A model generated the notes under the pieces. It had not been told where the DNA came from and did no database searches. It worked only from the letters and a program-made list of their open reading frames with translations. Positions 1 to 64,000 of a stretch of DNA of 64,000 bases are shown here, in pieces. The DNA is taken from positions 31,129 through 95,128 of the forward strand of contig CAWUSX010000036.1 in the NCBI GenBank assembly GCA_963924875.1, read 5' to 3'. Made by a program: the position numbers and the translations under genes. Each line of letters opens with the position of its first letter. Within the stretch, counting starts at the first letter, position 1. The stretch is from an uncultured Gammaproteobacteria bacterium. GTDB lineage: Bacteria > Pseudomonadota > Gammaproteobacteria > SZUA-229.

Positions 1-120
1 GTCTTTGCCGCCTGATAAGCCAAGCAAAATACGATCGCCTTCACGGATCATATTAAAGTCCATCAGGGCGCGACCAGTTTGACGCAATAAGCTTTTGGGT
101 GGTTTTATAAATTCAGACAT
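1..120 (-). CDS. ttcA: tRNA 2-thiocytidine biosynthesis protein TtcA, first 40 codons only (gene runs off the window edge)
   Basis: Reverse complement of 1-120 reads [40 protein letters not shown], with the ATG at 118-120. The DFNMI..GDRI...LSGGKD PP-loop context matches the TtcA N-terminus. Confidence 0.6.
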
Positions 121-193
121 GGCGCAAAGATACAGGCTGTGTTGTTAATTGCAAAGATTAATTGGCTAGTGCGTGATGAGTTTATTACAGGCA

Positions 194-222
194 ATAAAAA
201 ACCCAGCCTTCCTTGCCGGGTT
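194..222 (-). terminator. Rho-independent terminator of the candidate sRNA
   Basis: On the minus strand, AACCCGGC-AAGGAAG-GCUGGGUU forms an 8-bp stem with one G-U pair and a 7-nt loop containing GGA, followed by UUUUUAU. Confidence 0.6.
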
Positions 223-394
223 TTGGGCTTCCATTGCCCTGGTGATTGAGTATGGCGTTGTAGCTAGTTCCGTTTTTTCATATACTCCTGTATATATTCT
301 GCTCTTCCCTAGATTCCTTGTCCTTGCGCATCCTTTACTTGCTACGTCCTAACGATCCCTGTGTCCTTGTTGAAGCCATGTCCCTAATCCATGT
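194..394 (-). ncRNA. Candidate Csr/Rsm-family (CsrB/RsmY/RsmZ-like) CsrA-sequestering small RNA, about 200 nt
   Basis: There is no ORF here. The minus strand carries 13 GGA motifs in about 200 nt, mostly in CAAGGA, CAGGGA or AAGGAU contexts. It ends in an intrinsic terminator with GGA in the loop. A sigma70-like promoter and a GacA-box-like palindrome lie upstream. The ends are estimates. Confidence 0.6.
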
Positions 395-399
395 TGCAT

Positions 400-428
400 A
401 TTATGGGCAAGAGGCTTAAGTTTCACAA
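400..428 (-). promoter_or_regulatory. Putative sigma70 promoter for the candidate sRNA
   Basis: The minus strand reads TTGTGA (428-423), a 17-nt spacer, then CATAAT (405-400). The predicted transcription start is near 391-395. Confidence 0.4.
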
Positions 429-472
429 TCAGCTGAATAGGGAGCTTTATGTAAGGCTCGCTGCTGGTGTCA

Positions 473-490
473 TGTAGGATAATTCCTACA
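473..490. promoter_or_regulatory. GacA/UvrY-box-like palindrome (upstream activating sequence candidate)
   Basis: TGTAGGATAATTCCTACA is a perfect 7-bp inverted repeat with a 4-bp centre. It has the same 18-bp architecture as the TGTAAG-N6-CTTACA box found upstream of csrB/rsmY/rsmZ genes. It is centred about 88 bp upstream of the predicted sRNA start. Confidence 0.45.
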
Positions 491-531
491 TAATATAGGC
501 TTTGTTTCTCATGTATTAAAAAGGAGATGTC

Positions 532-1491
532 ATGATTGATTTATATCCGCCACTAAAACCATATGTTACCCATCATTTGCGAGTGGATGATCTGCATACC
601 TTGTATGTAGAAGAGTCGGGCAACCCACATGGATTGCCTGTTGTGTTTTTGCATGGTGGGCCAGGGACAGGGTGTGCACCTTACCATCGGCAATACTTTG
701 ATCCTGATGTATATCGCATTGTGCTGTTTGATCAGCGCGGTTGTGGCAAATCTACCCCGCATGCAAGTTTAATAAATAATACGACCTGGGATTTGGTGGC
801 AGATATCGAGCTTATTCGTCAGCATCTGCATATTGATCAATGGGTGGTATTTGGCGGTTCCTGGGGTTCAACGTTGGCGCTGTTGTATGCTGAAACGCAT
901 GCAGAATATGTATGCGGTCTGGTTCTGCGCGGCATTTTCCTGGCGAGAAATAAAGATGTGCAGTGGTTTTATCAGCAAGGTACAAATAGCCTGTTTCCTG
1001 ATTACTGGGAAAAATTTGTTGGGCCTATTCCTGTGAATGAGCGAGATGACATCATTGGTGCATATTATCGACAACTCACTGGCGATAATGAGGTGCAAAA
1101 ATTACGTGCGGCTAAGGCATGGTCGGTATGGGAAGGCATGACGGCGACGTTGCTAACCGATGAATCTGTGGTAGGTAGTTTTTCTGCATCACATGCAGCC
1201 CTGAGTATTGCGCGCATTGAGTGTCACTATTTCATAAATGATAGCTGGCTGAAGCCAAATCAAATTATTGCCGATATTGATAAAATTCGGCATATACCAG
1301 CGTATATAGTGCAGGGTCGATATGATGTGATTTGCCCTGTCGAGCAGGCATGGGAGCTATCTAAGGCATGGCCTGAGGCCGATTTAAGTATTGTTGCAGA
1401 TGCGGGGCATGCGGTTGTTGAACCAGGCATTACCGAATCTTTGTTGAAGGCGACGCGTGCAATAGCTGAAACCATTAAATATAAAAAGTGA
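532..1491 (+). CDS. pip: Proline iminopeptidase (prolyl aminopeptidase, alpha/beta hydrolase)
   Basis: 319-aa ORF with the HGGPG oxyanion motif, FDQRGCGKS, and the GGSWGS nucleophile elbow typical of Pip. Confidence 0.85.
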   Translation: MIDLYPPLKPYVTHHLRVDDLHTLYVEESGNPHGLPVVFLHGGPGTGCAPYHRQYFDPDVYRIVLFDQRGCGKSTPHASLINNTTWDLVADIELIRQHLHIDQWVVFGGSWGSTLALLYAETHAEYVCGLVLRGIFLARNKDVQWFYQQGTNSLFPDYWEKFVGPIPVNERDDIIGAYYRQLTGDNEVQKLRAAKAWSVWEGMTATLLTDESVVGSFSASHAALSIARIECHYFINDSWLKPNQIIADIDKIRHIPAYIVQGRYDVICPVEQAWELSKAWPEADLSIVADAGHAVVEPGITESLLKATRAIAETIKYKK

Positions 1492-1500
1492 AATATTAAG

Positions 1501-1938
1501 ATGATTGCGTTGTTGCAAAGAGTCTCGAATGCGAGTGTTGAAGTAGAAGGTGAGCAGATAGCGTGCATTAATCGAGGCTTACTGGTATTGCTTGGCGTGG
1601 AAAAGAATGATGACGTAGCTAAAGCGAACAAGTTAATAAATAAAATTCTGAGCTATCGTGTTTTTGAGGATGAGGCAGGGAAAATGAATTTAAGTTTAAG
1701 GGACACCGGCGGGGAGTTGTTGCTGGTGCCTCAATTCACACTGGCGGCAGACACCAATAGTGGTATGCGCCCGAGCTTTTCATCGGCTGCGGTACCTGTT
1801 GAGGCTCACCAGTGGTTTGATTTTGTGGTGCAAGAAAGTAGGCAGGCCTTAGGACGGGTGCAGGCCGGGCGGTTTGGCGCTGATATGAAAGTCAGTCTGG
1901 TAAATGATGGCCCGGTGACGTTTTGGTTGCAGAGCTGA
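1501..1938 (+). CDS. dtd: D-aminoacyl-tRNA deacylase
   Basis: 145-aa ORF. It begins [11 protein letters not shown] and ends [12 protein letters not shown], as Dtd proteins do. Confidence 0.9.
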
Positions 1939-2300
1939 TTTTTCATCGTGCATTCTATTTTGTTGCTTAATTTAGCAGTTTATAGCTTCAGATGAAGGTA
2001 AAAATGACAGGCTTATTTCATAAATTTGATCGAAGATGATATTTTCAGGCATCCATTTTGGCTTGTAATATCATGGGTATAAGTATTTTCTATGAGCTTT
2101 AATTCGGCTTTTGTATGTATTACATGGCATAAAAGCTAAAAAACTGGTTTTTATTATATAATTCTGCCTTATGTATTGACACAAGTCAGTGTCTTGGTTA
2201 TTAATTGCAGGTAAGGGGTTTATCAATAAATATTATTTGGGTTTACTTTGCATGCCTTAATATATTTCTTCATTAGATGATTTAACAGATAGGATCGGTT

Positions 2301-2567
2301 ATGGGTGGCAAGCCAAATTGTAGGTGTGTGATTTCTTTTTTATGGACGGACGCCCTGGTGGTGGGTTGTTTGGTGTTTTTGGTTTTTGCTTTTATTGATC
2401 CGGCTGATATAGCGGTTGCCTTATTGCTTGAGGTTGATGAGTCAGTCTTCCGAATAAAAACCTATTTATTTAGCTTTTTGTTTTTGTGGTTGGCCTTTGC
2501 GGCATCTACCTTCCTCAATTGCTACTTTACGCGTATGAAATATAATTCAGAAAATCCAACCGAGTAG
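2301..2567 (+). CDS. Hypothetical small membrane protein (two predicted hydrophobic helices)
   Basis: 88-aa ORF with AGGA 8 nt upstream of the ATG, followed by a good terminator at 2602-2636. I recognise no family. Confidence 0.4.
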   Translation: MGGKPNCRCVISFLWTDALVVGCLVFLVFAFIDPADIAVALLLEVDESVFRIKTYLFSFLFLWLAFAASTFLNCYFTRMKYNSENPTE

Positions 2568-2601
2568 TTAATACGTTAAAGCTGGGTTTGGTTATATTGA
2601 T

Positions 2602-2636
2602 GAGGCCGCACTCCATGAGGGTGTGGCCTTTTTTAA
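2602..2636 (+). terminator. Rho-independent terminator
   Basis: AGGCCGCAC-loop-GTGTGGCCT forms a 9-bp stem with one G-U pair, followed by TTTTTT. Confidence 0.6.
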
Positions 2637-2763
2637 TGCGGGTTTGGATTTAAAGTTATTACTCTTTGTCTATAGGAGATGAAGCACGGCAATTGTTTTA
2701 ACAAGGCGTATTACAGTGTATCCTATAGCACTTATATACCCCAATTTTTGGAGACTCAAATAA

Positions 2764-3357
2764 ATGACTGATCGCACTGCGAAAGTCGCTCGTGACACCC
2801 TCGAGACGCAGATTACTGTTGAAGTAAATCTAGATGGAACAGGCAAGTCTGAATTCAATACAGGCGTGCCATTTCTGGATCACATGATGGATCAGATTGC
2901 ACGTCACGGGCTAATCGACTTGAACGTACAGGCTAAGGGTGATTTGCACATTGACGCACACCATACAGTTGAAGATATCGGCATTACATTGGGTCAGGCG
3001 GTAAATAAGGCCGTGGGCGACAAGAAAGGCATTACTCGTTACGGGCATGCCTATGTGCCATTGGATGAGGCCCTGTCTCGTGTGGTGATCGATTTTTCAG
3101 GCAGGCCAGGTTTAGAGATGCCCGTTGATTTCCCGCGTGCCAGTATCGGTGGTTTTGATGTCGACCTGTTTTTTGAGTTTTTTCAAGGGTTTACAAATCA
3201 CGCCAAAGTAACCTTGCATATCGACTCTATTCGAGGACGTAATGCGCACCATGTGGCAGAAACTATTTTTAAGGCATTTGGCCGCGCGCTACGCATGGCA
3301 CTAACGGCAGATGATCGAATGCAGGGTGTTATGCCATCTACCAAAGGAAGCCTGTAG
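2764..3357 (+). CDS. hisB: Imidazoleglycerol-phosphate dehydratase
   Basis: 197-aa ORF with RDT.ET.I.V.L.LDG, HH..E and other IGPD motifs. It is monofunctional in length. Confidence 0.93.
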
Positions 3358-3998
3358 TGGCGCAAATTGTTGTTGTTGACTATGGTATGGGCAATTTACG
3401 CTCAGTTGCTAAAGCAATCGAGCATGTGGCAAGTGGCCAGGATGTCATTATCTCCTCAAACGCTAAAGATATCGCCAATGCCGATCGTGTTGTATTCCCC
3501 GGACAAGGCGCTGCGCGTGATTGCATGCGTGAGCTGGCCGAGCGTGACTTGCAGCAAGTATTGCTTGCGGCGGCAAAAGAAAAGCCATTTTTAGGCATTT
3601 GCATGGGCATGCAGGTTCTACTGTCGCATAGCGAAGAAAATGACGGCATTGATTGCCTTGGTTTATATGATGGAGATGTGCGCTTTTTCGGCAATGATTT
3701 AAAGGGTGCGCAAGGTGAAAAACTTAAAATTCCACATATGGGCTGGAATGAGCTTAAGCACACAGGTAATCATCCTTTATGGCAAGGCATAAAGGACAAT
3801 AGTCGTTTTTACTTTGTGCACAGTTTTTATATAGATCCGCTTGATAAGCAGCTAATTGCCGCGACGACGGACTATGGTCTTGAGTTTGTTTCGGCAATCG
3901 CTAAAGACAATGTGTTTGCGCTGCAGTGTCATCCTGAGAAGAGTGCACAGGATGGTTTGCAGCTACTAAAAAACTTTTCGCAGTGGAGTGGCGCGTAA
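3357..3998 (+). CDS. hisH: Imidazole glycerol phosphate synthase, glutamine amidotransferase subunit
   Basis: 213-aa ORF with a GTG start overlapping the hisB stop. It has GMGN, GICMGMQ (catalytic Cys) and QCHPEKS motifs. Confidence 0.92.
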   Translation: MAQIVVVDYGMGNLRSVAKAIEHVASGQDVIISSNAKDIANADRVVFPGQGAARDCMRELAERDLQQVLLAAAKEKPFLGICMGMQVLLSHSEENDGIDCLGLYDGDVRFFGNDLKGAQGEKLKIPHMGWNELKHTGNHPLWQGIKDNSRFYFVHSFYIDPLDKQLIAATTDYGLEFVSAIAKDNVFALQCHPEKSAQDGLQLLKNFSQWSGA

Positions 3999-4070
3999 TT
4001 AGTATTACGTGAGCTTTATGTGCTTAGGCTTAATGAATTTTTATCAATAAATAAACAGGTGATTAGTTAA

Positions 4071-4811
4071 ATGTTACTTATACCCGCTATTGATTTGAAA
4101 GATGGACAATGTGTTCGCCTACGTCAAGGAATAATGGAAGATAATACGGTGTTCTCCGATGACCCAGTTGCGATGGCTGGTAAGTGGGTAGCCGCAGGTT
4201 GTCGTCGATTGCATCTAGTGGATTTGAATGGCGCCTTCGAAGGTAAGCCAGTCAATGCAGATGTGGTGCACCAAATAGTCGAGGCATACCCTGATGTGCC
4301 TGTGCAAATTGGTGGCGGTATTCGCGATGAAAAAACCATCGAAACCTATTTAGATGCCGGTGTTAAATATGTGATTATCGGTACTAAGGCGGTTACAGAT
4401 CCGCATTTTATAAGTGAAATTTGTGCGGGCTTCCCGGGGCATATTATTGTTGGCCTGGATGCGAAAGACGGTAAAGTAGCAACCGAAGGCTGGTCTAAAG
4501 TGTCGCGTCATGATGTGATTGATATGGCGCAGCGCTTTGAAGAAGACGGTGTGGAATCTATTATTTATACCGATATTTCACGTGATGGAATGATGCAGGG
4601 TGTGAATGTTGAAGCCACTGTTAAGTTGGCTCAAGCGATACATATTCCAGTCGTTGCATCGGGTGGTATTACCAATATGGATGATATTAAGGCATTGGTC
4701 GCCGTCGAAGACGAAGGCATAATGGGTGCGATTACAGGCCGTGCCATTTACGAAGGCACGTTAGATTTTGAAGCCGCTCAGAAATGGGCTGATGAGCAGG
4801 TACAGGGCTAA
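4071..4811 (+). CDS. hisA: ProFAR isomerase (1-(5-phosphoribosyl)-5-[(5-phosphoribosylamino)methylideneamino]imidazole-4-carboxamide isomerase)
   Basis: 246-aa [20 protein letters not shown] and the downstream GGGIR motif are typical of HisA. Confidence 0.92.
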
Positions 4812-4818
4812 ATTTAAC

Positions 4819-5592
4819 ATGTCATTAGCAAAACGAATTATACCCTGTCTGGATGTCCGCGATGGTCGCGTAGTAAAAGGCGTACAGTTTGTCGACATAC
4901 GTGATGCGGGTGATCCGGTAGAGGTCGCGCGTCGTTATGACCAGGAGGGTGCGGATGAAATCACATTTCTTGATATTACTGCGAGTTCAGATGATCGTGA
5001 AACGATTGTGCATGTTGTAGAGCAAGTGGCGGAACAGGTATTTATTCCGTTAACGGTTGGCGGTGGTATACGCACAGTTGATGATGTGCGTCGCATGTTG
5101 AACGCCGGTGCTGACAAGGTGGCGATTAATACAGCGGCGGTATTTAATCCAGAATTTGTAAAACAGGCATCGGATCGAGTAGGTTCGCAATGCATTGTTG
5201 TTGCCATCGATGCAAAAAAAGTCAGCCATGAAGGCGAGCCTAATCGATGGGAAATTTTCACTCACGGCGGGCGTAAGCCCACGGGTTTAGATGCCATCGA
5301 ATGGGCCAAAAAAATGGCTGAGTATGGTGCAGGTGAAATATTACTCACAAGTATGGATCGTGATGGTACCAAAACAGGTTTTGATCTGCAGTTAACGGCA
5401 GCGATTAGTGATGCGGTAAATATCCCTGTTATTGCATCGGGTGGCGTTGGTAACCTGGATCATTTGGCTGAAGGTGTGTTGCAGGGTAAAGCTGATGCTG
5501 TACTAGCCGCAAGCATATTCCATTTTGCGGAATACACGGTTGAAGAAGCTAAACGGCATATGGCCTCCAAAGGAATTGAAATGCGCCTATAA
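4819..5592 (+). CDS. hisF: Imidazole glycerol phosphate synthase, cyclase subunit
   Basis: The tracked ORF starts at 4768. The conserved N-terminus [13 protein letters not shown] begins at the ATG at 4819, just after the hisA stop. Confidence 0.92.
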
Positions 5593-5654
5593 GCGCTTTT
5601 TGCAATGACAGCAATGGTCACTTCTACAAACGCCCTTATGTTAAAATAACAAAC

Positions 5655-6038
5655 ATGAATGAAGACTGGTTAGATCAAATTAAGTGGACGGATGACGGTT
5701 TGGTACCGGCTATAGCGCAGGATGCTGAAACCGGTCGCGTATTAATGTTTGCCTGGATGAGCCGTGAGTCTTTGCGCTTAACGGTCGAAAAGAATGAAGC
5801 GGTATATTACTCGCGCTCTCGGCAGAAGTTATGGCATAAAGGCGAAGAATCGGGGCATACGCAAAAGATAAAGTCTTTACGCCTGGATTGTGATGGCGAT
5901 GTTATTACCATGCAAATTGAGCAAACCGGTGGTATTGCTTGTCATACAGGCAGAGAAAGCTGTTTTTATCGAGAGTTTAAAGATGGTGAGTGGGTAGTTA
6001 CCGACGATGTCATTAAAGACCCAAAAGATATTTATTAG
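5655..6038 (+). CDS. hisI: Phosphoribosyl-AMP cyclohydrolase
   Basis: 127-aa ORF with [15 protein letters not shown] and LDCDGD motifs. Confidence 0.9.
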
Positions 6039-6085
6039 ATCTTTTTGTTTGATCTATTGATTAGGAATAAGCTAGCAGAACGATA

Positions 6086-6403
6086 ATGAGTGATACTTTA
6101 ACAAAATTGGCAGATGTTTTAGAACAGCGGAAAAATGCTGATGCTGGTTCGTCTTATGTAGCTAAGTTGTATAGCAAAGGCCTCGATTCTATTTTGAAAA
6201 AAATAGGTGAAGAGGCTACAGAAACAGTGATGGCTGCAAAAGATGGAGATGCTGAAAAAATTATTTATGAAACAGCAGACCTTTGGTTTCATACAATGGT
6301 GTTGCTTGCGCAACAGGGCTTACACCCTGATGATGTTTTAAAAGAATTAGATAGGCGCTTTGGTTTGTCAGGGCTTGAAGAAAAAGCTTCAAGAGAAAAA
6401 TAA
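6086..6403 (+). CDS. hisE: Phosphoribosyl-ATP pyrophosphatase
   Basis: 105-aa ORF with the SYV.KL...G...I.KK.GEEA.E and AD...H motif arrangement of HisE. Confidence 0.9.
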
Positions 6404-6458
6404 ATGGCTGCACATGAAATGTGTAGGTAGTAACGATTAGATTATTGAGGAATTCGAA

Positions 6459-6680
6459 ATGGGCATTAGTATTTGGCAGTTAGCAATTGTACTGGGTATT
6501 GTTATTTTATTGTTTGGAACTAAGAAGCTACGCAATATGGGTGGTGATATGGGTTCGGCAATTAATAGCTTTAAAAAAGCCATGAAAGATGGCTCTAAAG
6601 ATGCAGATAAAAACCTTGATAAAAAAGAAGGTGAGACTATCGATGCAGAAGTTGCAAGTAAAGATAAAGATCAGGCTTAA
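6459..6680 (+). CDS. tatA: Twin-arginine translocase subunit TatA
   Basis: 73-aa ORF with an N-terminal TM helix, then [11 protein letters not shown] in the TatA/E pattern. Confidence 0.9.
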
Positions 6681-6705
6681 GATGATAAATTGATTAAATA
6701 CTGAC

Positions 6706-7191
6706 ATGTTTGATATTGGTTTTTTAGAAATAGTTGTAATTATGGTGCTGGCACTATTGGTGTTAGGGCCAGAACGCTTGCCTAAGGCTGCGCGTTCGGT
6801 TGGCTATTGGTTTGGTAAAGCTCGACGTTATGTTGAAGGAATGAAGGCACAAGTTGAAGCAGAATTTGATTCAACCGAAGTTAAGCGTTTATTGCATAAT
6901 CAGGAAGTTCAAATACGTGAATTACAGGGCAAATTAAACCCAATAGATAATCTTTCGAGCACTGATCTACAAAATAAATTTTTAAATGATGATGATCCAG
7001 GCACTGGTCATATTGAATCGACAGCAGAAGAAATAGCAGAAAAAGTGGTAGAAAAACCAGCAGCGCCTCAATATGAAATGATTGAGGAAGGCGATGATCG
7101 CTGGGATGATTTAGAGGATAGCAATTCCTCTGTCGAAAAAGTCGCAGAACAACCCGCTGAAGAAAAGCATACCTCGGATAAAGCTCAATGA
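6706..7191 (+). CDS. tatB: Twin-arginine translocase subunit TatB
   Basis: 161-aa ORF. MFDIGF.E......LLVLGPERLP is the TatB N-terminus, followed by an acidic tail. Confidence 0.88.
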   Translation: MFDIGFLEIVVIMVLALLVLGPERLPKAARSVGYWFGKARRYVEGMKAQVEAEFDSTEVKRLLHNQEVQIRELQGKLNPIDNLSSTDLQNKFLNDDDPGTGHIESTAEEIAEKVVEKPAAPQYEMIEEGDDRWDDLEDSNSSVEKVAEQPAEEKHTSDKAQ

Positions 7192-8027
7192 GTGAGCCGC
7201 TGGGTAGTAATGAAAATAATGCTCAAGAGTTAGGTTTTGTTGGTCATTTAATGGAACTGCGCGATAGATTGTTGCGCAGTGTATTAGTTGTTATTGGCGT
7301 ATTTCTGCTCGCCTTTCCATTTGCAAATGAGATTTATCACATATTGGCTTTGCCACTGGTAAGTAACTTGCCAGAGGGCGGCAGTATGATTGCAACGGGT
7401 GTAGTATCTCCCTTTCTAACGCCCATCAAGCTGGCATTTATTGTATCTATTTTTGCGGCATTTCCGTATTTAATGTTTGAGGCCTGGGCGTTTATTGCGC
7501 CGGGTTTGTATAAGCATGAAAAAAAGTTAGCTGTACCGCTTATTGTCTCTAGCGCCATTTTGTTTTATGTCGGTATTTTATTTGCTTACTATATAGTGTT
7601 GCCGAATGTCTTTATATTTATGATGTCGATGGCCATAGATGGTGTTACTCATTCGCCAGACATTACCTATTATTTAGACTTCGCCTTAAAATTATTTTTT
7701 GCATTTGGTCTTGCCTTTGAGGTACCTATTGCAACGATATTACTCGTCCTCGGTGGTGTAACCACACCGGATAGTTTGTCAGAAAAACGCCCATATATTA
7801 TTGTTGGTGCGTTTATTTTTGGTATGCTGTTAACACCGCCGGATCCAGCGTCGCAAGTTATGCTGGCTGTGCCTATGTGGATACTATTTGAAATAGGTCT
7901 ATTACTGTCTCGTATGATCAAGAAAAAAGAATCTGCAGATGACGAGTATGAAGATTTATCAGAAGAAGATATGGATGCAGAGTTAGATCGCATTGAAGCC
8001 GAAGAAGATAAATCTTCCAAGCTATAG
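7188..8027 (+). CDS. tatC: Twin-arginine translocase subunit TatC
   Basis: 279-aa polytopic ORF that overlaps the tatB stop by 4 nt. It has HL.ELR.RL and the LTPPD motif. Confidence 0.9.
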   Translation: MSEPLGSNENNAQELGFVGHLMELRDRLLRSVLVVIGVFLLAFPFANEIYHILALPLVSNLPEGGSMIATGVVSPFLTPIKLAFIVSIFAAFPYLMFEAWAFIAPGLYKHEKKLAVPLIVSSAILFYVGILFAYYIVLPNVFIFMMSMAIDGVTHSPDITYYLDFALKLFFAFGLAFEVPIATILLVLGGVTTPDSLSEKRPYIIVGAFIFGMLLTPPDPASQVMLAVPMWILFEIGLLLSRMIKKKESADDEYEDLSEEDMDAELDRIEAEEDKSSKL

Positions 8028-8224
8028 TGTTGTTTCTGTGGCTTAATTCATGGATGGGTTTATGTAATGTACAAATCGATATCTGATTAGATACAGTGAG
8101 TATTTTGAGTTTTTTCATGCCTCAACATGTATAAAGTTTTTTTTAAGCCCACACAGCGGGCTTAAAATTTGATATAATTTGCGCCGCAAAATCAGGTATA
8201 AATTAGCAACTATAGAGCAAAGTA

Positions 8225-9769
8225 ATGGCCGAGAAACGTAGTGTCCCACGTTGTCCCACTATATTAATTATCTTAGATGGTTTTGGTGTTAATCCAAGCC
8301 GTATTAATAATGCTGTTGTTGAAGCAAACACGCCTCGCTTAGACGAATATTTTTCTAAAAATGCACATATTACTCTGGATGCCTCAGGGCTTTCTGTTGG
8401 TTTGCCACCAGGCCAGATGGGTAATTCTGAGGTAGGTCACCTTACCCTGGGTTGCGGCACCGTTTTGCGACAGGATTTAGTGCGCATAGACGATGCGATT
8501 GAGAGCGGTGAATTCCTCGAAAATGCGGCGCTGGTTGCTGCCATGGAAGATGCAGTAAAGCATGATCGTCCAATGCATTTGGTGGGTCTGGTTTCTGATG
8601 GTGGTGTACATAGCCATGTAAAACACCTTTGCGCGCTGATTAAGATGTGCGCACACTATAAAGTTAAACCACTAGTTCATATGATCACTGACGGACGCGA
8701 CACAGCGCCTATGGCAGCTATGGGTTATTTGCCGGGTTTAGAAGAGTCTCTTGAAGACGCGGAAGGTGCAATTGCAACCATGTGCGGTCGCTACTATGCA
8801 ATGGATAGAGATAACCGTTGGGATAGAACAGAAATTGCCTGGAGGGCGATGGCTAATCTTGAGGGTGAGCAGCATGAAGCAGCGCGTTATGCGATAGAGT
8901 CATCTTATAACAATGACATCACAGATGAATTTATTCTGCCGTGTATTTTTCCAGAGGCAGAACCGATTCAGGAAGATGATAACGTTATTTTCTTTAACTT
9001 TAGAAATGATCGACCTCGTCAGCTGGCTGCAGCATTAAGTCAAAATGAATTTGATGGATTCCCCCGCGGCGACTTTGAGCCAGTGACGGTCACATGTCTA
9101 ACAGAATATGACCCGCATTATTTATTGCCTATAGCATTTGCACCGCAACGCCCAACAACGACGCTGGCATCAATTGTTAGTCGCGCGGGTTTTAAGCAAT
9201 TTCATTGCTCAGAAACTGAAAAATATGCACACGTAACCTTTTTCTTTAATGGTGGCCGTGAAGAAAAGTGGGCAGGTGAAGATCGCGTAATGATTCCATC
9301 ACCTAAAGTGGCAACGTATGATAAGTGCCCTGAAATGAGCGCCAAAGAAGTTGCAGATGCAATGATTAAAGCGTTGAAGTCACATGATTACGGATTTTTA
9401 GTTGTCAACTTTGCCAATGGAGATATGGTGGGGCACACGGCTAAGCGAGAAGCTATTATTGCGGCAGTAGAAGCCCTGGATGTTCAAGTAGGACGATTAT
9501 TAGATGTTGCCGTGGAAGAAGAATACTCGGTTTTCTTAACCGCCGATCATGGCAACTGTGATGAAATGGTTGACCCGGTAACGGGTGAACCGCATACACA
9601 ACATACTCTATACCCTGTACCTTGTATGATTATTGACAAAGAAAACTGGCACCTAAATACAGGCATGGGATTAAGTAGCGTGGCGCCAACGATTCTACAG
9701 TTAATGGGGCTTCAGCAGCCGCCAGAAATGTTAGGTAAGAGCGTACTATTAGTACCATATAGCGGTTAG
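8225..9769 (+). CDS. gpmI: 2,3-bisphosphoglycerate-independent phosphoglycerate mutase
   Basis: 514-aa ORF with LIILDG.G, the MGNSEVGH catalytic Ser region, DGGVHSH, and the ADHGN and NFANGDMVGHT motifs. Confidence 0.92.
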   Translation: MAEKRSVPRCPTILIILDGFGVNPSRINNAVVEANTPRLDEYFSKNAHITLDASGLSVGLPPGQMGNSEVGHLTLGCGTVLRQDLVRIDDAIESGEFLENAALVAAMEDAVKHDRPMHLVGLVSDGGVHSHVKHLCALIKMCAHYKVKPLVHMITDGRDTAPMAAMGYLPGLEESLEDAEGAIATMCGRYYAMDRDNRWDRTEIAWRAMANLEGEQHEAARYAIESSYNNDITDEFILPCIFPEAEPIQEDDNVIFFNFRNDRPRQLAAALSQNEFDGFPRGDFEPVTVTCLTEYDPHYLLPIAFAPQRPTTTLASIVSRAGFKQFHCSETEKYAHVTFFFNGGREEKWAGEDRVMIPSPKVATYDKCPEMSAKEVADAMIKALKSHDYGFLVVNFANGDMVGHTAKREAIIAAVEALDVQVGRLLDVAVEEEYSVFLTADHGNCDEMVDPVTGEPHTQHTLYPVPCMIIDKENWHLNTGMGLSSVAPTILQLMGLQQPPEMLGKSVLLVPYSG

Positions 9770-9892
9770 AAGTTACTAACTAATGAACGCCCTAAATTGT
9801 CTTTGCAGGATGTTTGGGTTTTTTTATGCCCAATGTAAAAATATATTTTTACGTATTTAATTATCTGATATATGAATATCAAAATTTAACCG

Positions 9893-12205
9893 TTAAAAAG
9901 TTTTTTTAAATCGAGTGATTTCCAAAAGTATCTTATTGGCTTTATTTATAATCACATTGTCTGATGATGATTGACATTTTACTGCATTCATTAAATCAAG
10001 GGATGCTTCATGAAGTGCTTCTGCACCAACAATGCAGGCAGATCCGGCTAGCTTGTGGATAATTTCATAAAGTCTGTCGTTGTCTTGTTTTACTTCACTA
10101 ATAGCCAATTCATTTTCAGGCAATAATTTCAAAAAATCAGAGAGCAATTCTTCGGCGATAACTTCATTACCTGCTACTGAATCAATAGCGGCTTTATGAT
10201 TGTATACTTTGGGTTGCCGCTTTTTTTTATCAGCAATTTGTGGAGAAGTGTTTTGATTATTGTTTGAAAGAGTATGGCGCCATTTTTCAATTATCAAAAA
10301 AAGCTGTTGTGGTTTATATGGTTTTGTTAAAAAATCATTCATGCCAGCAGCCAGAACTTGTTTTTGTATGTCAGGAAAAGCATGTGCTGTAAGCGCAATA
10401 ATGGGGATGTCTTTGTTATAATGTTTTATCTGGCGTATACTTTTGGCAGTTTCAATGCCACTCATGCCAGGCATTTCCAGATCCATTAAAATCAAATCAA
10501 ATAATTGTTGATGTGCTTTTTGTAGAGCGTCTTTGCCACTTTCAACCGAAACAACATTCGCACCTTCATTGCTGAGAAATGTGCTCGCAACTTTGAGATT
10601 AAGTAAATTATCATCAACTACAAGTACGGATAATTCTATTAAGTTTGAGTTGTGCTGTGTTTCCGCAGCTGGTTTACGGAGACTCCTTTGTTGTTGATTT
10701 GTAGTATGCACCTGTTTGGCAGGTTGAATGAAAATTTTAACAGTAAAGCAAGTGCCTTTTCCTGGTGTGCTGGTTATGCTAATAGAACCATTCATCATGG
10801 CTGCAAGGCGTTGGGTGATAATTAAGCCTAAGCCAGTGCCTCCATAGTTGCGCGTGATTGACGCGTCGCCTTGCTGAAATGGCTGAAAAAGATTTGCCTG
10901 ATGTTCTTCTGATATGCCAATGCCGGTATCCGTTACAATAATTTCCAGTGGAAATTCATTGTCTTGTATATTGGAATTGTCAGCTAGTTTTATACGTAAT
11001 TTTACCTGTCCATGTTCAGTAAACTTAATAGCATTCGCAAGTAAGTTGATTAAAATTTGACGTAGTCGAGTGGCATCTCCATGTATTTTTTCAGGTATGT
11101 TGTTGTCTATTTCAAAAAGCAGCTTAAGATCTTTCTCTTCAACTTTCGGTGAAAGTAAGGCGTAGATATCATCGACTACATGTTTCAAAATAAAATCAGA
11201 TTTTTCTAAATTAAATTTTCCCGCCTCAATTTTTGAGAAATCAAGAATGTCATTGATAATGGTAAGTAAGCTATCTGTGGAGCTAATAATGTTGTGTACG
11301 TATTCGGCTTGAATTTCATTTAGTTGTGTTTGTTCAAGTAGCCCGGCAAAACCGATAGCGGCATTCATTGGTGTGCGTATTTCATGACTCATAGTAGCCA
11401 GAAAATCACTTTTTGCTGTGTCGGCCGCCTTTGCGTCATTAGTCGCTTTTTCAAGCTTGTGCGTTCTTTCAATAACCAGTTTTTCAAGATCCAGACGATA
11501 TGATGTAAGTTCGTTATCATATGTCTGCAATTGATCAAGCATGGAGTTAAATTCATTTGTTAAAGTTCCCAGTTCATCGTCACTGGTTCGTCTGACGCGA
11601 TGGCTTAGATCCTTGTTTGTTGCAACTATAGATATGGTGCTCAGCAAGTTTTTTATAGGATCAGAAATTATGTGTTGTAGTTTTTTGGAAATAAGAGTGG
11701 CAACTATCATGGAAATAAGAAAGATTCCGATCCCCAGAAATGTTTGTTTTATCAGAAGACTGTGAGAACGACTCATATTTCCCGTAATGTAAAAATTACC
11801 GATGACTTCATTATGAATAATAATAGGTTGCTGTATATTTACGTCATTAAGGAAAAAATTCCATAGAGAAATATTTTTATTGTTTTCAACCTTGTGATTA
11901 ATTCTGCTGTATTTTGCAAGTATGTCACCATTGCGGATTTTTATACGCGCTTGCAATACATCGGTTTGAGTCGACAGGGTGGATAAAACTTCGGTGGCTG
12001 CTGCTTTGTCATGAAAGGTGATGGCCGCACTACTGTTTTCACCGAGTACGGTTGCTAATGCTCTAAGCCTGGTCTCTGCATCGCTACGGGCATAGCTGAC
12101 CTCCATAACCATAAATAGCAGGAAGCTCAATAAGAGTACTGCTGCTGCAGTAATTAAAATTATTGCTTCAATTTTTTGTCTTATAGAGCGTCTATTGAGA
12201 ATCAT
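9893..12205 (-). CDS. Hybrid sensor histidine kinase/response regulator (TM-periplasmic-TM input, HAMP, HisKA, HATPase, REC, C-terminal HPt)
   Basis: 770-aa ORF. It has the H-box SHEIRTPMN, the G-boxes DTGIGI and GGTGLGL, the receiver DLILMDLEMPGMSG, and the HPt motif HKLAGSA. Confidence 0.88.
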   Translation of the reverse strand: MILNRRSIRQKIEAIILITAAAVLLLSFLLFMVMEVSYARSDAETRLRALATVLGENSSAAITFHDKAAATEVLSTLSTQTDVLQARIKIRNGDILAKYSRINHKVENNKNISLWNFFLNDVNIQQPIIIHNEVIGNFYITGNMSRSHSLLIKQTFLGIGIFLISMIVATLISKKLQHIISDPIKNLLSTISIVATNKDLSHRVRRTSDDELGTLTNEFNSMLDQLQTYDNELTSYRLDLEKLVIERTHKLEKATNDAKAADTAKSDFLATMSHEIRTPMNAAIGFAGLLEQTQLNEIQAEYVHNIISSTDSLLTIINDILDFSKIEAGKFNLEKSDFILKHVVDDIYALLSPKVEEKDLKLLFEIDNNIPEKIHGDATRLRQILINLLANAIKFTEHGQVKLRIKLADNSNIQDNEFPLEIIVTDTGIGISEEHQANLFQPFQQGDASITRNYGGTGLGLIITQRLAAMMNGSISITSTPGKGTCFTVKIFIQPAKQVHTTNQQQRSLRKPAAETQHNSNLIELSVLVVDDNLLNLKVASTFLSNEGANVVSVESGKDALQKAHQQLFDLILMDLEMPGMSGIETAKSIRQIKHYNKDIPIIALTAHAFPDIQKQVLAAGMNDFLTKPYKPQQLFLIIEKWRHTLSNNNQNTSPQIADKKKRQPKVYNHKAAIDSVAGNEVIAEELLSDFLKLLPENELAISEVKQDNDRLYEIIHKLAGSACIVGAEALHEASLDLMNAVKCQSSSDNVIINKANKILLEITRFKKTF

Positions 12206-12768
12206 TTTGATGGTTTGTCATTGATAATATTGGCGAGAATTAATAATCGAGAGCTTAGTTCTAAATTATTTTCATGTGCTGCATTTAAGTTTATTGTGAT
12301 GCGAGTCTGGCCTTTTTCAAGGTTGAGCTCAATGATGCCGCCTGACTGTGCGAAATTTTTAATTTCACTGATTGTTAAAATAGGTTTTCCCCGAATATGA
12401 TTAAGTGTACTTACATAATTTCTTTTTTTTGATGCGGCTATGTATAACATGCCGCATTCATTTGGGGCTTCTATTGTTTTAACTATAAGGATTTTATTGT
12501 TTATTATTTTCCCTTGTAGGCGAGTAAGATCGATAACTAACTGATCTTCTCCTAGTGTACACAGAACAATTTTATCTTTGTCATCGTCTTCCAGGTTTTT
12601 TGGCCAGCGAGTAAATTTTGCAAAATTATATATAAAGGCGGCTTTAAACAGGCGCTGGTCTTGATTGGCGATAGCTGTGTTATAAACTGTGGAAATCACC
12701 AAAAAATAAATAAGTAGCATTGATTTTAGGATTGAGGATATCAAGTGACATACCTCGGAACTTTGCAT
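12202..12768 (-). CDS. YfiR-family (DUF4154) periplasmic protein
   Basis: 188-aa ORF whose stop overlaps the kinase start by 4 nt. The signature FIYNFAKFTRWP is typical of DUF4154/YfiR. An alternative start at 12720 (MLLIYFLV...) gives a cleaner signal peptide. Confidence 0.65.
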   Translation of the reverse strand: MQSSEVCHLISSILKSMLLIYFLVISTVYNTAIANQDQRLFKAAFIYNFAKFTRWPKNLEDDDKDKIVLCTLGEDQLVIDLTRLQGKIINNKILIVKTIEAPNECGMLYIAASKKRNYVSTLNHIRGKPILTISEIKNFAQSGGIIELNLEKGQTRITINLNAAHENNLELSSRLLILANIINDKPSK

Positions 12769-12900
12769 GCATTGTCATCGCCAGTAAGAATAACGATACA
12801 GTTATAAAAGGCGTAAGCTAACCATGTAAGGGCATTATCATGCCCTTGCGTAGCGTAGTCCACATTATATCCTTGTAATTGCATTTCCTGACTCATGCGA

Positions 12901-14988
12901 TTAGAGTTTAAACCTTGCCTCAATGTAAGCGTTTCGTTCTGCGAGCGGTAAGTCTCCAGGTATAGAGCGACCAGTATACTCAGATGCGTGTTTGTCGAAT
13001 AGGTTACGAATAGATGCTGCAAATTCCCATGCTTTAGAATGAACGTAGCGAAGCGTTGTATCGGCTATTGTATAAGCAGCCAGATCGTCTCTAGTATCAT
13101 TTGCGCCACGAGGTCGTTCACCTATCCAGCTGGCCTGTAAGTTCCAGTTCCAGTTACCAGATAAATTACAGTCTGTGCGCAAATAGGCTTCCTGTTTTGC
13201 TTCCTGAATAGCGGCACTGCTATCGTCAGGATTGCGCAAAGTGAAGTTGCCTGAGATGCTGATTTGTTTTGAGGCTTGCCAGTGTGCATCAAGCTCTAGT
13301 CCTCGAATGGTGTAGTTACCTGTGTTGTGAAATTGATCTTTAGATAAACCAGATACGGTAACTGGGCTAATCAGGTCGGTCTGCTCGAAATAAAACAGGT
13401 TTAAATTGAGGAGCAGAATATTCGTTGGTGTGTAGGTAAAGGCAAGATCAATGGTTTGCGAGCGTTCAGGGTTCAGATCTGGGTTGGGCAAAAAACGTGA
13501 CGATTCGACAAAAAGTTCCTGATAAGACGGTGCTCTAAACGCCTGACCATAAATGAGTTTGCTGGTGAGCTTATTGGTGGTTTGCCATACCAGTGCCACT
13601 CGAGGGTTTGTGCTGTTGCCAAAGTCTGAATAATTATCATAACGTGCGCCAGCGGTGAGCTCCCAGTCAGGCGCAAAGCTCCAGGCGTCTTTCAGAAAAA
13701 TGTGGTTTATGCGGCGTTTCCTTTCTGGCGCAAATGCATATGAGCTATCGGACAGGTCGACTAGTGAGCTGCCGGGAAGGATGGTTGAGTCATCTGGAGC
13801 GGTACCATAATTTTGTAGGTGTTCAACAGAATATAAATCCTGCAAGGTATGTCCACCGCCTATGCGTATCGCGTGATCGTGGATGCCGCTGTACAGTGTG
13901 CTGGCTTCAAACATAATACGTCGCTCGGCAGAGCGGTTAATATTGATAAGGCCGTCAGGGTAGGTGCCGCTGCTATCGGTAAAGCCGGGAGGGCGCTCCT
14001 GAAATCCATCGCCTGAGCTGTAATATAGATGCTGAATGCGTAGTTCAGTACCCAGCGTCCAGTTTTTGCTGAGGTTGTCGTTATCGTAGTACAGGTCGAG
14101 ATTAAGTCGCTCGTCTTCACCCTGAGTAACCGGGTCGAGTACGCCATATCCGGTGAGGCCGATTTCAAGATCGCTATGGCTCATGTAATCGGCCTGAAGT
14201 CGCCAGTGATTTTTTGCGGCAGAGAAACGAATATCCTGATTGCCCCAGCCGTACTGGGCATTATCCGGTGAAAGACTGGCGTTAGTTGCAAATGTCTGGT
14301 CTTCAAAAGCGGCCTGACGGTCTACGGGAATTAAGGGGTTGTAGCCCTCGGTATCATATAGCTCTGCGGTAAAGCCTATTTCAAAACCTTGCCAGTTGTC
14401 GCCATGTTGTATCCAGGCGGTTTTGGTATTAAAGCTACCTGTTCGGATGCCTGCTTCCGAATGTGTAATTTTCCCCGCTGTTTTAGTGATAACGTTTATG
14501 ACGCCCGCAATAGCATCGGCACCAAATAAAGCAGAGCCCGGGCCGCGAATGATTTCTATGCGCTCAATAGCACTAGCGGGTATACCTTTCCAGAAAATGC
14601 CAAAACCCCAAATCAGATCACGCATTGGGTTGCCGTTTACCATGAGTAATGTTTGTGTCGCATTAGCGCCGCGAAAATGCACTAGTGGCCGTGTACCAAA
14701 GGCGTCTGTTCTTATGTGAATGCCTGGAACACCTTGTAATGCCTCGGCCAAATTGGTCGCACCGGTGGCTTTTAGGTCGTCTGAGGTAATTACAGATATA
14801 ACGGCGGGTGCTTTACTGGCGGTACGTTTTGAGACTGTTGCAATTGTTGTTTCAAGGCTTATTAGATCTTCAAGGCTTAACGATATAAATCGATCTAATT
14901 GCTCGTCTGCACCGCATGAGGCAATAGGTGAGTACGAGATTGCAAAGCATAAACTGAAAAGTGCTGTATGTAAGCGAACTTTATTCAT
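12901..14988 (-). CDS. TonB-dependent outer-membrane receptor
   Basis: 695-aa ORF with a signal peptide, a plug domain (motifs GVPG, RG, and the IERIEIIRGPGSALFGADAIAGVINVITK region) and a long beta-barrel. Confidence 0.88.
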   Translation of the reverse strand: MNKVRLHTALFSLCFAISYSPIASCGADEQLDRFISLSLEDLISLETTIATVSKRTASKAPAVISVITSDDLKATGATNLAEALQGVPGIHIRTDAFGTRPLVHFRGANATQTLLMVNGNPMRDLIWGFGIFWKGIPASAIERIEIIRGPGSALFGADAIAGVINVITKTAGKITHSEAGIRTGSFNTKTAWIQHGDNWQGFEIGFTAELYDTEGYNPLIPVDRQAAFEDQTFATNASLSPDNAQYGWGNQDIRFSAAKNHWRLQADYMSHSDLEIGLTGYGVLDPVTQGEDERLNLDLYYDNDNLSKNWTLGTELRIQHLYYSSGDGFQERPPGFTDSSGTYPDGLININRSAERRIMFEASTLYSGIHDHAIRIGGGHTLQDLYSVEHLQNYGTAPDDSTILPGSSLVDLSDSSYAFAPERKRRINHIFLKDAWSFAPDWELTAGARYDNYSDFGNSTNPRVALVWQTTNKLTSKLIYGQAFRAPSYQELFVESSRFLPNPDLNPERSQTIDLAFTYTPTNILLLNLNLFYFEQTDLISPVTVSGLSKDQFHNTGNYTIRGLELDAHWQASKQISISGNFTLRNPDDSSAAIQEAKQEAYLRTDCNLSGNWNWNLQASWIGERPRGANDTRDDLAAYTIADTTLRYVHSKAWEFAASIRNLFDKHASEYTGRSIPGDLPLAERNAYIEARFKL

Positions 14989-15194
14989 CTTTGGGCGACA
15001 ATCAATGTAAGAGGGGGAGTGCAGAAGATAATAGACTGTCAGTGCTTGCGCAATAGTTGAAGTACTTAAAAGATAGTTTTTTTAATCTCATATGCAAAGA
15101 GAGAAAAACACGTATTGAGAAATGTGCATAATTTGTCCGCTGCTGGGGCAGGCGCGCTGGAGAAGCCGCCGCGCAAACTCAGGAGGAGATAAAT

Positions 15195-15439
15195 ATGTCT
15201 CAATGGTTATCTGGCTCATACTCGACTTATGGCCTGTGAGGATAATTTGAAACAATGGGATGATTTAAAAATCATGCCGAAACATTGAGCCATACTATCC
15301 TTCTGATGCAACTATTCTGGTGTATCTTGCCAGAGCGTATAGTCACATAAATGAAAATGGAAAAGCCAAAGCACTCTACCAACAAGTTTTACAGCGTTAC
15401 CCTGATCATCTTGAAGCGAGTAAATTTTTGGCGAAGTAA
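15195..15439 (+). pseudogene. Possible decayed TPR-like gene remnant
   Basis: Three short in-line reading segments start at 15195, 15238 and 15284, each shifted +1 from the previous one. The last reads ...EPYYPSDATILVYLARAYSHINENGKAKALYQQVLQRYPDHLEASKFLAK*, which looks like TPR repeats. There is no intact ORF. Confidence 0.25.
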
Positions 15440-15495
15440 TGAGGCAATTTTAATAGTTAATTTAATTAGCTATTTTTGTAACAGCGCACGTATGC

Positions 15496-16392
15496 CTATT
15501 TAAAATTCATTTGTTGACGAAATATCTTCATCAATACCTCTATGTTTTTTACACCGGCATAATTCGGTCGAATAATAAAAGCGATTTTTCTATGTGGGCC
15601 AGGCTCATTCAGATGGACTGCCTTTAATTCACAATTGCCAGATACCAATTGCTCAAGTGCCATAGCCGGGATTAATGTTGTGCCCATACGACCAGCAACC
15701 ATTTGTACCAGCATGTTCAGACTGGTGGAGGCGAGTGAGGCGTCTGTTTCACTGGAAGGTAATTTACAGGCTGCCAGCGCATGTTCCTTTAAACAGTGGC
15801 CATCTTTTAAGAGCATTAAATGGGAGCGCTTTAATTCTTCACTGGTAATCTCGGTTTGCTGCGAAAGCGGGTCATCCTGATGGGTAACCCAGTAAAAGTC
15901 TTCCTGCCAGAACTCAAACGCGAGCAGGCCTTCAATATCAAAGGGCAGTGCCAGAATCGCGGCATCCAGCTCACCGTTTCTAACCTGGTTAACCAGCACG
16001 TGGGATTGCTCTTCAATAATTCGCAGCTGAAAATCGGGGTAGTGGTGTCTTACGCCGGGCAATACCTGTGGCAAAAGATAGGGGCCAATGGTTGGGATCG
16101 TGCCGATAGACATAGGGTAGCTTAGCGGTGCTTTAAGTGCCTGGCCCAGCTGGTACAGGTCGTCCATCTGTAGTTTTATGTTATGCGCCTTTTCCAGGCA
16201 TAGAGCACCAGCTGGCGTTATCAGTACCTTTTTATTGTCACGCTCAAATACCTGAAAACCCAGTTGCTTCTCCATCTCGGTGATGGCAGTGCTCAGTGCT
16301 GATTGCGAGACTGAGCACAGTTCCGCGGCCTTCTTAAAGTGCAGTGTCTTCTCGACGGCCAGAATATAGATAACTTGTTTGAGTGATATCAT
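15496..16392 (-). CDS. oxyR: LysR-family hydrogen peroxide-inducible genes activator
   Basis: 298-aa ORF with an N-terminal HTH (F.KAAE.C.VSQSALS). It has the GHCL redox cysteine (KDGHCLKEHALAAC) and is divergent from ahpC. Confidence 0.82.
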   Translation of the reverse strand: MISLKQVIYILAVEKTLHFKKAAELCSVSQSALSTAITEMEKQLGFQVFERDNKKVLITPAGALCLEKAHNIKLQMDDLYQLGQALKAPLSYPMSIGTIPTIGPYLLPQVLPGVRHHYPDFQLRIIEEQSHVLVNQVRNGELDAAILALPFDIEGLLAFEFWQEDFYWVTHQDDPLSQQTEITSEELKRSHLMLLKDGHCLKEHALAACKLPSSETDASLASTSLNMLVQMVAGRMGTTLIPAMALEQLVSGNCELKAVHLNEPGPHRKIAFIIRPNYAGVKNIEVLMKIFRQQMNFK

Positions 16393-16536
16393 AATTTATG
16401 TTCTAAAAAATAGAATGTGAATATTCATTTTAATTGATTTATCAGATCAATGGAATCCCTTAATCTTCAACTCAACGCCGGTGCAGGCATCGGCAAAAAA
16501 CTTTACAAGACTATTTCAATTAAGAGGAAAAACATT

Positions 16537-17100
16537 ATGTCTATGATCAATAAATCAATCCCCGAGTTTACTGCCGAGGCTTTCCATAACGGTGAGTTTA
16601 AAACCATTACATCAGAAGATGTAAAAGGTAAGTGGTCAATCTTCCTGTTCTACCCAGCTGACTTTACCTTTGTTTGTCCAACTGAGCTGGAAGATATGGA
16701 GAATTTTTATGCAGAGCTTCAGGGGCTTGGGGTAGAGGTGTATTCAGTCTCTACGGATACACACTTTGTGCACAAGGCATGGCACGACACAAGTGATGCT
16801 ATTAGCAAAATCACTTACCCAATGATTGGTGACCCAACAGGAAAAATTACGCGCGGTTTTGACGTGATGATAGAGGAAGACGCATTAGCGCTTCGCGGAA
16901 CATTCCTTGCGAATCCAGAAGGCATTATAAAAGTCTCTGAGGTTCATGACCTGGGTATAGGTCGTTCTGCAAAAGACATGGTGCGTAAAGTGAAGGCTGC
17001 TCAGTATGTAGCAAATCACGATGGTGAAGTTTGTCCTGCAGCATGGGAAGAGGGTGCAGAAACATTAACGCCAAGTCTTGATCTTGTTGGCAAGATCTAA
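16537..17100 (+). CDS. ahpC: Alkyl hydroperoxide reductase subunit C (typical 2-Cys peroxiredoxin)
   Basis: The tracked ORF starts at 16450. The ATG at 16537 has the ribosome-binding site AAGAGGA upstream and gives a 187-aa protein. It has the FTFVCPTE peroxidatic Cys and the EVCPA resolving Cys. Confidence 0.92.
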
Positions 17101-17132
17101 AGACAGCGATAGATAGTTTCTAGCAGGAACAG

Positions 17133-17155
17133 GTGGGTAACATTATGTTGCCCAC
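17133..17155 (+). promoter_or_regulatory. Intercistronic ahpC-ahpF hairpin (possible partial terminator or mRNA processing element)
   Basis: GTGGGTAAC-ATTAT-GTTGCCCAC forms a 9-bp stem with one G-U pair. No U-tract follows. Confidence 0.4.
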
Positions 17156-17222
17156 ATTCCAGAAAGAATTAATAAGATCAGGGTCTAATTACCTGATAAA
17201 GATATTTTAGGAAAGGTGAAAC

Positions 17223-18800
17223 ATGTTAACGAGAGAAATTAAAGAAGCATTGATGGGTTACACCGCCAAAATGCAAAATGATGTGACGTTCGTGGTGCAA
17301 ACAGGTGAACATAAAAAGCGTTCTGAGCTACTGACTTTCCTAAGAGATTTTGCAAAAGTGTCAAAGCGAATTAATGTTGAAGAACGTGATACTGCCGGGC
17401 AGTTAAGAAGCCCTGTGAGTTTTATGCTGGAGGTAGACGGTAAGCCAAATGGTATTCAGTTTTCGGGTATTCCCAGTGGGCATGAATTTAATTCATTAGT
17501 ATTGGCGGTATTGCACTCATCGGGCACGCCAATAAAAATCGATGACAGCTTGAAAAATATTATTTCCAATGTGCAACAGGAATTAAAATTCGAAGTGTAT
17601 ATGGGCTTGAGTTGTCATAACTGTCCGGATGTAGTGCAGGCGATTAACCAGTTTGCAACTATCAATCCGCATATTTCATCTGAAACAATTGATGGTGGTG
17701 TTTATCCGGAATTAATAGGAAAAAATAATATTCAGGGTGTACCGACTGTTTTTCTTAATGGTGAAGTATTTGCGAATGGCAAAGTGGATACGGCGCAATT
17801 GATTGATAAATTAATGAAAAAATATCCGGGTATTACGGAAAGTGCCTCACAGGAAGAATTGCCTTTGCAGGATGTAACTGTGATTGGTGGTGGCCCTGCG
17901 GGAGTATCGGCAGCCATTTATGCTGCGCGTAAAGGCCTTAAGGTAACCATGATAGCCGATCGTTTTGGTGGTCAGGTTAAAGACACAATGGGCATAGAAA
18001 ATTTAATTTCTGTAACAAAAACTACCGGGCCAGAATTGGCTGGCGCATTACAGGCGCACATGAATGAATATGATATTACAACCAAAGAACACTTTCGAGT
18101 TGAGAAGGTAGAAAAAGGTGATATCAAAATAATTTATCTTTCTTCCGGTGAAAAAATAAAAACTAGAACGCTGATTGTAGCCACCGGTGCGAAATGGCGA
18201 GAGCTAGGTGTTCCCGGTGAAAAAGAAAATATCGGTAATGGTGTTGCCTATTGTCCGCATTGTGATGGTCCTTTCTTTAAAGGAAAGGATGTTGCAGTGA
18301 TAGGTGGTGGTAACTCAGGTATTGAAGCGGCGCTTGATCTTGCGGGTATAGTTAAATCAGTAACCGTATTTGAGTTTTTAGCAGAATTAAAAGCGGATCA
18401 GGTATTGGTTACGCAAGCCGAGGCACGTAACAATATTGCAATTATTAAAAATGTTGCAACTAAACAGATTATTGCGGAAAACGCAAAAGTAACGGCCATT
18501 GAATACCGGAATCGTGAAACAGATGAGGTGTTACGTAAACAGCTGGATGGTGTGTTTGTGCAAATTGGCCTGATACCAAACAGTGGTTTCATGAAAGATG
18601 TAATCGAGTTAAGCAAATATGGTGAGATTGTAATTGATGAGCGTGGTCAAACCAGTGAGGCAGGTATATTCGCCTGCGGCGATGTAACAACCGTGCCGTA
18701 CAAGCAAATTGTTATTGCCATGGGTGAAGGTGCCAAGGCATCACTGGCCGCTTTTGATTATTTGTTAATGAACTCAGTTGAGGAGGAAGAAGCGGCGTAA
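17223..18800 (+). CDS. ahpF: Alkyl hydroperoxide reductase subunit F
   Basis: 525-aa ORF with the N-terminal CHNC redox site, GGGPAG FAD-binding motif, the CPHC disulfide and GGGNSG NAD-binding motif. Confidence 0.92.
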
Positions 18801-19042
18801 AGTCGAACTAGCTTACCGTGAAGGTTTGGTCAAGTCTTTGGGGTTTTGAAAAGAAAAATCCTTTAGTTTTAATAATTTGAAGTAGTCATAAAAAATGGGC
18901 ACCATTCTGGCGTCCCTTTTTTTGTACAGAGTTAAAAACTCAGAGATATGTTTTTAAGGTGTGATAAGCCAGGAATATTTTCATAGAGAAATAAGCGCAG
19001 TAGGCGAACCTTGCAGTTGCAGAATACCAGGAAATTTTGGAT

Positions 19043-21697
19043 TTAATGTTGTGCCTCATCAAGCAGTTTGCGTATGCTTTTCAGTAAAGATTGAGCGTTA
19101 AATGGTTTGAGCAATAAATTCTGATGCAGGCTTTCATTAACCATATCGACATTATTGTTGTCTGAAAATCCACTGACTAGCTGGATTTTAATAGCAGGAT
19201 ATTTTTCGTTAATAATGGCGGCCAGTTGATAGCCATCCATGTCAGGCATAATGATATCGGAAACCAGTAAGTCGACCGTTTCATGTTGCAGAATCTCTAA
19301 TGCCTGTTTAGCATTTTCAGCGGGAATAACATTAAAGCCATATTGGGTTAGTATTTCACAGCTTAAGCTGAGTAACGCTGGTTCATCGTCTACGACCAGA
19401 ATAGTTTCCGTACCTTTGATATCTACTGTATAATTTTTTTCTTCCGCTTGTTGTTTATCGTCACTTTCATTGTAACGAGGAAAATAGAGTGAGAATCGAG
19501 TGCCATGATCTGGTTCGGAATATACCTTTATTGCACCACCACTACTGTGTACAAAACCGTATACCTGGCTCAGTCCCAGTCCGGTGCCATCCTTCCCCTT
19601 AGTGCTGAAGAAAGGATCAAAAATTCGAGACTGTACTTCCTGGCTCATGCCGCAGCCCGTATCACTTAATGTCAACTCAACATAATATCCAGCTTGTAGA
19701 TTTAGATTTCTTGAATTTATTTCATCCAGATATTGATTTTTTGTAGTGATAAGCAGATCACCTTTTCCATGCATTGCATGCATTGCATTTATGGATAGGT
19801 TTAATAATGCGTCTTCAAAATCACCCGGTTCTAACCAGACATTGCTTAGATTATCTTCTAAATCCATTTTTAAATTTATATTTGCCGTCAACGTTTTCTC
19901 TAACATATCCCGCTCATCTATTAATATGTCAGTTACATTAATAATTTCAGCTTCCTGTATGTTTTTTTCGCGAGAGAAGTTAAGGAGTTTCTTAGTCAGT
20001 CTTTCGCTCCGTCGTCCTGCATTATAAATGTTATCAGCATATTGACACAACTTAGGGTTGTCCTGTAATTTTTCGATGAGCATTTCAGAATAGCCCAACA
20101 CAACATTTAAGGAGTTATTAAAATCATGTGCAATACCACCTGTTAACCTACCTAATGCATCCATTTTCTGAGATTGACGTAGCGCTAATTCGGTTTTCTG
20201 TTTCGCGGTAATATCTTCCGATATTCCTAATAGATAACTTTCTTTTCCATCATTATCATATAAAGGAATTTTTGTTGTATGCATTATATGCGTACCCTTC
20301 TTAGTTGATATAGGCTCTTCTGGTATATCTAATAACTCACCTGCTGTCAAAACTTCTCTATCTTTTTTCTGGAAAAAATCAGCCTCTTCTTTTGGCCATA
20401 AATCATAATCATTCTTGCCCAACATATCTTCTTTTGATAAGCCAGTTATTTCTTCTGCAGCCTTATTCCATTCAACATAACGCAACTCCTTTGCATCTTT
20501 CACAAATAATATTACAGGAAGATTTTCTAAGATAGAATTCTTGAGCGAGCTAAGAGAACTGTACTTTGTCTCGGCTTTCTTTTTATTAGTCACATCACGA
20601 ATACATTCAACCGTTAAATGGCTGCCAGTAATACCTGGTAAATCGGATGTAGAGAAAGAATAGTACTTATCATTTTTATCTATTGGCAGTTCAAGGCCAT
20701 CAAGCATTTGATCCCGATGTATGGCATTACAGACAGGACAGTCGCTAACAGCAGTATCCTGCTGATGAAAAACATCATGATCTATTTTGCCAATCAATTC
20801 TTCTTTTTTAATGCCGGAAAGTTTGCATGCGCTGTTATTAACCTGCCTGATCACCCCTGTGTTATCAACCACAATAGTCGCATCTGGTATTGCGTCATAA
20901 GTAATGGCGCTTTTGGATAAAGAGGAAAATGGTTCCTGTAATGTTGAGCGTACTATGCCCATAAAAATCAACCAGAATGAAAATAGTTTAAATATATGCC
21001 CCATAAAATTAGAAAGATCATGGACGCCGATATAAAGGGTAAAGGCCAGCTCTGCACACATTGTAAATACAATAGATAAAATCATAATATTAAGAATGTT
21101 TTTTTCTAATAGTTCTCTTTGGTAGAATATGTAACCAACTGAAGCTATTAACATTGATATAATGATATATTCACTAACTATTTTAAATTGGGTTAGACCA
21201 ATACCTTCTATATAACCTGTAGGAAAAATTCCTTTTGTAATTGATAAAACGACAAGCAGCGAAACAAGCCCGTAGAATAAAAAAGCTAGATTTCGATTAA
21301 GTTTGTTTTTTAAAAAATACGGCGAGCTGAGCAATATGAATGCTTCTATATATCGGGAACCAATCCAGTATTGAACACCTATATCGGCACCTGATATTTC
21401 AAGGATCGATATCCCTTCGTAAGTCAATGTATGGAGTAAATCCATACATGCAACCCAGAAATACCCACAGCCTAAATACATAAGATAGTTATTGCCTGTA
21501 TATGGATACATCTGCCATGCAACAACACTTATAAGAATAGCCACAATAATGGCGAACAGCTCAGCAAGGGTATGGAACAACAAGAAGTTATAATTACTCG
21601 TAACAAGAAGTAAAATAGTTAAACACAGCGGTATTAGCCATGAGGAAACAGGAAAGCTTCCTTTGCTGGAAGATGAGATTATAAAGTTTATTGGCAT
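19043..21697 (-). CDS. Membrane-anchored PAS/PAS hybrid sensor histidine kinase with C-terminal receiver
   Basis: 884-aa ORF. It has about 250 aa of multi-TM N-terminus (FHTLAELFAI..., MASE3-like by eye), two PAS regions, the H-box GGIAHDFNN, G-boxes and a REC domain (DLLVSDIIMPDMDG). Confidence 0.85.
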   Translation of the reverse strand: MPINFIISSSSKGSFPVSSWLIPLCLTILLLVTSNYNFLLFHTLAELFAIIVAILISVVAWQMYPYTGNNYLMYLGCGYFWVACMDLLHTLTYEGISILEISGADIGVQYWIGSRYIEAFILLSSPYFLKNKLNRNLAFLFYGLVSLLVVLSITKGIFPTGYIEGIGLTQFKIVSEYIIISMLIASVGYIFYQRELLEKNILNIMILSIVFTMCAELAFTLYIGVHDLSNFMGHIFKLFSFWLIFMGIVRSTLQEPFSSLSKSAITYDAIPDATIVVDNTGVIRQVNNSACKLSGIKKEELIGKIDHDVFHQQDTAVSDCPVCNAIHRDQMLDGLELPIDKNDKYYSFSTSDLPGITGSHLTVECIRDVTNKKKAETKYSSLSSLKNSILENLPVILFVKDAKELRYVEWNKAAEEITGLSKEDMLGKNDYDLWPKEEADFFQKKDREVLTAGELLDIPEEPISTKKGTHIMHTTKIPLYDNDGKESYLLGISEDITAKQKTELALRQSQKMDALGRLTGGIAHDFNNSLNVVLGYSEMLIEKLQDNPKLCQYADNIYNAGRRSERLTKKLLNFSREKNIQEAEIINVTDILIDERDMLEKTLTANINLKMDLEDNLSNVWLEPGDFEDALLNLSINAMHAMHGKGDLLITTKNQYLDEINSRNLNLQAGYYVELTLSDTGCGMSQEVQSRIFDPFFSTKGKDGTGLGLSQVYGFVHSSGGAIKVYSEPDHGTRFSLYFPRYNESDDKQQAEEKNYTVDIKGTETILVVDDEPALLSLSCEILTQYGFNVIPAENAKQALEILQHETVDLLVSDIIMPDMDGYQLAAIINEKYPAIKIQLVSGFSDNNNVDMVNESLHQNLLLKPFNAQSLLKSIRKLLDEAQH

Positions 21698-22114
21698 GGA
21701 AAGAGCACCATATTATTTAATATACATATATAAAATAACACTCTTTAAGATAAATGCTTCAGAATTAATTTTCCGGCATGTAAATATAACTATAAACAAT
21801 CCATACAATTATCCCATGGATGTATTCTTTAGAGGATTTTCAAGTATTTGGTATGCATAGCCTATCTTCCTATAATGGCTATTAGCACAATTTAAATGAA
21901 GGTCAGTTTGTGATGGAAATTGCCGTCACTAATAAGCATTTTACAATATATGCTCATAACAATAAGTTGATTCTTATGGCCACTTACCAGCTTAAATCCG
22001 ACCAGGCTTTGACCTATACATGTTGTGCCGATTAGAAATGTTCACCCATGGAATGTCTGGTTAAGTAATAGTCATGCGACTATGCGACTTGACGAGGCAT
22101 CATCTCAATCGTAC

Positions 22115-22134
22115 AATTCGATACATGTCGAATT
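22115..22134. promoter_or_regulatory. Candidate ArsR/SmtB operator palindrome overlapping the arsR start codon
   Basis: AATTCGA-TACATG-TCGAATT is a perfect 7-bp inverted repeat with a 6-bp spacer. The arsR ATG (22125) lies in the spacer. Confidence 0.4.
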
Positions 22135-22457
22135 ATAGAAATAATATTGAACGGGATGCCGAGCAATTCAAGGCGCTTAGTAACCCGAATCGCCTCGCGC
22201 TATTTCAGCGTATGACGCGATGTTGTGTCCTTGGCACTATCTGTGACATCGAGCAGGCGACGCAGTTAACTGTGGGAGAGCTCGGCGAGGGGCTGGATAT
22301 CGCTCCCTCAACACTATCGCATCACCTCAAAGAACTTAACCGTAGTGGATTGATCCAAATGGAACGACGTGGCAAAAAAGTGGTCTGTTGGGTTGAATCT
22401 GCGACGCTGCAGAACCTTGCGGCGCTGTTTACAGAATCATTGAATTTAGCTGAGTGA
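22125..22457 (+). CDS. arsR: ArsR/SmtB-family metalloregulatory transcriptional repressor
   Basis: The tracked ORF starts at 22074. A likely start is MSNYRNN... at 22125. The protein has the wHTH ALSNPNRLALF....STLSHHLKEL..GL and a Cys cluster, RCCVLGTIC. Confidence 0.8.
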   Translation: MSNYRNNIERDAEQFKALSNPNRLALFQRMTRCCVLGTICDIEQATQLTVGELGEGLDIAPSTLSHHLKELNRSGLIQMERRGKKVVCWVESATLQNLAALFTESLNLAE

Positions 22458-22499
22458 TTAGCCCGAACCTAAACCTGTATTTGAATAGAGTAAAAGACC

Positions 22500-23357
22500 A
22501 TGAGTGATTGCTGTAAACCTGAAAATAGTAAAAATAGCCACACTGAGCACGATCAACATCGACAAGGCGTACGCGATGCCTATGCTCAGGTGGCCCAGGC
22601 GAATAATTCAGATGAAGACTGCGGCATAGCCGCCAGTTGCTGTGGCACGACAGATGATGCCTCAATTAATACCCTCATCTCTACGCGGCTAGGTTACAGC
22701 AAGGCCGAGCTCGATCTTGTACCCTCTGGTGCAGATATGGGGCTGGGATGTGGCAATCCAAAAGCGATTGCTGCTCTGAAGGCCGGTGAGGTCGTTGTCG
22801 ATCTTGGCGCGGGTGGCGGCTTCGACTGCTTCCTTGCTGCTCATGAGGTGGGACATTCAGGTCATGTTATTGGTGTGGATATGACGCCCGATATGCTCTC
22901 CAAGGCGCGTACAAATGCCACAAAGGGCCGGTTCGAAAATGTCGAGTTTCGTCTCGGTGAGATTGAACACCTGCCGATTGCGGATGAGACAGCCGATGTG
23001 ATTATTTCCAATTGCGTTATTAATCTTTCGCCCAATAAACCGCAGGTGTTTAAAGATGCCTTTCGTGTATTAAAAGCCGGCGGGCGCCTCGCCATCTCAG
23101 ATGTAGTTGCAACCGTCGAACTACCTGAAGAGATGCGCAAAGATGCAGGACTCATTGCGGGCTGTATGGGAAATGCATCTCTCATTGATGATCTTAAAAT
23201 GATAATGGCCGATGCGGGCTTCGAAGAGATTAAGATAGAGCCCAAAGATGAGTCAAAAGAATTCATCAAGGACTGGGCGCCGGATCACAACGTCACCGAT
23301 TATGTTGTTTCCGCGAGTATCGAAGCGCTCAAACCCGTTGGCTGTTGCGCAAAGTAG
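22500..23357 (+). CDS. arsM: Arsenite S-adenosylmethionine methyltransferase
   Basis: 285-aa ORF with the SAM motif VVDLGAGGG and conserved cysteines in the GLGCGNP, SNCVINL and AGCMGNA contexts typical of ArsM. Confidence 0.85.
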   Translation: MSDCCKPENSKNSHTEHDQHRQGVRDAYAQVAQANNSDEDCGIAASCCGTTDDASINTLISTRLGYSKAELDLVPSGADMGLGCGNPKAIAALKAGEVVVDLGAGGGFDCFLAAHEVGHSGHVIGVDMTPDMLSKARTNATKGRFENVEFRLGEIEHLPIADETADVIISNCVINLSPNKPQVFKDAFRVLKAGGRLAISDVVATVELPEEMRKDAGLIAGCMGNASLIDDLKMIMADAGFEEIKIEPKDESKEFIKDWAPDHNVTDYVVSASIEALKPVGCCAK

Positions 23358-23466
23358 CGGCTGCTAAAATAACAAACGACACTAAAAGTACTTTCAGCCA
23401 GGCGCTATGCCATGATGTAGCGGATTGGCTAATTGATATACATACACATATGTAGTGCTGGAAACT

Positions 23467-26400
23467 ATGGTCGCAAAACTTATTGAGTTCTTCGTTAACC
23501 GGCATCTGCTGACTAATATGGTGTTTATTAGTGTTATTTTTGGTGGGCTGTTTGCATGGCAGCAAATCAAAAAGGAAGAACGACCCGATGCCACTTACGA
23601 TATGGTGCTCGTTAGTGCAAGTTATCCCGGAGCCACAGCGGAAGAGGTTGAGCACTTTGTTACCCGCGAGCTGGAAGACGAATTAAAGGCCATTGATGGT
23701 GTGTACCGTATTTTTAGCAGCGTTAGCCGTGGCACAACCACGGTAACCGTCGAACTGGAAGCAGATTACCCAGATAAAAATGAAGTAATAACAGAAATCC
23801 GCAATGCCGCACTAAGTGCAGATCTACCCGCTGAGGTGCGTGATAAACCCTCGGTGCGGGTTTTCAAAAGTTCTAAAAAAGCCATTATTGATATTGCGTT
23901 GATTCATAAAAAAGCTCATCTGCTCAATAACGAGCAGCGCCAGGAATTACAACGCTACGCGACCTCACTAGAGTTACAACTCACTAATCTGGCTCAAATA
24001 CACAGCGTCAATCGCTCGGGTTATTTACAGCAGGAGCTGCAAATTAATGTAGACCCGCAAAAGCTGGTGCGCTATCAGATCCCTCTTAGTCAGGTGATTA
24101 ATGAAGTCAGCAATAATAATATTCGGCAACCTGCCGGGCACATTCAGGTAAAAGATGAACCGAATGTCACGATCAATGCACAACTTGATAGCGTTGAAAA
24201 ACTCAACAAACTATATATTCAGGCAGGCTTTAAGGGTAAGGCCATTGAGCTAAATGAAATAGCTGAAGTAAGAACAGACTTTCGTCGCGATAAACAGATT
24301 ACCAAGGTTAATGGGCACCAATCCATTATGCTTAATGTGGTGAAAAATAGTTCATATGGCATCCTCGAATCTCTCACTGCCGTACAAAAAGTAGTTGATG
24401 AATTCCGTGCACAGAATTTAAGTCAGTCTGATATTGAACTGGTGTTACTGGATGATGAATCCTACGATGTGCGCAATCGCTTAAGCATTATTGCTACCAA
24501 CGGTGGCATTGGGTTTTTGTTAATTCTGTTTACCCTGTTTCTGTTTCTCAATAAGCGTGCCGGTATCTGGGTCGCCATGGGCATTCCATTTACCATTTGT
24601 TTAACGATGATTTGTGCATTTGCCATGGACTACACGATAAACAATATTACCCTGGCGGCGGTAATTATTGTGATGGGTATAGTTGTGGACGATGCGATTG
24701 TAGTTGCAGAAAACGTCGCGCGTTTTCGCGCCAATGGATTTAGTTCACAGGATGCAGCGGTAAAAGGTACGACACAAGTTTTTATGCCTATCCTTGCAAG
24801 CATCGTAACAACGTGTGTAGCCTTTGTTCCGCTGTTTTATTTCTCGGGTCGATTTGGATCATTTGTTAGTTTTATTCCGCCAATTGTTTTTTTAATGCTA
24901 TTTGCCAGCCTGCTTGAGTCATTGATAATTCTTCCTGGGCATTTACATATCAGCATGCCTCGTTTGTTTAAGCATAAAGCAGAAACTAACGATATTAAGG
25001 TTCACTGGTTTGATAAAGTCGAAGCAGGTTACGGCAGTTTGCTAATTGGCTTACTAAAATATAAATATCTAATATTCATTATATTTACAGCGCTATTTAT
25101 TGGCTCATTAATGCTTGCCAAGCAGAGCATGTCATTTGTTATGTTTCCACATTCAGAAACACGTGAGATTGTGATCAGTGGCAGTGCAGAAAAAAATGCA
25201 GGCCGTTTTCAAACCGCAATGATTACCAAAGAAATTGAAAATAGTATTGAACCCTATATTGGCAAGGAAGTAGTGGGCTTGCGTACGGAAATAGCGCGCA
25301 GTCGTCATGGTGGAGTGGCCAAAGAAAATAGCTTCCGCATGATCATAGAAATCGTTCCTAAAGAAGAGCGCGTTATCTCTGCAGATGAGCTGGTGAACCG
25401 CTGGAAGCCGCATACAAAAAACATCAAAGGTCTTAAAAAACTAACATTCCAGAAAAGTCGTTGGGGACAATCGTCTGGCACGGCAGTTAGCGTACAGGTA
25501 TTGGAAAATAATGACGCATTGCGCCAACATGCCGCCGAATTATTGTTACAGGCAATGAAGCAACATCCGGACCTCAAAAATGCAGAGATTGATCGGCCCT
25601 TAATGTTGCCCGAATATAAAATAGACATTCAGAGAGAAAAAGTAAAACGTTTGTCTATCAGTCCACAAGATATTGCTACGGCTTTTCGTGCGTCATTAGA
25701 AGGTGAAATTCTTTATGAGTTACCCGACGGTAATGAACATATTGATGTACGTTTGTCGGTAATAGACAGTGCCAAGCAAGATATAGAAAGCATTTTAAAA
25801 ATTCCAGTGGAAAATCGCTCAAACTACCTGGCGCCTTTGGCCGATCTGGTTACTATTGAAAAAACCACCACACCCACCTCCATTAATCGCCAGGATAAAC
25901 GCCGCGCGACTACCGTGTATGCAGATTTAGAAGTAGGCGCTGTGAAAACGCCTTTGCAAATTGCCGAAGATTTAGAGAACGGTGTGTTTAAAAAAATTCT
26001 TAGTCAACAGGCCTCAACCAGTCTGAACTTTGAGGGTGAGGTTGCGGATACCCGAGAATCAAAAAGTGATTTGAATAATGCCATCATAATGGTGACGATT
26101 TTAATCTTTGCTATTCTCACCATGCTGTTTAATTCCATTTCACGCCCACTGATAATTATGCTGGCTATTCCGTTTGGCTTAACCGGCGTTATCTTCGCAT
26201 TCTGGTTGCACGGGCAAACATTATTTGGGTTCTTTGCGGCTATTGGCTCGCTGGGCATGGCCGGTGTGGTTATTAATGACGCGATCATTATGCTCAGCAA
26301 GCTGGATGAGGAATACACAAATCACATTGCTGTCGATATTGATGAGAAAATTGCGCGCATTGCACAAACACGGCTTAAAGCCGTCGTGCTCACTACGTTG

Positions 26401-26592
26401 ACCACGGTGCTTGGCGTGATGCCTACAGCGTATGGCATTGCCGGTTACGATGACATGCTGGCAGAAATGATGCTGGCACTGGCGTGGGGATTATTATTTG
26501 GCAGTTTGATTACCTTATTGTTAGTGCCCTGCCTTTACAGTTTTATTCGCCACATGCAAAACAAATTTATCACGGAACCGCTTAGCTCATGA
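23467..26592 (+). CDS. RND (AcrB/AcrD/AcrF-family) efflux transporter permease
   Basis: About 1041 aa from the ATG at 23467 (MVAKLIEFFVNR...), or 1045 aa from the GTG at 23455. It has the 12-TM, two-large-loop RND layout and the VDDAIVV motif. No adaptor gene is adjacent. Confidence 0.9.
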   Translation: MVAKLIEFFVNRHLLTNMVFISVIFGGLFAWQQIKKEERPDATYDMVLVSASYPGATAEEVEHFVTRELEDELKAIDGVYRIFSSVSRGTTTVTVELEADYPDKNEVITEIRNAALSADLPAEVRDKPSVRVFKSSKKAIIDIALIHKKAHLLNNEQRQELQRYATSLELQLTNLAQIHSVNRSGYLQQELQINVDPQKLVRYQIPLSQVINEVSNNNIRQPAGHIQVKDEPNVTINAQLDSVEKLNKLYIQAGFKGKAIELNEIAEVRTDFRRDKQITKVNGHQSIMLNVVKNSSYGILESLTAVQKVVDEFRAQNLSQSDIELVLLDDESYDVRNRLSIIATNGGIGFLLILFTLFLFLNKRAGIWVAMGIPFTICLTMICAFAMDYTINNITLAAVIIVMGIVVDDAIVVAENVARFRANGFSSQDAAVKGTTQVFMPILASIVTTCVAFVPLFYFSGRFGSFVSFIPPIVFLMLFASLLESLIILPGHLHISMPRLFKHKAETNDIKVHWFDKVEAGYGSLLIGLLKYKYLIFIIFTALFIGSLMLAKQSMSFVMFPHSETREIVISGSAEKNAGRFQTAMITKEIENSIEPYIGKEVVGLRTEIARSRHGGVAKENSFRMIIEIVPKEERVISADELVNRWKPHTKNIKGLKKLTFQKSRWGQSSGTAVSVQVLENNDALRQHAAELLLQAMKQHPDLKNAEIDRPLMLPEYKIDIQREKVKRLSISPQDIATAFRASLEGEILYELPDGNEHIDVRLSVIDSAKQDIESILKIPVENRSNYLAPLADLVTIEKTTTPTSINRQDKRRATTVYADLEVGAVKTPLQIAEDLENGVFKKILSQQASTSLNFEGEVADTRESKSDLNNAIIMVTILIFAILTMLFNSISRPLIIMLAIPFGLTGVIFAFWLHGQTLFGFFAAIGSLGMAGVVINDAIIMLSKLDEEYTNHIAVDIDEKIARIAQTRLKAVVLTTLTTVLGVMPTAYGIAGYDDMLAEMMLALAWGLLFGSLITLLLVPCLYSFIRHMQNKFITEPLSS

Positions 26593-27986
26593 GTAAAAGG
26601 ATATTCAATTATTTAAATTTTCTGTGTTTGCTAATGGCCTCATGTTTAGCAACATCGGTTATGGCGGCAACACAATCAACGCTTAGCCTTAAGGATTTTA
26701 TCGAACAGGCAAGCATTAATGATGTTGCCTTCGAAGCCATACTCATCGATCAGCTTGCATTGCAATATCGGCGAGATATTTTGCTGCCGGATGGTGATGT
26801 GATTATGGATGTAAAATATCAGTATGATTTTTATCTGGATCAGAATCGGAATAATCCCGAGGCAAGTCTGTCACTGAGTAAGCTGTTTCCCTATAACGGT
26901 ACCGAGCTATCGTTGTCCTACGGGAAATCATCATCTGTTTTCAGTAATAGCGAAGACGCCAGTCTGGAATTATTAATCTCCCAGCCGATTGGCAATAATG
27001 CATTTGGTAAAAGTACGCAGTTACAGGATAAAATAATCGGTATCGAAAATGATATTAGTCGCTATCAGATCGTTGAGGCCTACGAAGATTATCTCGCAAG
27101 CTTAACCGCTGTGTATTACAACTGGTATTCTGCTTATGAAAATTTAAGAGTCGGTGAGTTGTCCTATCGGTCAAATCAGAAATTGATGGAAAATATTCTT
27201 GATCGACAAAGGCAAAAGATTGCCCTGCCAATTGATGTTAATAAAATGAAACTGTTGCTCATTGGAAAACAGGAAAATGTGATTGTGCTGCAGGAAATTT
27301 ACGATTCATATGTCAATCTAATTTCAAAAGCTATAAATAATAAAAATAATATTTCTTATATTCCAGCAAAACCCGAGCCGCCGGCTGCGTTGCAAAATTT
27401 CAAACAAGACTATGACGATTTTATAAAACAAAGTCGCACCTACAAAGTGTTTAATATGCTGGAGCAGCAGGGTGGCCTGGAGGTAAAAAGAATAGCTGAT
27501 GACCTTTTGCCATCAACCCGTTTGTTATTGGGGTATCAACTTGAAGGGCAGGACTGGGGAATAGAGGAATCGAATGATAATTTATTTGCCGGTATTAGCT
27601 TGCGCTGGCCAATCGGTAAAAGTGTAAACAAGGCGAAAAAACAAGTTGCGCAGATTGAACATAAAAAAACCATTCTCAGCAATAAAAATAAATATGCCGA
27701 ACTGCGTATCAATCTGAAAAATCTATTTATACAGGTGCAAAGAGAAAAAAAGCTTGTCGAGGTTGCGCAACAAAAAATAAAACTTTCAGAATCGGTGCTT
27801 AAAGATGAGGCAGAAAATTATTCCTATGGAAAAGTAACGCTTAATGACTATATTTCTGCAGTAAATCGTGTCGATGAAAATCAGTTTAGTTATACCGATC
27901 ACAGCGTACAGCTAAACAAGTTGCTGATTGAATGGCTGCGCTTAACCGATCAACTGGTGAATGAAAAGCAGTTAATTAATCAATAA
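26589..27986 (+). CDS. TolC-family outer-membrane efflux protein (divergent)
   Basis: 465-aa ORF overlapping the RND stop by 4 nt. It has a signal peptide and an LSLKDFIEQA... start. Its coiled-coil-rich repeats look like the OEP family. Confidence 0.6.
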   Translation: MSKRIFNYLNFLCLLMASCLATSVMAATQSTLSLKDFIEQASINDVAFEAILIDQLALQYRRDILLPDGDVIMDVKYQYDFYLDQNRNNPEASLSLSKLFPYNGTELSLSYGKSSSVFSNSEDASLELLISQPIGNNAFGKSTQLQDKIIGIENDISRYQIVEAYEDYLASLTAVYYNWYSAYENLRVGELSYRSNQKLMENILDRQRQKIALPIDVNKMKLLLIGKQENVIVLQEIYDSYVNLISKAINNKNNISYIPAKPEPPAALQNFKQDYDDFIKQSRTYKVFNMLEQQGGLEVKRIADDLLPSTRLLLGYQLEGQDWGIEESNDNLFAGISLRWPIGKSVNKAKKQVAQIEHKKTILSNKNKYAELRINLKNLFIQVQREKKLVEVAQQKIKLSESVLKDEAENYSYGKVTLNDYISAVNRVDENQFSYTDHSVQLNKLLIEWLRLTDQLVNEKQLINQ

Positions 27987-28023
27987 TACTTTTTGCAGAG
28001 AAAGTAGTTGGCTCAGAATTCGA

Positions 28024-31000
28024 TTAATCAGTTAACAGATGCTGTTTTTTATACATCACTGCATAATAAACCACCGGAATAACGATAAGTGTTAAAACAG
28101 TGGAAACCAGTAAACCAAAAATCAATGATATAGCCAGGCCGCTAAAAATTGGATCATCAATAATAAAGAAGCCACCAATCATCGCGGCGATGCCGGTTAG
28201 AATAATAGGTTTAGCACGCACCGCGGCGGAACTAATAACGGCCTGCTGAAAATCCATACCGGTTTTCACTTGCTGATTAATAAAATCCACCAGTAAAATA
28301 GAATTGCGCACAATAATGCCGGCAAGTGCAATCATGCCTATCATTGATGTCGCGGTAAATTGTGCATCGAGCAAGGCATGACCCGGCATAATCCCAATCA
28401 CAGTGAGTGGGATCGGCGCCATAATCACCAAGGGCACTTTGTAGGAATGAAATTGTGCCACCACCAGCAAATAAATCATTAATAAGCCAACGGCATATGC
28501 CGCGCCCATATCACGGAAGGTTTCATAGGTTACCTGCCATTCGCCATCCCATTTAAGGCTGTATTCATAGGGATTATCGGGTTGTTTTGTATACCATTGT
28601 TTAAGGCCGTTCTGCTCAGTCAGGGTATCTGAAATATCCAGCATACCGTATAACGGGCTGTCCAGTTCTCCGGCAAGATCTGCGGTTACATAAACAACCG
28701 GTAATAAGTTTTTATGATAAATATTTCTCTCACGTTCCCCCTGCCTGATTGTGACCAGATCAGTTAACGGTACCAGTGCGCCACTAACAGATCTGACCTG
28801 AAGTGCCAGTACCTGCTCGAGGTCCGCTTTATCAGCATCTGCAAATTCAATGCGAATAGGAACCGCATACTTTAAATTTTTACCGTGCAGAAAAGTCACA
28901 TCCGTACCGGATAAAATAGTGGTTAGTGCATCACTGATAACCTGTTGCGATACACCCAGTCTGGCTGCGCGTTGACGATCAACAATTATGGTGATTTTTT
29001 CGGCCGGGTATTCCACGCTGTCATCCACATCAACAATATTTTCTGTGTTTTCAAAAATATTACGTAATTGCCTGGCCTGTTTTATTTGCCCCTCATAATC
29101 CAGCCCGTAAACCTCGGCGACTATGGGTGACATCACTGGTGGGCCGGGTGGTACTTCAACAATTTTCACATTACCAGCATATTGCCTGGCAATTTTTTGT
29201 AAGGGTTCGCGCACCGAGGTAGCGATTTCATGACTTTGTCTTTCGCGACTATCTTTGTCGATTAAATTCACCTGAATGTCGCCAACATTAGCGGCCTCAC
29301 GTAAATAGTACTGGCGGACCAATCCATTAAAACTGATGGGTGCTGCAGTACCTGCATAAATTTCATAATCATTTACTTCATTCAGCTCACCAATATATTG
29401 CCCCATTTCATATAACACACGGCTGGTTTGTTCAAGGCTTGTGCCTTCGGGCATATCCAGAACAATCTGAAACTCACCCTTATTATCAGAAGGCAGCATT
29501 TTTAGTACAACGGCCTGAAACATAACCAGTGAAAGGGCGGCAAAAATAAGTAGCATTATTGAACCCAGCAGTAACCAGCGATTACGATTGCCCTGATTTT
29601 CACGCAGAAAGGGCGTCATTACGCGGCTAAAAAATCGTGACATCTTGTTGGCTTGCTGAGAGTCTTCAACGCCTTCGCCGCTATGCTGTTTTGTATTACG
29701 CAACATGATATTGCTGAACCAGGGGGTGAAGACAAAAGCGATAACCAATGATGCCAACATGCCCATGCTGGCATTAATGGGAATTGGGCTCATGTAGGGG
29801 CCCATTAAACCAGACACAAATGCCATTGGCAGCAAGGCGGCAATAACCGTAAAGGTTGCGAGTATCGTAGGGCTACCTACTTCATCAACCGCAATGGGAA
29901 TTAAATCAACCAACTTGCGTTTGCCCATTGCCATATGGCGATGAATGTTTTCCACCACCACAATGGCATCGTCGACCAGAATACCGATAGAAAAAATCAG
30001 CGCAAACAGAGAAACCCGGTTCAAGGTAAAGCCATAAGCCCAGGAGGCAAACAGGGTAATTAAGAGTGTAACCGCAACCGCCGCACCCACAATCAGACCC
30101 TCGCGCCAGCCCAGTGCCCACATCACTAATAAAATTACCGCGGTGGTTTCAATGATTAATTTATGTATGAGTTTTTCTGATTTGGCCTGAGCGGTAAGGC
30201 CATAATTTCGAGTGATGCTAACTTCAACACCATCGGGTATAAATGTGCCGCGCAATTCATCAAGTCGCTGAATGACCTGATTTGCTATATCAACCGCGTT
30301 GCTGCCGGGTTTTTTGGCAATCGCCAGAGTGACGGCGGGTTGAGGATTGTTGATGGCTTTTTGATTTGTAGTGTTTTCATGCGGATTTGTTTTGCTGCCT
30401 TTTCCAGAGGCAATTGAAACATATTGCGATGGTGAATCAACGCCATGTTCAATACTTGCGACATCCTGCAAATACACGGCTTTACCATCGAATACGCCAA
30501 CCACCAGTTCAGCTATTTCATCTGCCGAGCTTAAAAACATACCCGCCTGAAGTAAAATTTCCCGGTTATCAGTGGTCACCGTTAAATCATTACGTGCACT
30601 ATTTGCGGTGCGTAGTGCATTGCTCAGACTAGCGATATCAATGTTGTAACCGGACAGTGCCTGAGGATCGAGCAATACACGTATAACGCGCGTCGGGCTA
30701 CCAATGGTGTAAATATCACGCGTACCTGTAATACGTTTTAGTTCTGTTTCTAATGCGTGTGCAACCTGGCTTAATTCAAAGGCACCGGTTTGGGCATTTT
30801 TCGACCACAGCGTCACCGCAATAATGGGTACATCATCAATGCCTTTGGGTTTAATGATGGGTTGTCCTACACCCAGATTCGCAGGTAGCCAATCCTGATT
30901 CGAATACAGTTTGTTATACAGTCGAACGATGGCTGCGGTGCGATTTTCACCTACCAGAAACTGCACAGTAAGCACCGCCATGCCGGGTGTTGAAGTGGAG

Positions 31001-31260
31001 TAAACATGCTCAATTCCGCTGATTTCTGATATCACCTGTTCAGCTGGCGTTGCTACAAGGCTTTCAACCTCTGAGGCGGTCGCGCCCGGGAACGGAATAA
31101 ACACATTCGCAAAGGTGACATTAATTTGCGGGTCTTCTTCACGCGGTGTAATTAATACCGCAAACACACCAAGTAAAACACCAACCAGCGCAAGTAACGG
31201 CGTAATCTGCGTCGTCAAAAAATGTTTGGCGGTGCTGCCGGAAATACCAAGCTTAGTCAT
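28024..31260 (-). CDS. RND efflux transporter permease
   Basis: 1078-aa ORF with RND topology and the conserved VDDAIVVVENI motif. Its start overlaps the adaptor gene stop by 8 nt. Confidence 0.9.
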   Translation of the reverse strand: MTKLGISGSTAKHFLTTQITPLLALVGVLLGVFAVLITPREEDPQINVTFANVFIPFPGATASEVESLVATPAEQVISEISGIEHVYSTSTPGMAVLTVQFLVGENRTAAIVRLYNKLYSNQDWLPANLGVGQPIIKPKGIDDVPIIAVTLWSKNAQTGAFELSQVAHALETELKRITGTRDIYTIGSPTRVIRVLLDPQALSGYNIDIASLSNALRTANSARNDLTVTTDNREILLQAGMFLSSADEIAELVVGVFDGKAVYLQDVASIEHGVDSPSQYVSIASGKGSKTNPHENTTNQKAINNPQPAVTLAIAKKPGSNAVDIANQVIQRLDELRGTFIPDGVEVSITRNYGLTAQAKSEKLIHKLIIETTAVILLVMWALGWREGLIVGAAVAVTLLITLFASWAYGFTLNRVSLFALIFSIGILVDDAIVVVENIHRHMAMGKRKLVDLIPIAVDEVGSPTILATFTVIAALLPMAFVSGLMGPYMSPIPINASMGMLASLVIAFVFTPWFSNIMLRNTKQHSGEGVEDSQQANKMSRFFSRVMTPFLRENQGNRNRWLLLGSIMLLIFAALSLVMFQAVVLKMLPSDNKGEFQIVLDMPEGTSLEQTSRVLYEMGQYIGELNEVNDYEIYAGTAAPISFNGLVRQYYLREAANVGDIQVNLIDKDSRERQSHEIATSVREPLQKIARQYAGNVKIVEVPPGPPVMSPIVAEVYGLDYEGQIKQARQLRNIFENTENIVDVDDSVEYPAEKITIIVDRQRAARLGVSQQVISDALTTILSGTDVTFLHGKNLKYAVPIRIEFADADKADLEQVLALQVRSVSGALVPLTDLVTIRQGERERNIYHKNLLPVVYVTADLAGELDSPLYGMLDISDTLTEQNGLKQWYTKQPDNPYEYSLKWDGEWQVTYETFRDMGAAYAVGLLMIYLLVVAQFHSYKVPLVIMAPIPLTVIGIMPGHALLDAQFTATSMIGMIALAGIIVRNSILLVDFINQQVKTGMDFQQAVISSAAVRAKPIILTGIAAMIGGFFIIDDPIFSGLAISLIFGLLVSTVLTLIVIPVVYYAVMYKKQHLLTD

Positions 31261-32380
31261 CAGCTTGTCCTACCGATTGTTGGCGGCGCTGTTGCATGGT
31301 ATTAATTCCAGCCTGAATTGGGTCTAATGCTACGCGTTCACCTTCGTCAAGGCCGGATAAAATGGCCTGATTGCCATTATTAATATTCCCCAGACGCACC
31401 TGTCTGAAATTTATATTTCCATCATCAGATACCACATAAACAGCGGTTACCTCAGAGCGATGAGCAATGCTTTTTTGTGGAACCATCAATACCTGTTTTT
31501 CTCCGGTGACCAGAGCGGCTTTAACAAACATACCGGGAAACAGGCCTTCAATGCCTTCAGGCAAATCCAGTCTGACTTTGAAGGTGTTTGCGATTTGATC
31601 GGCAATTGGGAATATAGTAATTTTTTCCACGGCCACCTGCGTTTGCTCGGCGCTGGCCGAGGCATCGGTATAAACAAAGGCCTTGCCGTGTTGGCGAATA
31701 TTATTTATTAATTTTTGCGGTACATTTACATTCACTCGGAGTTTATTCAGTGAGACACCAGTCATTAGTTTAGAGCCGGCCTGTACGGTTTCACCCGCTT
31801 CAACATGGCGCTCGGTTACGATGCCGCTGTAAGGTGCCTTTATCCGGGTATACGATAATTGTTCATTGGCTTCATCAAGGCTTGCCCTGGCAGACTCTAA
31901 ACGTGCCTTTGCTACAGTCAATGCATTTGTCGTGGCATCCATGGTGGATTTGGAAACAAGCTTTTTGGCGTAAATATCCTTAATGCGTTTATATTCATCC
32001 TGCGCATTTGATAGATTGGATATAGCCTCTTTTTCACCCGCCTGTGCCTTTTTTAGCTGTGCCTGTTGTGACGTATCCTTCAGTTGAATAAGTAGGATGC
32101 CTTTCTCTACATAATCTTCAACATCAAATAGAATTTTTTGAATAGTGCCGGATGTCTGGGCGGAAACGGTTGCTTTGTTGATAGCTTCAACCGTGCCATC
32201 TAAACGAAACTCTCGGCTTAATAAATTTGCGCTAACGATAGCGGTTTCTAGTTTAGGTAATGTGCTCTCTGCTAGCGCAGGTTGTAGTGGTGCGAATTGT
32301 AAGAGCGTGAGCATGAAAGCAAAAAACAACCACTTTGAAGCAAAGAGCTGATTATGCAGAGGGAATTTTAAATTAATCAT
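31253..32380 (-). CDS. RND efflux periplasmic adaptor (membrane fusion protein, HlyD_D23 type)
   Basis: The tracked ORF starts at 32434. The start MINLKFPL... at 32380 gives a signal/TM segment followed by coiled-coil, lipoyl and beta-barrel regions. Confidence 0.85.
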   Translation of the reverse strand: MINLKFPLHNQLFASKWLFFAFMLTLLQFAPLQPALAESTLPKLETAIVSANLLSREFRLDGTVEAINKATVSAQTSGTIQKILFDVEDYVEKGILLIQLKDTSQQAQLKKAQAGEKEAISNLSNAQDEYKRIKDIYAKKLVSKSTMDATTNALTVAKARLESARASLDEANEQLSYTRIKAPYSGIVTERHVEAGETVQAGSKLMTGVSLNKLRVNVNVPQKLINNIRQHGKAFVYTDASASAEQTQVAVEKITIFPIADQIANTFKVRLDLPEGIEGLFPGMFVKAALVTGEKQVLMVPQKSIAHRSEVTAVYVVSDDGNINFRQVRLGNINNGNQAILSGLDEGERVALDPIQAGINTMQQRRQQSVGQADD

Positions 32381-32841
32381 ATTATCGCCTGAATGTAGAA
32401 ACGCCATGCCTTGTATATTGAGGGATATTAACAAATCTTTAGTTTAAGAATTAAAAAATCACAAGTGCTCATTATTTAGTGTGGATAAACAGGTGCTTAA
32501 TCGGCATAGAATTTTTAACAAAATACACGCTATGTCTTACCCGCTTATTAATACAACAATTTTACAAACACAGAATACTTGCAGCTACTAGTGAGAACAC
32601 TTGTTCGATGTTACTCCTGTTTGCTATCAGGTGTAAGTTGAATAAATATATTCCAGGCCCCACAAGAATATTATTCATCATGCCTGTTTATCTCTGTAGC
32701 TTACTTGTTAAAAGTAAATTTTCAGTGGCGAATAAAAGGTTTTGTCAGTGGTTTAAATAAACTTATATAGTAGAGATATATCTGCTTAATAAATAATTAT
32801 TTTTTAATCTAGATTGAAATCTATCGATAAAAAATTATAAA

Positions 32842-33579
32842 TCACGCCACTAAACGATCAGAGATTTTTTTGCCGGCACCTTTCACTAACTTTACCCATG
32901 CCTGTTTGCGGCGCTCAATCGGTGCAGATATCGACAGGCCCGCGATTACTCGGCGGTTACTGTCATAAATTAACACGCCAATGCAGCCGACACCTTCTTC
33001 TGCCTCTTCATCGTCGTAGGCAAAACCCAGGTTGTGAGATTGCTGAGTGGCATTTATTAAATCTGCTTCGGTAGTGAGGGTGTGTTGTGTGTAGGACTTA
33101 AGTCCGCTGCGGCTGGCGTAAGCGTGAATAAAGTGCTCGCCTAATTCTGCCAGCATGAGTTTTCCTACCGCCGTAACGTGTAATGGCGCACGGCTGCCAA
33201 TCACTTGCTCAACGCGCATCATGCGCTTCGGAGTGACACGTTCAATGTAAACGACTTCATCGCCTTCGCGCACGGTGAGGTTAACGGTTTCACCAATTTC
33301 ATCGCACAGTGCCTGCATTACGTCGAGCGCCGTTCCTCTAAGGTCAACACCACGGCGTACCTTGCTTGCCAGGCGAACCAGCTTATTGCCCAGCATATAA
33401 TGTCCGCCGGTATTTTTTTCTACAAATCCGGCCTCCATTAAGGCGGCAAGAATGCGAAAGGCGGTGGATGGGTGCAGGCCACTGTCGGCGGAGAGCATTT
33501 TTAGGCTAACTGGCTCATTGTATGTGCTAATTGCATCTAATAAACTGGCGCAACGATCTATGACTTGTATTGATGACAT
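32842..33579 (-). CDS. IclR-family transcriptional regulator
   Basis: 245-aa ORF with an N-terminal wHTH (SLKMLSADSGLHPSTAFRIL) and an IclR effector domain. It is divergent from the ThDP-enzyme gene. Confidence 0.85.
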   Translation of the reverse strand: MSSIQVIDRCASLLDAISTYNEPVSLKMLSADSGLHPSTAFRILAALMEAGFVEKNTGGHYMLGNKLVRLASKVRRGVDLRGTALDVMQALCDEIGETVNLTVREGDEVVYIERVTPKRMMRVEQVIGSRAPLHVTAVGKLMLAELGEHFIHAYASRSGLKSYTQHTLTTEADLINATQQSHNLGFAYDDEEAEEGVGCIGVLIYDSNRRVIAGLSISAPIERRKQAWVKLVKGAGKKISDRLVA

Positions 33580-33590
33580 AAGGCCTATAA

Positions 33591-33737
33591 TTTCATAATG
33601 TGAAAACGATTGTGTATTGTAAAATTATATAACCTGAGATAAGGTTTGCACAAGTACTAAATTGAGCGGTTAAATTAATAGCCGCTTTTTTTGGGTATCT
33701 AAATTTCACAATGCGAAATGATAGTTGCAATGTGAAA
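33591..33737. promoter_or_regulatory. Divergent promoter region with a repeated AATG(T/C)GAAA motif (candidate IclR operator sites)
   Basis: TTTCATAATGTGAAA (33591-33605) and ATTTCACAATGCGAAAT (33703-33719) are palindromic. A third half-site, AATGTGAAA, lies at 33729-33737. Confidence 0.4.
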
Positions 33738-33784
33738 TATGAAACAAATAGATAGCAACAACTAATAGAACGAGGGTTTCCCCC

Positions 33785-36006
33785 ATGAGTAGTCATACGA
33801 GCAGCAACAATTCAAATATTCCAGACTTTTGTCAGGGCATTCAGCACTTCGGTGAGAAGTGGCCTGATTTCGACAAACATGCTGCTCAGGCAGTAATTGC
33901 CGAAGGCAGCAAGGCTATTGCTAATAGTGCCGATGACAACAGCGTATACCAAACATTACTGGCCGCCGATGCATTGCGTTACCTCACACTTCAGGTAACG
34001 GGCTCTAAAGGCAGCGGTCACCCCGGTGGTTTCGCATCCAGTGCTGAAGCGCATGCCTCTTTAATGATGCTGGGTCACACGAATATAGTGACCGAAGTAG
34101 GCCACCATGCACCGGGTTTTTATTCCTCTATGTTCCTTGATAGCTCATTGGAAGACATGGGTATTAATACCATGGACGATATGATGGCGCGTTTCCGTGA
34201 ACGCCACGGTTTGCTGGGTCACTTGTCCGGTGCTATTCCCGGTTTGTTGGCACCCGCAGGCCCACTGGGTCAGGGTCAGCATTTTGCTATGGCCGGGGCT
34301 TATTTGCACCGTGATAAATTATTCCCGGTAACCATTGGTGATGGCGGCATGGGCGAGCCTTATGTGCTCAACTCAATGATGCACTTCACACGGCTTACCC
34401 AGACGTAACCAACTTTTTGCCTTGTCTAATCTGGAACGGTTATTCGCAGGAACATCATTCAATGGTGTCCTTGCATGATAATGAACAGATGATTAACTAC
34501 TGGACGGGCCACGGCTTCGAAGAAGTTATTCTTATTGATGCAAAAGATTTTGACGACAGCAAGCAGGAAGGCGCTTATGTAGACAGTAGTCGTTTTTCAT
34601 TAAAGCAACGATTGGCGTTTACCAAAGCGGTATTGCAAGGTGTTGATGCCGCTGCTAAATCGGCAATGGGTGGCAAGTTAACCGCCTTCATTATTAAGCA
34701 ATTAAAAGGTAGCGGCGTGCACACCGTTGGTGCCAAGTCACATAACCTATATCCTGCGGATACATTAGATCAGCCGCACATAATAGATGGCCTAAAGCGT
34801 CGTGCATTACCACCAGAGGCATGGCAATTGGTGCGTGATAACTTACGCCGCGCGGGTGGTGGCCCAGCATCTAAAACAGTGGTTACCGAAGGTGAATTGA
34901 AATTTGCCGCACTACCAAAATTGAACATGCAGGAGTTCGCGAAAGGTGAAAAGGCAGTACCTTCTACTGCTATGGGCGAGCTGGTAGGCCAAATGGGTAA
35001 ATCGGACGAACGCTATGTGGTAACCAATGCAGATGGTAACGAGGCATCGGCAATGAAAAACATTAACGACGCGTTAAAAATTCGTCACCCAACACAGGAT
35101 CCACTCTACAACCAGGAGCCGAATGGTCAGGTTTATGAACCATTAAATGAAGATGCCTGTGCAGGTTTTGCAGCAGCGTTAGCATTATTTGGTTCACGTT
35201 CTATCTGGTTGTCGTATGAATCATTTGCGATTAATGGCTGGCCGATTATGCAAACCGTTGCGCAGGCAATGGCAGAGCTACGCCGTAAAACACCGTCGAC
35301 ATTATGTATGTTTACCGCCGGCGCATTAGAGCAAGGTCGAAATGGCTGGACGCATCAACGCCCGGAAATAGAAAACTATTTTTCAGCGATGATGCGTAAC
35401 GGTAATTCATTTCCATTGTTTCCCTGTGATGCCAATGGTATTCAAACGGCATTTGAATATGCGACCGGAAGTTACAACAAGAGCATGGTGATTATTGCTT
35501 CGAAAAGTCCATTGCCAATTTACATGACAATAGATGAATCGCGTAAGGCAATGGAAGAGGGTGCAGCAACTATTTATGAATCTGCATCGGGAAGCAAAGG
35601 TACGGTTGTATTTGCAGTAACCGGCGACATGGTATTCCTGCCCGTATTTGAGGCCAAAGAAAAAATGGAAGCGGCGGGCTATAAAGTACGCATCGTTGCA
35701 GTTGTTAACCCACGTCGTTTGTATCGTGAAACAGACATAGCCTGGGATACGGTTTCACAACCCGATAACAAGTTTATGGATGATGCGCAGTTTAATGCAC
35801 TGTTTGATGGCGATGCATTGTTGGCAGTTAGTGGTGGCCCGAGTGGCGCACTGGAGCCTGTATTGCTGCGTACTCGTGCGCCAAAACGTGATACTTTTTG
35901 CTGGAAACGTGGTGAAACTACCGCATCCCCAGCAGAGATCATGGCATTCAATGGCATCACAGCCGATGCAATGATGTCGCGTGTTGAAGATTTTTTTGCG
36001 GGCTAA
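33785..36006 (+). pseudogene. Transketolase/phosphoketolase-superfamily ThDP-dependent enzyme, disrupted by a 1-nt frameshift (ORF fragments 33785-34408 and 34417-36006)
   Basis: Fragment 1 has the GSGHPGG and GDGGMGEP motifs. The second frame is open from 34342. Read through 34387, it continues ...HTAYPDVTNFLPCLIWNGYSQ. The GDG-X(about 30)-N ThDP-binding motif is therefore split between the two frames. Confidence 0.7.
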
Positions 36007-36032
36007 TAAAGCAGTTAAGTAAGGTCAATGCA

Positions 36033-36067
36033 TTTATTTCGCGGGGTAAATTGCCCTGCGAAATAAA
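36033..36067 (+). promoter_or_regulatory. Intercistronic stem-loop
   Basis: TTTATTTCGCGGGG-TAAATTG-CCCTGCGAAATAAA forms a 14-bp stem with one G-U pair. There is no U-tract on either strand. Confidence 0.4.
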
Positions 36068-36117
36068 GCCTTAAATAAAAAAATAATTTATTAAGAAAAT
36101 TGAATGAGTAAAACTAG

Positions 36118-37440
36118 ATGAGCAAAACAAAAATCATTGTACTGGATGACGACCCAACAGGTTCGCAGACGGTGCACAGTTGTTTGTTGTTAACACGCTG
36201 GGATGTGGAAACATTAAAGCAGGGCTTAACGGATGCAGCGCCATTGTTTTTTGTACTCACCAATACACGTGGCATGAGTGCAACGGATGCGGCTAAGCTA
36301 ACCCGCGAAGTGTGTGTGAACTTACGTGCAGCATTAAAACTACTGGCGGCGCAGGGTAATGATATAAATCCATTACTGGTGAGTCGATCCGATTCAACCT
36401 TGCGAGGCCACTATCCGGTAGAAACGGATATTATCGCCGAAGAGCTGGGGCCATTTGATGCACACTTTATGGTGCCCGCATTTTTTGAAGGTGGGCGTAT
36501 TACTATCGACAGTATTCATTATTTGATGGTAGATGGTAAGCCGGTGCCGGTGCATGAAACAGAGTTTGCACGTGATTCAGTATTTGCTTACTCGCACAGT
36601 TATTTGCCGGATTATGTTGAAGAAAAAACCAGCGGGCGAATTAAAGCAGCGCAGGTTGAACGTTTTGTATTGCAGGATGTTCACGGTGATTCATCGGCAA
36701 GATTACTGGCATTAAATGGCAATCAATGTTGTGTGGTTGATGGTGAAATACAAAGTGATCTTAATCATTTTTGTGCGCAGTTAATGCAGGCCGCCGAAAA
36801 AGGCAAACGCTTTCTATTTCGCAGTGCCGCGAGTTTGTTAACGGCATTGGCGCAATTGCCGGCACAGCCGGTTGCCGCGAGTAAAATGCGTGAATATGTG
36901 CGCGATAATAAAGCCGGTGCGGTGATTGTTGGCTCGCATGTAAGTAAAACAACAAAACAGCTAAATCACCTGTTGCAGCAAGAAGGCATACAGGGAATTG
37001 AAATTGATGTTAAAAAAATTGCCACGCAGCGCAAGCAGCTACTCGCTGATGTAATTGCAGAAACACAGGATTGTCATGCAAAAAATATAACGCCGGTAGT
37101 CTACACCAGCCGTACGGAATTAAAATTCAAAGATCAGCAAACACGACTGGCATTTGGTGAACAGGTGTCTGCATTCTTGATGGACGTGGTGAGAAATTTA
37201 CCTGCAACAACAGGGTTTTTAATCAGCAAGGGTGGCATTACGTCTAATGATGTATTGAGTGATGGTTTGGCCCTGCGCACCTCGCGCGTGGTCGGGCAGA
37301 TCCTCGCGGGCTGTTCAGTAGTGCGTTGCCCGAAAGATCATCCGCGTTACCCTGAAATGCCGGTGGTTATTTTCCCCGGTAATGTAGGTGACGATGAGGC
37401 GTTGGCAACGGTTTATCAACGGATAAAGCCAGTTGATTAA
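36118..37440 (+). CDS. Four-carbon acid sugar kinase family protein (DUF1537; OtnK/DtnK-like)
   Basis: 440-aa ORF with the N-terminal VLDDDPTGSQT signature and the two-domain length typical of DUF1537 kinases. Confidence 0.8.
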   Translation: MSKTKIIVLDDDPTGSQTVHSCLLLTRWDVETLKQGLTDAAPLFFVLTNTRGMSATDAAKLTREVCVNLRAALKLLAAQGNDINPLLVSRSDSTLRGHYPVETDIIAEELGPFDAHFMVPAFFEGGRITIDSIHYLMVDGKPVPVHETEFARDSVFAYSHSYLPDYVEEKTSGRIKAAQVERFVLQDVHGDSSARLLALNGNQCCVVDGEIQSDLNHFCAQLMQAAEKGKRFLFRSAASLLTALAQLPAQPVAASKMREYVRDNKAGAVIVGSHVSKTTKQLNHLLQQEGIQGIEIDVKKIATQRKQLLADVIAETQDCHAKNITPVVYTSRTELKFKDQQTRLAFGEQVSAFLMDVVRNLPATTGFLISKGGITSNDVLSDGLALRTSRVVGQILAGCSVVRCPKDHPRYPEMPVVIFPGNVGDDEALATVYQRIKPVD

Positions 37441-37666
37441 ATGTGGCAGATAATTATCCGCTTATCCTTTTAATTAAGATGTAGGGTGGAACAAGTAAAA
37501 CGGTTCCACCAAAAGGCTACAAAAAATTCATAGTCATAGGTTGAATGTTTAATGTGGCAGGCATACAGCCTTATTTTATGTGCCCATTTTATTAAGACGT
37601 AAAATATCTGGAGAGGTGTATATCGGAATTATAATCAGCTAAATTCGGAGCGGAAATTATTTATTT

Positions 37667-38986
37667 CTATTGCAGTGGTAAGCTTACTTCTGCTTTAAAG
37701 CCGCCGAGATCCGTAGACTGTTTAAACTGGATACTGCCGTTGTAGTCTGTGACAACGTCTGTCGCTATCGCCAAACCAAAACCATGTCCCTGAATTTTTT
37801 CGTCGAGGCGAATGCCTCTTTTTGAAAGCTCATTTATTTTTTGTGGATCGGCTCCCGGGCCATCATCTTCAATGCAGATATGAAGTTGAGCATTTATATT
37901 TACACTCAGAGTAATATTTTTTTCCGCCCACTTATAGGCGTTATCCAGTAAGTTACCAAGCAATTCCAGCATGTCTTCACGATCGACCGGGCAGGTAATA
38001 TTCTCCGGGATGTTTGTCGTTAACTGTAGTGGCTTATTGGTATACATCATATCTAGCGTTTTAATCAGCGAGGGAAGATCGTCCGGAAAAGAAAATAACG
38101 CACCCGTGTGGCTTGGGCCCGCCAGCCTTGCGCGTTTAAGTATGCGATCTGTTAACTGATAAATATCATCAGACTGATTTATTAAAGTGGTTTTTGTCGC
38201 ATCGGGAATATCACTTTTATGTGTTATCTGCTGAATGACGGTTAAGGGTTTTTTTATGGCGTGCGCCAGATCACTCAGGGCATCGCGCGAACGACGTAGA
38301 CGTTTTTTTGTTATCGTTAGTAGATGATTTACTTCATTGATTAATGGGCGTAATTCATCGGGGGCATTTGTGCTGAGTTTATCTAGCTGCCCCTGTTGTA
38401 ATGATTTAAGTTCATCATGTACTTTGTTGAGTGGTTGCAAACTGAGGCGGAGGATAAATACCTGCAAAATAACCAGAGCTAATAACAGACCGAAGGCGAT
38501 ACCAGCAAACCAGTACTGAAACTGCTGGATGTTTTTATTAATGGGGTTGAGATCTTCGGCGACCGTAATAGTTAGTGGTTGCCCGTGTTTTTTGTAACCA
38601 ATAGATACAAGTAATAAAGTTTGCTTCTCGGGCCCTTGCTGCAGGGTATTAATTTGTTGGCCCGTATTAAGGCTTACAGTATTTAATTCTGCATCCCATA
38701 AAGAACGCGAATTCATCGATTGTTTTCTGCTGGAGATTAAATAATAGTGGCCGGAAAATGGTTGATCGTAGATTGCATCAATATGTGTTGTATCGATGGT
38801 TAACTTATCCTCGGTGTCGAAACTCGTTGAACTGAGTAATGTCGCGGCATCATGCTTAAGGCGTGATGCAATATAATCCTCTGCGACAAATTGAAGGTTA
38901 TAACTGACGAGTAACCACAGCGCAGAAAAGGCGATGATTAAACTGAGCAACAATCCGCTACTGAGTTTTGACTGAATGGAACGCAT
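37667..38986 (-). CDS. Two-component sensor histidine kinase (two TM segments, HAMP-like region, HisKA, HATPase)
   Basis: 439-aa ORF. It has the H-box LSDLAHAIKKPL, the N-box LLDNAYKW, and the G-boxes DDGPG and GHGFGLAI. Its start overlaps the regulator stop. Confidence 0.85.
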   Translation of the reverse strand: MRSIQSKLSSGLLLSLIIAFSALWLLVSYNLQFVAEDYIASRLKHDAATLLSSTSFDTEDKLTIDTTHIDAIYDQPFSGHYYLISSRKQSMNSRSLWDAELNTVSLNTGQQINTLQQGPEKQTLLLVSIGYKKHGQPLTITVAEDLNPINKNIQQFQYWFAGIAFGLLLALVILQVFILRLSLQPLNKVHDELKSLQQGQLDKLSTNAPDELRPLINEVNHLLTITKKRLRRSRDALSDLAHAIKKPLTVIQQITHKSDIPDATKTTLINQSDDIYQLTDRILKRARLAGPSHTGALFSFPDDLPSLIKTLDMMYTNKPLQLTTNIPENITCPVDREDMLELLGNLLDNAYKWAEKNITLSVNINAQLHICIEDDGPGADPQKINELSKRGIRLDEKIQGHGFGLAIATDVVTDYNGSIQFKQSTDLGGFKAEVSLPLQ

Positions 38987-39651
38987 CAGTTGTTATTCCT
39001 GAACACGTATCCCTGTCCGCGTCTGGTTTCTATGCGATCATTACCTACGATATGACGTAAACGTCTGACATAAACCTCGATAACATTGCTGTCCTTTTCT
39101 GAGTCGAAGTCATAAATATGTTCAGTAAGACGAGACTTGGATAAAACCTTTTCCGCATGTAATAAAAAATAACGTAATAGACGAAATTCGATACCGGTTA
39201 GTTTATGTTGCTGGCCATCTGCGGTGGTGACTGTCTGTTGTTCTTCATCCAGAGATAAACCGATTGCGTTTAGTGTTCCACCCGGTTGCTGGATTGAGCG
39301 ATGCATTAAAGCGGTAATTCTTGCTAGCAGCTCTTCGACATGGAATGGCTTACCCAGGTAATCATCTGCACCGGCCTTAAAACCATCAACACGTTCATGC
39401 CATGCATTACGCGCGGTGAGTACAATTACCGGTAGGTGATTGGCATTGCTTCGCCAGTTTTTTAAAACCTCTATGCCACTGCGTTGCGGCAAACCAAGAT
39501 CGAGCACGGCGACATCATAAATCATCTCGTTGCCAAGGTATTCGGCATCGACGCCATTGTCGGCTACATCCACGGCATAACCCGCGGACTGTAAATCTTT
39601 TTTAAGAGTATCGACAAGATCCCTGTCGTCCTCGGCTAGCAGCAGGCGCAT
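38986..39651 (-). CDS. OmpR/PhoB-family response regulator
   Basis: 221-aa ORF with a REC domain (MRLLLAEDD, DVAVLDLGLP, KPF) and a winged-helix output (GYVF). Confidence 0.9.
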   Translation of the reverse strand: MRLLLAEDDRDLVDTLKKDLQSAGYAVDVADNGVDAEYLGNEMIYDVAVLDLGLPQRSGIEVLKNWRSNANHLPVIVLTARNAWHERVDGFKAGADDYLGKPFHVEELLARITALMHRSIQQPGGTLNAIGLSLDEEQQTVTTADGQQHKLTGIEFRLLRYFLLHAEKVLSKSRLTEHIYDFDSEKDSNVIEVYVRRLRHIVGNDRIETRRGQGYVFRNNN

Positions 39652-39653
39652 GC

Positions 39654-39968
39654 CTAGTCATCCTCCTTGCTAGACAATACCTTGCCGGTTCTGGCATTTA
39701 TATAAATCTCCCTAACGACATTATCATCACCCAGTACCTCCACTTCGTAGACAATCTCGTTGTCTTCGCTTTCAAGTTGAACTTCGAGAATGCTACCGGG
39801 AAATTTTTGCCTAACGTTTTTGAGAATAGCTTCCAGTGGCAGGATTTCACCTGCCTCGAGTAAGCGCCTTGCCTCAATATGATCATTATCGGCCAATGTT
39901 ATATGTGGCAGACCGAAGAGCATAAAAGCTACCAGCAAGGCATAAAACTTGTGTGATTTAATATTCAT
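39654..39968 (-). CDS. PepSY domain-containing periplasmic protein
   Basis: The tracked ORF starts at 39986. The start MNIKSHKFYALLVAF... at 39968 gives a signal peptide. The C-terminal half matches the PepSY pattern (ILEVQLE....YEVEVL......EIYINARTGKVL). Confidence 0.75.
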   Translation of the reverse strand: MNIKSHKFYALLVAFMLFGLPHITLADNDHIEARRLLEAGEILPLEAILKNVRQKFPGSILEVQLESEDNEIVYEVEVLGDDNVVREIYINARTGKVLSSKEDD

Positions 39969-39993
39969 TGTTCGATTATATACCAATCATTGA

Positions 39994-40557
39994 TTAATCA
40001 TCCCATCGACCGTACCCAGGTATACGTATATCGTGTTCATTAAATGAACCCTTCTCGGCTTTTGCATGACAGGCATTGCACTGGCTAAAGCTCCTTACTT
40101 TAGGATTGGCGGATACCAGACGATCAGGGACTTCGTCATGTTTGTGCCTGAAGTATGGCGTAGCGGTTATGCGCACGGGTACATCACCAGATTTAATGGA
40201 GTTATTGAATTTAATTGAACGACGATAAGCGGATTTGTCGGCGCTGTTGCTTAGCAGGTATTCACTGATGGACTTAGATACCTCGGCATCAAGCTCGGCG
40301 TTGTCGCCAAAATGATTATCAAGTTGTGACATTAGCTTGCTCCAGGATTTTGCCGGTAATAAACCCGCAGGATAAGCCATATGGCAACTGCCACATTCCT
40401 CTTTGTAAAGCGGACTGTCTATCACGGCGACCCCCGATGATTTATGTTTGTATTCATCCATTTCGCCCCAGCTAAAATCATTATCGCCCCAGACTATAGG
40501 GAGTGTAACAATTCCGATAGTGAAGATAACAGCGGTTATTGCGAGTGTGCTTTTCAT
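39994..40557 (-). CDS. Diheme cytochrome c (DHC family)
   Basis: 187-aa ORF with a signal peptide and two CxxCH heme sites (CGSCH and CNACH). Confidence 0.8.
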   Translation of the reverse strand: MKSTLAITAVIFTIGIVTLPIVWGDNDFSWGEMDEYKHKSSGVAVIDSPLYKEECGSCHMAYPAGLLPAKSWSKLMSQLDNHFGDNAELDAEVSKSISEYLLSNSADKSAYRRSIKFNNSIKSGDVPVRITATPYFRHKHDEVPDRLVSANPKVRSFSQCNACHAKAEKGSFNEHDIRIPGYGRWDD

Positions 40558-40567
40558 ATTCTTACTC

Positions 40568-40984
40568 CTAAAAGGTGCTTGTCTTGTTTAAATAAACTAA
40601 AAGGTTGGCCTTTTCCTGAGCGCTGCATTCACGATTCATTGTCCACAGGCAATTTCGTTTAAACCATTTTTCAACCTTTTTGCTATCGGTAAAGCGTTGA
40701 GCATTGCTCGATGGCGACATCGGTTTTATTTGCTTGCCGGTTTTAACGTGCTTGCCAACAGCGGTTAAATCTTTTGTATGGCAGGAAGTGCAACTGCGAG
40801 TGGAAAATTCGCCATCGTAGTTAAATGTTTTTTTCCACAGCTGCTCCCCCTGTTTTTCGTCAGGGGTGGTGGCATTCTGGCTGGCGTAATTCTGTAACAG
40901 CTTGTTTACTGTTTTACTGTCGGCCTGAGCAACGGCCGATGACAGGCTGATTATTAATGCAGCATACAGAGTCAGGGTTTTCAT
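40568..40984 (-). CDS. Monoheme cytochrome c, DUF1924 / SHP-like
   Basis: 138-aa ORF with a signal peptide and a single CTSCH site. As I recall them, the C-terminal RFTDSKKVEKWFKRNC...C..QEKANLL pattern resembles Sphaeroides-heme-protein-type cytochromes. Confidence 0.7.
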   Translation of the reverse strand: MKTLTLYAALIISLSSAVAQADSKTVNKLLQNYASQNATTPDEKQGEQLWKKTFNYDGEFSTRSCTSCHTKDLTAVGKHVKTGKQIKPMSPSSNAQRFTDSKKVEKWFKRNCLWTMNRECSAQEKANLLVYLNKTSTF

Positions 40985-41574
40985 AACTTCTCCTCGATAC
41001 TATTATTTTTTGCGGGCTTAAAGCCGGTTATCATGGCAGACACCAGGTTCTCTTTATGAATAAGGCTTTCCACGAGCACGCCGAACACATGCACAACCAC
41101 CAGTAGCAGGGTAAAGTTGGCAAAGAACTCATGTATTTCTTCAAGTGCATCACCCCAAAAACCAACGGGCTGCGTAAACCAGTACGCAACGGGGCCGGCC
41201 TGTTCTTCTGCACCTAACAGCAAAATACCGCTGCTTGTTGTCATTAACAGACTGAATATCAGCAAGATCACCATGGCACCACCCGCCGGATTATGACCAA
41301 GGTAGCGTTTGGCTCGAAGGTGCAGGGTGTCCTTTAAAAACTGCATAATATTTTTTGGGGAATAAACAAAATTCGAAAAGCGCGCATAGCGGGTACCGAT
41401 AAATCCCCAGGCCAATCGAATGACCAGTAGTGAAAAAATAAGATAACCCGCCCAGCTGTGTACCGCTAAAAAATCGTCCTCGGTAAAGTAGGCAATAAAA
41501 AATGCGCTGGCCAGGGACCAGTGGAAAAAACGAACGAACGGATCCCAGACCCTGATTTCAGATGATTTAGTCAT
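40981..41574 (-). CDS. Cytochrome b561-type (Ni_hydr_CYTB family) membrane cytochrome b
   Basis: 197-aa ORF with four TM helices and conserved His residues (FFHWS, VHSWAGY, GHNP, VVVHVFGV). Its stop overlaps the next gene by 4 nt. Confidence 0.8.
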   Translation of the reverse strand: MTKSSEIRVWDPFVRFFHWSLASAFFIAYFTEDDFLAVHSWAGYLIFSLLVIRLAWGFIGTRYARFSNFVYSPKNIMQFLKDTLHLRAKRYLGHNPAGGAMVILLIFSLLMTTSSGILLLGAEEQAGPVAYWFTQPVGFWGDALEEIHEFFANFTLLLVVVHVFGVLVESLIHKENLVSAMITGFKPAKNNSIEEKL

Positions 41575-41854
41575 GATATTTAAACCTTCAGTAATAAGCT
41601 GACTTTAAGGTATCAGTAGAAGCTGAAATCAAACTGAAAATTGTGTGAAAGAATTAAGATAAAATACTGAGTGAATCAAAAGGGGGAGAGTAATGTGGCT
41701 AATATGGGAATAATTAAAGAAAAACTTTTTAGGCGTATTAATTTAATTAATGGTAATCAATCGAGTCTGGCCTTATTTGTTCTGTGTCATTTGGGTTAAA
41801 TAATTATGTGCAAGTGCGGCATACTAAAATCCTAATATAGAATGCCTATTTATT

Positions 41855-43138
41855 TTATTTAACAGTGACTCTTTGCTCTAAGTTGTTAGGAGCGACAAAA
41901 TAATAACGCTTTCCTTGTTTGGTCTTTACTAATAATTTCAGTTTATCTGACATGTATAACAAGTCTTTTCTCGCCACATCATACGATATTCCATGTGATC
42001 GTTGATGCTCCTGTATTACATAGCTAAAACGTGGATGTTTAAGCGCATGACGCAACAATGCCAACTGACGAAAGTTCAGCTTCCCACTCAATCTCGGATT
42101 ATCAATTAATAAACGCTCGGCTTCATTTACGCCCGTCATTTTCTCATCCAGAAATACGTGCAAGTCATCAACGGCTTGATGAATAGCTTCCAGTTGATGT
42201 ATCAAAAAATACGTTAGATCATTATCATCTGTTTCAGTATAAAGAAATGCCTTTCCATACTGCACAGGCGCTTTCTTAATAACCCTGGAGATAGATACAA
42301 ACTCCATCAGCCAATAGCCCTGCTTTGCCATTGCCCAATAGAATAATGCTCTAGCAGTACGTCCATTGCCGTCACAAAAAGGGTGGTCATATGCCAGCAT
42401 AAAATGCAGAATTATTGCTTTAAGTACCGGATGTAAAAACACTTCATCCGTTTCGCTACTTATTTCTTTATTAGAAAAGTCACAAAGTACCTGTAGTCGA
42501 TCTTCTAATTCATCTGCATTTGGAGGTGTATGAAGAAATTTTTGAGTTGCGCTATCCACTACTTGAATATCATCAGCGGCGGTACGAAAACCTCCAGCTT
42601 CATTTTCATCAAGCGTTTTACGCATCAATATATGATGCAATTCAAATACAATTGAGGGCGTTAAATCTTCATTCTTCATTTCCCGAATAAACTGCATCGC
42701 TTGATAGTTATTCAGAATCATTTGCTCGCTTTTATCTTTTGGATCTCGATCCTGGCGTATCATTTCCTTGGCAACATCACGTGTCGTCGAAGCGCCTTCT
42801 AACTGGCTTGAATTAATTGCTTCTTCAATCAATGAGCGAATTAAATATGTATTTCGAGTTTGCGAATTGGTAATAGCATCACTAGATTGTATATTGCCAG
42901 CTGCATAGCGATCGAGCCAATGCAACTCACGCCAGACTTGATCTGGCACAGCATACTGAAATGGCGTACGATACTTATTCGATAATGGTAATTGCTTATA
43001 TATGCTTCTGCGCGCCGTTTTAAGGCAGAACCACCACTCTTCATTATTATTTAAATTTTTATCTTCCAGAGGCAAATGTCGAAGCTTATCCCAGTGTAAA
43101 TAACGCCCCTTAGAGTCTACGGGGCTATTGTTATTCAT
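41855..43138 (-). CDS. Fic-family protein (AMPylase-type), class II with an N-terminal inhibitory motif
   Basis: 427-aa ORF with the canonical active site HPFCDGNGRTAR. The (S/T)xxxE(G/N) inhibitory motif SSQLEG lies upstream in the same protein. The C-terminus looks like a wHTH. Confidence 0.88.
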   Translation of the reverse strand: MNNNSPVDSKGRYLHWDKLRHLPLEDKNLNNNEEWWFCLKTARRSIYKQLPLSNKYRTPFQYAVPDQVWRELHWLDRYAAGNIQSSDAITNSQTRNTYLIRSLIEEAINSSQLEGASTTRDVAKEMIRQDRDPKDKSEQMILNNYQAMQFIREMKNEDLTPSIVFELHHILMRKTLDENEAGGFRTAADDIQVVDSATQKFLHTPPNADELEDRLQVLCDFSNKEISSETDEVFLHPVLKAIILHFMLAYDHPFCDGNGRTARALFYWAMAKQGYWLMEFVSISRVIKKAPVQYGKAFLYTETDDNDLTYFLIHQLEAIHQAVDDLHVFLDEKMTGVNEAERLLIDNPRLSGKLNFRQLALLRHALKHPRFSYVIQEHQRSHGISYDVARKDLLYMSDKLKLLVKTKQGKRYYFVAPNNLEQRVTVK

Positions 43139-43335
43139 AAGCCGAAAAAAAAATCTGTTCCTCTCTCCATAATGGAGGTAAAAAGAGCATCAAAATTTGG
43201 TGGTGAGACTGGTATTTGCATTCTTTTATTTTCTTTAAAAACAATCAGTTAGATAGGTTGTTGGAAATAATATGCTTGATTTTTAAAAACAAGTATAACA
43301 GATAGAGGCAATGCTGTTAATTGTAAATGTAACAA

Positions 43336-43352
43336 CACTGCTGTCCCGTTAA
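43336..43352 (+). repeat. Left terminal inverted repeat of the IS element
   Basis: It is the exact reverse complement of 44594-44610. Confidence 0.85.
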
Positions 43353-43373
43353 GAACTAAATAAGGTAGGTCTG

Positions 43374-44591
43374 GTGACCTCAATATTTGTTACAATGAAA
43401 TCACGACAAGTCATTGAAAAACAAAAAGGAAACCAGACCTTGAGTCACCATAATACTGTATTTTCCCAATTACTTAAACTGATACCGAGACATGAATTCG
43501 AAACGCTTGCAAATAAGCATCACAGTGGTCGATCTTTTCGAACGGCTTCTCGGTGGTCCCAATTTGTGTGCATGACTTTGGCTCAGTTGTCAGGCAGAAA
43601 TAGCTTACGAGATATTGTTGATAATATGTCTGCTCAAGCTCATCGACTTTATCATTTAGGCGCATCAAAACTGACTCGTTCAAACTTATCTCGAATCAAT
43701 GAAGACAAGCCTTATGTTTTATATGAAGCTTTATTTTCAAAGATGTTGAGTCGTTGTCAACACCTTGCACCTAAGCATGGATTTAGATTTAAAAACCCAT
43801 TGTATTCACTCGATGCGTCAACAGTTGATCTCTGCTTATCTGTATTTCCTTGGGCTGATTTTAGAGCAACCAAAGGCGCGATAAAATTACATGTGGGTTT
43901 AAATCATAACGGATATCTTCCAGAATTTGTGACGATTACAGAAGGTAAAAAACACGATGTAACCGAAGGTCGAGTACTCCATTTCCCTAAGGGCAGTATC
44001 GTGGCTATCGATAAAGGCTATAACGACTATGGGTGGTATAAGCAATTGACAGATAAAGGAATATTTTTTGTTACTCGACTTAAGAGTAATGCAAAATATC
44101 GTGTTATTAAGCGTGAGAAAGTTTTAAAAAACAAAGGCATCAGCTGCGATCAAATCATTGAATTTACCGGTACACAAACACGAAATAAGTGTCCAATTCA
44201 ACTTCGTCGAATTGGCTATAAAGATGCGGTTAGCGGTAAGAAGTATATCTTCTTAAGCAATAATTTAAAGCTATCAGCAAGAACCATCGCTGATATTTAC
44301 AAAGCACGTTGGCAGGTCGAATTGTTTTTCAAATGGATAAAACAAAACTTAAAAATTAAGTCGTTTGTAGGGACGAGTAAAAATGCAGTATTAACTCAAA
44401 TATGGATCGCGCTGTGTATATACTTATTGCTTGCGTATATAAAATTTACGTCAAAGTTGAATAAAAGCATGCAACAAATATTACGATTGTTGCAGCTCAA
44501 TCTGTTTGATAAACGTGATTTATTAATGCTACTCAGATCCGAACCAGTGGAGAGGTCGTCACTCCATGAAAATCAGATGGCTCTGTTGTAA
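43374..44591 (+). CDS. IS4-family DDE transposase (DUF4372 N-terminus plus DDE_Tnp_1)
   Basis: 405-aa ORF from a GTG start; an alternative ATG lies at 43395. The N-terminal TVFSQLLKLIPRHEFE....SGRSFRT region and the C-terminal YK.RWQVELFFKWIKQ motif are typical of this transposase group. Confidence 0.88.
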   Translation: MTSIFVTMKSRQVIEKQKGNQTLSHHNTVFSQLLKLIPRHEFETLANKHHSGRSFRTASRWSQFVCMTLAQLSGRNSLRDIVDNMSAQAHRLYHLGASKLTRSNLSRINEDKPYVLYEALFSKMLSRCQHLAPKHGFRFKNPLYSLDASTVDLCLSVFPWADFRATKGAIKLHVGLNHNGYLPEFVTITEGKKHDVTEGRVLHFPKGSIVAIDKGYNDYGWYKQLTDKGIFFVTRLKSNAKYRVIKREKVLKNKGISCDQIIEFTGTQTRNKCPIQLRRIGYKDAVSGKKYIFLSNNLKLSARTIADIYKARWQVELFFKWIKQNLKIKSFVGTSKNAVLTQIWIALCIYLLLAYIKFTSKLNKSMQQILRLLQLNLFDKRDLLMLLRSEPVERSSLHENQMALL

Positions 44592-44593
44592 AG

Positions 44594-44610
44594 TTAACGG
44601 GACAGCAGTG
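44594..44610 (+). repeat. Right terminal inverted repeat of the IS element
   Basis: It is the exact reverse complement of 43336-43352. Confidence 0.85.
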
Positions 44611-44966
44611 AGTTTACACATAAACGTGAAAAATCATTTGATGAAGAACTGCAACGCTGGATTGAATCGGGACAAATAAATTTCGAATCGGATCAAAATC
44701 TCGCAAGTAATATTGGTGATGAAGACGCCTTGCCAGAAAACTGTTTAGCAATAGAGAGCCCCGTCGCAGGTAGTGTGTGGAAAATGCTGGTTAAGCCCGG
44801 CGATGTGCTTGAAGAAAATCAGCCGATGGCGATTCTTGAATCGATGAAAATGGAAATAGAAATCGTTGCGCCACACGCTGGTACGGTTTATGCCATTAGT
44901 CGAGAGGAAGGCCAGCAAGTCAACGCAGGTCAGCCATTGCTGGTTCTACAGGAAAAACAGAATTAA
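44611..44966 (+). pseudogene. uca: Urea carboxylase, C-terminal remnant (about 118 codons, biotinyl domain only), truncated by the IS
   Basis: The reading frame is open from the IS end onward: FTHKREKSFDEELQRWIESGQ...ESPVAGSVWKMLVKPGD......ILESMKMEIEI. It keeps the biotin attachment motif MKM but has no carboxylase body upstream. The tracked ORF 44730-44966 is the tail of this frame. Confidence 0.75.
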
Positions 44967-44977
44967 AGAGATAGATT

Positions 44978-46777
44978 ATGAATTTAACTATAAGTTATTT
45001 GCATCAGGCATATGAAAATAAAAGCCTGACACCGCGAAAATTAATTGAACATATTTTGTATCGTTGTGATGAGTTTGCAGAACATAATATATGGATTCAT
45101 CAATTGACAGCGGATGAGATCGAACCCTATTTAAAAAATTTAGAAAATAGCAATATTGATGAATTACCTCTGTATGGTGTGCCCTTTGCTATAAAAGACA
45201 ATATTGATCTGGCCGGTATACCAACCACGGCAGCATGCTCGACATTCGAATATATACCAGATAAATCGGCCTTTGTTGTTAAACAGTTAATTAAGGCGGG
45301 TGCGATTCCTATTGGTAAAACCAATCTGGATCAGTTTGCTACAGGCCTGGTGGGTACGCGTTCACCAGAGCCATGGGGCGCCTGTAAAAATTCCTTTAAT
45401 AAAAAATATATTTCAGGTGGCTCCAGTGCGGGATCTTCTGTTTCTGTTGCACTGGGTCTGGCGAGTTTTTCATTAGGTACAGATACAGCAGGTTCTGGAA
45501 GGGTGCCGGCGGCATTTAATAATCTGGTTGGTTTAAAGCCATCCAAGGGCTTACTTAGCATGAGCGGAGTCGTTCCTGCGTGCCGCAGTTTGGATTGTGT
45601 AAGTATCTTTGCCTTAACAACGGATGATGCCAATGCAGTGCTTGAGCAGGCCGCGATATACGATGAAGATGATCAGTATGCCAGAGAAAATCCATTTGAT
45701 AATAATTTACGTCACTATGGAATGCCGAATGAAGGCTTCACATTTGCCGTGCCAAAAGCGGATCAGTTAGCTTTTTTTGGTAATGATTCCGCACAGGCCT
45801 TGTTTGAAAAAAGTGTTGAGCAGATGCAGACATTAGGTGGAACTAAAAAAGAAATAGATTTTGGTGTGTTTTTACAGGCAGCAAAACTACTCTATGAAGG
45901 CCCATGGGTGGCAGAGCGTTATGTGGCTATTGAAGATATTATTCAACAGCATCCAGATGACTTATTGCCGGTTATTAAAACCATTATTGGCAGCGCTGAA
46001 AATAAAACTGCAATGGATGCATTTAAAGCAGAATACCAAATGCAGGTGTACCGTACCCAATCAAAGAAAATACTCGCCGAGTTCGATTTTCTGTTAACGC
46101 CAACGGTGGGTACTATTTATACCATTGATGAAGTAAATGCCGACCCCATAGTAAAAAATAGTAATTTGGGTTATTACACAAATTATATGAACCTACTGGA
46201 TTGTGCTTGTGTAGCTGTGCCGGCAGGATTTCTAGATAATGGTTTGCCGTGGGGTATTAGTCTGGTGAGTGTAGCGATGACAGACAGAAAGCTGTTAGCC
46301 TATTCCAATAAGTGGCAGCAGCAGTTAAAAATAAAGCCGGGAAATGTGGATATTGACTTGCCCGAATCTAAGGTAAGTGACGTTGTATTTGCAGACACTA
46401 TTCCAGTGATAGTGTGTGGTGCGCATTTAGATGGGCTACCACTAAACTGGCAATTAGTAGAACGTGGCGCAACTCTTGCGGAAGTAACAAGCACAAGCAA
46501 TGCATATAAAATGTATGTTATCGATGGAAGCCAGCAACGTCCTGGCTTAATTCGTGACGAAGATGATGGCAGTGCGATGAGTATTGAAATTTGGCAAATA
46601 CCCAAGGCCGAGTTTGGTAGTTTTGTTGCAGGTATACCGTCTCCCCTGGGTATAGGTAAAGTTGAAACGAGTGATGGACGATGGTTGCCAGGCTTTATCT
46701 GTGAAGGGTATGCTGTGCAGGGAGCAACAGAAATTACAGGTCTGGGTGGTTGGCGGCAGTATATGGCGTCTTATTGA
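44978..46777 (+). CDS. atzF: Allophanate hydrolase (amidase signature family)
   Basis: 599-aa ORF with the amidase signature GGSSAGS....GTDTAGSGR and the C-terminal allophanate-hydrolase domain. It lies directly downstream of the urea carboxylase remnant. Confidence 0.85.
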   Translation: MNLTISYLHQAYENKSLTPRKLIEHILYRCDEFAEHNIWIHQLTADEIEPYLKNLENSNIDELPLYGVPFAIKDNIDLAGIPTTAACSTFEYIPDKSAFVVKQLIKAGAIPIGKTNLDQFATGLVGTRSPEPWGACKNSFNKKYISGGSSAGSSVSVALGLASFSLGTDTAGSGRVPAAFNNLVGLKPSKGLLSMSGVVPACRSLDCVSIFALTTDDANAVLEQAAIYDEDDQYARENPFDNNLRHYGMPNEGFTFAVPKADQLAFFGNDSAQALFEKSVEQMQTLGGTKKEIDFGVFLQAAKLLYEGPWVAERYVAIEDIIQQHPDDLLPVIKTIIGSAENKTAMDAFKAEYQMQVYRTQSKKILAEFDFLLTPTVGTIYTIDEVNADPIVKNSNLGYYTNYMNLLDCACVAVPAGFLDNGLPWGISLVSVAMTDRKLLAYSNKWQQQLKIKPGNVDIDLPESKVSDVVFADTIPVIVCGAHLDGLPLNWQLVERGATLAEVTSTSNAYKMYVIDGSQQRPGLIRDEDDGSAMSIEIWQIPKAEFGSFVAGIPSPLGIGKVETSDGRWLPGFICEGYAVQGATEITGLGGWRQYMASY

Positions 46778-46872
46778 GCTGATATAGGGTTAAGAATGAT
46801 TAGCAAGTGAAACCAATAGCAATCTAAAATATAATAGCGCACCTGAATTCACGATACTAAATCTATACATAG

Positions 46873-49104
<2,232 letters not shown>

Positions 49105-49113
49105 AAGTATTTA

Positions 49114-49165
49114 TTTAGATGTGTATGATATTTTATTAATATCGTGCGCATCTAAACTGCTTTTT
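49114..49165. terminator. Compound hairpin between the convergent icd and comM genes
   Basis: The outer stem is TTTAGATG...CATCTAAA (8 bp). It encloses the inner stem GATATT-TTATT-AATATC (6 bp). On the plus strand the hairpin is followed by CTGCTTTTT. Confidence 0.5.
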
Positions 49166-50684
49166 AGTTGTTCATTAAACGATCTAATGAACGGTAAGAA
49201 ATGGCCTCGCTTAAATGGCGTACTTCAATCTCTTCTGCGCTATCCAAATCTGCAATGGTGCGGCTCATGCGTAAAATTCTATGATAGGCGCGGGCAGAAA
49301 GATTGAGTTTTTCCATTGCCTCTTCAAGCAATTTTTTTTCTTCTGTATTAAGTCGACAGTAAGTCTCTGTTTCACGACTGGTTAATTGTGCATTGGTTTT
49401 TCCGCAACGTTTGATTTGTTTTTCATAAGCGGAATTTATTCTTTTTTTAACGTCAATATTAGTTTCACTTTTTTCTTCAGTATCAGCCAGTGTTCGTCGG
49501 TCCACGCTGGGAACTTCAATATGAATGTCTATTCTATCTAGTAAGGGGGCAGAAATTCTTGAACGATGTTTGCGTTGCTGCTCTATTGTGCATTGGCAAA
49601 GGTTTTTCCCATCGCAGCTATAACCTTGCGGACAAGGATTCATTGCGGCAATTAACTGGAAGTTGGCAGGGAACTCAGCCTGCCGTGCTGCTCTTGAAAT
49701 AGTGATGCTGCCACTTTCCAGTGGTTCACGTAAAACATCCAGAGTATGCCGATCAAACTCGGTTAATTCATCAAGAAATAAAACGCCATTATGCGCCAAT
49801 GAAATTTCACCGGGTTTTGGGATTGAGCCGCCGCCAACCAAAGCGACACCCGATGCTGTATGGTGCGGTGCACGAAAAGGCCTTTGCATCCAGTCGGCTA
49901 AATCAAATCCCTGATGACTAATAGAACATATCGCCGCACTCTCAATTGCCTGTTGCTCGGTAAGTGGGGGAAGTAATGCTGCGAGTCGTGAGGCGAGCAT
50001 GGTTTTGCCTGTGCCAGGCGGGCCAATCATTAGCATATTATGATTTCCAGCAGCGGCAATTTCCAGCGCGCGCTTCGCACGGTGTTGGCCTTTTACATCA
50101 CTGATATCAAGTTCGTTGTGTACTTTTTTTGGGATGCAAACCTTAGGGCGCTCCAGCTCTTGTTGTTGATGAAAAAATTTACAGATATCGAGAAGATGCT
50201 CTGCCTGAAATATATCCGCGCCATGAATAAGTGCACCATGTTGCGCACAACTTGCAGGTAATATTAAAGTGCGTTGATGCAGCTTTGAGCCAATGGCGAT
50301 TGGCAGTGCGCCACTAACCGAACGCAATGCACCACTTAAAGCGAGTTCTCCGTGAAACTCATATTGCTGTAAATGTTCATCGGGAATTTGTTTGGAAGCA
50401 GCGAGAATGCCAATGGCGATTGGTAAATCATAGCGCCCGCCATCTTTAGGTAAATCAGCAGGTGCCAGGTTAACGGTTATTTTACGTGCAGGAAATTCAA
50501 AGCCACAATTTATAATGGCTGCGCGAACCCGATCTTTACTCTCACGCACTGCAGCTTCGGGTAAGCCAACAATGGCGAGTGCAGGCAAGCCATTTGATAT
50601 ATGTACTTCAACGCAAACAGGAATCGGTGTTACCCCATTGAGGGCTTGCGTGTTGATAGTAGCCAGTGAATTGACTTGAGACAT
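49164..50684 (-). CDS. comM: YifB/ComM-family Mg-chelatase-like AAA+ ATPase
   Basis: 506-aa ORF with the N-terminal Lon-protease-like ChlI region, Walker A GPPGTGKT, and the GVLFLDEL Walker B. Confidence 0.9.
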   Translation of the reverse strand: MSQVNSLATINTQALNGVTPIPVCVEVHISNGLPALAIVGLPEAAVRESKDRVRAAIINCGFEFPARKITVNLAPADLPKDGGRYDLPIAIGILAASKQIPDEHLQQYEFHGELALSGALRSVSGALPIAIGSKLHQRTLILPASCAQHGALIHGADIFQAEHLLDICKFFHQQQELERPKVCIPKKVHNELDISDVKGQHRAKRALEIAAAGNHNMLMIGPPGTGKTMLASRLAALLPPLTEQQAIESAAICSISHQGFDLADWMQRPFRAPHHTASGVALVGGGSIPKPGEISLAHNGVLFLDELTEFDRHTLDVLREPLESGSITISRAARQAEFPANFQLIAAMNPCPQGYSCDGKNLCQCTIEQQRKHRSRISAPLLDRIDIHIEVPSVDRRTLADTEEKSETNIDVKKRINSAYEKQIKRCGKTNAQLTSRETETYCRLNTEEKKLLEEAMEKLNLSARAYHRILRMSRTIADLDSAEEIEVRHLSEAISYRSLDRLMNN

Positions 50685-50709
50685 GGAATCCTTTCCTTTG
50701 AGAAATAGT

Positions 50710-50952
50710 TTAAATCTGCTTTTCTAGTTCTGTTAATTGAGCTTCTAATTGTTGGAGCTTTAGTTGAGTGCGTTCGAGCAAAGCCGTCTGTACATCAAAC
50801 TCTTCACGGCTAACTAGATTCATTTGTTGCAGGCCAGATTCTAGTACCGCTTTAATGTTGTTGTTCGCATCTTCTTTAAGCGTTTTTACGCTGTCAGGAA
50901 TGACTGATGTGAGTTTGTCAGCCAGGTCATTAAGGCTTTGTATATTTATCAT
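50710..50952 (-). CDS. ubiK: Ubiquinone biosynthesis accessory factor UbiK (YqiC family)
   Basis: The tracked ORF starts at 51000. The start MINIQSLNDL... at 50952 gives 80 aa. The protein has the LVSREEFDVQ...L.....L..LE coiled-coil signature. Confidence 0.78.
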   Translation of the reverse strand: MINIQSLNDLADKLTSVIPDSVKTLKEDANNNIKAVLESGLQQMNLVSREEFDVQTALLERTQLKLQQLEAQLTELEKQI

Positions 50953-51018
50953 GAATGCTCCCGTCAGATATTTGCAAAGTGTACCGTATTTAAGCTGCAC
51001 CTGCTTTGTATAGTTGAT

Positions 51019-51065
51019 CGCTCCAAATTGGTGCGAATTTGCTTTTGCTGGTCGAGATTGGTGCG
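51019..51065 (+). promoter_or_regulatory. Candidate NtrC enhancer sites
   Basis: CGCTCCAaatTGGTGCG (51019-51035) resembles TGCACCA-N3-TGGTGCA. A second ATTGGTGCG copy lies at 51057-51065, exactly 30 bp downstream. Both are 75-120 bp upstream of the sigma54 promoter. Confidence 0.45.
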
Positions 51066-51139
51066 GTTAAGCTGTTTTAAATCGAGTTAGATCCAATAAT
51101 AATTGATTAAGTTATTGTTTTTATTGAATGAATGTCAGT

Positions 51140-51155
51140 TGGCACGTCTGCTGCA
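51140..51155 (+). promoter_or_regulatory. Sigma54 (RpoN) -24/-12 promoter
   Basis: TGGCACGTCTGCTGCA compares with the consensus TGGCACG-N4-TTGCW. The GG and GC dinucleotides have the correct spacing. It lies about 60 bp upstream of the porin ATG. Confidence 0.7.
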
Positions 51156-51213
51156 ATATATCACATAGAGTATTTTTAATAAGTTACAAAAAATAAATAA
51201 TAGGAACTAAAAC

Positions 51214-51849
51214 ATGAAAAAACTAAACGTATTAGCAATCAGTGCAGCAGTAGCCGGTGCATTATTAAGTGGTTCAGCAGTAGCAGACGTTACAGCTAAT
51301 GTTGGCGTCACTTCAAACTACTTATGGCGTGGTGTTTCACTAAGTGGTGAAGCTGCAGCTGTTTCAGGTGGTGTTGATTACTCTCATGCCTCTGGTGCAT
51401 ATGCAGGCGTATGGCAGTCTAGTGAAGGCGCTTCAGGCAGTGCTGAAACGGATGCATATGTAGGTTTCGCTGGTGAAGCTGAAGGTATTTCATATGACGT
51501 AGGTTACGTTTCTTTCATGTACCCACAAACTAATCCATCAGCTGATTTCGCTGAAGTTTATTTGTCAGTGGGCTATGAGTTTGCTGAGTTCTACTATGCA
51601 AACTCAAGTGACATAGTGCTAGGTACTGGTGAGGGTTCAGACTACATGGCTTTAACATTGTCATACGATAAGTTTTCAGTAGTCTACGGTGATTACAGCT
51701 TTGATGATTCAAGTAATGATTACACTCACGTTGATCTAGGTGTTGCGTTAACTGACGAACTGAGCCTGACATACTCACAAAGTGATATCACTGGTGATGA
51801 CGATGGACGCTTAGTGATTGCTTACGGTCTTGAGTTCGACGTTAAGTAA
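51214..51849 (+). CDS. TorF-family (Gcw_chp, TIGR02001-type) putative outer-membrane porin
   Basis: 211-aa ORF with a signal peptide. Its start ...VGVTSNYLWRGVSLSGEAAAVSGGVDY and its beta-strand-rich, acidic composition fit this family. It lies upstream of glnK-amtB, as is common for the family. Confidence 0.7.
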   Translation: MKKLNVLAISAAVAGALLSGSAVADVTANVGVTSNYLWRGVSLSGEAAAVSGGVDYSHASGAYAGVWQSSEGASGSAETDAYVGFAGEAEGISYDVGYVSFMYPQTNPSADFAEVYLSVGYEFAEFYYANSSDIVLGTGEGSDYMALTLSYDKFSVVYGDYSFDDSSNDYTHVDLGVALTDELSLTYSQSDITGDDDGRLVIAYGLEFDVK

Positions 51850-51854
51850 AATAA

Positions 51855-52244
<390 letters not shown>

Positions 52245-52266
52245 ATAGAATAGAGAGGGCATTTCT

Positions 52267-53532
52267 GTGGAAAATCAAATTTTCGAACTCCAGTATGCTA
52301 TGGACACCTTTTACTTCCTGGTGTGCGGTGCATTAGTAATGTGGATGGCGGCAGGCTTCTCAATGTTAGAAGCAGGCCTGGTCCGTTCAAAAAACACGAC
52401 TGAAATTTTAACAAAGAACGTTGCTCTATTCGCAATCTCTTGCATCATGTATATGGTGTGTGGATACGAATTGATGTACGAAGGTGGCTACTTCCTTGCA
52501 GGTATTGCAGGTAATGAGACATTGGTTGCCGATGCATTAAAATCATCTGCTGAAGAAGGTTTTAACGGTGGTTCAGTTTATGCAAGTGCTGCTGACTTCT
52601 TCTTCCAGGTAGTATTCGTTGCAACGGCAATGTCTATTGTTTCTGGTGCGGTTGCAGAACGTATGAAGCTTTGGGCTTTCCTTGCATTTGCAGTAGTGAT
52701 GACAGGTTTCATCTACCCAATGGAAGGTGCATGGACCTGGAATGGTGCTGATGTATTTGGCATGTACAATCTTGGTGAGCTTGGTTTCTCTGACTTTGCA
52801 GGATCCGGTATTGTTCACATGGCGGGTGCCGCAGCTGCATTATCGGGTGTTTTACTGTTAGGTGCTCGTAAGGGTAAATACGGTGCAAATGGCCAGATTA
52901 ATCCAATTCCTGGTGCCAACTTGCCAATGGCAACATTAGGTACATTCATTTTATGGATGGGCTGGTTCGGTTTCAACGGTGGTTCAGTTCTTAAGCTAGG
53001 CGATATTGCTAGTGCTAACTCAGTTGCAATGGTGTTCCTGAACACTAATGCGGCAGCTGCTGGTGGTGCAATGGCGGCTATTATCACTGCGCGTTTATTG
53101 TTTGGTAAAGCAGATTTAACAATGCTACTCAACGGTGCATTAGCAGGCCTGGTAGCGATTACGGCTGAGCCTTCAACGCCTACAGCATTACAGGCAACTT
53201 TGTTTGGTGCGATTGGTGGTGTTCTGGTTGTATTCAGTATCGTTGCGCTAGATAAAATGAAGATAGATGATCCGGTTGGTGCAATTTCTGTACACGGTAC
53301 ATGTGGTCTATTAGGTTTATTGTTAGTACCTGTTACTAACAGCGGTGTTAGCTTCTCTGGTCAGTTGATCGGCGCAGCGACAATTTTTATCTGGGTGTTC
53401 GGCGTAAGCTTCATAGTATGGTACGCACTTAAAGCTATCATGGGTATCCGTGTAAGCGAAGAAGACGAATACGAAGGAATGGATCTTGTGGATTGCGGTA
53501 TGGAAGCATATCCAGAGTTTACATCTAAGTAA
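52267..53532 (+). CDS. amtB: Ammonium transporter
   Basis: 421-aa polytopic ORF with Amt-family motifs (DFAGSGIVHM and the GAISVHG twin-His region). Confidence 0.92.
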   Translation: MENQIFELQYAMDTFYFLVCGALVMWMAAGFSMLEAGLVRSKNTTEILTKNVALFAISCIMYMVCGYELMYEGGYFLAGIAGNETLVADALKSSAEEGFNGGSVYASAADFFFQVVFVATAMSIVSGAVAERMKLWAFLAFAVVMTGFIYPMEGAWTWNGADVFGMYNLGELGFSDFAGSGIVHMAGAAAALSGVLLLGARKGKYGANGQINPIPGANLPMATLGTFILWMGWFGFNGGSVLKLGDIASANSVAMVFLNTNAAAAGGAMAAIITARLLFGKADLTMLLNGALAGLVAITAEPSTPTALQATLFGAIGGVLVVFSIVALDKMKIDDPVGAISVHGTCGLLGLLLVPVTNSGVSFSGQLIGAATIFIWVFGVSFIVWYALKAIMGIRVSEEDEYEGMDLVDCGMEAYPEFTSK

Positions 53533-53580
53533 TACTTAGGCGTAAATATCAGTGGCTTAGACTCCTGCTGGTTTGTGGTA

Positions 53581-53610
53581 AAGGCCGATGCATTGCATCG
53601 GCCTTTTTTG
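53581..53610 (+). terminator. Rho-independent terminator after amtB
   Basis: AAGGCCGATGCA-TTGCATCGGCCTT is a perfect palindromic stem followed by TTTTG. Confidence 0.75.
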
Positions 53611-53702
53611 TGGCTGGGTTTTACACTAGATGAATGAAAAATTATTTTCTGCTATGGTGAGGCACATTATGCGCATCATTTTAAGAAATAGGAGAATTAA
53701 CC

Positions 53703-54176
53703 ATGGAAAGAGTTGTTGCCTTAATTTTGTTTATGGGTTTAACACCTATAGCTAATGCAGAAATATATAAATGGATAGATGATCAGGGGCGTGTAAATTA
53801 CAGTGATAAAGAAATAAAAAGTGCAGAATCGCTGGAGTTGGATACTGAAAAGAAAGGACATATCAATACGGGAGCATCAAGAGAAGAAAAACGTAGAATC
53901 CTGCTAGATGCAATACAGGAGGATAAAGAGAGAGAACTAAATCAACAAAAAAAGAGTCGTAATCAAAAGAAGAGGCAGGAGCGAGGTTGTATTTTAGCAA
54001 AAGATAGACTTAAGCGATTTGAGCGAGCTAGTTATCTGTATGATTTAGACAAAGACGGAAATAAAGTAATAGCATCAAAAGAAGAACGTAGCGTAAGAAC
54101 ATCAAAATTAAGAAAAGATATAAATAAAAATTGTAAGTCATTAATTGGATTTTTAGCAGGTCAAACTATTTTTTGA
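53703..54176 (+). CDS. DUF4124 domain-containing protein
   Basis: 157-aa ORF with a signal peptide followed by EIYKWIDDQGRVNYSD, the DUF4124 signature. The remainder is basic and coiled. Confidence 0.7.
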   Translation: MERVVALILFMGLTPIANAEIYKWIDDQGRVNYSDKEIKSAESLELDTEKKGHINTGASREEKRRILLDAIQEDKERELNQQKKSRNQKKRQERGCILAKDRLKRFERASYLYDLDKDGNKVIASKEERSVRTSKLRKDINKNCKSLIGFLAGQTIF

Positions 54177-54841
54177 AATGCAGATTCTTCCTTACTTGAG
54201 GGCCTGAAAAATAATGCGTCATGCTTGTAAATCTTAGATTGTCCATTCTTTAGCTCTGTTGCAAATACCAGGGCGTCTTTCTCCAGTTTTTTAATGCCAT
54301 TTCTGTTTACAAATATAAGAGCGCCATTGTTCATGTTTATAACTGACAGGCGTAAACGTCGCGGTGGGGTTTTATCATCAATATATATTTCACACCATAT
54401 TCCAGGTTTTATATTTGATGGTAGCTTGGCAAGCTTTTCGAGGGCGCTAGAATTTGTGTTTTTAGAAAAATCTGAGTGTTTAGCAGTGCCCAATTGTTGG
54501 TTGTAATGTGAAATCAGGGATTTTAAAGCGGGCTCTACACTCGCCTCTGAATGATACAGTAATAGCATGTTATTATTGCTGCGCGCTATGGACATGAAAT
54601 TATCTTTTAATTGCCCGAACTGCTCTATATTTTCAATAGGTTGAATTGAGTCAATAAGGTCAATATACATGCGAATAGCATTGTTCCATTGAGGTGTATT
54701 GCTACCATGGTTTTTTAAAATGTGGAGTAGTGTGCTGGGCCAGAGCTTTAAAACTATACTTTGGCAGCTTTTTGGAATATCTTTTTCCTGCAGACAAAGT
54801 TTTATTTTAGCGCTTAGCTTTTCTTTTAAATGGTTGCTCAT
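54161..54841 (-). CDS. DUF1631 C-terminal-region paralog (short form)
   Basis: 226-aa ORF. It aligns by eye with the last 270 aa or so of the upstream 778-aa protein. Examples are KPGIWCEIYIDDKTPPRRLRLSVINMNNGALIFVNRNGIKKLEKDALVF against RPGVWFKVFNGEDSPARRAKLSVIVMEEAKLVFVDRVGVKVIEKDAAIF. Confidence 0.6.
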   Translation of the reverse strand: MSNHLKEKLSAKIKLCLQEKDIPKSCQSIVLKLWPSTLLHILKNHGSNTPQWNNAIRMYIDLIDSIQPIENIEQFGQLKDNFMSIARSNNNMLLLYHSEASVEPALKSLISHYNQQLGTAKHSDFSKNTNSSALEKLAKLPSNIKPGIWCEIYIDDKTPPRRLRLSVINMNNGALIFVNRNGIKKLEKDALVFATELKNGQSKIYKHDALFFRPSSKEESAFQKIV

Positions 54842-54905
54842 AACTTCTCAATGCCGGTTTGCTTTTAAGAAGGCTTCCTTACCTATTGTTTTATATTAAA
54901 ACTAA

Positions 54906-57242
54906 TTAATTTTTTCCAGATAAAGAGTTTATAACTACACCTAGCGCATGATCGAATGCAGAATGATCAGCTAAGAATGATGATTTTTCAGCACTAATCT
55001 CTTCATTGAATATAGCGGCATCTTTCTCTATAACTTTTACACCTACTCGATCTACAAAAACTAATTTTGCTTCTTCCATTACTATAACGGAGAGTTTTGC
55101 TCTGCGTGCCGGGCTGTCTTCGCCATTGAATACCTTAAACCAAACGCCAGGGCGAATATCTGATGCAAGTCCTGCAATCTTTTCACGAGCAATTCTTGCC
55201 TGCTCTTGAAGAGGATCTATCTCGTCATCAAGGTCAATGGTTGGATCTTCCATTGCATCTAATTCACCATCAGCATCAACAGGTGAAAAGTAGGTTTCAT
55301 CATTATGCATTATTGCTGGATTATACTTACTAGTGGTTAATGCGTTATCAATAATGTTATAAACATTATTTATTTCATTATCAATCTCAATAGGATTTTG
55401 TTTTGTATCCAGAAGGCTTTTCTGGATATAGTCAATAGTCTCATCCTTCTCGTGTTCTAATGTATAGTATGCCTGTGATGATTGTATGGGCTGTAATAAA
55501 TGAATTAACTGTTTGATCGTGGAGGATGCTTTTCTCCATTCATCGCTGTCCTTTCCAAATTTGATATAGCGGTGAAACATGAGAGTTGACCAGTTTCTTA
55601 ATATTAATTTTTGCGCAGGTTTGGCAAGTGTTTTGTTTTTAACATGGTGTTGTAGTTCGGTTAAAACCATTTCTCTTGCGTGAGCCTGTAAAACTGACTT
55701 CTGTGTTTTTCTTTCTGTTTCAATCGCCTTGTTGAGTTCTCTTCCTTCGATTAGTTCCAGAGAATCTACGGCTGTTTCAAAATTACCTATATCAATATCA
55801 AATTCGTTTAGAATATTGTCTATAACATTTTCTAGTTCAGTGAATAGCTCGTCATCGCGAGTTAATATTCCACGGCCTAAATGTGCGATTATATTGAGTG
55901 TAGTTTTACAGGGATGATCGCCTGAGGTGATGAAGTCTTCATCTATCATTGCAACTTTAATAACGGGAATCTGCAGGCGTAGTAATAAATTGGTAACCAG
56001 TTCAGGAATGCTCTCGTCATCAATGATGGCGTTAAATAACATTTCGATTAAATCGATTGTTTTTTCGTCGACCTGACTAACTTGTTTGGTGATGGCACCA
56101 CCAGATTGTGCGCCAATATTTGTTAGTAGTGCCTGTTTCAATTCACCAATATTTATTTGATTATCATTGAAATGAGTGTGTGATGTTTTGTGTTGAAGAT
56201 TGGATAACGCATTCATTACATCACGGCGGTCGTAATATTGCGTACCCTGGGTGCCTTTATTAGATGACGTTGTTGTAAATGATGATGGAATACCCGGGCC
56301 CGATGCAGTGAGTGTGCCCTGGATAAACTGACTGGCAACTCTGTTTATTTCCTGTTGCATGCCGCCTGATGAATTGCTTGTCGATTGTGCGCCGTTGCTA
56401 GTGCTGTTGCCAGTGTATCCGCTACCGATATTAGTTGATTGATAATTAGATGTGCGCGAGGGATCGCACATTGGATTTTCACGATAGATGCCTTCATCGA
56501 GTGGTATAGATGCTGAAAAGTTTCGAGCTTTACTTTCGTTTCTTCTTTCGGGTGTGTTAGCCAGTTTTATTTGTGGCAATACGCCTTTATCGATAAAAAG
56601 CTGATTTAGCTTTTTATATAGAGAGGCGAGTTGCAGGACAACTTCTTGATCGAATAACTTGTAGAGAATTAATTTATTATTGGTTGAAAGTTTAATATCT
56701 GAAAGTGCATCTTTGAAAGATTCGCAAATATTTTTCGGTGAAAGAGCGTCTTTAGGGAAAACATTGTTTAGCTTTAACGATAAAAATTCAATGCGCGCTT
56801 CTAAATGATTAACCGCTTCACCATATTGGTTCATCGCTTTTGAGTGCATAGCCGATATAGCAACCAGTTCCTCCATTTCGCTTTGATCAACAAGGCTAAG
56901 TTCATCTTCATCAAATACTTTTTTTTCTGTTTGTTGTTCTGCTTTTAAATAGGTGTTTATGTTGTTTGCGAAATTTTGCGATACATTGCTACGTTCTGTG
57001 CGCAGCATACGCATAGTGTCGAAATATTGAGTTTGATCTTCATTTGAATCGGCATTTTCAGCCAACTGGAATAAGATATCATCAGCGCCATTAAACATAT
57101 GGCCGATGAGTTTAGACAGTTCTTCACTCAGGCAGTCTTCAATTTGTTCTGTAAGTAGCTTTAGCTGCGTATTGTTTTTATTAGAGCTGCTGAACTTATG
57201 TATTATTGCGCTCATCTGTCTATTCCACAAAATGATGGTCAT
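54906..57242 (-). CDS. DUF1631 family protein
   Basis: 778-aa ORF, or a start at 57215 (MSAIIHKF...). The N-terminal F.GADD.LF.LAE.A.SN..Q..YFD.MR.LR pattern is typical of DUF1631. Confidence 0.7.
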   Translation of the reverse strand: MTIILWNRQMSAIIHKFSSSNKNNTQLKLLTEQIEDCLSEELSKLIGHMFNGADDILFQLAENADSNEDQTQYFDTMRMLRTERSNVSQNFANNINTYLKAEQQTEKKVFDEDELSLVDQSEMEELVAISAMHSKAMNQYGEAVNHLEARIEFLSLKLNNVFPKDALSPKNICESFKDALSDIKLSTNNKLILYKLFDQEVVLQLASLYKKLNQLFIDKGVLPQIKLANTPERRNESKARNFSASIPLDEGIYRENPMCDPSRTSNYQSTNIGSGYTGNSTSNGAQSTSNSSGGMQQEINRVASQFIQGTLTASGPGIPSSFTTTSSNKGTQGTQYYDRRDVMNALSNLQHKTSHTHFNDNQINIGELKQALLTNIGAQSGGAITKQVSQVDEKTIDLIEMLFNAIIDDESIPELVTNLLLRLQIPVIKVAMIDEDFITSGDHPCKTTLNIIAHLGRGILTRDDELFTELENVIDNILNEFDIDIGNFETAVDSLELIEGRELNKAIETERKTQKSVLQAHAREMVLTELQHHVKNKTLAKPAQKLILRNWSTLMFHRYIKFGKDSDEWRKASSTIKQLIHLLQPIQSSQAYYTLEHEKDETIDYIQKSLLDTKQNPIEIDNEINNVYNIIDNALTTSKYNPAIMHNDETYFSPVDADGELDAMEDPTIDLDDEIDPLQEQARIAREKIAGLASDIRPGVWFKVFNGEDSPARRAKLSVIVMEEAKLVFVDRVGVKVIEKDAAIFNEEISAEKSSFLADHSAFDHALGVVINSLSGKN

Positions 57243-57526
57243 TGTGTAATGGCACTATGTCAAGGTGTTCTATGACGAGGTAAGCCGGAGGCTTTGCGTT
57301 AGTGCGCATCTCTGCTTTTGCAGGCCTAGTATTAAGGGACTAGTGCCAGCGGATGCTTTTGACATTTAAGTGAGAGGTATAGGTTACTCACGTATAGTTA
57401 ATAATTTAGCTGTTTTATTAAAGCGGCATAGTGAGCTAGTTCACAAAAGAGTGGTTTTTGATTATTCATCTAAATGATGATTAGCCATGCTTTAACGAAC
57501 TATAGCGGATGTAATGCTCAGTTAAA

Positions 57527-57550
57527 GCGTGAGCTGATATTAGCTCACGC
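57527..57550 (-). terminator. Hairpin downstream of the HDOD gene
   Basis: GCGTGAGCT-6 nt-AGCTCACGC is a perfect 9-bp stem 30 bp after the stop. Only a short TTT follows on the minus strand. Confidence 0.4.
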
Positions 57551-57580
57551 AATTATGATAAGCGGTGTTTTATGGGTCGG

Positions 57581-58444
57581 CTATATCTTTGGGCAGATGA
57601 TGTCGAGTACTTCTGCAGCCTGTTCCCATGCTTTGTCCATGACTTCAGGTAAAATTTCCAGCTTAAGCCCGGTAATCTCTAGTGTTTTAGGTTCAAATGA
57701 GGGGTAGTCGTCTAGTAGGTGCTCATCAATTTCTACATCTGGCCCAATGGCATTAACTATGCAGTTTGCAATGTGAACGATTGCCGTTTCGATACGATAC
57801 TCTTTAGCGTTAAGTGGGGTGTGGTGATGAGCAATAACTTCTTTCAGCGTGTCTGATAACTTCCATGCATCTATTAGTGCGGCGCCTACATCGGCGTGTG
57901 TGAAACCAATGATCTCTTTTTCAGCATTATAGAGTTGTCCATCTGTATCGGCGGCTTTTAGTAAAACCTGTTGTGAAAGCTCGGGTTCTTTAAAATATAA
58001 AACAAGCTTGCCAATATCATGCAGCATGCCGGCAACGAATAAGCGTTCACCATGAAGTATGTTGCAGTACTTGGAGAGTAGACGGGCTACGATGCCTGTG
58101 TGTACGCTGTGGCGCCAAAATAAATCTATATCGACCAGCTGGTTAGGTATGCGCTTGAATGTGTCGACTGCGGAAGTGGCTAACACTAAATTACGCAGGT
58201 CGTCTTCACCAATGACTGAAACGGCTCGACTCACCAGCTCAACCTGGTTTGTAAGAGAGTAGTAGGCGCTATTAACAATACGCAAAATTCTGGCGGTAAG
58301 CGCGGGATCGTGACCAATGATATCGCCGAGTTGTTTGGCGTTATGATTTTCGTCTTCTAGTGCCTGTGAAACTCGGATATATATTTCTGGCAGTGATATA
58401 AGTTTAACGACGCCTTTGACGAGGTCTTCAGCTTTGTTAGCCAT
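57581..58444 (-). CDS. HDOD domain-containing signalling protein
   Basis: 287-aa ORF with the patterns LP..P.....L........A..L...I..DPALTA..LR.VNSA.Y and HD.GK. Confidence 0.8.
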   Translation of the reverse strand: MANKAEDLVKGVVKLISLPEIYIRVSQALEDENHNAKQLGDIIGHDPALTARILRIVNSAYYSLTNQVELVSRAVSVIGEDDLRNLVLATSAVDTFKRIPNQLVDIDLFWRHSVHTGIVARLLSKYCNILHGERLFVAGMLHDIGKLVLYFKEPELSQQVLLKAADTDGQLYNAEKEIIGFTHADVGAALIDAWKLSDTLKEVIAHHHTPLNAKEYRIETAIVHIANCIVNAIGPDVEIDEHLLDDYPSFEPKTLEITGLKLEILPEVMDKAWEQAAEVLDIICPKI

Positions 58445-58617
58445 TGTTCTTCCTATTACTTTATTCTTTTTATAGTGTTTAATTAACCCGTTTGGGTTAT
58501 TAACCGTGAATAATGACGTATATGGCCTAAGTTTTCTAGGAAAAACTTATCAAAAACTTAGGCTTAGTTAATATTTCGCACCTAAATGTTGAAACGCGGT
58601 GGATGTTCGCTATGGAT

Positions 58618-58995
58618 TTATTGATTACGCATAAAGTCGGCTGTTTTGTAAAAGGCGGCATAGAGTTCTTTTTTAAGGCCGTCATCTAAGTTCATATCGA
58701 GCATCGCCTGATTCATGCATAGCATCCATTGATCACGTTCCCGTTCGCCAATTTTGAATGGCATATGCCGTTGGCGTAAACGAGGGTGGCCATATTTCTC
58801 AATATATAGTGAAGGGCCGCCAAGCCATCCGGATAAAAACATAAATAATTTATTACGTGCATCACTTAAGTCCGGGGCATGAATTTTTCTTAATTCGACC
58901 GTATCTGGACGAGAATCCATCAAATCATAAAACCGATCAACAAGCTCGCGCAGCTTTTTTTCGCCGCCGAGGCGCCCATAATGTGTGTTTTCCAT
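58618..58995 (-). CDS. Group II truncated hemoglobin (GlbO-like)
   Basis: The tracked ORF starts at 59028. A likely start is MENTHYGRLGGE... at 58995. The YGHPRLRQRHMPF.I and ERD.W motifs are typical of 2-on-2 globins. Confidence 0.8.
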   Translation of the reverse strand: MENTHYGRLGGEKKLRELVDRFYDLMDSRPDTVELRKIHAPDLSDARNKLFMFLSGWLGGPSLYIEKYGHPRLRQRHMPFKIGERERDQWMLCMNQAMLDMNLDDGLKKELYAAFYKTADFMRNQ

Positions 58996-59128
58996 CAGAA
59001 TCCGATAAATAAAGCCAATTTGCGGCATTCTACACTAATCATTGTTCGCTAATATGCTGTATAATTTGCGACCCAATTTGATTGGCCGGTGAGACTGGCC
59101 CTATTTGCGCCAGGAGCACAAAGCAGAC

Positions 59129-60949
59129 ATGAAATTACGTAACATCGCAATTATTGCGCACGTCGATCACGGCAAAACGACATTAGTTGACGAGCTATTA
59201 AAACAGTCAGGCACAGTCGATAACACTCGCGGAGATATGGATACCTGCGTGATGGATTCTAATGATCAGGAGAAAGAGCGTGGTATTACCATTCTTTCTA
59301 AAAACACCGCGATCACATATAAAGACTTCCGTATCAATATCATAGATACCCCGGGTCACGCCGACTTTGGTGGTGAGGTAGAGCGTGTACTCTCTATGGT
59401 TGACTCAGTTCTATTACTGGTTGATGCACAGGAAGGCCCAATGCCGCAAACGCGTTTTGTAACGCAAAAAGCCTTCAACATGGGCTTGAAGCCGATTGTT
59501 GTTATCAACAAAATTGATAAGCCAGCGGCTCGTCCACATTGGGCATTAGATCAAACATTCGAGCTATTTGATCAATTAGGCGCAACAGACGAACAATTAG
59601 ACTTCCCGGTTATTTATGCGTCAGGCATTGGCGGTTATGCAGGCCTGGAAGACACAATTCGTGAAGGCGATATGATTCCTTTACTGGACGCGGTTCTAGA
59701 GTTTGTACCAGCACCAGACGTTGATGTAGATGCGCCTTTCCAAATGCAGGTGAGTTCACTAGATTACAACTCATATGTAGGTGTAATTGGTATAGGTCGT
59801 ATCAAGCAAGGTAAAATTAAGCGTGGACAGCAACTGTCTTTGATTGATCACGAAGGAAAAATTCGTAATAGCGTTAGAATGCAGCAAATTCTTGGCTTCC
59901 ACGGTTTAGAGCGTGTAGAGGTTGAAACCGCTCAGGCCGGTGACATTATTTGTTTCAGTGGTATCGATAAGCTAGGTATTTCAGACACCCTGTGTGACCC
60001 TGAAAACGTAGAAGCTATGCCGCCATTGTCGGTAGATGAGCCAACCTTGAGCATGATGTTCCAGGTAAATAACGGCCCATTATCTGGTCAAGATGGTAAG
60101 TATGTTACGTCGCGTAATATTTCAGACCGTTTAGATCAGGAACTTATTCATAACGTAGCCTTACGCGTTGAGCCAGGTGAAACCGGTGATAAATTCCGCG
60201 TATCTGGTCGTGGTGAGTTGCACCTGTCGGTATTGATTGAATCAATGCGTCGTGAAGGTTTTGAGCTTTGTGTCGGTCGCCCAGAAGTTGTCATTAAAGA
60301 AATTGACGGCAAAATGTGTGAGCCGTATGAGAGCTTAACAGTAGATATACCTGACGATTCTCAGGGTGCTGTAATGGAAAAACTGGGTATCCGTAAAGGC
60401 GAGCTGAAAGATATGGTGCCAGACGGACGCGGCCGTGTTCGCCTGGATTACATTATTCCTACACGTGGCCTAATTGGTTTCCGTACTGAGTTCCTAACGG
60501 CTACAGCCGGTAATGGATTGTTGTACAGTAACTTTGATAGCTACGGCCCTAAGCTGGATGTGGTAATTGGTCAGCGCAGTAAAGGTGTAATGATTGCAAA
60601 CGGTCCGGGTAAGGCTGTGAGTTTCTCGATCTTTAACTTGCAGGAACGTGGAAAAATGTTTGTTTCACACGGTGAAGAAGTATACGAAGGCATGATTGTT
60701 GGTATACATGCGCGTGAGAACGATCTGGTAGTTAACTGCATTAAAGGTAAGCAGCTAACTAACGTACGTGCATCAGGTACTGATGAGGCATTAACGCTGG
60801 TTAAGCCGATCACATTAACGCTAGAGCAGGCGCTGGAATTCATCGATGATGATGAGTTGGTAGAAGTAACGCCTAACTTTATTCGTTGCCGTAAAAAATA
60901 TCTAACAGAAAACGAGCGTAAGCGTTTATCTCGTGGGCCTAAAAGCTAG
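59129..60949 (+). CDS. typA: Translational GTPase TypA/BipA
   Basis: The tracked ORF starts at a TTG at 59105. The conserved start [21 protein letters not shown] is at 59129. G1-G4 GTPase motifs are present and the length is about 606 aa. Confidence 0.93.
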
Positions 60950-60976
60950 TTAAATTTTTTTACAGCTCTGTAAATT

Positions 60977-61013
60977 ACGCCATCTCTGGTATATAGAGGT
61001 GGCGTTTTTGTTT
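60977..61013 (+). terminator. Rho-independent terminator after typA
   Basis: ACGCCATCTCT-GGTATAT-AGAGGTGGCGT forms an 11-bp stem with one G-U pair, followed by TTTTGTTT. Confidence 0.75.
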
Positions 61014-61107
61014 CTGGCCTAGTTGAATATAGAGCGCTAACGGTTTGTTTTTAATAGTCTAAACTCGTATAAAACAGAATTATTAGTACTCGTGGAAAAA
61101 CAGTCGT

Positions 61108-62277
61108 TTGAATAGTAAACAGGTGCAGGTATCAGTGTCAGAAAATAAAAGTGAAAACCAGATATTAATAGTCGATGACTCACGGGTGATCCGTCGTGCT
61201 GCGGTAAAAATTCTACAAAATGATTATGATATCGTTGAAGCAGAAGATGGTGCAGATGCCTGGCGCGTGCTACAGAAAAACAGCAAAATATCCGCCGTGT
61301 TCAGTGACCTGGGCATGCCTAATATGGATGGCTTTCAGTTACTGGAAACTATTCGTAATGCAGATGACGAAGCATTGGCAAAAATGCCGGTTATTATTAT
61401 TACCGGTGCTGAAGAGTCCGATGGCACTAAAGAGAAAGTGCTGGCCCTGGGCGCTACAGATTTCATTACCAAACCATTTGATGCGGTGTCACTAAAGTCT
61501 CGTGCATCCGCACATATTAACTATAGAAATGAAGTCCAGTCATTAGAAAAACGTGTGTCGCTAGATAAGCTAACAGGCCTTTGCGTAGAATCATCATTTA
61601 GGCAGCAAACTGATCAGGTAGTCGCTTACGCTAAGCGTCACTGTGCAGAGTTGAGCATCGTATATTTCGAAATTGAGCGTTTCTCGGAAATACTTGCAAA
61701 GCATGGAAAGGCGATTGCGGGGCAAATACTTGCTAAAGTAGCTTCTTTAATTAATGAAGGCAAAAGAACAGAGGATATTGCTGCAAGATTAGGCGTGGCA
61801 AAGTTTGCACTATTGTTGCCTGCGTCCGATTTGCAGGGTGCTGAAGTAGTCGTTAGTCGTATTTGCAAGCGTGTTTCTCGCTTAAAGTTAAAGCTGGGCA
61901 GTGAAGAATTTAAGATTCAATTTTCCTCAGGCATTACCTCAACAACACTGGATAATGAAATTCAAACAAAGGATTTATTAAAGCAGGCTGAAAGTGCATT
62001 AAAAATGGCAATAGGTGAGGGTGGCGGGAAAATTATTTGCTATCAAACAGGAAAAGAGATAGGTCAAAGTATTGAGGGAAAAAATTCATATAATGAAGAA
62101 GACATTAATCTTGATGAATTACTTAAATGGATGACCAATCAGTGTTCTGACATTAATAATGAGCAACTGGCGACAGCAATGCGCAAAATACTGCCATTGA
62201 TGGCTGCGGCAGACAGTCGTTTAAAGCTTGGCTTGAGTAAAGTTTTACTGCATCTTAAAAAACGCTTATATGATTAA
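61108..62277 (+). CDS. Response regulator with a degenerate GGDEF domain (REC-GGDEF*, I-site retained) and a C-terminal extension
   Basis: 389-aa ORF from a TTG start; a GTG alternative lies near 61135. The REC domain has the phospho-acceptor in FSDLGMPNMDG and the conserved TKPF. The GGDEF-fold region reads RTEDIAARLGVAKFALLL, so GG(D/E)EF is replaced by GVAKF while RxxD sits 5 residues upstream. Confidence 0.8.
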   Translation: MNSKQVQVSVSENKSENQILIVDDSRVIRRAAVKILQNDYDIVEAEDGADAWRVLQKNSKISAVFSDLGMPNMDGFQLLETIRNADDEALAKMPVIIITGAEESDGTKEKVLALGATDFITKPFDAVSLKSRASAHINYRNEVQSLEKRVSLDKLTGLCVESSFRQQTDQVVAYAKRHCAELSIVYFEIERFSEILAKHGKAIAGQILAKVASLINEGKRTEDIAARLGVAKFALLLPASDLQGAEVVVSRICKRVSRLKLKLGSEEFKIQFSSGITSTTLDNEIQTKDLLKQAESALKMAIGEGGGKIICYQTGKEIGQSIEGKNSYNEEDINLDELLKWMTNQCSDINNEQLATAMRKILPLMAAADSRLKLGLSKVLLHLKKRLYD

Positions 62278-62403
62278 ATTATTTCATAAAAGTGAATACT
62301 CTTAATAGTTTGTCTATTAGACAAAAACAAACCGATTTTTAAGGAGAACCTGGCGCTCTTTAGGTACAATACTCCTTTGTTATATACCAAGGTTTGTTGA
62401 TTC

Positions 62404-64000
62404 ATGTTGTCTATCTCTCAGCGTATTGCCGAAGAATTATCCGTACAAGAAAAACAGGTTATTGCCGCCATTGGATTGCTTGATGAAGGCTCAACCGTAC
62501 CCTTTATTTCTCGTTATCGAAAAGAAGTCACCGGTGGTCTGGATGACTCTGAATTGCGTCAGTTAGAAGATCGCTTGCGTTATTTACGCGAGTTAGATGA
62601 TCGTAGAGATACGATTTTAAAAAGCATTGATGAACAAGAAAAGCTAACTCCAGAATTAAAAGCCTCTATTCTACAGGCAGATACTAAAAACCGTCTCGAA
62701 GACTTATATCTCCCCTATAAAGTGAAGCGTCGTACCAAGGCGCAAATCGCACGTGAATCAGGCCTGGAGCCATTGGCCATTGCGCTGTTTGAAAATCCTG
62801 ATTTGCTGCCAGAAAAAGAAGCCGAACAATATATAGATAATGATAAAAATGTTGCTGATATAAAAGCTGCATTAGATGGCGCACGACAAATACTAATGGA
62901 GCGTTTTGCGGAAGAGGCGGATTTGCTACAGAACCTGCGTGAATATTTGTGGAAAAATGGGATTATAGAATCATCTGTGATGCAAGGAAAAGAAGTCGAG
63001 GGAGAAAAATTCGCTGACTATTTTGAATATCAGGAAGCGGTAATTAAAATTCCATCGCATCGCGCACTTGCATTATTCCGTGGGCGAAATGAATCTATCT
63101 TGCAGATGAATTTAAAAGTACCCAATGAAGACGAGTTAGAAACACACCCATGTGAAGCAATGATATCAAGTTTTTATGACTTAAAATATCAAGATAGAGC
63201 GGCCGATAAATGGTTGAAAGATACAGTGCGTTGGGCATGGAAAATCAAAATTTTTAGCCACCTTGATGTTGAACTAAAAATGAAACTGAAAGAAGCGGCA
63301 GAAGAAGAGGCGATAAATGTTTTTGCATCTAACCTAAATGATTTGTTATTGGCGGCACCTGCTGGCCCCAAAACAACCATTGGTTTGGATCCGGGTTTGC
63401 GTACAGGCGTTAAAGTGGCGGTGGTAAATGAAACAGGAAAATTAGTAGATTTCGCAACTATATATCCCCATGTGCCAAAAAGACAATGGGATCAATCAAT
63501 TTCCATTATTGCAGCGCTGGCTAAAAAACATAATGCCAGTTTAATAAGTATTGGTAATGGTACGGCTTCACGTGAAACGGATAAGCTTGCGAAAGAAGTA
63601 ATTAGCAAGTATCCAGAATTAAACTTAACCTCATTAGTTGTTTCTGAAGCAGGCGCATCTGTTTACTCTGCCTCTGAGTTGGCCTCAAAAGAATTTCCCG
63701 ATTTAGATGTAACCATTCGTGGCGCAGTATCGATTGCTCGACGCTTACAGGACCCGTTGGCCGAATTAGTGAAAATTGAACCGAAAGCAATTGGTGTCGG
63801 ACAGTATCAACATGATGTAAGTCAAACTAAATTGGCACGTCAATTAGATACCGTTGTAGAAGACTGTGTAAACGCTGTTGGTGTAGATGTAAATATGGCA
63901 TCGGTTCCATTACTTACACAAGTGTCCGGTTTGTCACAAGCCATGGCAGAAAACATCGTACAGTATCGCGATGAACACGGTGCTTATGAAAATCGCAAAC
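62404..64000 (+). CDS. tex: Tex/YhgF transcription accessory protein (S1 RNA-binding domain protein), 3' end beyond the window
   Basis: My own translation from the ATG at 62404 reads [48 protein letters not shown]...[13 protein letters not shown]. This is the conserved Tex N-terminus. The frame stays open to the end of the window. Confidence 0.88.

Follow-up and report, generated by a model that had tools for sequence, protein, structure and literature searches.

A GGA-rich RNA gene divergent from pip: a predicted Csr/Rsm-type sponge of uncultured Gammaproteobacteria

In model Gammaproteobacteria, the Gac/Csr(Rsm) switch controls decisions on lifestyle and carbon flow. Does the gap between ttcA and pip (prolyl aminopeptidase) hold an RNA of this switch, and if so, which regulator does it answer to and which of its neighbours does it belong with? 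The gap comprises 411 bp (121–531) of the window, by which we mean the whole 64-kb stretch of DNA that was analyzed. The next gene after pip is dtd, as confirmed by an NCBIfam identity check. An identical Pip protein was found only on a Logan metagenome assembly, and the nearest GTDB species representatives are uncultured Gammaproteobacteria with a Pip identity of 72–76%. The comparative evidence collected here indicates that the minus strand between 394 and 194 very probably constitutes an independent sRNA gene of ~200 nt that belongs to the Csr/Rsm class, is activated through a GacA-type site, and titrates CsrA. The features of the locus are listed in Table 1.

Table 1. Features of the ttcA–pip region, in window coordinates.
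Feature	Position	Strand	Description
ttcA, 5' end	1–120	−	NF007972 (NCBIfam); downstream neighbour of the sRNA, same strand
Predicted sRNA, ~200 nt	194–394	−	13 GGA, 10/13 in A(R)GGA context; covariance model R1, 214.6 bits
Intrinsic terminator	196–224	−	AAAACCCGGC-AAGGAAG-GCUGGGUUUU and U-run; 10-bp stem; GGA in loop
Hairpin P3	225–239	−	GGGC-AAUGGAA-GCCC, GGA in loop; 100% paired; two pairs with double changes
P2 3' arm and P1 3' arm	252–264	−	GCUAC (264–260) and GCCAU (256–252), then invariant CAAUCACC; invariant block in alignment A2
Hairpin with GGA in tetraloop	281–294	−	UAUAC-AGGA-GUAUA; GGA unpaired probability 1.00; stem 83% paired in the family
P2 5' arm	341–345	−	GUAGC; pairs with 264–260; 100% paired
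P1 5' arm	375–379	−	AUGGC; pairs with 256–252 (GCCAU); 100% paired in 42 sequences
Sigma-70-type promoter	400–428	−	-35-like TTGTGA (428–423), 17-nt spacer, -10 CATAAT (405–400); promoter scan
Dyad	427–437	−	TTCAGCTGATT; centred near -40, overlaps the weak -35
Promoter-upstream element	444–456	−	CCTTACATAAAGC; conserved columns in 43 upstream regions
GacA/UvrY-type candidate box	473–490	.	TGTAGGATAATTCCTACA; 7-nt inverted arms, variable centre
pip (prolyl aminopeptidase)	532–1491	+	TIGR01249, 438 bits; divergent neighbour of the sRNA

The original prediction, made from the letters of this DNA, described a GGA-dense RNA with its own promoter and terminator. Its count of 13 GGA motifs proved exact, every sequence context that it named is present (CAAGGAC twice, CAAGGAA twice, CAGGGAU, AAAGGAUG, and UUAGGAC), and both the TTGTGA-17-CATAAT promoter and the terminator with its AAGGAAG loop and U-run were located where it had placed them. 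A simple terminator scan missed the terminator because the stem takes up part of the T-run. The predicted enrichment of GGA over chance also stands, but the accompanying estimate that about three would be expected does not. Shuffles of the region itself, which provide the fairer expectation, gave 5.6 ± 1.9 GGA when mononucleotides were preserved (3/5000 shuffles reached 13) and 6.8 ± 1.7 when dinucleotides were preserved (2/5000), values that are raised by the purine richness of the region (A+G, 130/201 nt). The background across the 64 kb was a mean of 1.5–1.8 GGA per 201-nt window on either strand; the next-richest 201-nt window held 8, and the sRNA region formed the sole peak of at least 9.

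A family of RNA loci divergent from pip

In a set of 80 pip loci, we looked for GGA-dense stretches and for the upstream box. Eight close loci (L002–L009) carried 11–16 GGA per 150 nt on the minus strand just upstream of pip, with TGTAGG-N6-CCTACA beside them. Together with the window RNA, these eight homologues, all syntenic with pip, had a mean column identity of 84%, a Pip identity of 62–76%, and a GC content between 0.40 and 0.54. The same box also occurred upstream of pip in more distant loci (L012, L018 from Thioalkalivibrio denitrificans, L039, L046, L048, L049, and L052), where it was followed by a shorter GGA-rich terminated RNA. Metagenome contigs were further scanned with an RNA-only pattern derived from the invariant core (GCTACANNGCCANNNNCAATCACC), which returned 82 loci. 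These split cleanly into 42 loci with 12–16 GGA around the match and 40 chance hits. Among the chance hits, 38/40 had at most five GGA, and the two exceptions (10 and 8 GGA) were coding sequence without the box. After removal of duplicates and inclusion of the window and its eight close homologues, the resulting alignment (A2) comprised 42 distinct sequences; the upstream alignment comprised 43 regions, and box phasing was counted in 40 unique members. The carriers are uncultured, mostly sediment- or mat-derived Gammaproteobacteria, plus Thioalkalivibrio.

Alignment of related ttcA–pip regions, the comparison that the original prediction had proposed, revealed that both the GGA motifs and the box are conserved. 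Each of the 13 GGA of the window was kept in the same columns in 37–42 of the 42 sequences, and family members contained 12–17 GGA each. The alignment thus indicates that the GGA motifs are what selection preserves in this conserved non-coding RNA. The indel runs in A2 were mostly a single nucleotide long (182/200), which argues against a coding region, and the longest ORFs in the family (10–50 aa) were not conserved. No ORF was conserved in the gap across the family, in line with the earlier statement that it holds no credible one. A 59-aa ORF on the plus strand (173–352) was rejected, as 1-nt indels shift its frame across the family.

Within the 64-kb window, a covariance model built from A2 (R1) identified this locus and no other. 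It also detected the shorter RNA of cultured T. denitrificans (33.4 bits, E = 4e-8) and the short RNAs of L017, L048, and L012. Some loci contained more than one copy. Three tandem sRNA genes lie between pip and ttcA in L112, the second of which has a complete box, -10, and terminator of its own. In L137 and L121, a CCTACA half-site precedes a short second copy. In other bacteria, Rsm sRNAs are known to occur in several copies, each copy having a box of its own. Across the family, pip was the divergent upstream neighbour in every member with enough flanking sequence, including those found by the RNA-only pattern. This divergent pairing holds over Pip identities down to ~55–60% and across several orders of Gammaproteobacteria.

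Promoter, upstream box, and candidate regulators

In the upstream regions of 43 homologues, the -10 hexamer (CATAAT) was invariant or nearly so and the -35 was not conserved, a combination that suits an activator-dependent promoter. The candidate activator site, TGTAGGATAATTCCTACA, is unique in the 64-kb window. Its position and 18-bp layout are as first described, as is its distance from the predicted sRNA start, with the box centre ~88 nt upstream. It had also been called a perfect palindrome, which does not hold: only the 7-nt arms TGTAGGA and TCCTACA are complementary, and the central TAAT is not. The half-sites TGTAGG and CCTACA each differ by one change from the canonical GacA box TGTAAG-N6-CTTACA (PMC3171408, PMC8523701), and canonical half-sites (TGTAAG or CTTACA) are present in a few members. 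The arms TGTA[AG]G and C[CT]TACA were kept in about 36/42 members and the N6 spacer varied freely, a pattern expected of a dimeric protein site rather than an RNA hairpin. The promoter scan also returned a promoter-like site for pip in the window, which brackets the box.

The interval from the box to the -10 contains two further conserved elements. The promoter-upstream element CCTTACATAAAGC has the family consensus C[CT][TG]ACAnnAAGC and resembles an extra CYTACA half-site. The dyad near -40, TTCAGCTGATT, has the family consensus ATCA[AG]CTGAT, of which CTGAT is nearly invariant in the 43 upstream regions. It could be an IHF-like site, as the IHF consensus fits with one mismatch in either orientation, or the site of a second regulator.

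The spacing of the box is informative on which of the two divergent genes it serves. In 39/40 unique members, the -10 is found 76 nt downstream of the box centre, and the pip ATG is anywhere from 12 to 310 nt away from the box. The fixed phasing with the -10 and the variable distance to pip show that the box belongs to the sRNA promoter. The alternative that fares best keeps the GGA-rich protein-sponge sRNA and assigns the palindrome to another regulator of the LuxR/NarL family, such as one mainly serving pip. Such a regulator would account for pip as the invariant divergent neighbour, for a box within 12–59 nt of the pip ATG in 29/40 members, and for the promoter-like site of pip that brackets the box in the window; adjacent LuxR-family solos are known to target pip genes (PMC3909224), and the half-site is off the canonical GacA box by one position per arm. 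However, the box keeps its phase with the -10 of the sRNA and not with pip, and the genes flanking pip here, ttcA and dtd, include no LuxR solo. In its 18-bp layout, the site matches the GacA box exactly, some members have canonical TGTAAG or CTTACA arms, and the second tandem copy in L112 has its own box without being adjacent to pip. We consider a regulator other than GacA/UvrY improbable.

We also considered, as a tentative and rather doubtful extension of the GacA-type reading, that the pairing of the sRNA with pip is itself functional. Both promoters would then be under the control of one GacA-type box, which would activate the sponge RNA and occlude or modulate the overlapping pip promoter. 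If this were true, prolyl aminopeptidase would be a direct and ancient member of the Gac regulon, in parallel to the LuxR-solo/pip pairs of plant-associated bacteria.

RNA structure and the proposed function of the GGA motifs

The consensus fold was computed on A2, and two local hairpins were then added by hand. In the resulting structure, 95.6% of cells were paired, compared with 35–39% when partners were slid, and eight pairs had changed on both sides, compared with 2.7 ± 1.2 in shuffles (0/500 shuffles reached eight). The long-range helix P1 shows an AU to UA compensatory swap in four sequences. A competing 5' hairpin, CAUG...CAUG, obtained from the minimum-free-energy and nine-sequence folds, was rejected in favour of P1 because the A-to-U change in these four sequences breaks the hairpin and is compensated in P1. 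The second long-range helix, P2, is almost invariant, so the support for this predicted pairing is conservation; most of the proposed helices likewise rest on conservation, not covariation. The terminator was 99% paired in A2, with compensatory changes in 5/9 pairs. P3 has the family consensus GGGC-AAUGGAA-GYCC, and a further local hairpin in the consensus fold presents GGA in an AAGGA loop. Folding of the RNA, suggested earlier as a check on how many GGA motifs fall in hairpin loops, left 9/13 fully unpaired in the minimum-free-energy fold and placed four in hairpin loops, that of the terminator included. The mean unpaired probability was 0.75 for the GGA motifs and 0.50 for all nucleotides of the window RNA.

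What these motifs bind could be read differently. In a base-pairing sRNA (Hfq/ProQ-type) or a sponge for something other than CsrA, GGA and AGGA would mimic Shine-Dalgarno sequences and pair with CU-rich targets. The motifs are indeed purine-rich and Shine-Dalgarno-like, and the single-stranded, invariant CAAUCACC that precedes the 3' hairpins could serve as a seed or as a chaperone site. Base-pairing sRNAs, however, normally conserve one seed and not a dozen repeats, and the combination of 13 separately conserved GGA, a GacA-type box, and tandem paralogues is a specific signature of Csr/Rsm sponges. We regard this alternative as very improbable and retain CsrA as the probable ligand.

A further question is whether the RNA acts in cis, as a leader or attenuator of ttcA. 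It lies 75 nt upstream of the ttcA ATG, on the same strand, and in many relatives ttcA follows it directly. Across the family, however, ttcA is found at ~70 nt to ~9 kb downstream, and some flanks lack it. The RNA is unchanged in L002, L003, L006, and many metagenomic members, where ttcA is either missing from the flank or as much as 9 kb distant. The terminator is also strong, with no conserved anti-terminator to compete with it, and in L112, L121, and L137 further sRNA copies lie between the sRNA and ttcA. Because ttcA is not always adjacent, we rule out a ttcA leader as scarcely credible. The sRNA gene is independent of ttcA.

Lastly, a functionless spacer that is purine-rich by chance, or a decayed coding remnant, has a negligible probability: the A+G content alone does lift the expected GGA number to the 5.6–6.8 given above, but such a reading is refuted by the conservation data, namely an RNA column identity of 84% against 62–76% for the flanking Pip, and the invariant motifs, conserved promoter, and compensatory changes seen among 42 homologues.

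A predicted Csr/Rsm sponge and its relation to known systems

The criteria of Kulkarni et al. (2006) for this class comprise an intergenic location, a high density of A(R)GGA, a rho-independent terminator, GGA motifs in loops or unpaired stretches, and a conserved 18-bp upstream site (PMC1488887). The 394–194 sRNA has all five (5/5): it is intergenic and rich in A(R)GGA, carries a terminator, exposes unpaired GGA, and is preceded by a UvrY/GacA-type site. With these five features present and under purifying selection in 42 homologues, the comparison supports the original reading of a Csr/Rsm-type sponge sRNA. From these features we infer that the RNA is transcribed, that it binds CsrA, and which regulator occupies the box. 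In the mechanism that we propose, a phosphorylated GacA/UvrY-type response regulator would bind TGTAGG-N6-CCTACA centred near -88 and activate a promoter whose -10 (CATAAT) is good and whose -35 is poor. The transcript would end at the intrinsic terminator and display ~13 GGA, most of them in hairpin loops or single-stranded, with the two conserved long-range helices as a frame. These motifs would titrate dimers of CsrA/RsmA, a translational repressor, off their mRNA targets.

The protein partners were sought by tblastn with E. coli proteins. Genes for csrA and gacA/uvrY were absent from the 64-kb window, where the sole match to E. coli UvrY was the receiver domain of a hybrid kinase. The hybrid kinase at 9896–12205 was rejected as a GacS candidate, being a YfiR-like-associated kinase below the BarA cut-off. 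The same search found no csrA in 1.2 Mb of related loci, and the sole strong UvrY-like match there (L122, 40% identity) was on an unrelated chance-match contig. Expression of csrA has been reported in Thioalkalivibrio nitratis (PMC8092127), so the genus with a short-form homologue has a presumed partner for its RNA.

It had been suggested that generic covariance models may miss this RNA, and indeed Rfam 15 returned no match at gathering thresholds in the whole window. At relaxed thresholds, the sole related match was RsmY (RF00195), at 12.3 bits against a gathering cut-off of 57 (E = 0.56 when searching 216 nt), with an alignment that covers the CAGGA hairpin and the terminator. Within the window region, the CsrB, CsrC, RsmX, and PrrB_RsmZ models gave no match at E up to 10. 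Likewise, no Csr/Rsm family was matched at gathering thresholds in 14 related loci, or at relaxed thresholds (E up to 10) in six short-form loci. Our literature search found no relevant report of an Rsm sRNA adjoining pip or of Csr sRNAs in Thioalkalivibrio. By these comparisons, the predicted sRNA is a new sequence family, outside every Rfam Csr/Rsm family and within a well-known functional class. Its fixed divergent pairing with pip and its two closing helices are its sole unusual traits.

To our knowledge, no Csr/Rsm sRNA is annotated in the carriers. The family would extend the Gac/Csr(Rsm) pathway to a broad set of uncultured Gammaproteobacteria and to Thioalkalivibrio. The concept remains unchanged, as the sRNA fits the current picture of CsrA sponges. 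The 42-member alignment, its consensus structure, and the covariance model could serve as the seed for a new Rfam family and lead to better annotation of metagenome-assembled genomes (MAGs), and the homologue in cultured T. denitrificans provides a route to study such an RNA in a chemolithoautotroph.

Among known systems, the CsrB and CsrC sRNAs of Marinomonas mediterranea were predicted by a GacA box together with a terminator and ANGGA motifs; a TGTAGG half-site variant is reported upstream of csrA1 in this species, and dependence on PpoS/PpoR (BarA/UvrY) was shown by RNA-seq (PMC8523701). The likeness to our locus is one of features: in this non-model marine gammaproteobacterium, the sRNAs were predicted by the same features. 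Regulator dependence there comes from RNA-seq, whereas that of the sRNA described here is predicted from sequence. The CsrB and CsrC sRNAs of Enterobacteria, Vibrio, and Shewanella (RF00018, RF00084) are sponges activated by BarA/UvrY, and they share many A(R)GGA sites and the same five criteria with our sRNA (PMC1488887, PMC3171408). In contrast to the CsrB type, with 350–420 nt and ~18–22 sites, the sRNA upstream of pip has ~200 nt and 13 sites.

In size, the predicted sRNA falls in the range of RsmY, RsmZ, and RsmX of Pseudomonas (RF00195, RF00166, RF02144), which are small (100–200 nt) GacA-dependent sRNAs. It shares with them an intrinsic terminator, GGA repeats both in loops and in single-stranded stretches, an 18-bp upstream palindromic site (theirs being TGTAAG-N6-CTTACA), and the occurrence of several paralogues per genome. 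It differs from them in its TGTAGG/CCTACA half-sites and has no significant match to them in sequence or structure. Unlike in these sRNAs, the GGA-rich core is enclosed by the predicted long-range helices P1 and P2, and the gene is always divergent from pip.

Promoter region and a possible link to pip

The GacA-type box upstream of the predicted CsrA-sponge sRNA is bracketed by a promoter-like site for the divergent pip gene, and in 29/40 members of the sRNA family only 12–59 nt separate the box from the pip ATG. Judged from this sequence arrangement, occupancy of the box may also influence pip transcription. Two further promoter elements are conserved: CCTTACATAAAGC resembles an additional CYTACA half-site, and TTCAGCTGATT forms a dyad (family consensus ATCA[AG]CTGAT) centered near −40 of the sRNA promoter. 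They may point to another regulator acting here, or to a site of the IHF type.

Features in the window and at related loci (L-numbers, loci from other genomes or metagenomes)
Feature	Location	Strand	Remarks
pip promoter-like site, GTGTCA-16-CATAAT	window 467–494 (pip at 532)	plus	brackets the GacA-type box
Conserved promoter elements CCTTACATAAAGC and TTCAGCTGATT	window 427–456	minus	between box and −10
hisB-hisH-hisA-hisF operon	window 2764–5592	plus	
Hybrid histidine kinase, 'YfiR-like protein-associated' type	within window 9896–14988	minus	
TOL_0243-family YfiR-like periplasmic protein	within window 9896–14988	minus	
TOL_0244-family TonB-dependent receptor	within window 9896–14988	minus	
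Tandem sRNA copies	L112 651–1436	minus	three in a row
Tandem extra sRNA copy	L121 882–956	plus	short form
Tandem extra sRNA copy	L137 1563–1696	plus	short form
Short-form sRNA homologue, ~130 nt	L018 3662–3906	minus	Thioalkalivibrio denitrificans ALJD, cultured organism

Genes elsewhere in the window

The his operon, with tatC and gpmI further downstream, constitutes ordinary housekeeping surroundings. The histidine kinase, YfiR-like protein and TonB-dependent receptor form a cluster of three, unrelated to the sRNA finding.

Additional copies and short forms in relatives

Some relatives carry additional sRNA gene copies in tandem between pip and ttcA. At L112, the second copy comes with a complete box, −10 and terminator of its own; the remaining extra copies are short forms (shorter, GGA-rich, terminated homologues), each preceded by a CCTACA half-site.

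At L046, from a genome of 66% GC, the strand convergent with the short-form sRNA holds 12 GGA motifs in 150 nt (3380–3535, plus). No box was seen at this stretch, and its GGA density could reflect either chance or another sRNA.

In T. denitrificans, the short form is oriented divergently from pip, presents GGA in three hairpin loops, and matches the family in both the position of the box and the CTCACAnnAAnC element.

Follow-up and report, generated by a model that had tools for sequence, protein, structure and literature searches.

A conserved ThDP enzyme and DUF1537 kinase module with a divergent IclR regulator gene, possibly serving glycolate salvage in CO2-fixing bacteria

The 64,000-nucleotide stretch of DNA analysed here (the window) contains a three-gene module, consisting of a divergent IclR regulator gene, a ThDP enzyme gene and a DUF1537 kinase gene. 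The arrangement is not due to chance, as it recurs in dozens of independent genomes. The module probably serves glycolate/glyoxylate metabolism (the salvage of RuBisCO-made 2-phosphoglycolate) in Calvin-cycle autotrophs, and it is tentatively described here as an operon that responds to glyoxylate and salvages glycolate (2-phosphoglycolate), possibly via an oxo-tetronate intermediate. The coordinates that an earlier note on this DNA gave for the three genes are all correct, and the arrangement that it described is real. The features are:

32842..33579, minus strand: iclR, gene of an IclR-family transcriptional regulator of 245 aa (Pfam HTH_IclR and IclR_C), divergent from the operon
33591..33605, no strand: putative operator 1, palindrome TTTCATAATGTGAAA (motif match)
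33664..33694, plus strand: terminator-like hairpin and T-run in the leader, between both operators (consensus scan)
33704..33718, no strand: putative operator 2, palindrome TTTCACAATGCGAAA (motif match), about 65 bp upstream of the enzyme start codon
33785..34387, plus strand: ThDP enzyme, 5' part (PP domain, up to the lesion), with GSGHPGG, GPLGQGQ and GDG; closest to transketolase 6YAK
34387..34388, plus strand: site of a one-base deletion, relatives having CACTTCCACACGG and the window CACTTCACACGG
34390..36006, plus strand: ThDP enzyme, 3' part in the other frame (end of PP, Pyr and C-terminal domains; Pfam XFP, Transket_pyr and XFP_C)
36033..36067, plus strand: stem-loop in the enzyme/kinase intergenic region, 16-bp stem (RNA fold)
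36118..37440, plus strand: DUF1537 (four-carbon acid-sugar kinase family) protein of 440 aa (Pfam SBD_N and NBD_C)

As it stands, the 5' ORF of the enzyme gene (33785-34408) ends at a stop at 34408, and a second ORF covers 34417-36006. The lost base is one C in CACTTC[C]ACACGG, as shown by the alignment with intact relatives (L001, L002, L089 and L090). A joined length of about 736 aa had been claimed, which is the length of the intact protein of L089 and L090 (95% DNA identity to the window, with shared synteny); the repaired window protein has 740 aa. In these nearest relatives the enzyme gene is intact and under strong purifying selection. The pN/pS values versus L089 on the two sides of the lesion are 0.016 and 0.049, and because of these low values (0.02-0.05) the frameshift is either recent or a sequencing error. 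It is conceivable, if somewhat doubtful, that the module of the window is a decaying remnant, with a genuine frameshift mutation and no enzyme produced. Besides the frame break itself, this would agree with the lack of GlcDEF and aldolase genes at this locus, with the IS element present in the window at 6 kb from the module and with a different IS directly 3' of the kinase gene in one close relative. However, the pN/pS values are low on both sides of the lesion, the enzyme is intact in relatives of 95% DNA identity, the operators, iclR and the kinase gene of the window are all intact, and the loss of a single base is a frequent assembly or sequencing error. The remnant reading applies to the window's copy only and fits alongside every functional model. 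The earlier view is amended in that the window's copy of the enzyme is broken and that most phosphoketolase catalytic residues are conserved.

The joined enzyme scores 100 bits with the NCBIfam phosphoketolase models (cut-offs at least 777) and 42 bits with the transketolase models (cut-off 488). When compared with Pfam, as the earlier note had proposed, XFP_N, XFP and Transket_pyr are barely over their cut-offs and XFP_C is barely under. The sole other full-length relative in a library clustered at 50% identity is P0121 (53% identity), followed by canonical phosphoketolases with 25-29% identity in the HMMER-matched stretches (E about 1e-20); the enzyme does not cluster inside ordinary transketolases or phosphoketolases. 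The best PDB match of the N-terminal 350 aa is the split-chain transketolase 6YAK (E = 1e-8, versus 3.5e-4 for phosphoketolases), whereas the remainder is nearest to phosphoketolases (1e-26, versus 1e-7 for transketolases). This is in agreement with the mixed character noticed before; of the motifs named, GSGHPGG is present, and the spacing from GDG to LIWNGYSQ is about 27 residues, not 30. Judged from these comparisons, the enzyme is an isolated, deep-branching and tightly conserved family of about 740 aa in the transketolase/phosphoketolase superfamily, and a mosaic in which the PP domain is transketolase-like and the Pyr and C-terminal domains are phosphoketolase-like.

The predicted structure (pLDDT 89) has the three-domain ThDP fold of the Xfp phosphoketolases (Bifidobacterium 3AHC/3AI7, Lactococcus 6GUA, Synechococcus 8IO8), with TM scores of 0.77-0.80 for phosphoketolases and 0.68-0.71 for transketolases, where the presence of phosphoketolases in the input alignment of the model may bias it towards them; the transketolase value is 0.78 if normalised to the transketolase length. 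The N-terminal motifs are also shared with transketolases, as are all donor-binding histidines. The Pyr domain is unlike that of transketolase in having the phosphoketolase-type SYESF and NGWTHQ, and there is an Asn in place of the transketolase Asp, which reads the C4 hydroxyl of the sugar. Using the phosphoketolase catalytic residues listed in PMC10547157 and their roles as described in PMC11648648, equivalents of His64, His97, His142, His320, His553, Glu479, Tyr501, Asn549, Gln546 and Lys605 are found in the enzyme, together with the GDG...NGY cofactor motif (LIWNGYSQ corresponds to Asn215, SYESF to Tyr501, NGWTHQ to Asn549/His553 and ASKSP to Lys605). Across the family and the canonical phosphoketolases, His64, His97, His320, Glu479, Tyr501, Asn549, His553 and Lys605 are invariant and His142 is nearly so; Gln546 is invariant in the smaller alignment (A3), not in A4. 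In contrast to Xfp, Glu437, Arg442 and His548 are replaced, the overall identity in alignments is only 17-21%, the PP domain has the transketolase motifs GSGHPGG and GPLGQGQ, and the protein is about 60 residues shorter, lacking the C-terminal extension and the KGWTGP insertion.

The family occurs in at least 564 species genomes; host labels and loci were examined for the best 80 of these. Their taxon names, from which autotrophy is read, belong to groups that fix CO2, namely cyanobacteria and oxidisers of sulfur, iron and nitrite. In 67 of the 68 proteobacterial (non-cyanobacterial) loci the kinase gene immediately follows the enzyme gene, such that the adjacency is conserved. In the cyanobacterial loci the enzyme gene is retained with no kinase, IclR or GlcDEF gene beside it. 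GlcD or GlcF is encoded within 10 kb in 24 of the 36 well-covered loci, and a third of the proteobacterial loci, the window among them, have no GlcDEF within that distance. By its scores (GlcE 493, cut-off 284; GlcF 657, cut-off 333; GlcD 891, cut-off 897), the linked oxidase is a genuine glycolate oxidase GlcDEF. Dehydrogenases, isomerases and transporters are not constant neighbours across the loci. About nine loci encode, in or near the cluster, a relative of tartronate-semialdehyde reductase (232 bits, cut-off 341), a dehydrogenase whose gene lies directly 3' of the enzyme gene in L065. An LtnD-related dehydrogenase is present at some loci, and other neighbours are transport proteins of small-acid-carrying families (an OxlT-type MFS transporter, TRAP and ABC binding proteins).

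The IclR protein matches HTH_IclR (E = 3e-13) and IclR_C (2e-41), and its top NCBIfam match is the glyoxylate-responsive regulator BhcR (163 bits, under the cut-off of 350). Of the 66 related loci having enough upstream sequence, 60 have an iclR gene in divergent orientation. The palindrome TTTCRYAWTRYGAAA is found exactly in 53 of 62 iclR/enzyme intergenic regions, in 59 within one mismatch, and not once in 1.06 Mb of flanking DNA; its only two matches in the window (0.29 expected) are the putative operators, to which the IclR protein probably binds. The conserved palindrome thus supports the regulation that had been proposed. The stem of the leader hairpin is maintained by compensatory changes in L001, L009 and L003; it has no match among Rfam families and could be an attenuator or insulator.

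The kinase starts with MSKTKIIVLDDDPTGSQT, and the SBD_N (197 bits) and NBD_C (140 bits) matches bear out its assignment to DUF1537. It scores 73 bits with the D-threonate kinase model (cut-off 450), is 27% identical to E. coli OtnK/YgbK over 177 aa and has no sequence match in the PDB. Because it is far from every characterised DUF1537 kinase, a four-carbon substrate is a family-level guess only. Among the loci, the identities of enzyme and kinase co-vary (r = 0.87). The kinase is dedicated to the enzyme, and Gamma-, Beta- and Zetaproteobacteria inherit the two together as one unit. A 126-nt stretch at the stem-loop between the two genes folds at -29.9 kcal/mol (z = -3.7). The stem-loop, which occurs once in the window, shows compensatory changes in L089 and L090 and is absent from L001; it is not a classical terminator, as there is no T-run after the stem.

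In the proposed salvage operon, the IclR protein would bind the palindromes, and a build-up of glyoxylate or a similar small acid would probably make it release the operon. The chemistry is speculative. The enzyme might make ThDP-bound 'active glycolaldehyde', for which all the holding histidines of transketolase and phosphoketolase are kept, and transfer it to glyoxylate, sitting in the small anion pocket used for phosphate by phosphoketolases, which would give 3-oxo-tetronate. The kinase could then phosphorylate this compound at C4, and loss of CO2 from the beta-keto acid phosphate, by a 2-OtnC-like class II aldolase (some loci) or a housekeeping enzyme, would generate dihydroxyacetone phosphate. 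A precedent is the conversion of oxo-tetronate into DHAP by a DUF1537 kinase and an F_bP_aldolase-type decarboxylase (Guo 2024, as cited in PMC12540250). Several observations speak against this reading. The acceptor pocket retains phosphoketolase-specific residues, which alone favours acetyl-phosphate formation over glyoxylate transfer; a class II aldolase is near the pair in only 3 of the 36 well-covered loci; only half of the glycolate carbon would be recovered, below the known glycerate pathway; and neither the cyanobacterial loci nor the GlcDEF-less proteobacterial ones, including the window, fit well.

It is also possible, though unlikely, that the enzyme is a true phosphoketolase, converting a ketose phosphate (or glycolaldehyde, erythrulose or hydroxypyruvate) and phosphate into acetyl-phosphate, with the kinase acting on a by-product or substrate of this reaction. 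Autotrophs would thereby gain acetyl-CoA without CO2 loss, for example for the malate synthase condensation with glyoxylate. The top structural and sequence matches are phosphoketolases, most members are so named by automatic annotation, the catalytic histidines and the Tyr501, Asn549, Gln546 and Lys605 equivalents are conserved, and phosphoketolases accept glycolaldehyde and erythrulose (PMC10547157). Against this, the enzyme fails every curated phosphoketolase model by far, Glu437, Arg442 and His548 are replaced, the neighbourhoods examined have no malate synthase gene, no acetate kinase (ackA) or phosphotransacetylase (pta) gene is linked, and the near-invariable linkage with the DUF1537 kinase instead is left unexplained. 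Moreover, the cyanobacterial member is probably an extra paralogue and not the main phosphoketolase, because the phosphoketolase pathway is present in about 98% of cyanobacteria (PMC7744508). Cyanobacterial members carry differing annotations (phosphoketolase, transketolase or hypothetical protein). As a lead, the cyanobacterial 'second phosphoketolase' may belong to this family, comparing by description alone Synechocystis sll0529, an untested putative pket2 (PMC7744508), and Anabaena alr1850, entered as 'transketolase' (PMC4915528); unlike the proteobacterial module, the cyanobacterial loci of the family lack the kinase and IclR neighbours.

A non-orthologous glycerate pathway is similarly improbable. 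The enzyme would act as a glyoxylate carboligase, converting two glyoxylate molecules into tartronate semialdehyde and CO2, a HIBADH-type reductase would form glycerate, and the DUF1537 protein would be a glycerate kinase, feeding phosphoglycerate into the Calvin cycle. The IclR protein would correspond to AllR, the glyoxylate-responsive regulator of gcl and glxK in E. coli. More carbon would be recovered, the logic matches that of the E. coli gcl...glxK operon, and the module resembles the E. coli AllR-gcl-glxR-glxK system in that one glyoxylate-linked regulon comprises a regulator of the IclR family, a kinase and a ThDP enzyme, with orthologues of E. coli GlcDEF adjoining at many loci. The reductase-related dehydrogenase of about nine loci (L065 included) is also in agreement, and glycerate is the three-carbon homologue of the known DUF1537 substrates. 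However, the reductase is absent at most loci, and the ThDP enzyme and kinase are from entirely different families than Gcl and GlxK. Carboligases described so far are members of another ThDP family, no transketolase/phosphoketolase-fold member is known to use 'active formaldehyde', and no DUF1537 protein is known to act as a glycerate kinase. All histidines binding the C1 hydroxyl of the two-carbon ketol are kept, which is needless for a C1 intermediate.

The earlier note's framing, in which a sugar acid such as threonate or erythronate is imported and catabolised as in the OtnK, DtnK and DenK pathways and the ThDP enzyme adds a C-C cleaving step, is very unlikely: the kinase family, the LtnD-related dehydrogenase and the TRAP binding protein, Liv-type ABC system and MFS transporter adjoining the pair at some loci are in its favour, but, judging by their taxon names, the great majority of hosts are obligate or specialised autotrophs, the linked oxidase is that of glycolate, no dehydrogenase, isomerase or transporter is constant and no transporter adjoins the pair in the window. 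The DUF1537 kinase is shared with OtnK/OtnC (E. coli ygbJKLM) and 2-OtnK/2-OtnC (Arthrobacter; Arabidopsis LTD), but in the module the constant partner is the ThDP enzyme and not an LtnD/DenD dehydrogenase or OtnI isomerase. The module regulator is of the IclR type, unlike E. coli YgbI, which is a DeoR-type regulator, and unlike VdtR of the Brucella erythronate pathway, a DeoR-family protein (PMC10580937). The partner enzymes that the earlier note named for DUF1537 kinases agree with PMC12540250, and a ThDP enzyme is indeed absent from those pathways; nonetheless, an F_bP_aldolase-type (class II aldolase) protein follows the kinase in a few related loci (L001, L009 and L012), as for 2-OtnK/2-OtnC (PMC12540250). 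No paper connecting DUF1537 with a phosphoketolase-like enzyme, or describing the pairing, was found. The earlier suggestion of an uncharacterised pathway is supported, with GlcDEF and the CO2-fixing hosts pointing to glycolate/glyoxylate metabolism and not to imported sugar acids.

As the trio is conserved in CO2-fixing bacteria, usually beside glycolate oxidase genes, it may be that these organisms use it to recycle the glycolate that arises from the oxygenase side reaction of RuBisCO.

The cassette described in the earlier note, in which an IclR-family regulator gene is divergent from a ThDP enzyme gene and a DUF1537 kinase gene, is real, all three genes being confirmed by the ORF listing and by Pfam, and the interpretation given there, of an unusual pairing of a transketolase/phosphoketolase-like ThDP enzyme with a DUF1537 kinase, stands with the refinements described here. 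The three genes are arranged as follows:

32842-33579, minus strand: IclR-family regulator (ORF listing; Pfam HTH_IclR and IclR_C)
33785-34408 and 34417-36006, plus strand: ThDP enzyme gene, in two frames (ORF listing; Pfam)
36118-37440, plus strand: DUF1537 kinase, N-terminus MSKTKIIVLDDDPTGSQT (Pfam SBD_N and NBD_C)

In a scan with one genome per species, a relative of the enzyme is found in at least 564 genomes, of which the best 80 loci were examined; 73 of these are distinct non-cyanobacterial loci. Neighbours were counted by tblastn because the ORF clusters included antisense artefacts; clusters c6, c7, c9, c12 and c18 were rejected as real neighbours, being such artefacts in GC-rich genomes. 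Among the non-cyanobacterial loci of these best 80, 68 extend downstream of the enzyme gene by 1.5 kb or more, and in 67 of them the DUF1537 kinase gene directly follows it in the same orientation (median gap, about 79 bp). Of 66 non-cyanobacterial loci with enough upstream sequence, 60 have a divergent IclR gene, and the identities of the enzyme and the kinase co-vary (r = 0.87). No accessible paper was found that links DUF1537 with a phosphoketolase-like enzyme, and both the enzyme and its obligatory pairing with a DUF1537 kinase appear to be undescribed.

The SBD_N domain and the NBD_C domain of the kinase are both matched over their full length in Pfam (196.8 and 139.5 bits, respectively), as in the DUF1537 architecture. 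The score against the D-threonate kinase model is 73 bits, versus a cut-off of 450, the match to Escherichia coli OtnK (E = 2e-5) has 27% identity and covers 177 of the 440 residues, and a search of the PDB sequences with the kinase gave no match at E ≤ 1e-3. As judged from these comparisons, the kinase is a clear DUF1537 protein but the orthologue of no characterised member (OtnK, DtnK). DUF1537 kinases are known to act with dehydrogenases, with an isomerase and with decarboxylases that belong to the Aldolase_II or F_bP_aldolase families (PMC12540250, which cites Zhang 2016 and Guo 2024).

The joined enzyme passes the Pfam cut-offs narrowly for XFP_N (29.6 versus 23.7) and XFP (41.1 versus 22), its Transket_pyr match is only just over the threshold, and its XFP_C score falls below the cut-off (22.5 versus 23.4). 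It lies far outside the NCBIfam families, with a best phosphoketolase score of 99.8 bits (cut-offs, 777-1518) and at most 42 bits with the transketolase models (cut-offs, at least 488). In a library of 1.84 billion representatives clustered at 50% identity, the sole other full-length close relative is P0121, the most divergent member of the family (53% identity), the remaining close ones being fragments, and after it, the best full-length matches (25-29% identity, E about 1e-20) are to canonical phosphoketolases, which are about 800 aa long. Clustered at 90%, the family has more than 3,300 members, nearly all of 732-750 aa. This gap, together with the many near-uniform members, indicates that the family is large, tightly conserved and isolated.

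The earlier note had also described the enzyme as a transketolase/phosphoketolase mixture of unusual length, and this is correct, as seen from the motifs and from the domain-wise matches. Residues 1-350, which carry the transketolase motifs GSGHPGG and GPLGQGQ, best match the split-chain transketolase 6YAK (E = 1e-8, versus 3.5e-4 for phosphoketolases). The rest of the enzyme, with the phosphoketolase-type SYESF, NGWTHQ and ASKSP, best matches Bifidobacterium phosphoketolase (E = 2e-26, versus 1e-7 for transketolases). The motifs of the Pyr domain are thus phosphoketolase-like and not of the transketolase type, and the N-terminal domain alone is nearer to transketolase. A structure prediction made earlier from 10 near-identical sequences was unusable (pLDDT 56), whereas the AlphaFold model made from a 46-sequence alignment has a pLDDT of 89.3. 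The top 20 PDB matches of this model are phosphoketolases (E = 1e-35 to 1e-31, TM 0.71-0.80), the closest having TM 0.77-0.80, with the transketolases close behind (TM 0.68-0.71). As a caveat on this likeness, phosphoketolases were among the aligned sequences from which the model was built. The model shows a three-domain ThDP fold of the transketolase/phosphoketolase type.

The active site was compared with the residue list of Bifidobacterium breve phosphoketolase (PMC10547157), using the residue roles given in PMC11648648. In alignments with canonical enzymes, the histidines His64=H75, His97=H103, His142=H142, His320=H316 and His553=H520 are kept, as are Glu479=E452, Tyr501=Y474, Gln546=Q513, Asn549=N516 and Lys605=K570, and the GDG and the asparagine of NGY are likewise retained in the family. 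Three residues are replaced in the family, His548 by Arg515, Glu437 by Gly414 and Arg442 by Ala419, of which Arg442 is variable among canonical phosphoketolases too. Because the catalytic and acceptor-site residues are kept, the protein is very probably an active ThDP enzyme, forming the usual dihydroxyethyl-ThDP and having a small, phosphoketolase-like acceptor pocket, and the conserved histidines indicate a two-carbon ketol intermediate. No characterised member of the family was found in the literature searched.

The two frames of the enzyme gene result from one missing C at 34387/34388, where alignment with intact relatives shows CACTTCACACGG in the window versus CACTTCCACACGG in the relatives; with this C restored, the gene encodes a 740-aa protein reading ...MMHFHTAYPDVTNFLPCLIWNGYSQ... 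across the repair. In L089 and L090, the loci of the two nearest relatives, the flanking genes are the same and the encoded enzyme, of 736 aa, is intact; the DNA identity is 95% across 4.7 kb. When compared with L089, pN/pS is 0.016 on the 5' side of the lesion and 0.049 on its 3' side, and these low values, together with the intact near relatives, imply that strong purifying selection acted on the gene up to the very recent past. Either the mutation is new, or the lesion stems from an error in sequencing or assembly. Programmed frameshifting is unlikely, since there is no slippery sequence and the extra C is present in all relatives. Being interrupted, the copy in the window is worth less as a working example, and the observation made at the level of the family keeps its value.

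The region between the iclR and enzyme genes contains two copies of a 15-bp palindrome (33591-33605 and 33704-33718), which are the only matches to TTTCRYAWTRYGAAA in the 64 kb (0.29 expected). Among 62 distinct loci with a divergent iclR gene, TTTCRYAWTRYGAAA is found in this intergenic region exactly in 53 and with at most one mismatch in 59, and it has no matches in 1.06 Mb of flanking sequence. This conservation makes the palindrome a strong candidate for the operator of the IclR protein. The best regulator model for this protein is BhcR (163 bits, far under the cut-off); BhcR, IclR and AllR respond to glyoxylate. Two stem-loop elements are also seen:

33664-33694, plus strand: terminator-like hairpin followed by seven T's, in the leader, between both palindromes
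36033-36067, plus strand: stem-loop (stem of 16 bp) that lacks a T-run, between the enzyme and kinase genes

The stem of the first is kept through compensatory changes in three relatives' loci (L001, L009 and L003), and this hairpin may be an attenuator or an insulator. The second is unique in the window; in L089 and L090 it is kept, with compensatory changes, and L001 lacks it. Searches of the leader and of the enzyme/kinase intergenic stretch against Rfam gave nothing credible.

By gene content, the window, which carries his genes, tatC, iPGM, monomeric IDH, amtB and bipA, looks chromosomal and gammaproteobacterial. The cassette is flanked by the following:

23455-27986, plus strand: RND efflux system, AcrB-type pump and outer-membrane factor, upstream of iclR
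28024-32434, minus strand: RND efflux system, AcrB-type pump and membrane fusion protein, directly upstream of iclR
37667-41574, minus strand: PhoQ/OmpR-type two-component pair, then PepSY, dihaem cytochrome, DUF1924 and cytochrome b genes
41855-44591: Fic/DOC protein gene and IS element (DUF4372 and DDE_Tnp_1)

The two RND systems stand back to back. The PhoQ/OmpR-PepSY-cytochrome block is also present in L089, where a different IS (DUF772/DDE_Tnp_1; L089 6711-8138) is inserted directly 3' of the kinase gene; the differing ISs suggest that insertions are attracted downstream of the module. Further on, an allophanate hydrolase gene without an adjoining urea carboxylase adjoins the gene of monomeric isocitrate dehydrogenase (44978-49104, plus strand). 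The 740-aa ORF at 46882-49104 was considered as a second copy of the enzyme and was rejected, as it is this isocitrate dehydrogenase, unrelated despite its equal length. The stretch 54161-57242 (minus strand) contains a full-length DUF1631 gene, of 778 aa, and after it an ORF of 226 aa whose match to this family is confined to the C-terminal end, which may be a partial duplication.

With tblastn, neither a class II aldolase nor glcDEF is found in the 64-kb window, and so the window itself lacks both the decarboxylase that adjoins the kinase in an oxo-tetronate pathway of the 2-OtnK/2-OtnC type and a glycolate oxidase linked to the module. Across the non-cyanobacterial loci among the best 80, glcD or glcF is found within 10 kb in 24 of 36 with enough flank, and an F_bP_aldolase gene in 3 of 36 that are well covered (the named carriers are L001, L009, L012 and L008). 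The adjoining oxidase is a genuine GlcDEF glycolate oxidase according to NCBIfam (GlcE, 493 versus a cut-off of 284; GlcF, 657 versus 333; GlcD, 891 versus 897). Recurrent neighbours are an OxlT-type oxalate/formate MFS transporter and a TRAP binding protein. In seven loci of Gallionellaceae (L024, L026, L027, L030, L032, L035 and L039), the pair is followed by genes for a Liv-type ABC transporter and for a CoA-acylating methylmalonate-semialdehyde dehydrogenase, with an added HIBADH-type dehydrogenase, related both to tartronate-semialdehyde reductase and to L-threonate dehydrogenase (LtnD), in L026, L027, L030 and L039. In L008 (7598-8773, minus strand), a class II aldolase fused to a Dabb (stress-responsive alpha/beta-barrel) domain adjoins iclR and does not follow the kinase gene.

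Eleven cyanobacterial loci among the best 80 of at least 564 encode an enzyme that is 65-69% identical, without an adjoining kinase gene, IclR gene or GlcDEF. In one of them ([Phormidium] sp. LEGE 05292; L074 10001-21543), a DUF1537 kinase gene lies 8 kb 3' of the enzyme gene on the same strand, with toxin-antitoxin-like and unknown genes between them, an arrangement that resembles the proteobacterial pair in disrupted form. Neighbours common to several cyanobacterial loci (by sequence alone, a Uma2-type endonuclease, a DUF262 protein and a peptidase/COP23-like protein) were judged to be unrelated to the function of the enzyme. Among filamentous cyanobacteria, Nostocales included, the family occurs widely, being annotated as phosphoketolase, transketolase or hypothetical protein. 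Synechocystis sll0529 ('pket2'), explicitly called untested (PMC7744508), and Anabaena alr1850, listed as 'transketolase' (PMC4915528), may be members.

According to the record titles, the other hosts are Chromatiaceae, Thiocapsa, Halothiobacillus, Acidithiobacillus, Thiotrichales, Thioalkalispiraceae, Gallionella, Sideroxydans, Sulfuriferula, Thiobacillus, other Hydrogenophilales, Nitrotoga and Zetaproteobacteria, together with one Campylobacterota symbiont bin and one Acidobacteriota bin. Neither the Acidobacteriota locus (L065) nor P0121 yielded a further clue to a fuller operon. From the taxon names, we take the host groups to be overwhelmingly Calvin-cycle autotrophs. Since regulators of this IclR type often sense glyoxylate, GlcDEF makes glyoxylate and the families of the neighbouring transporters carry small acids, the context of the module points to glycolate/glyoxylate metabolism in autotrophs that contain RuBisCO. 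The substrates of the kinase family are four-carbon acid sugars. It is possible that the enzyme would condense active glycolaldehyde with glyoxylate into 3-oxo-tetronate, which the kinase would convert into 3-oxo-tetronate 4-phosphate, and that loss of CO2 would then generate dihydroxyacetone phosphate. Each step has a chemical precedent and is putative for the present proteins. This oxo-tetronate scheme is preferred because it is the single scheme that uses all of the regulator, GlcDEF, the transporters, the ketol histidines, the four-carbon kinase family and the 2-OtnC-like aldolase (3 loci). A glyoxylate-linked salvage module, probably operating via oxo-tetronate, is accordingly proposed only tentatively, at somewhat less than even confidence.

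Two other explanations are nearly as good as the oxo-tetronate scheme, each being unlikely when taken singly. In a non-orthologous glycerate pathway, the enzyme would be a carboligase and the kinase a glycerate kinase. Alternatively, the enzyme could be a true phosphoketolase supplying acetyl-phosphate, which is favoured by the phosphoketolase-type acceptor pocket. Catabolism of imported sugar acids is less probable again.

Because of oxygenation by RuBisCO, 2-phosphoglycolate has to be disposed of in all aerobic Calvin-cycle organisms, and a link between the enzyme-kinase module and phosphoglycolate salvage is plausible. The more specific proposal, of a previously unrecognised 2-phosphoglycolate/glycolate salvage route in Calvin-cycle autotrophs, is doubtful at present; here, the enzyme would join a two-carbon unit to glyoxylate and the kinase would commit the four-carbon keto acid to dihydroxyacetone phosphate, in bacteria that oxidise sulfur, iron or nitrite, in purple sulfur bacteria and possibly in cyanobacteria. 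In the literature, no accessible paper was found linking the enzyme with glcDEF in a natural pathway, and no natural pathway was found combining a phosphoketolase with an acid-sugar kinase, oxo-tetronate or phosphoglycolate salvage, or with glycolate oxidase in Gallionella, Sideroxydans, Thiobacillus and Acidithiobacillus.

The names 'phosphoketolase' and 'transketolase' are probably wrong for thousands of current database entries, and metabolic models counting these entries as Xfp would err. The family, being between transketolase and phosphoketolase in sequence, could show the origin of phosphoketolase chemistry, and it could also give new carbon-carbon bond chemistry for synthetic glycolate/C2 assimilation pathways. 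To our knowledge, the fate of glyoxylate past glycolate oxidase is unsettled for many chemolithoautotrophs. If true, the salvage reading would fill the long-noted gap after glycolate oxidase in many of their genomes, and the near-invariant pair, with its conserved candidate operator and the vicinity of GlcDEF, in a family present in the genomes of at least 564 species, is a concrete candidate for the missing step.
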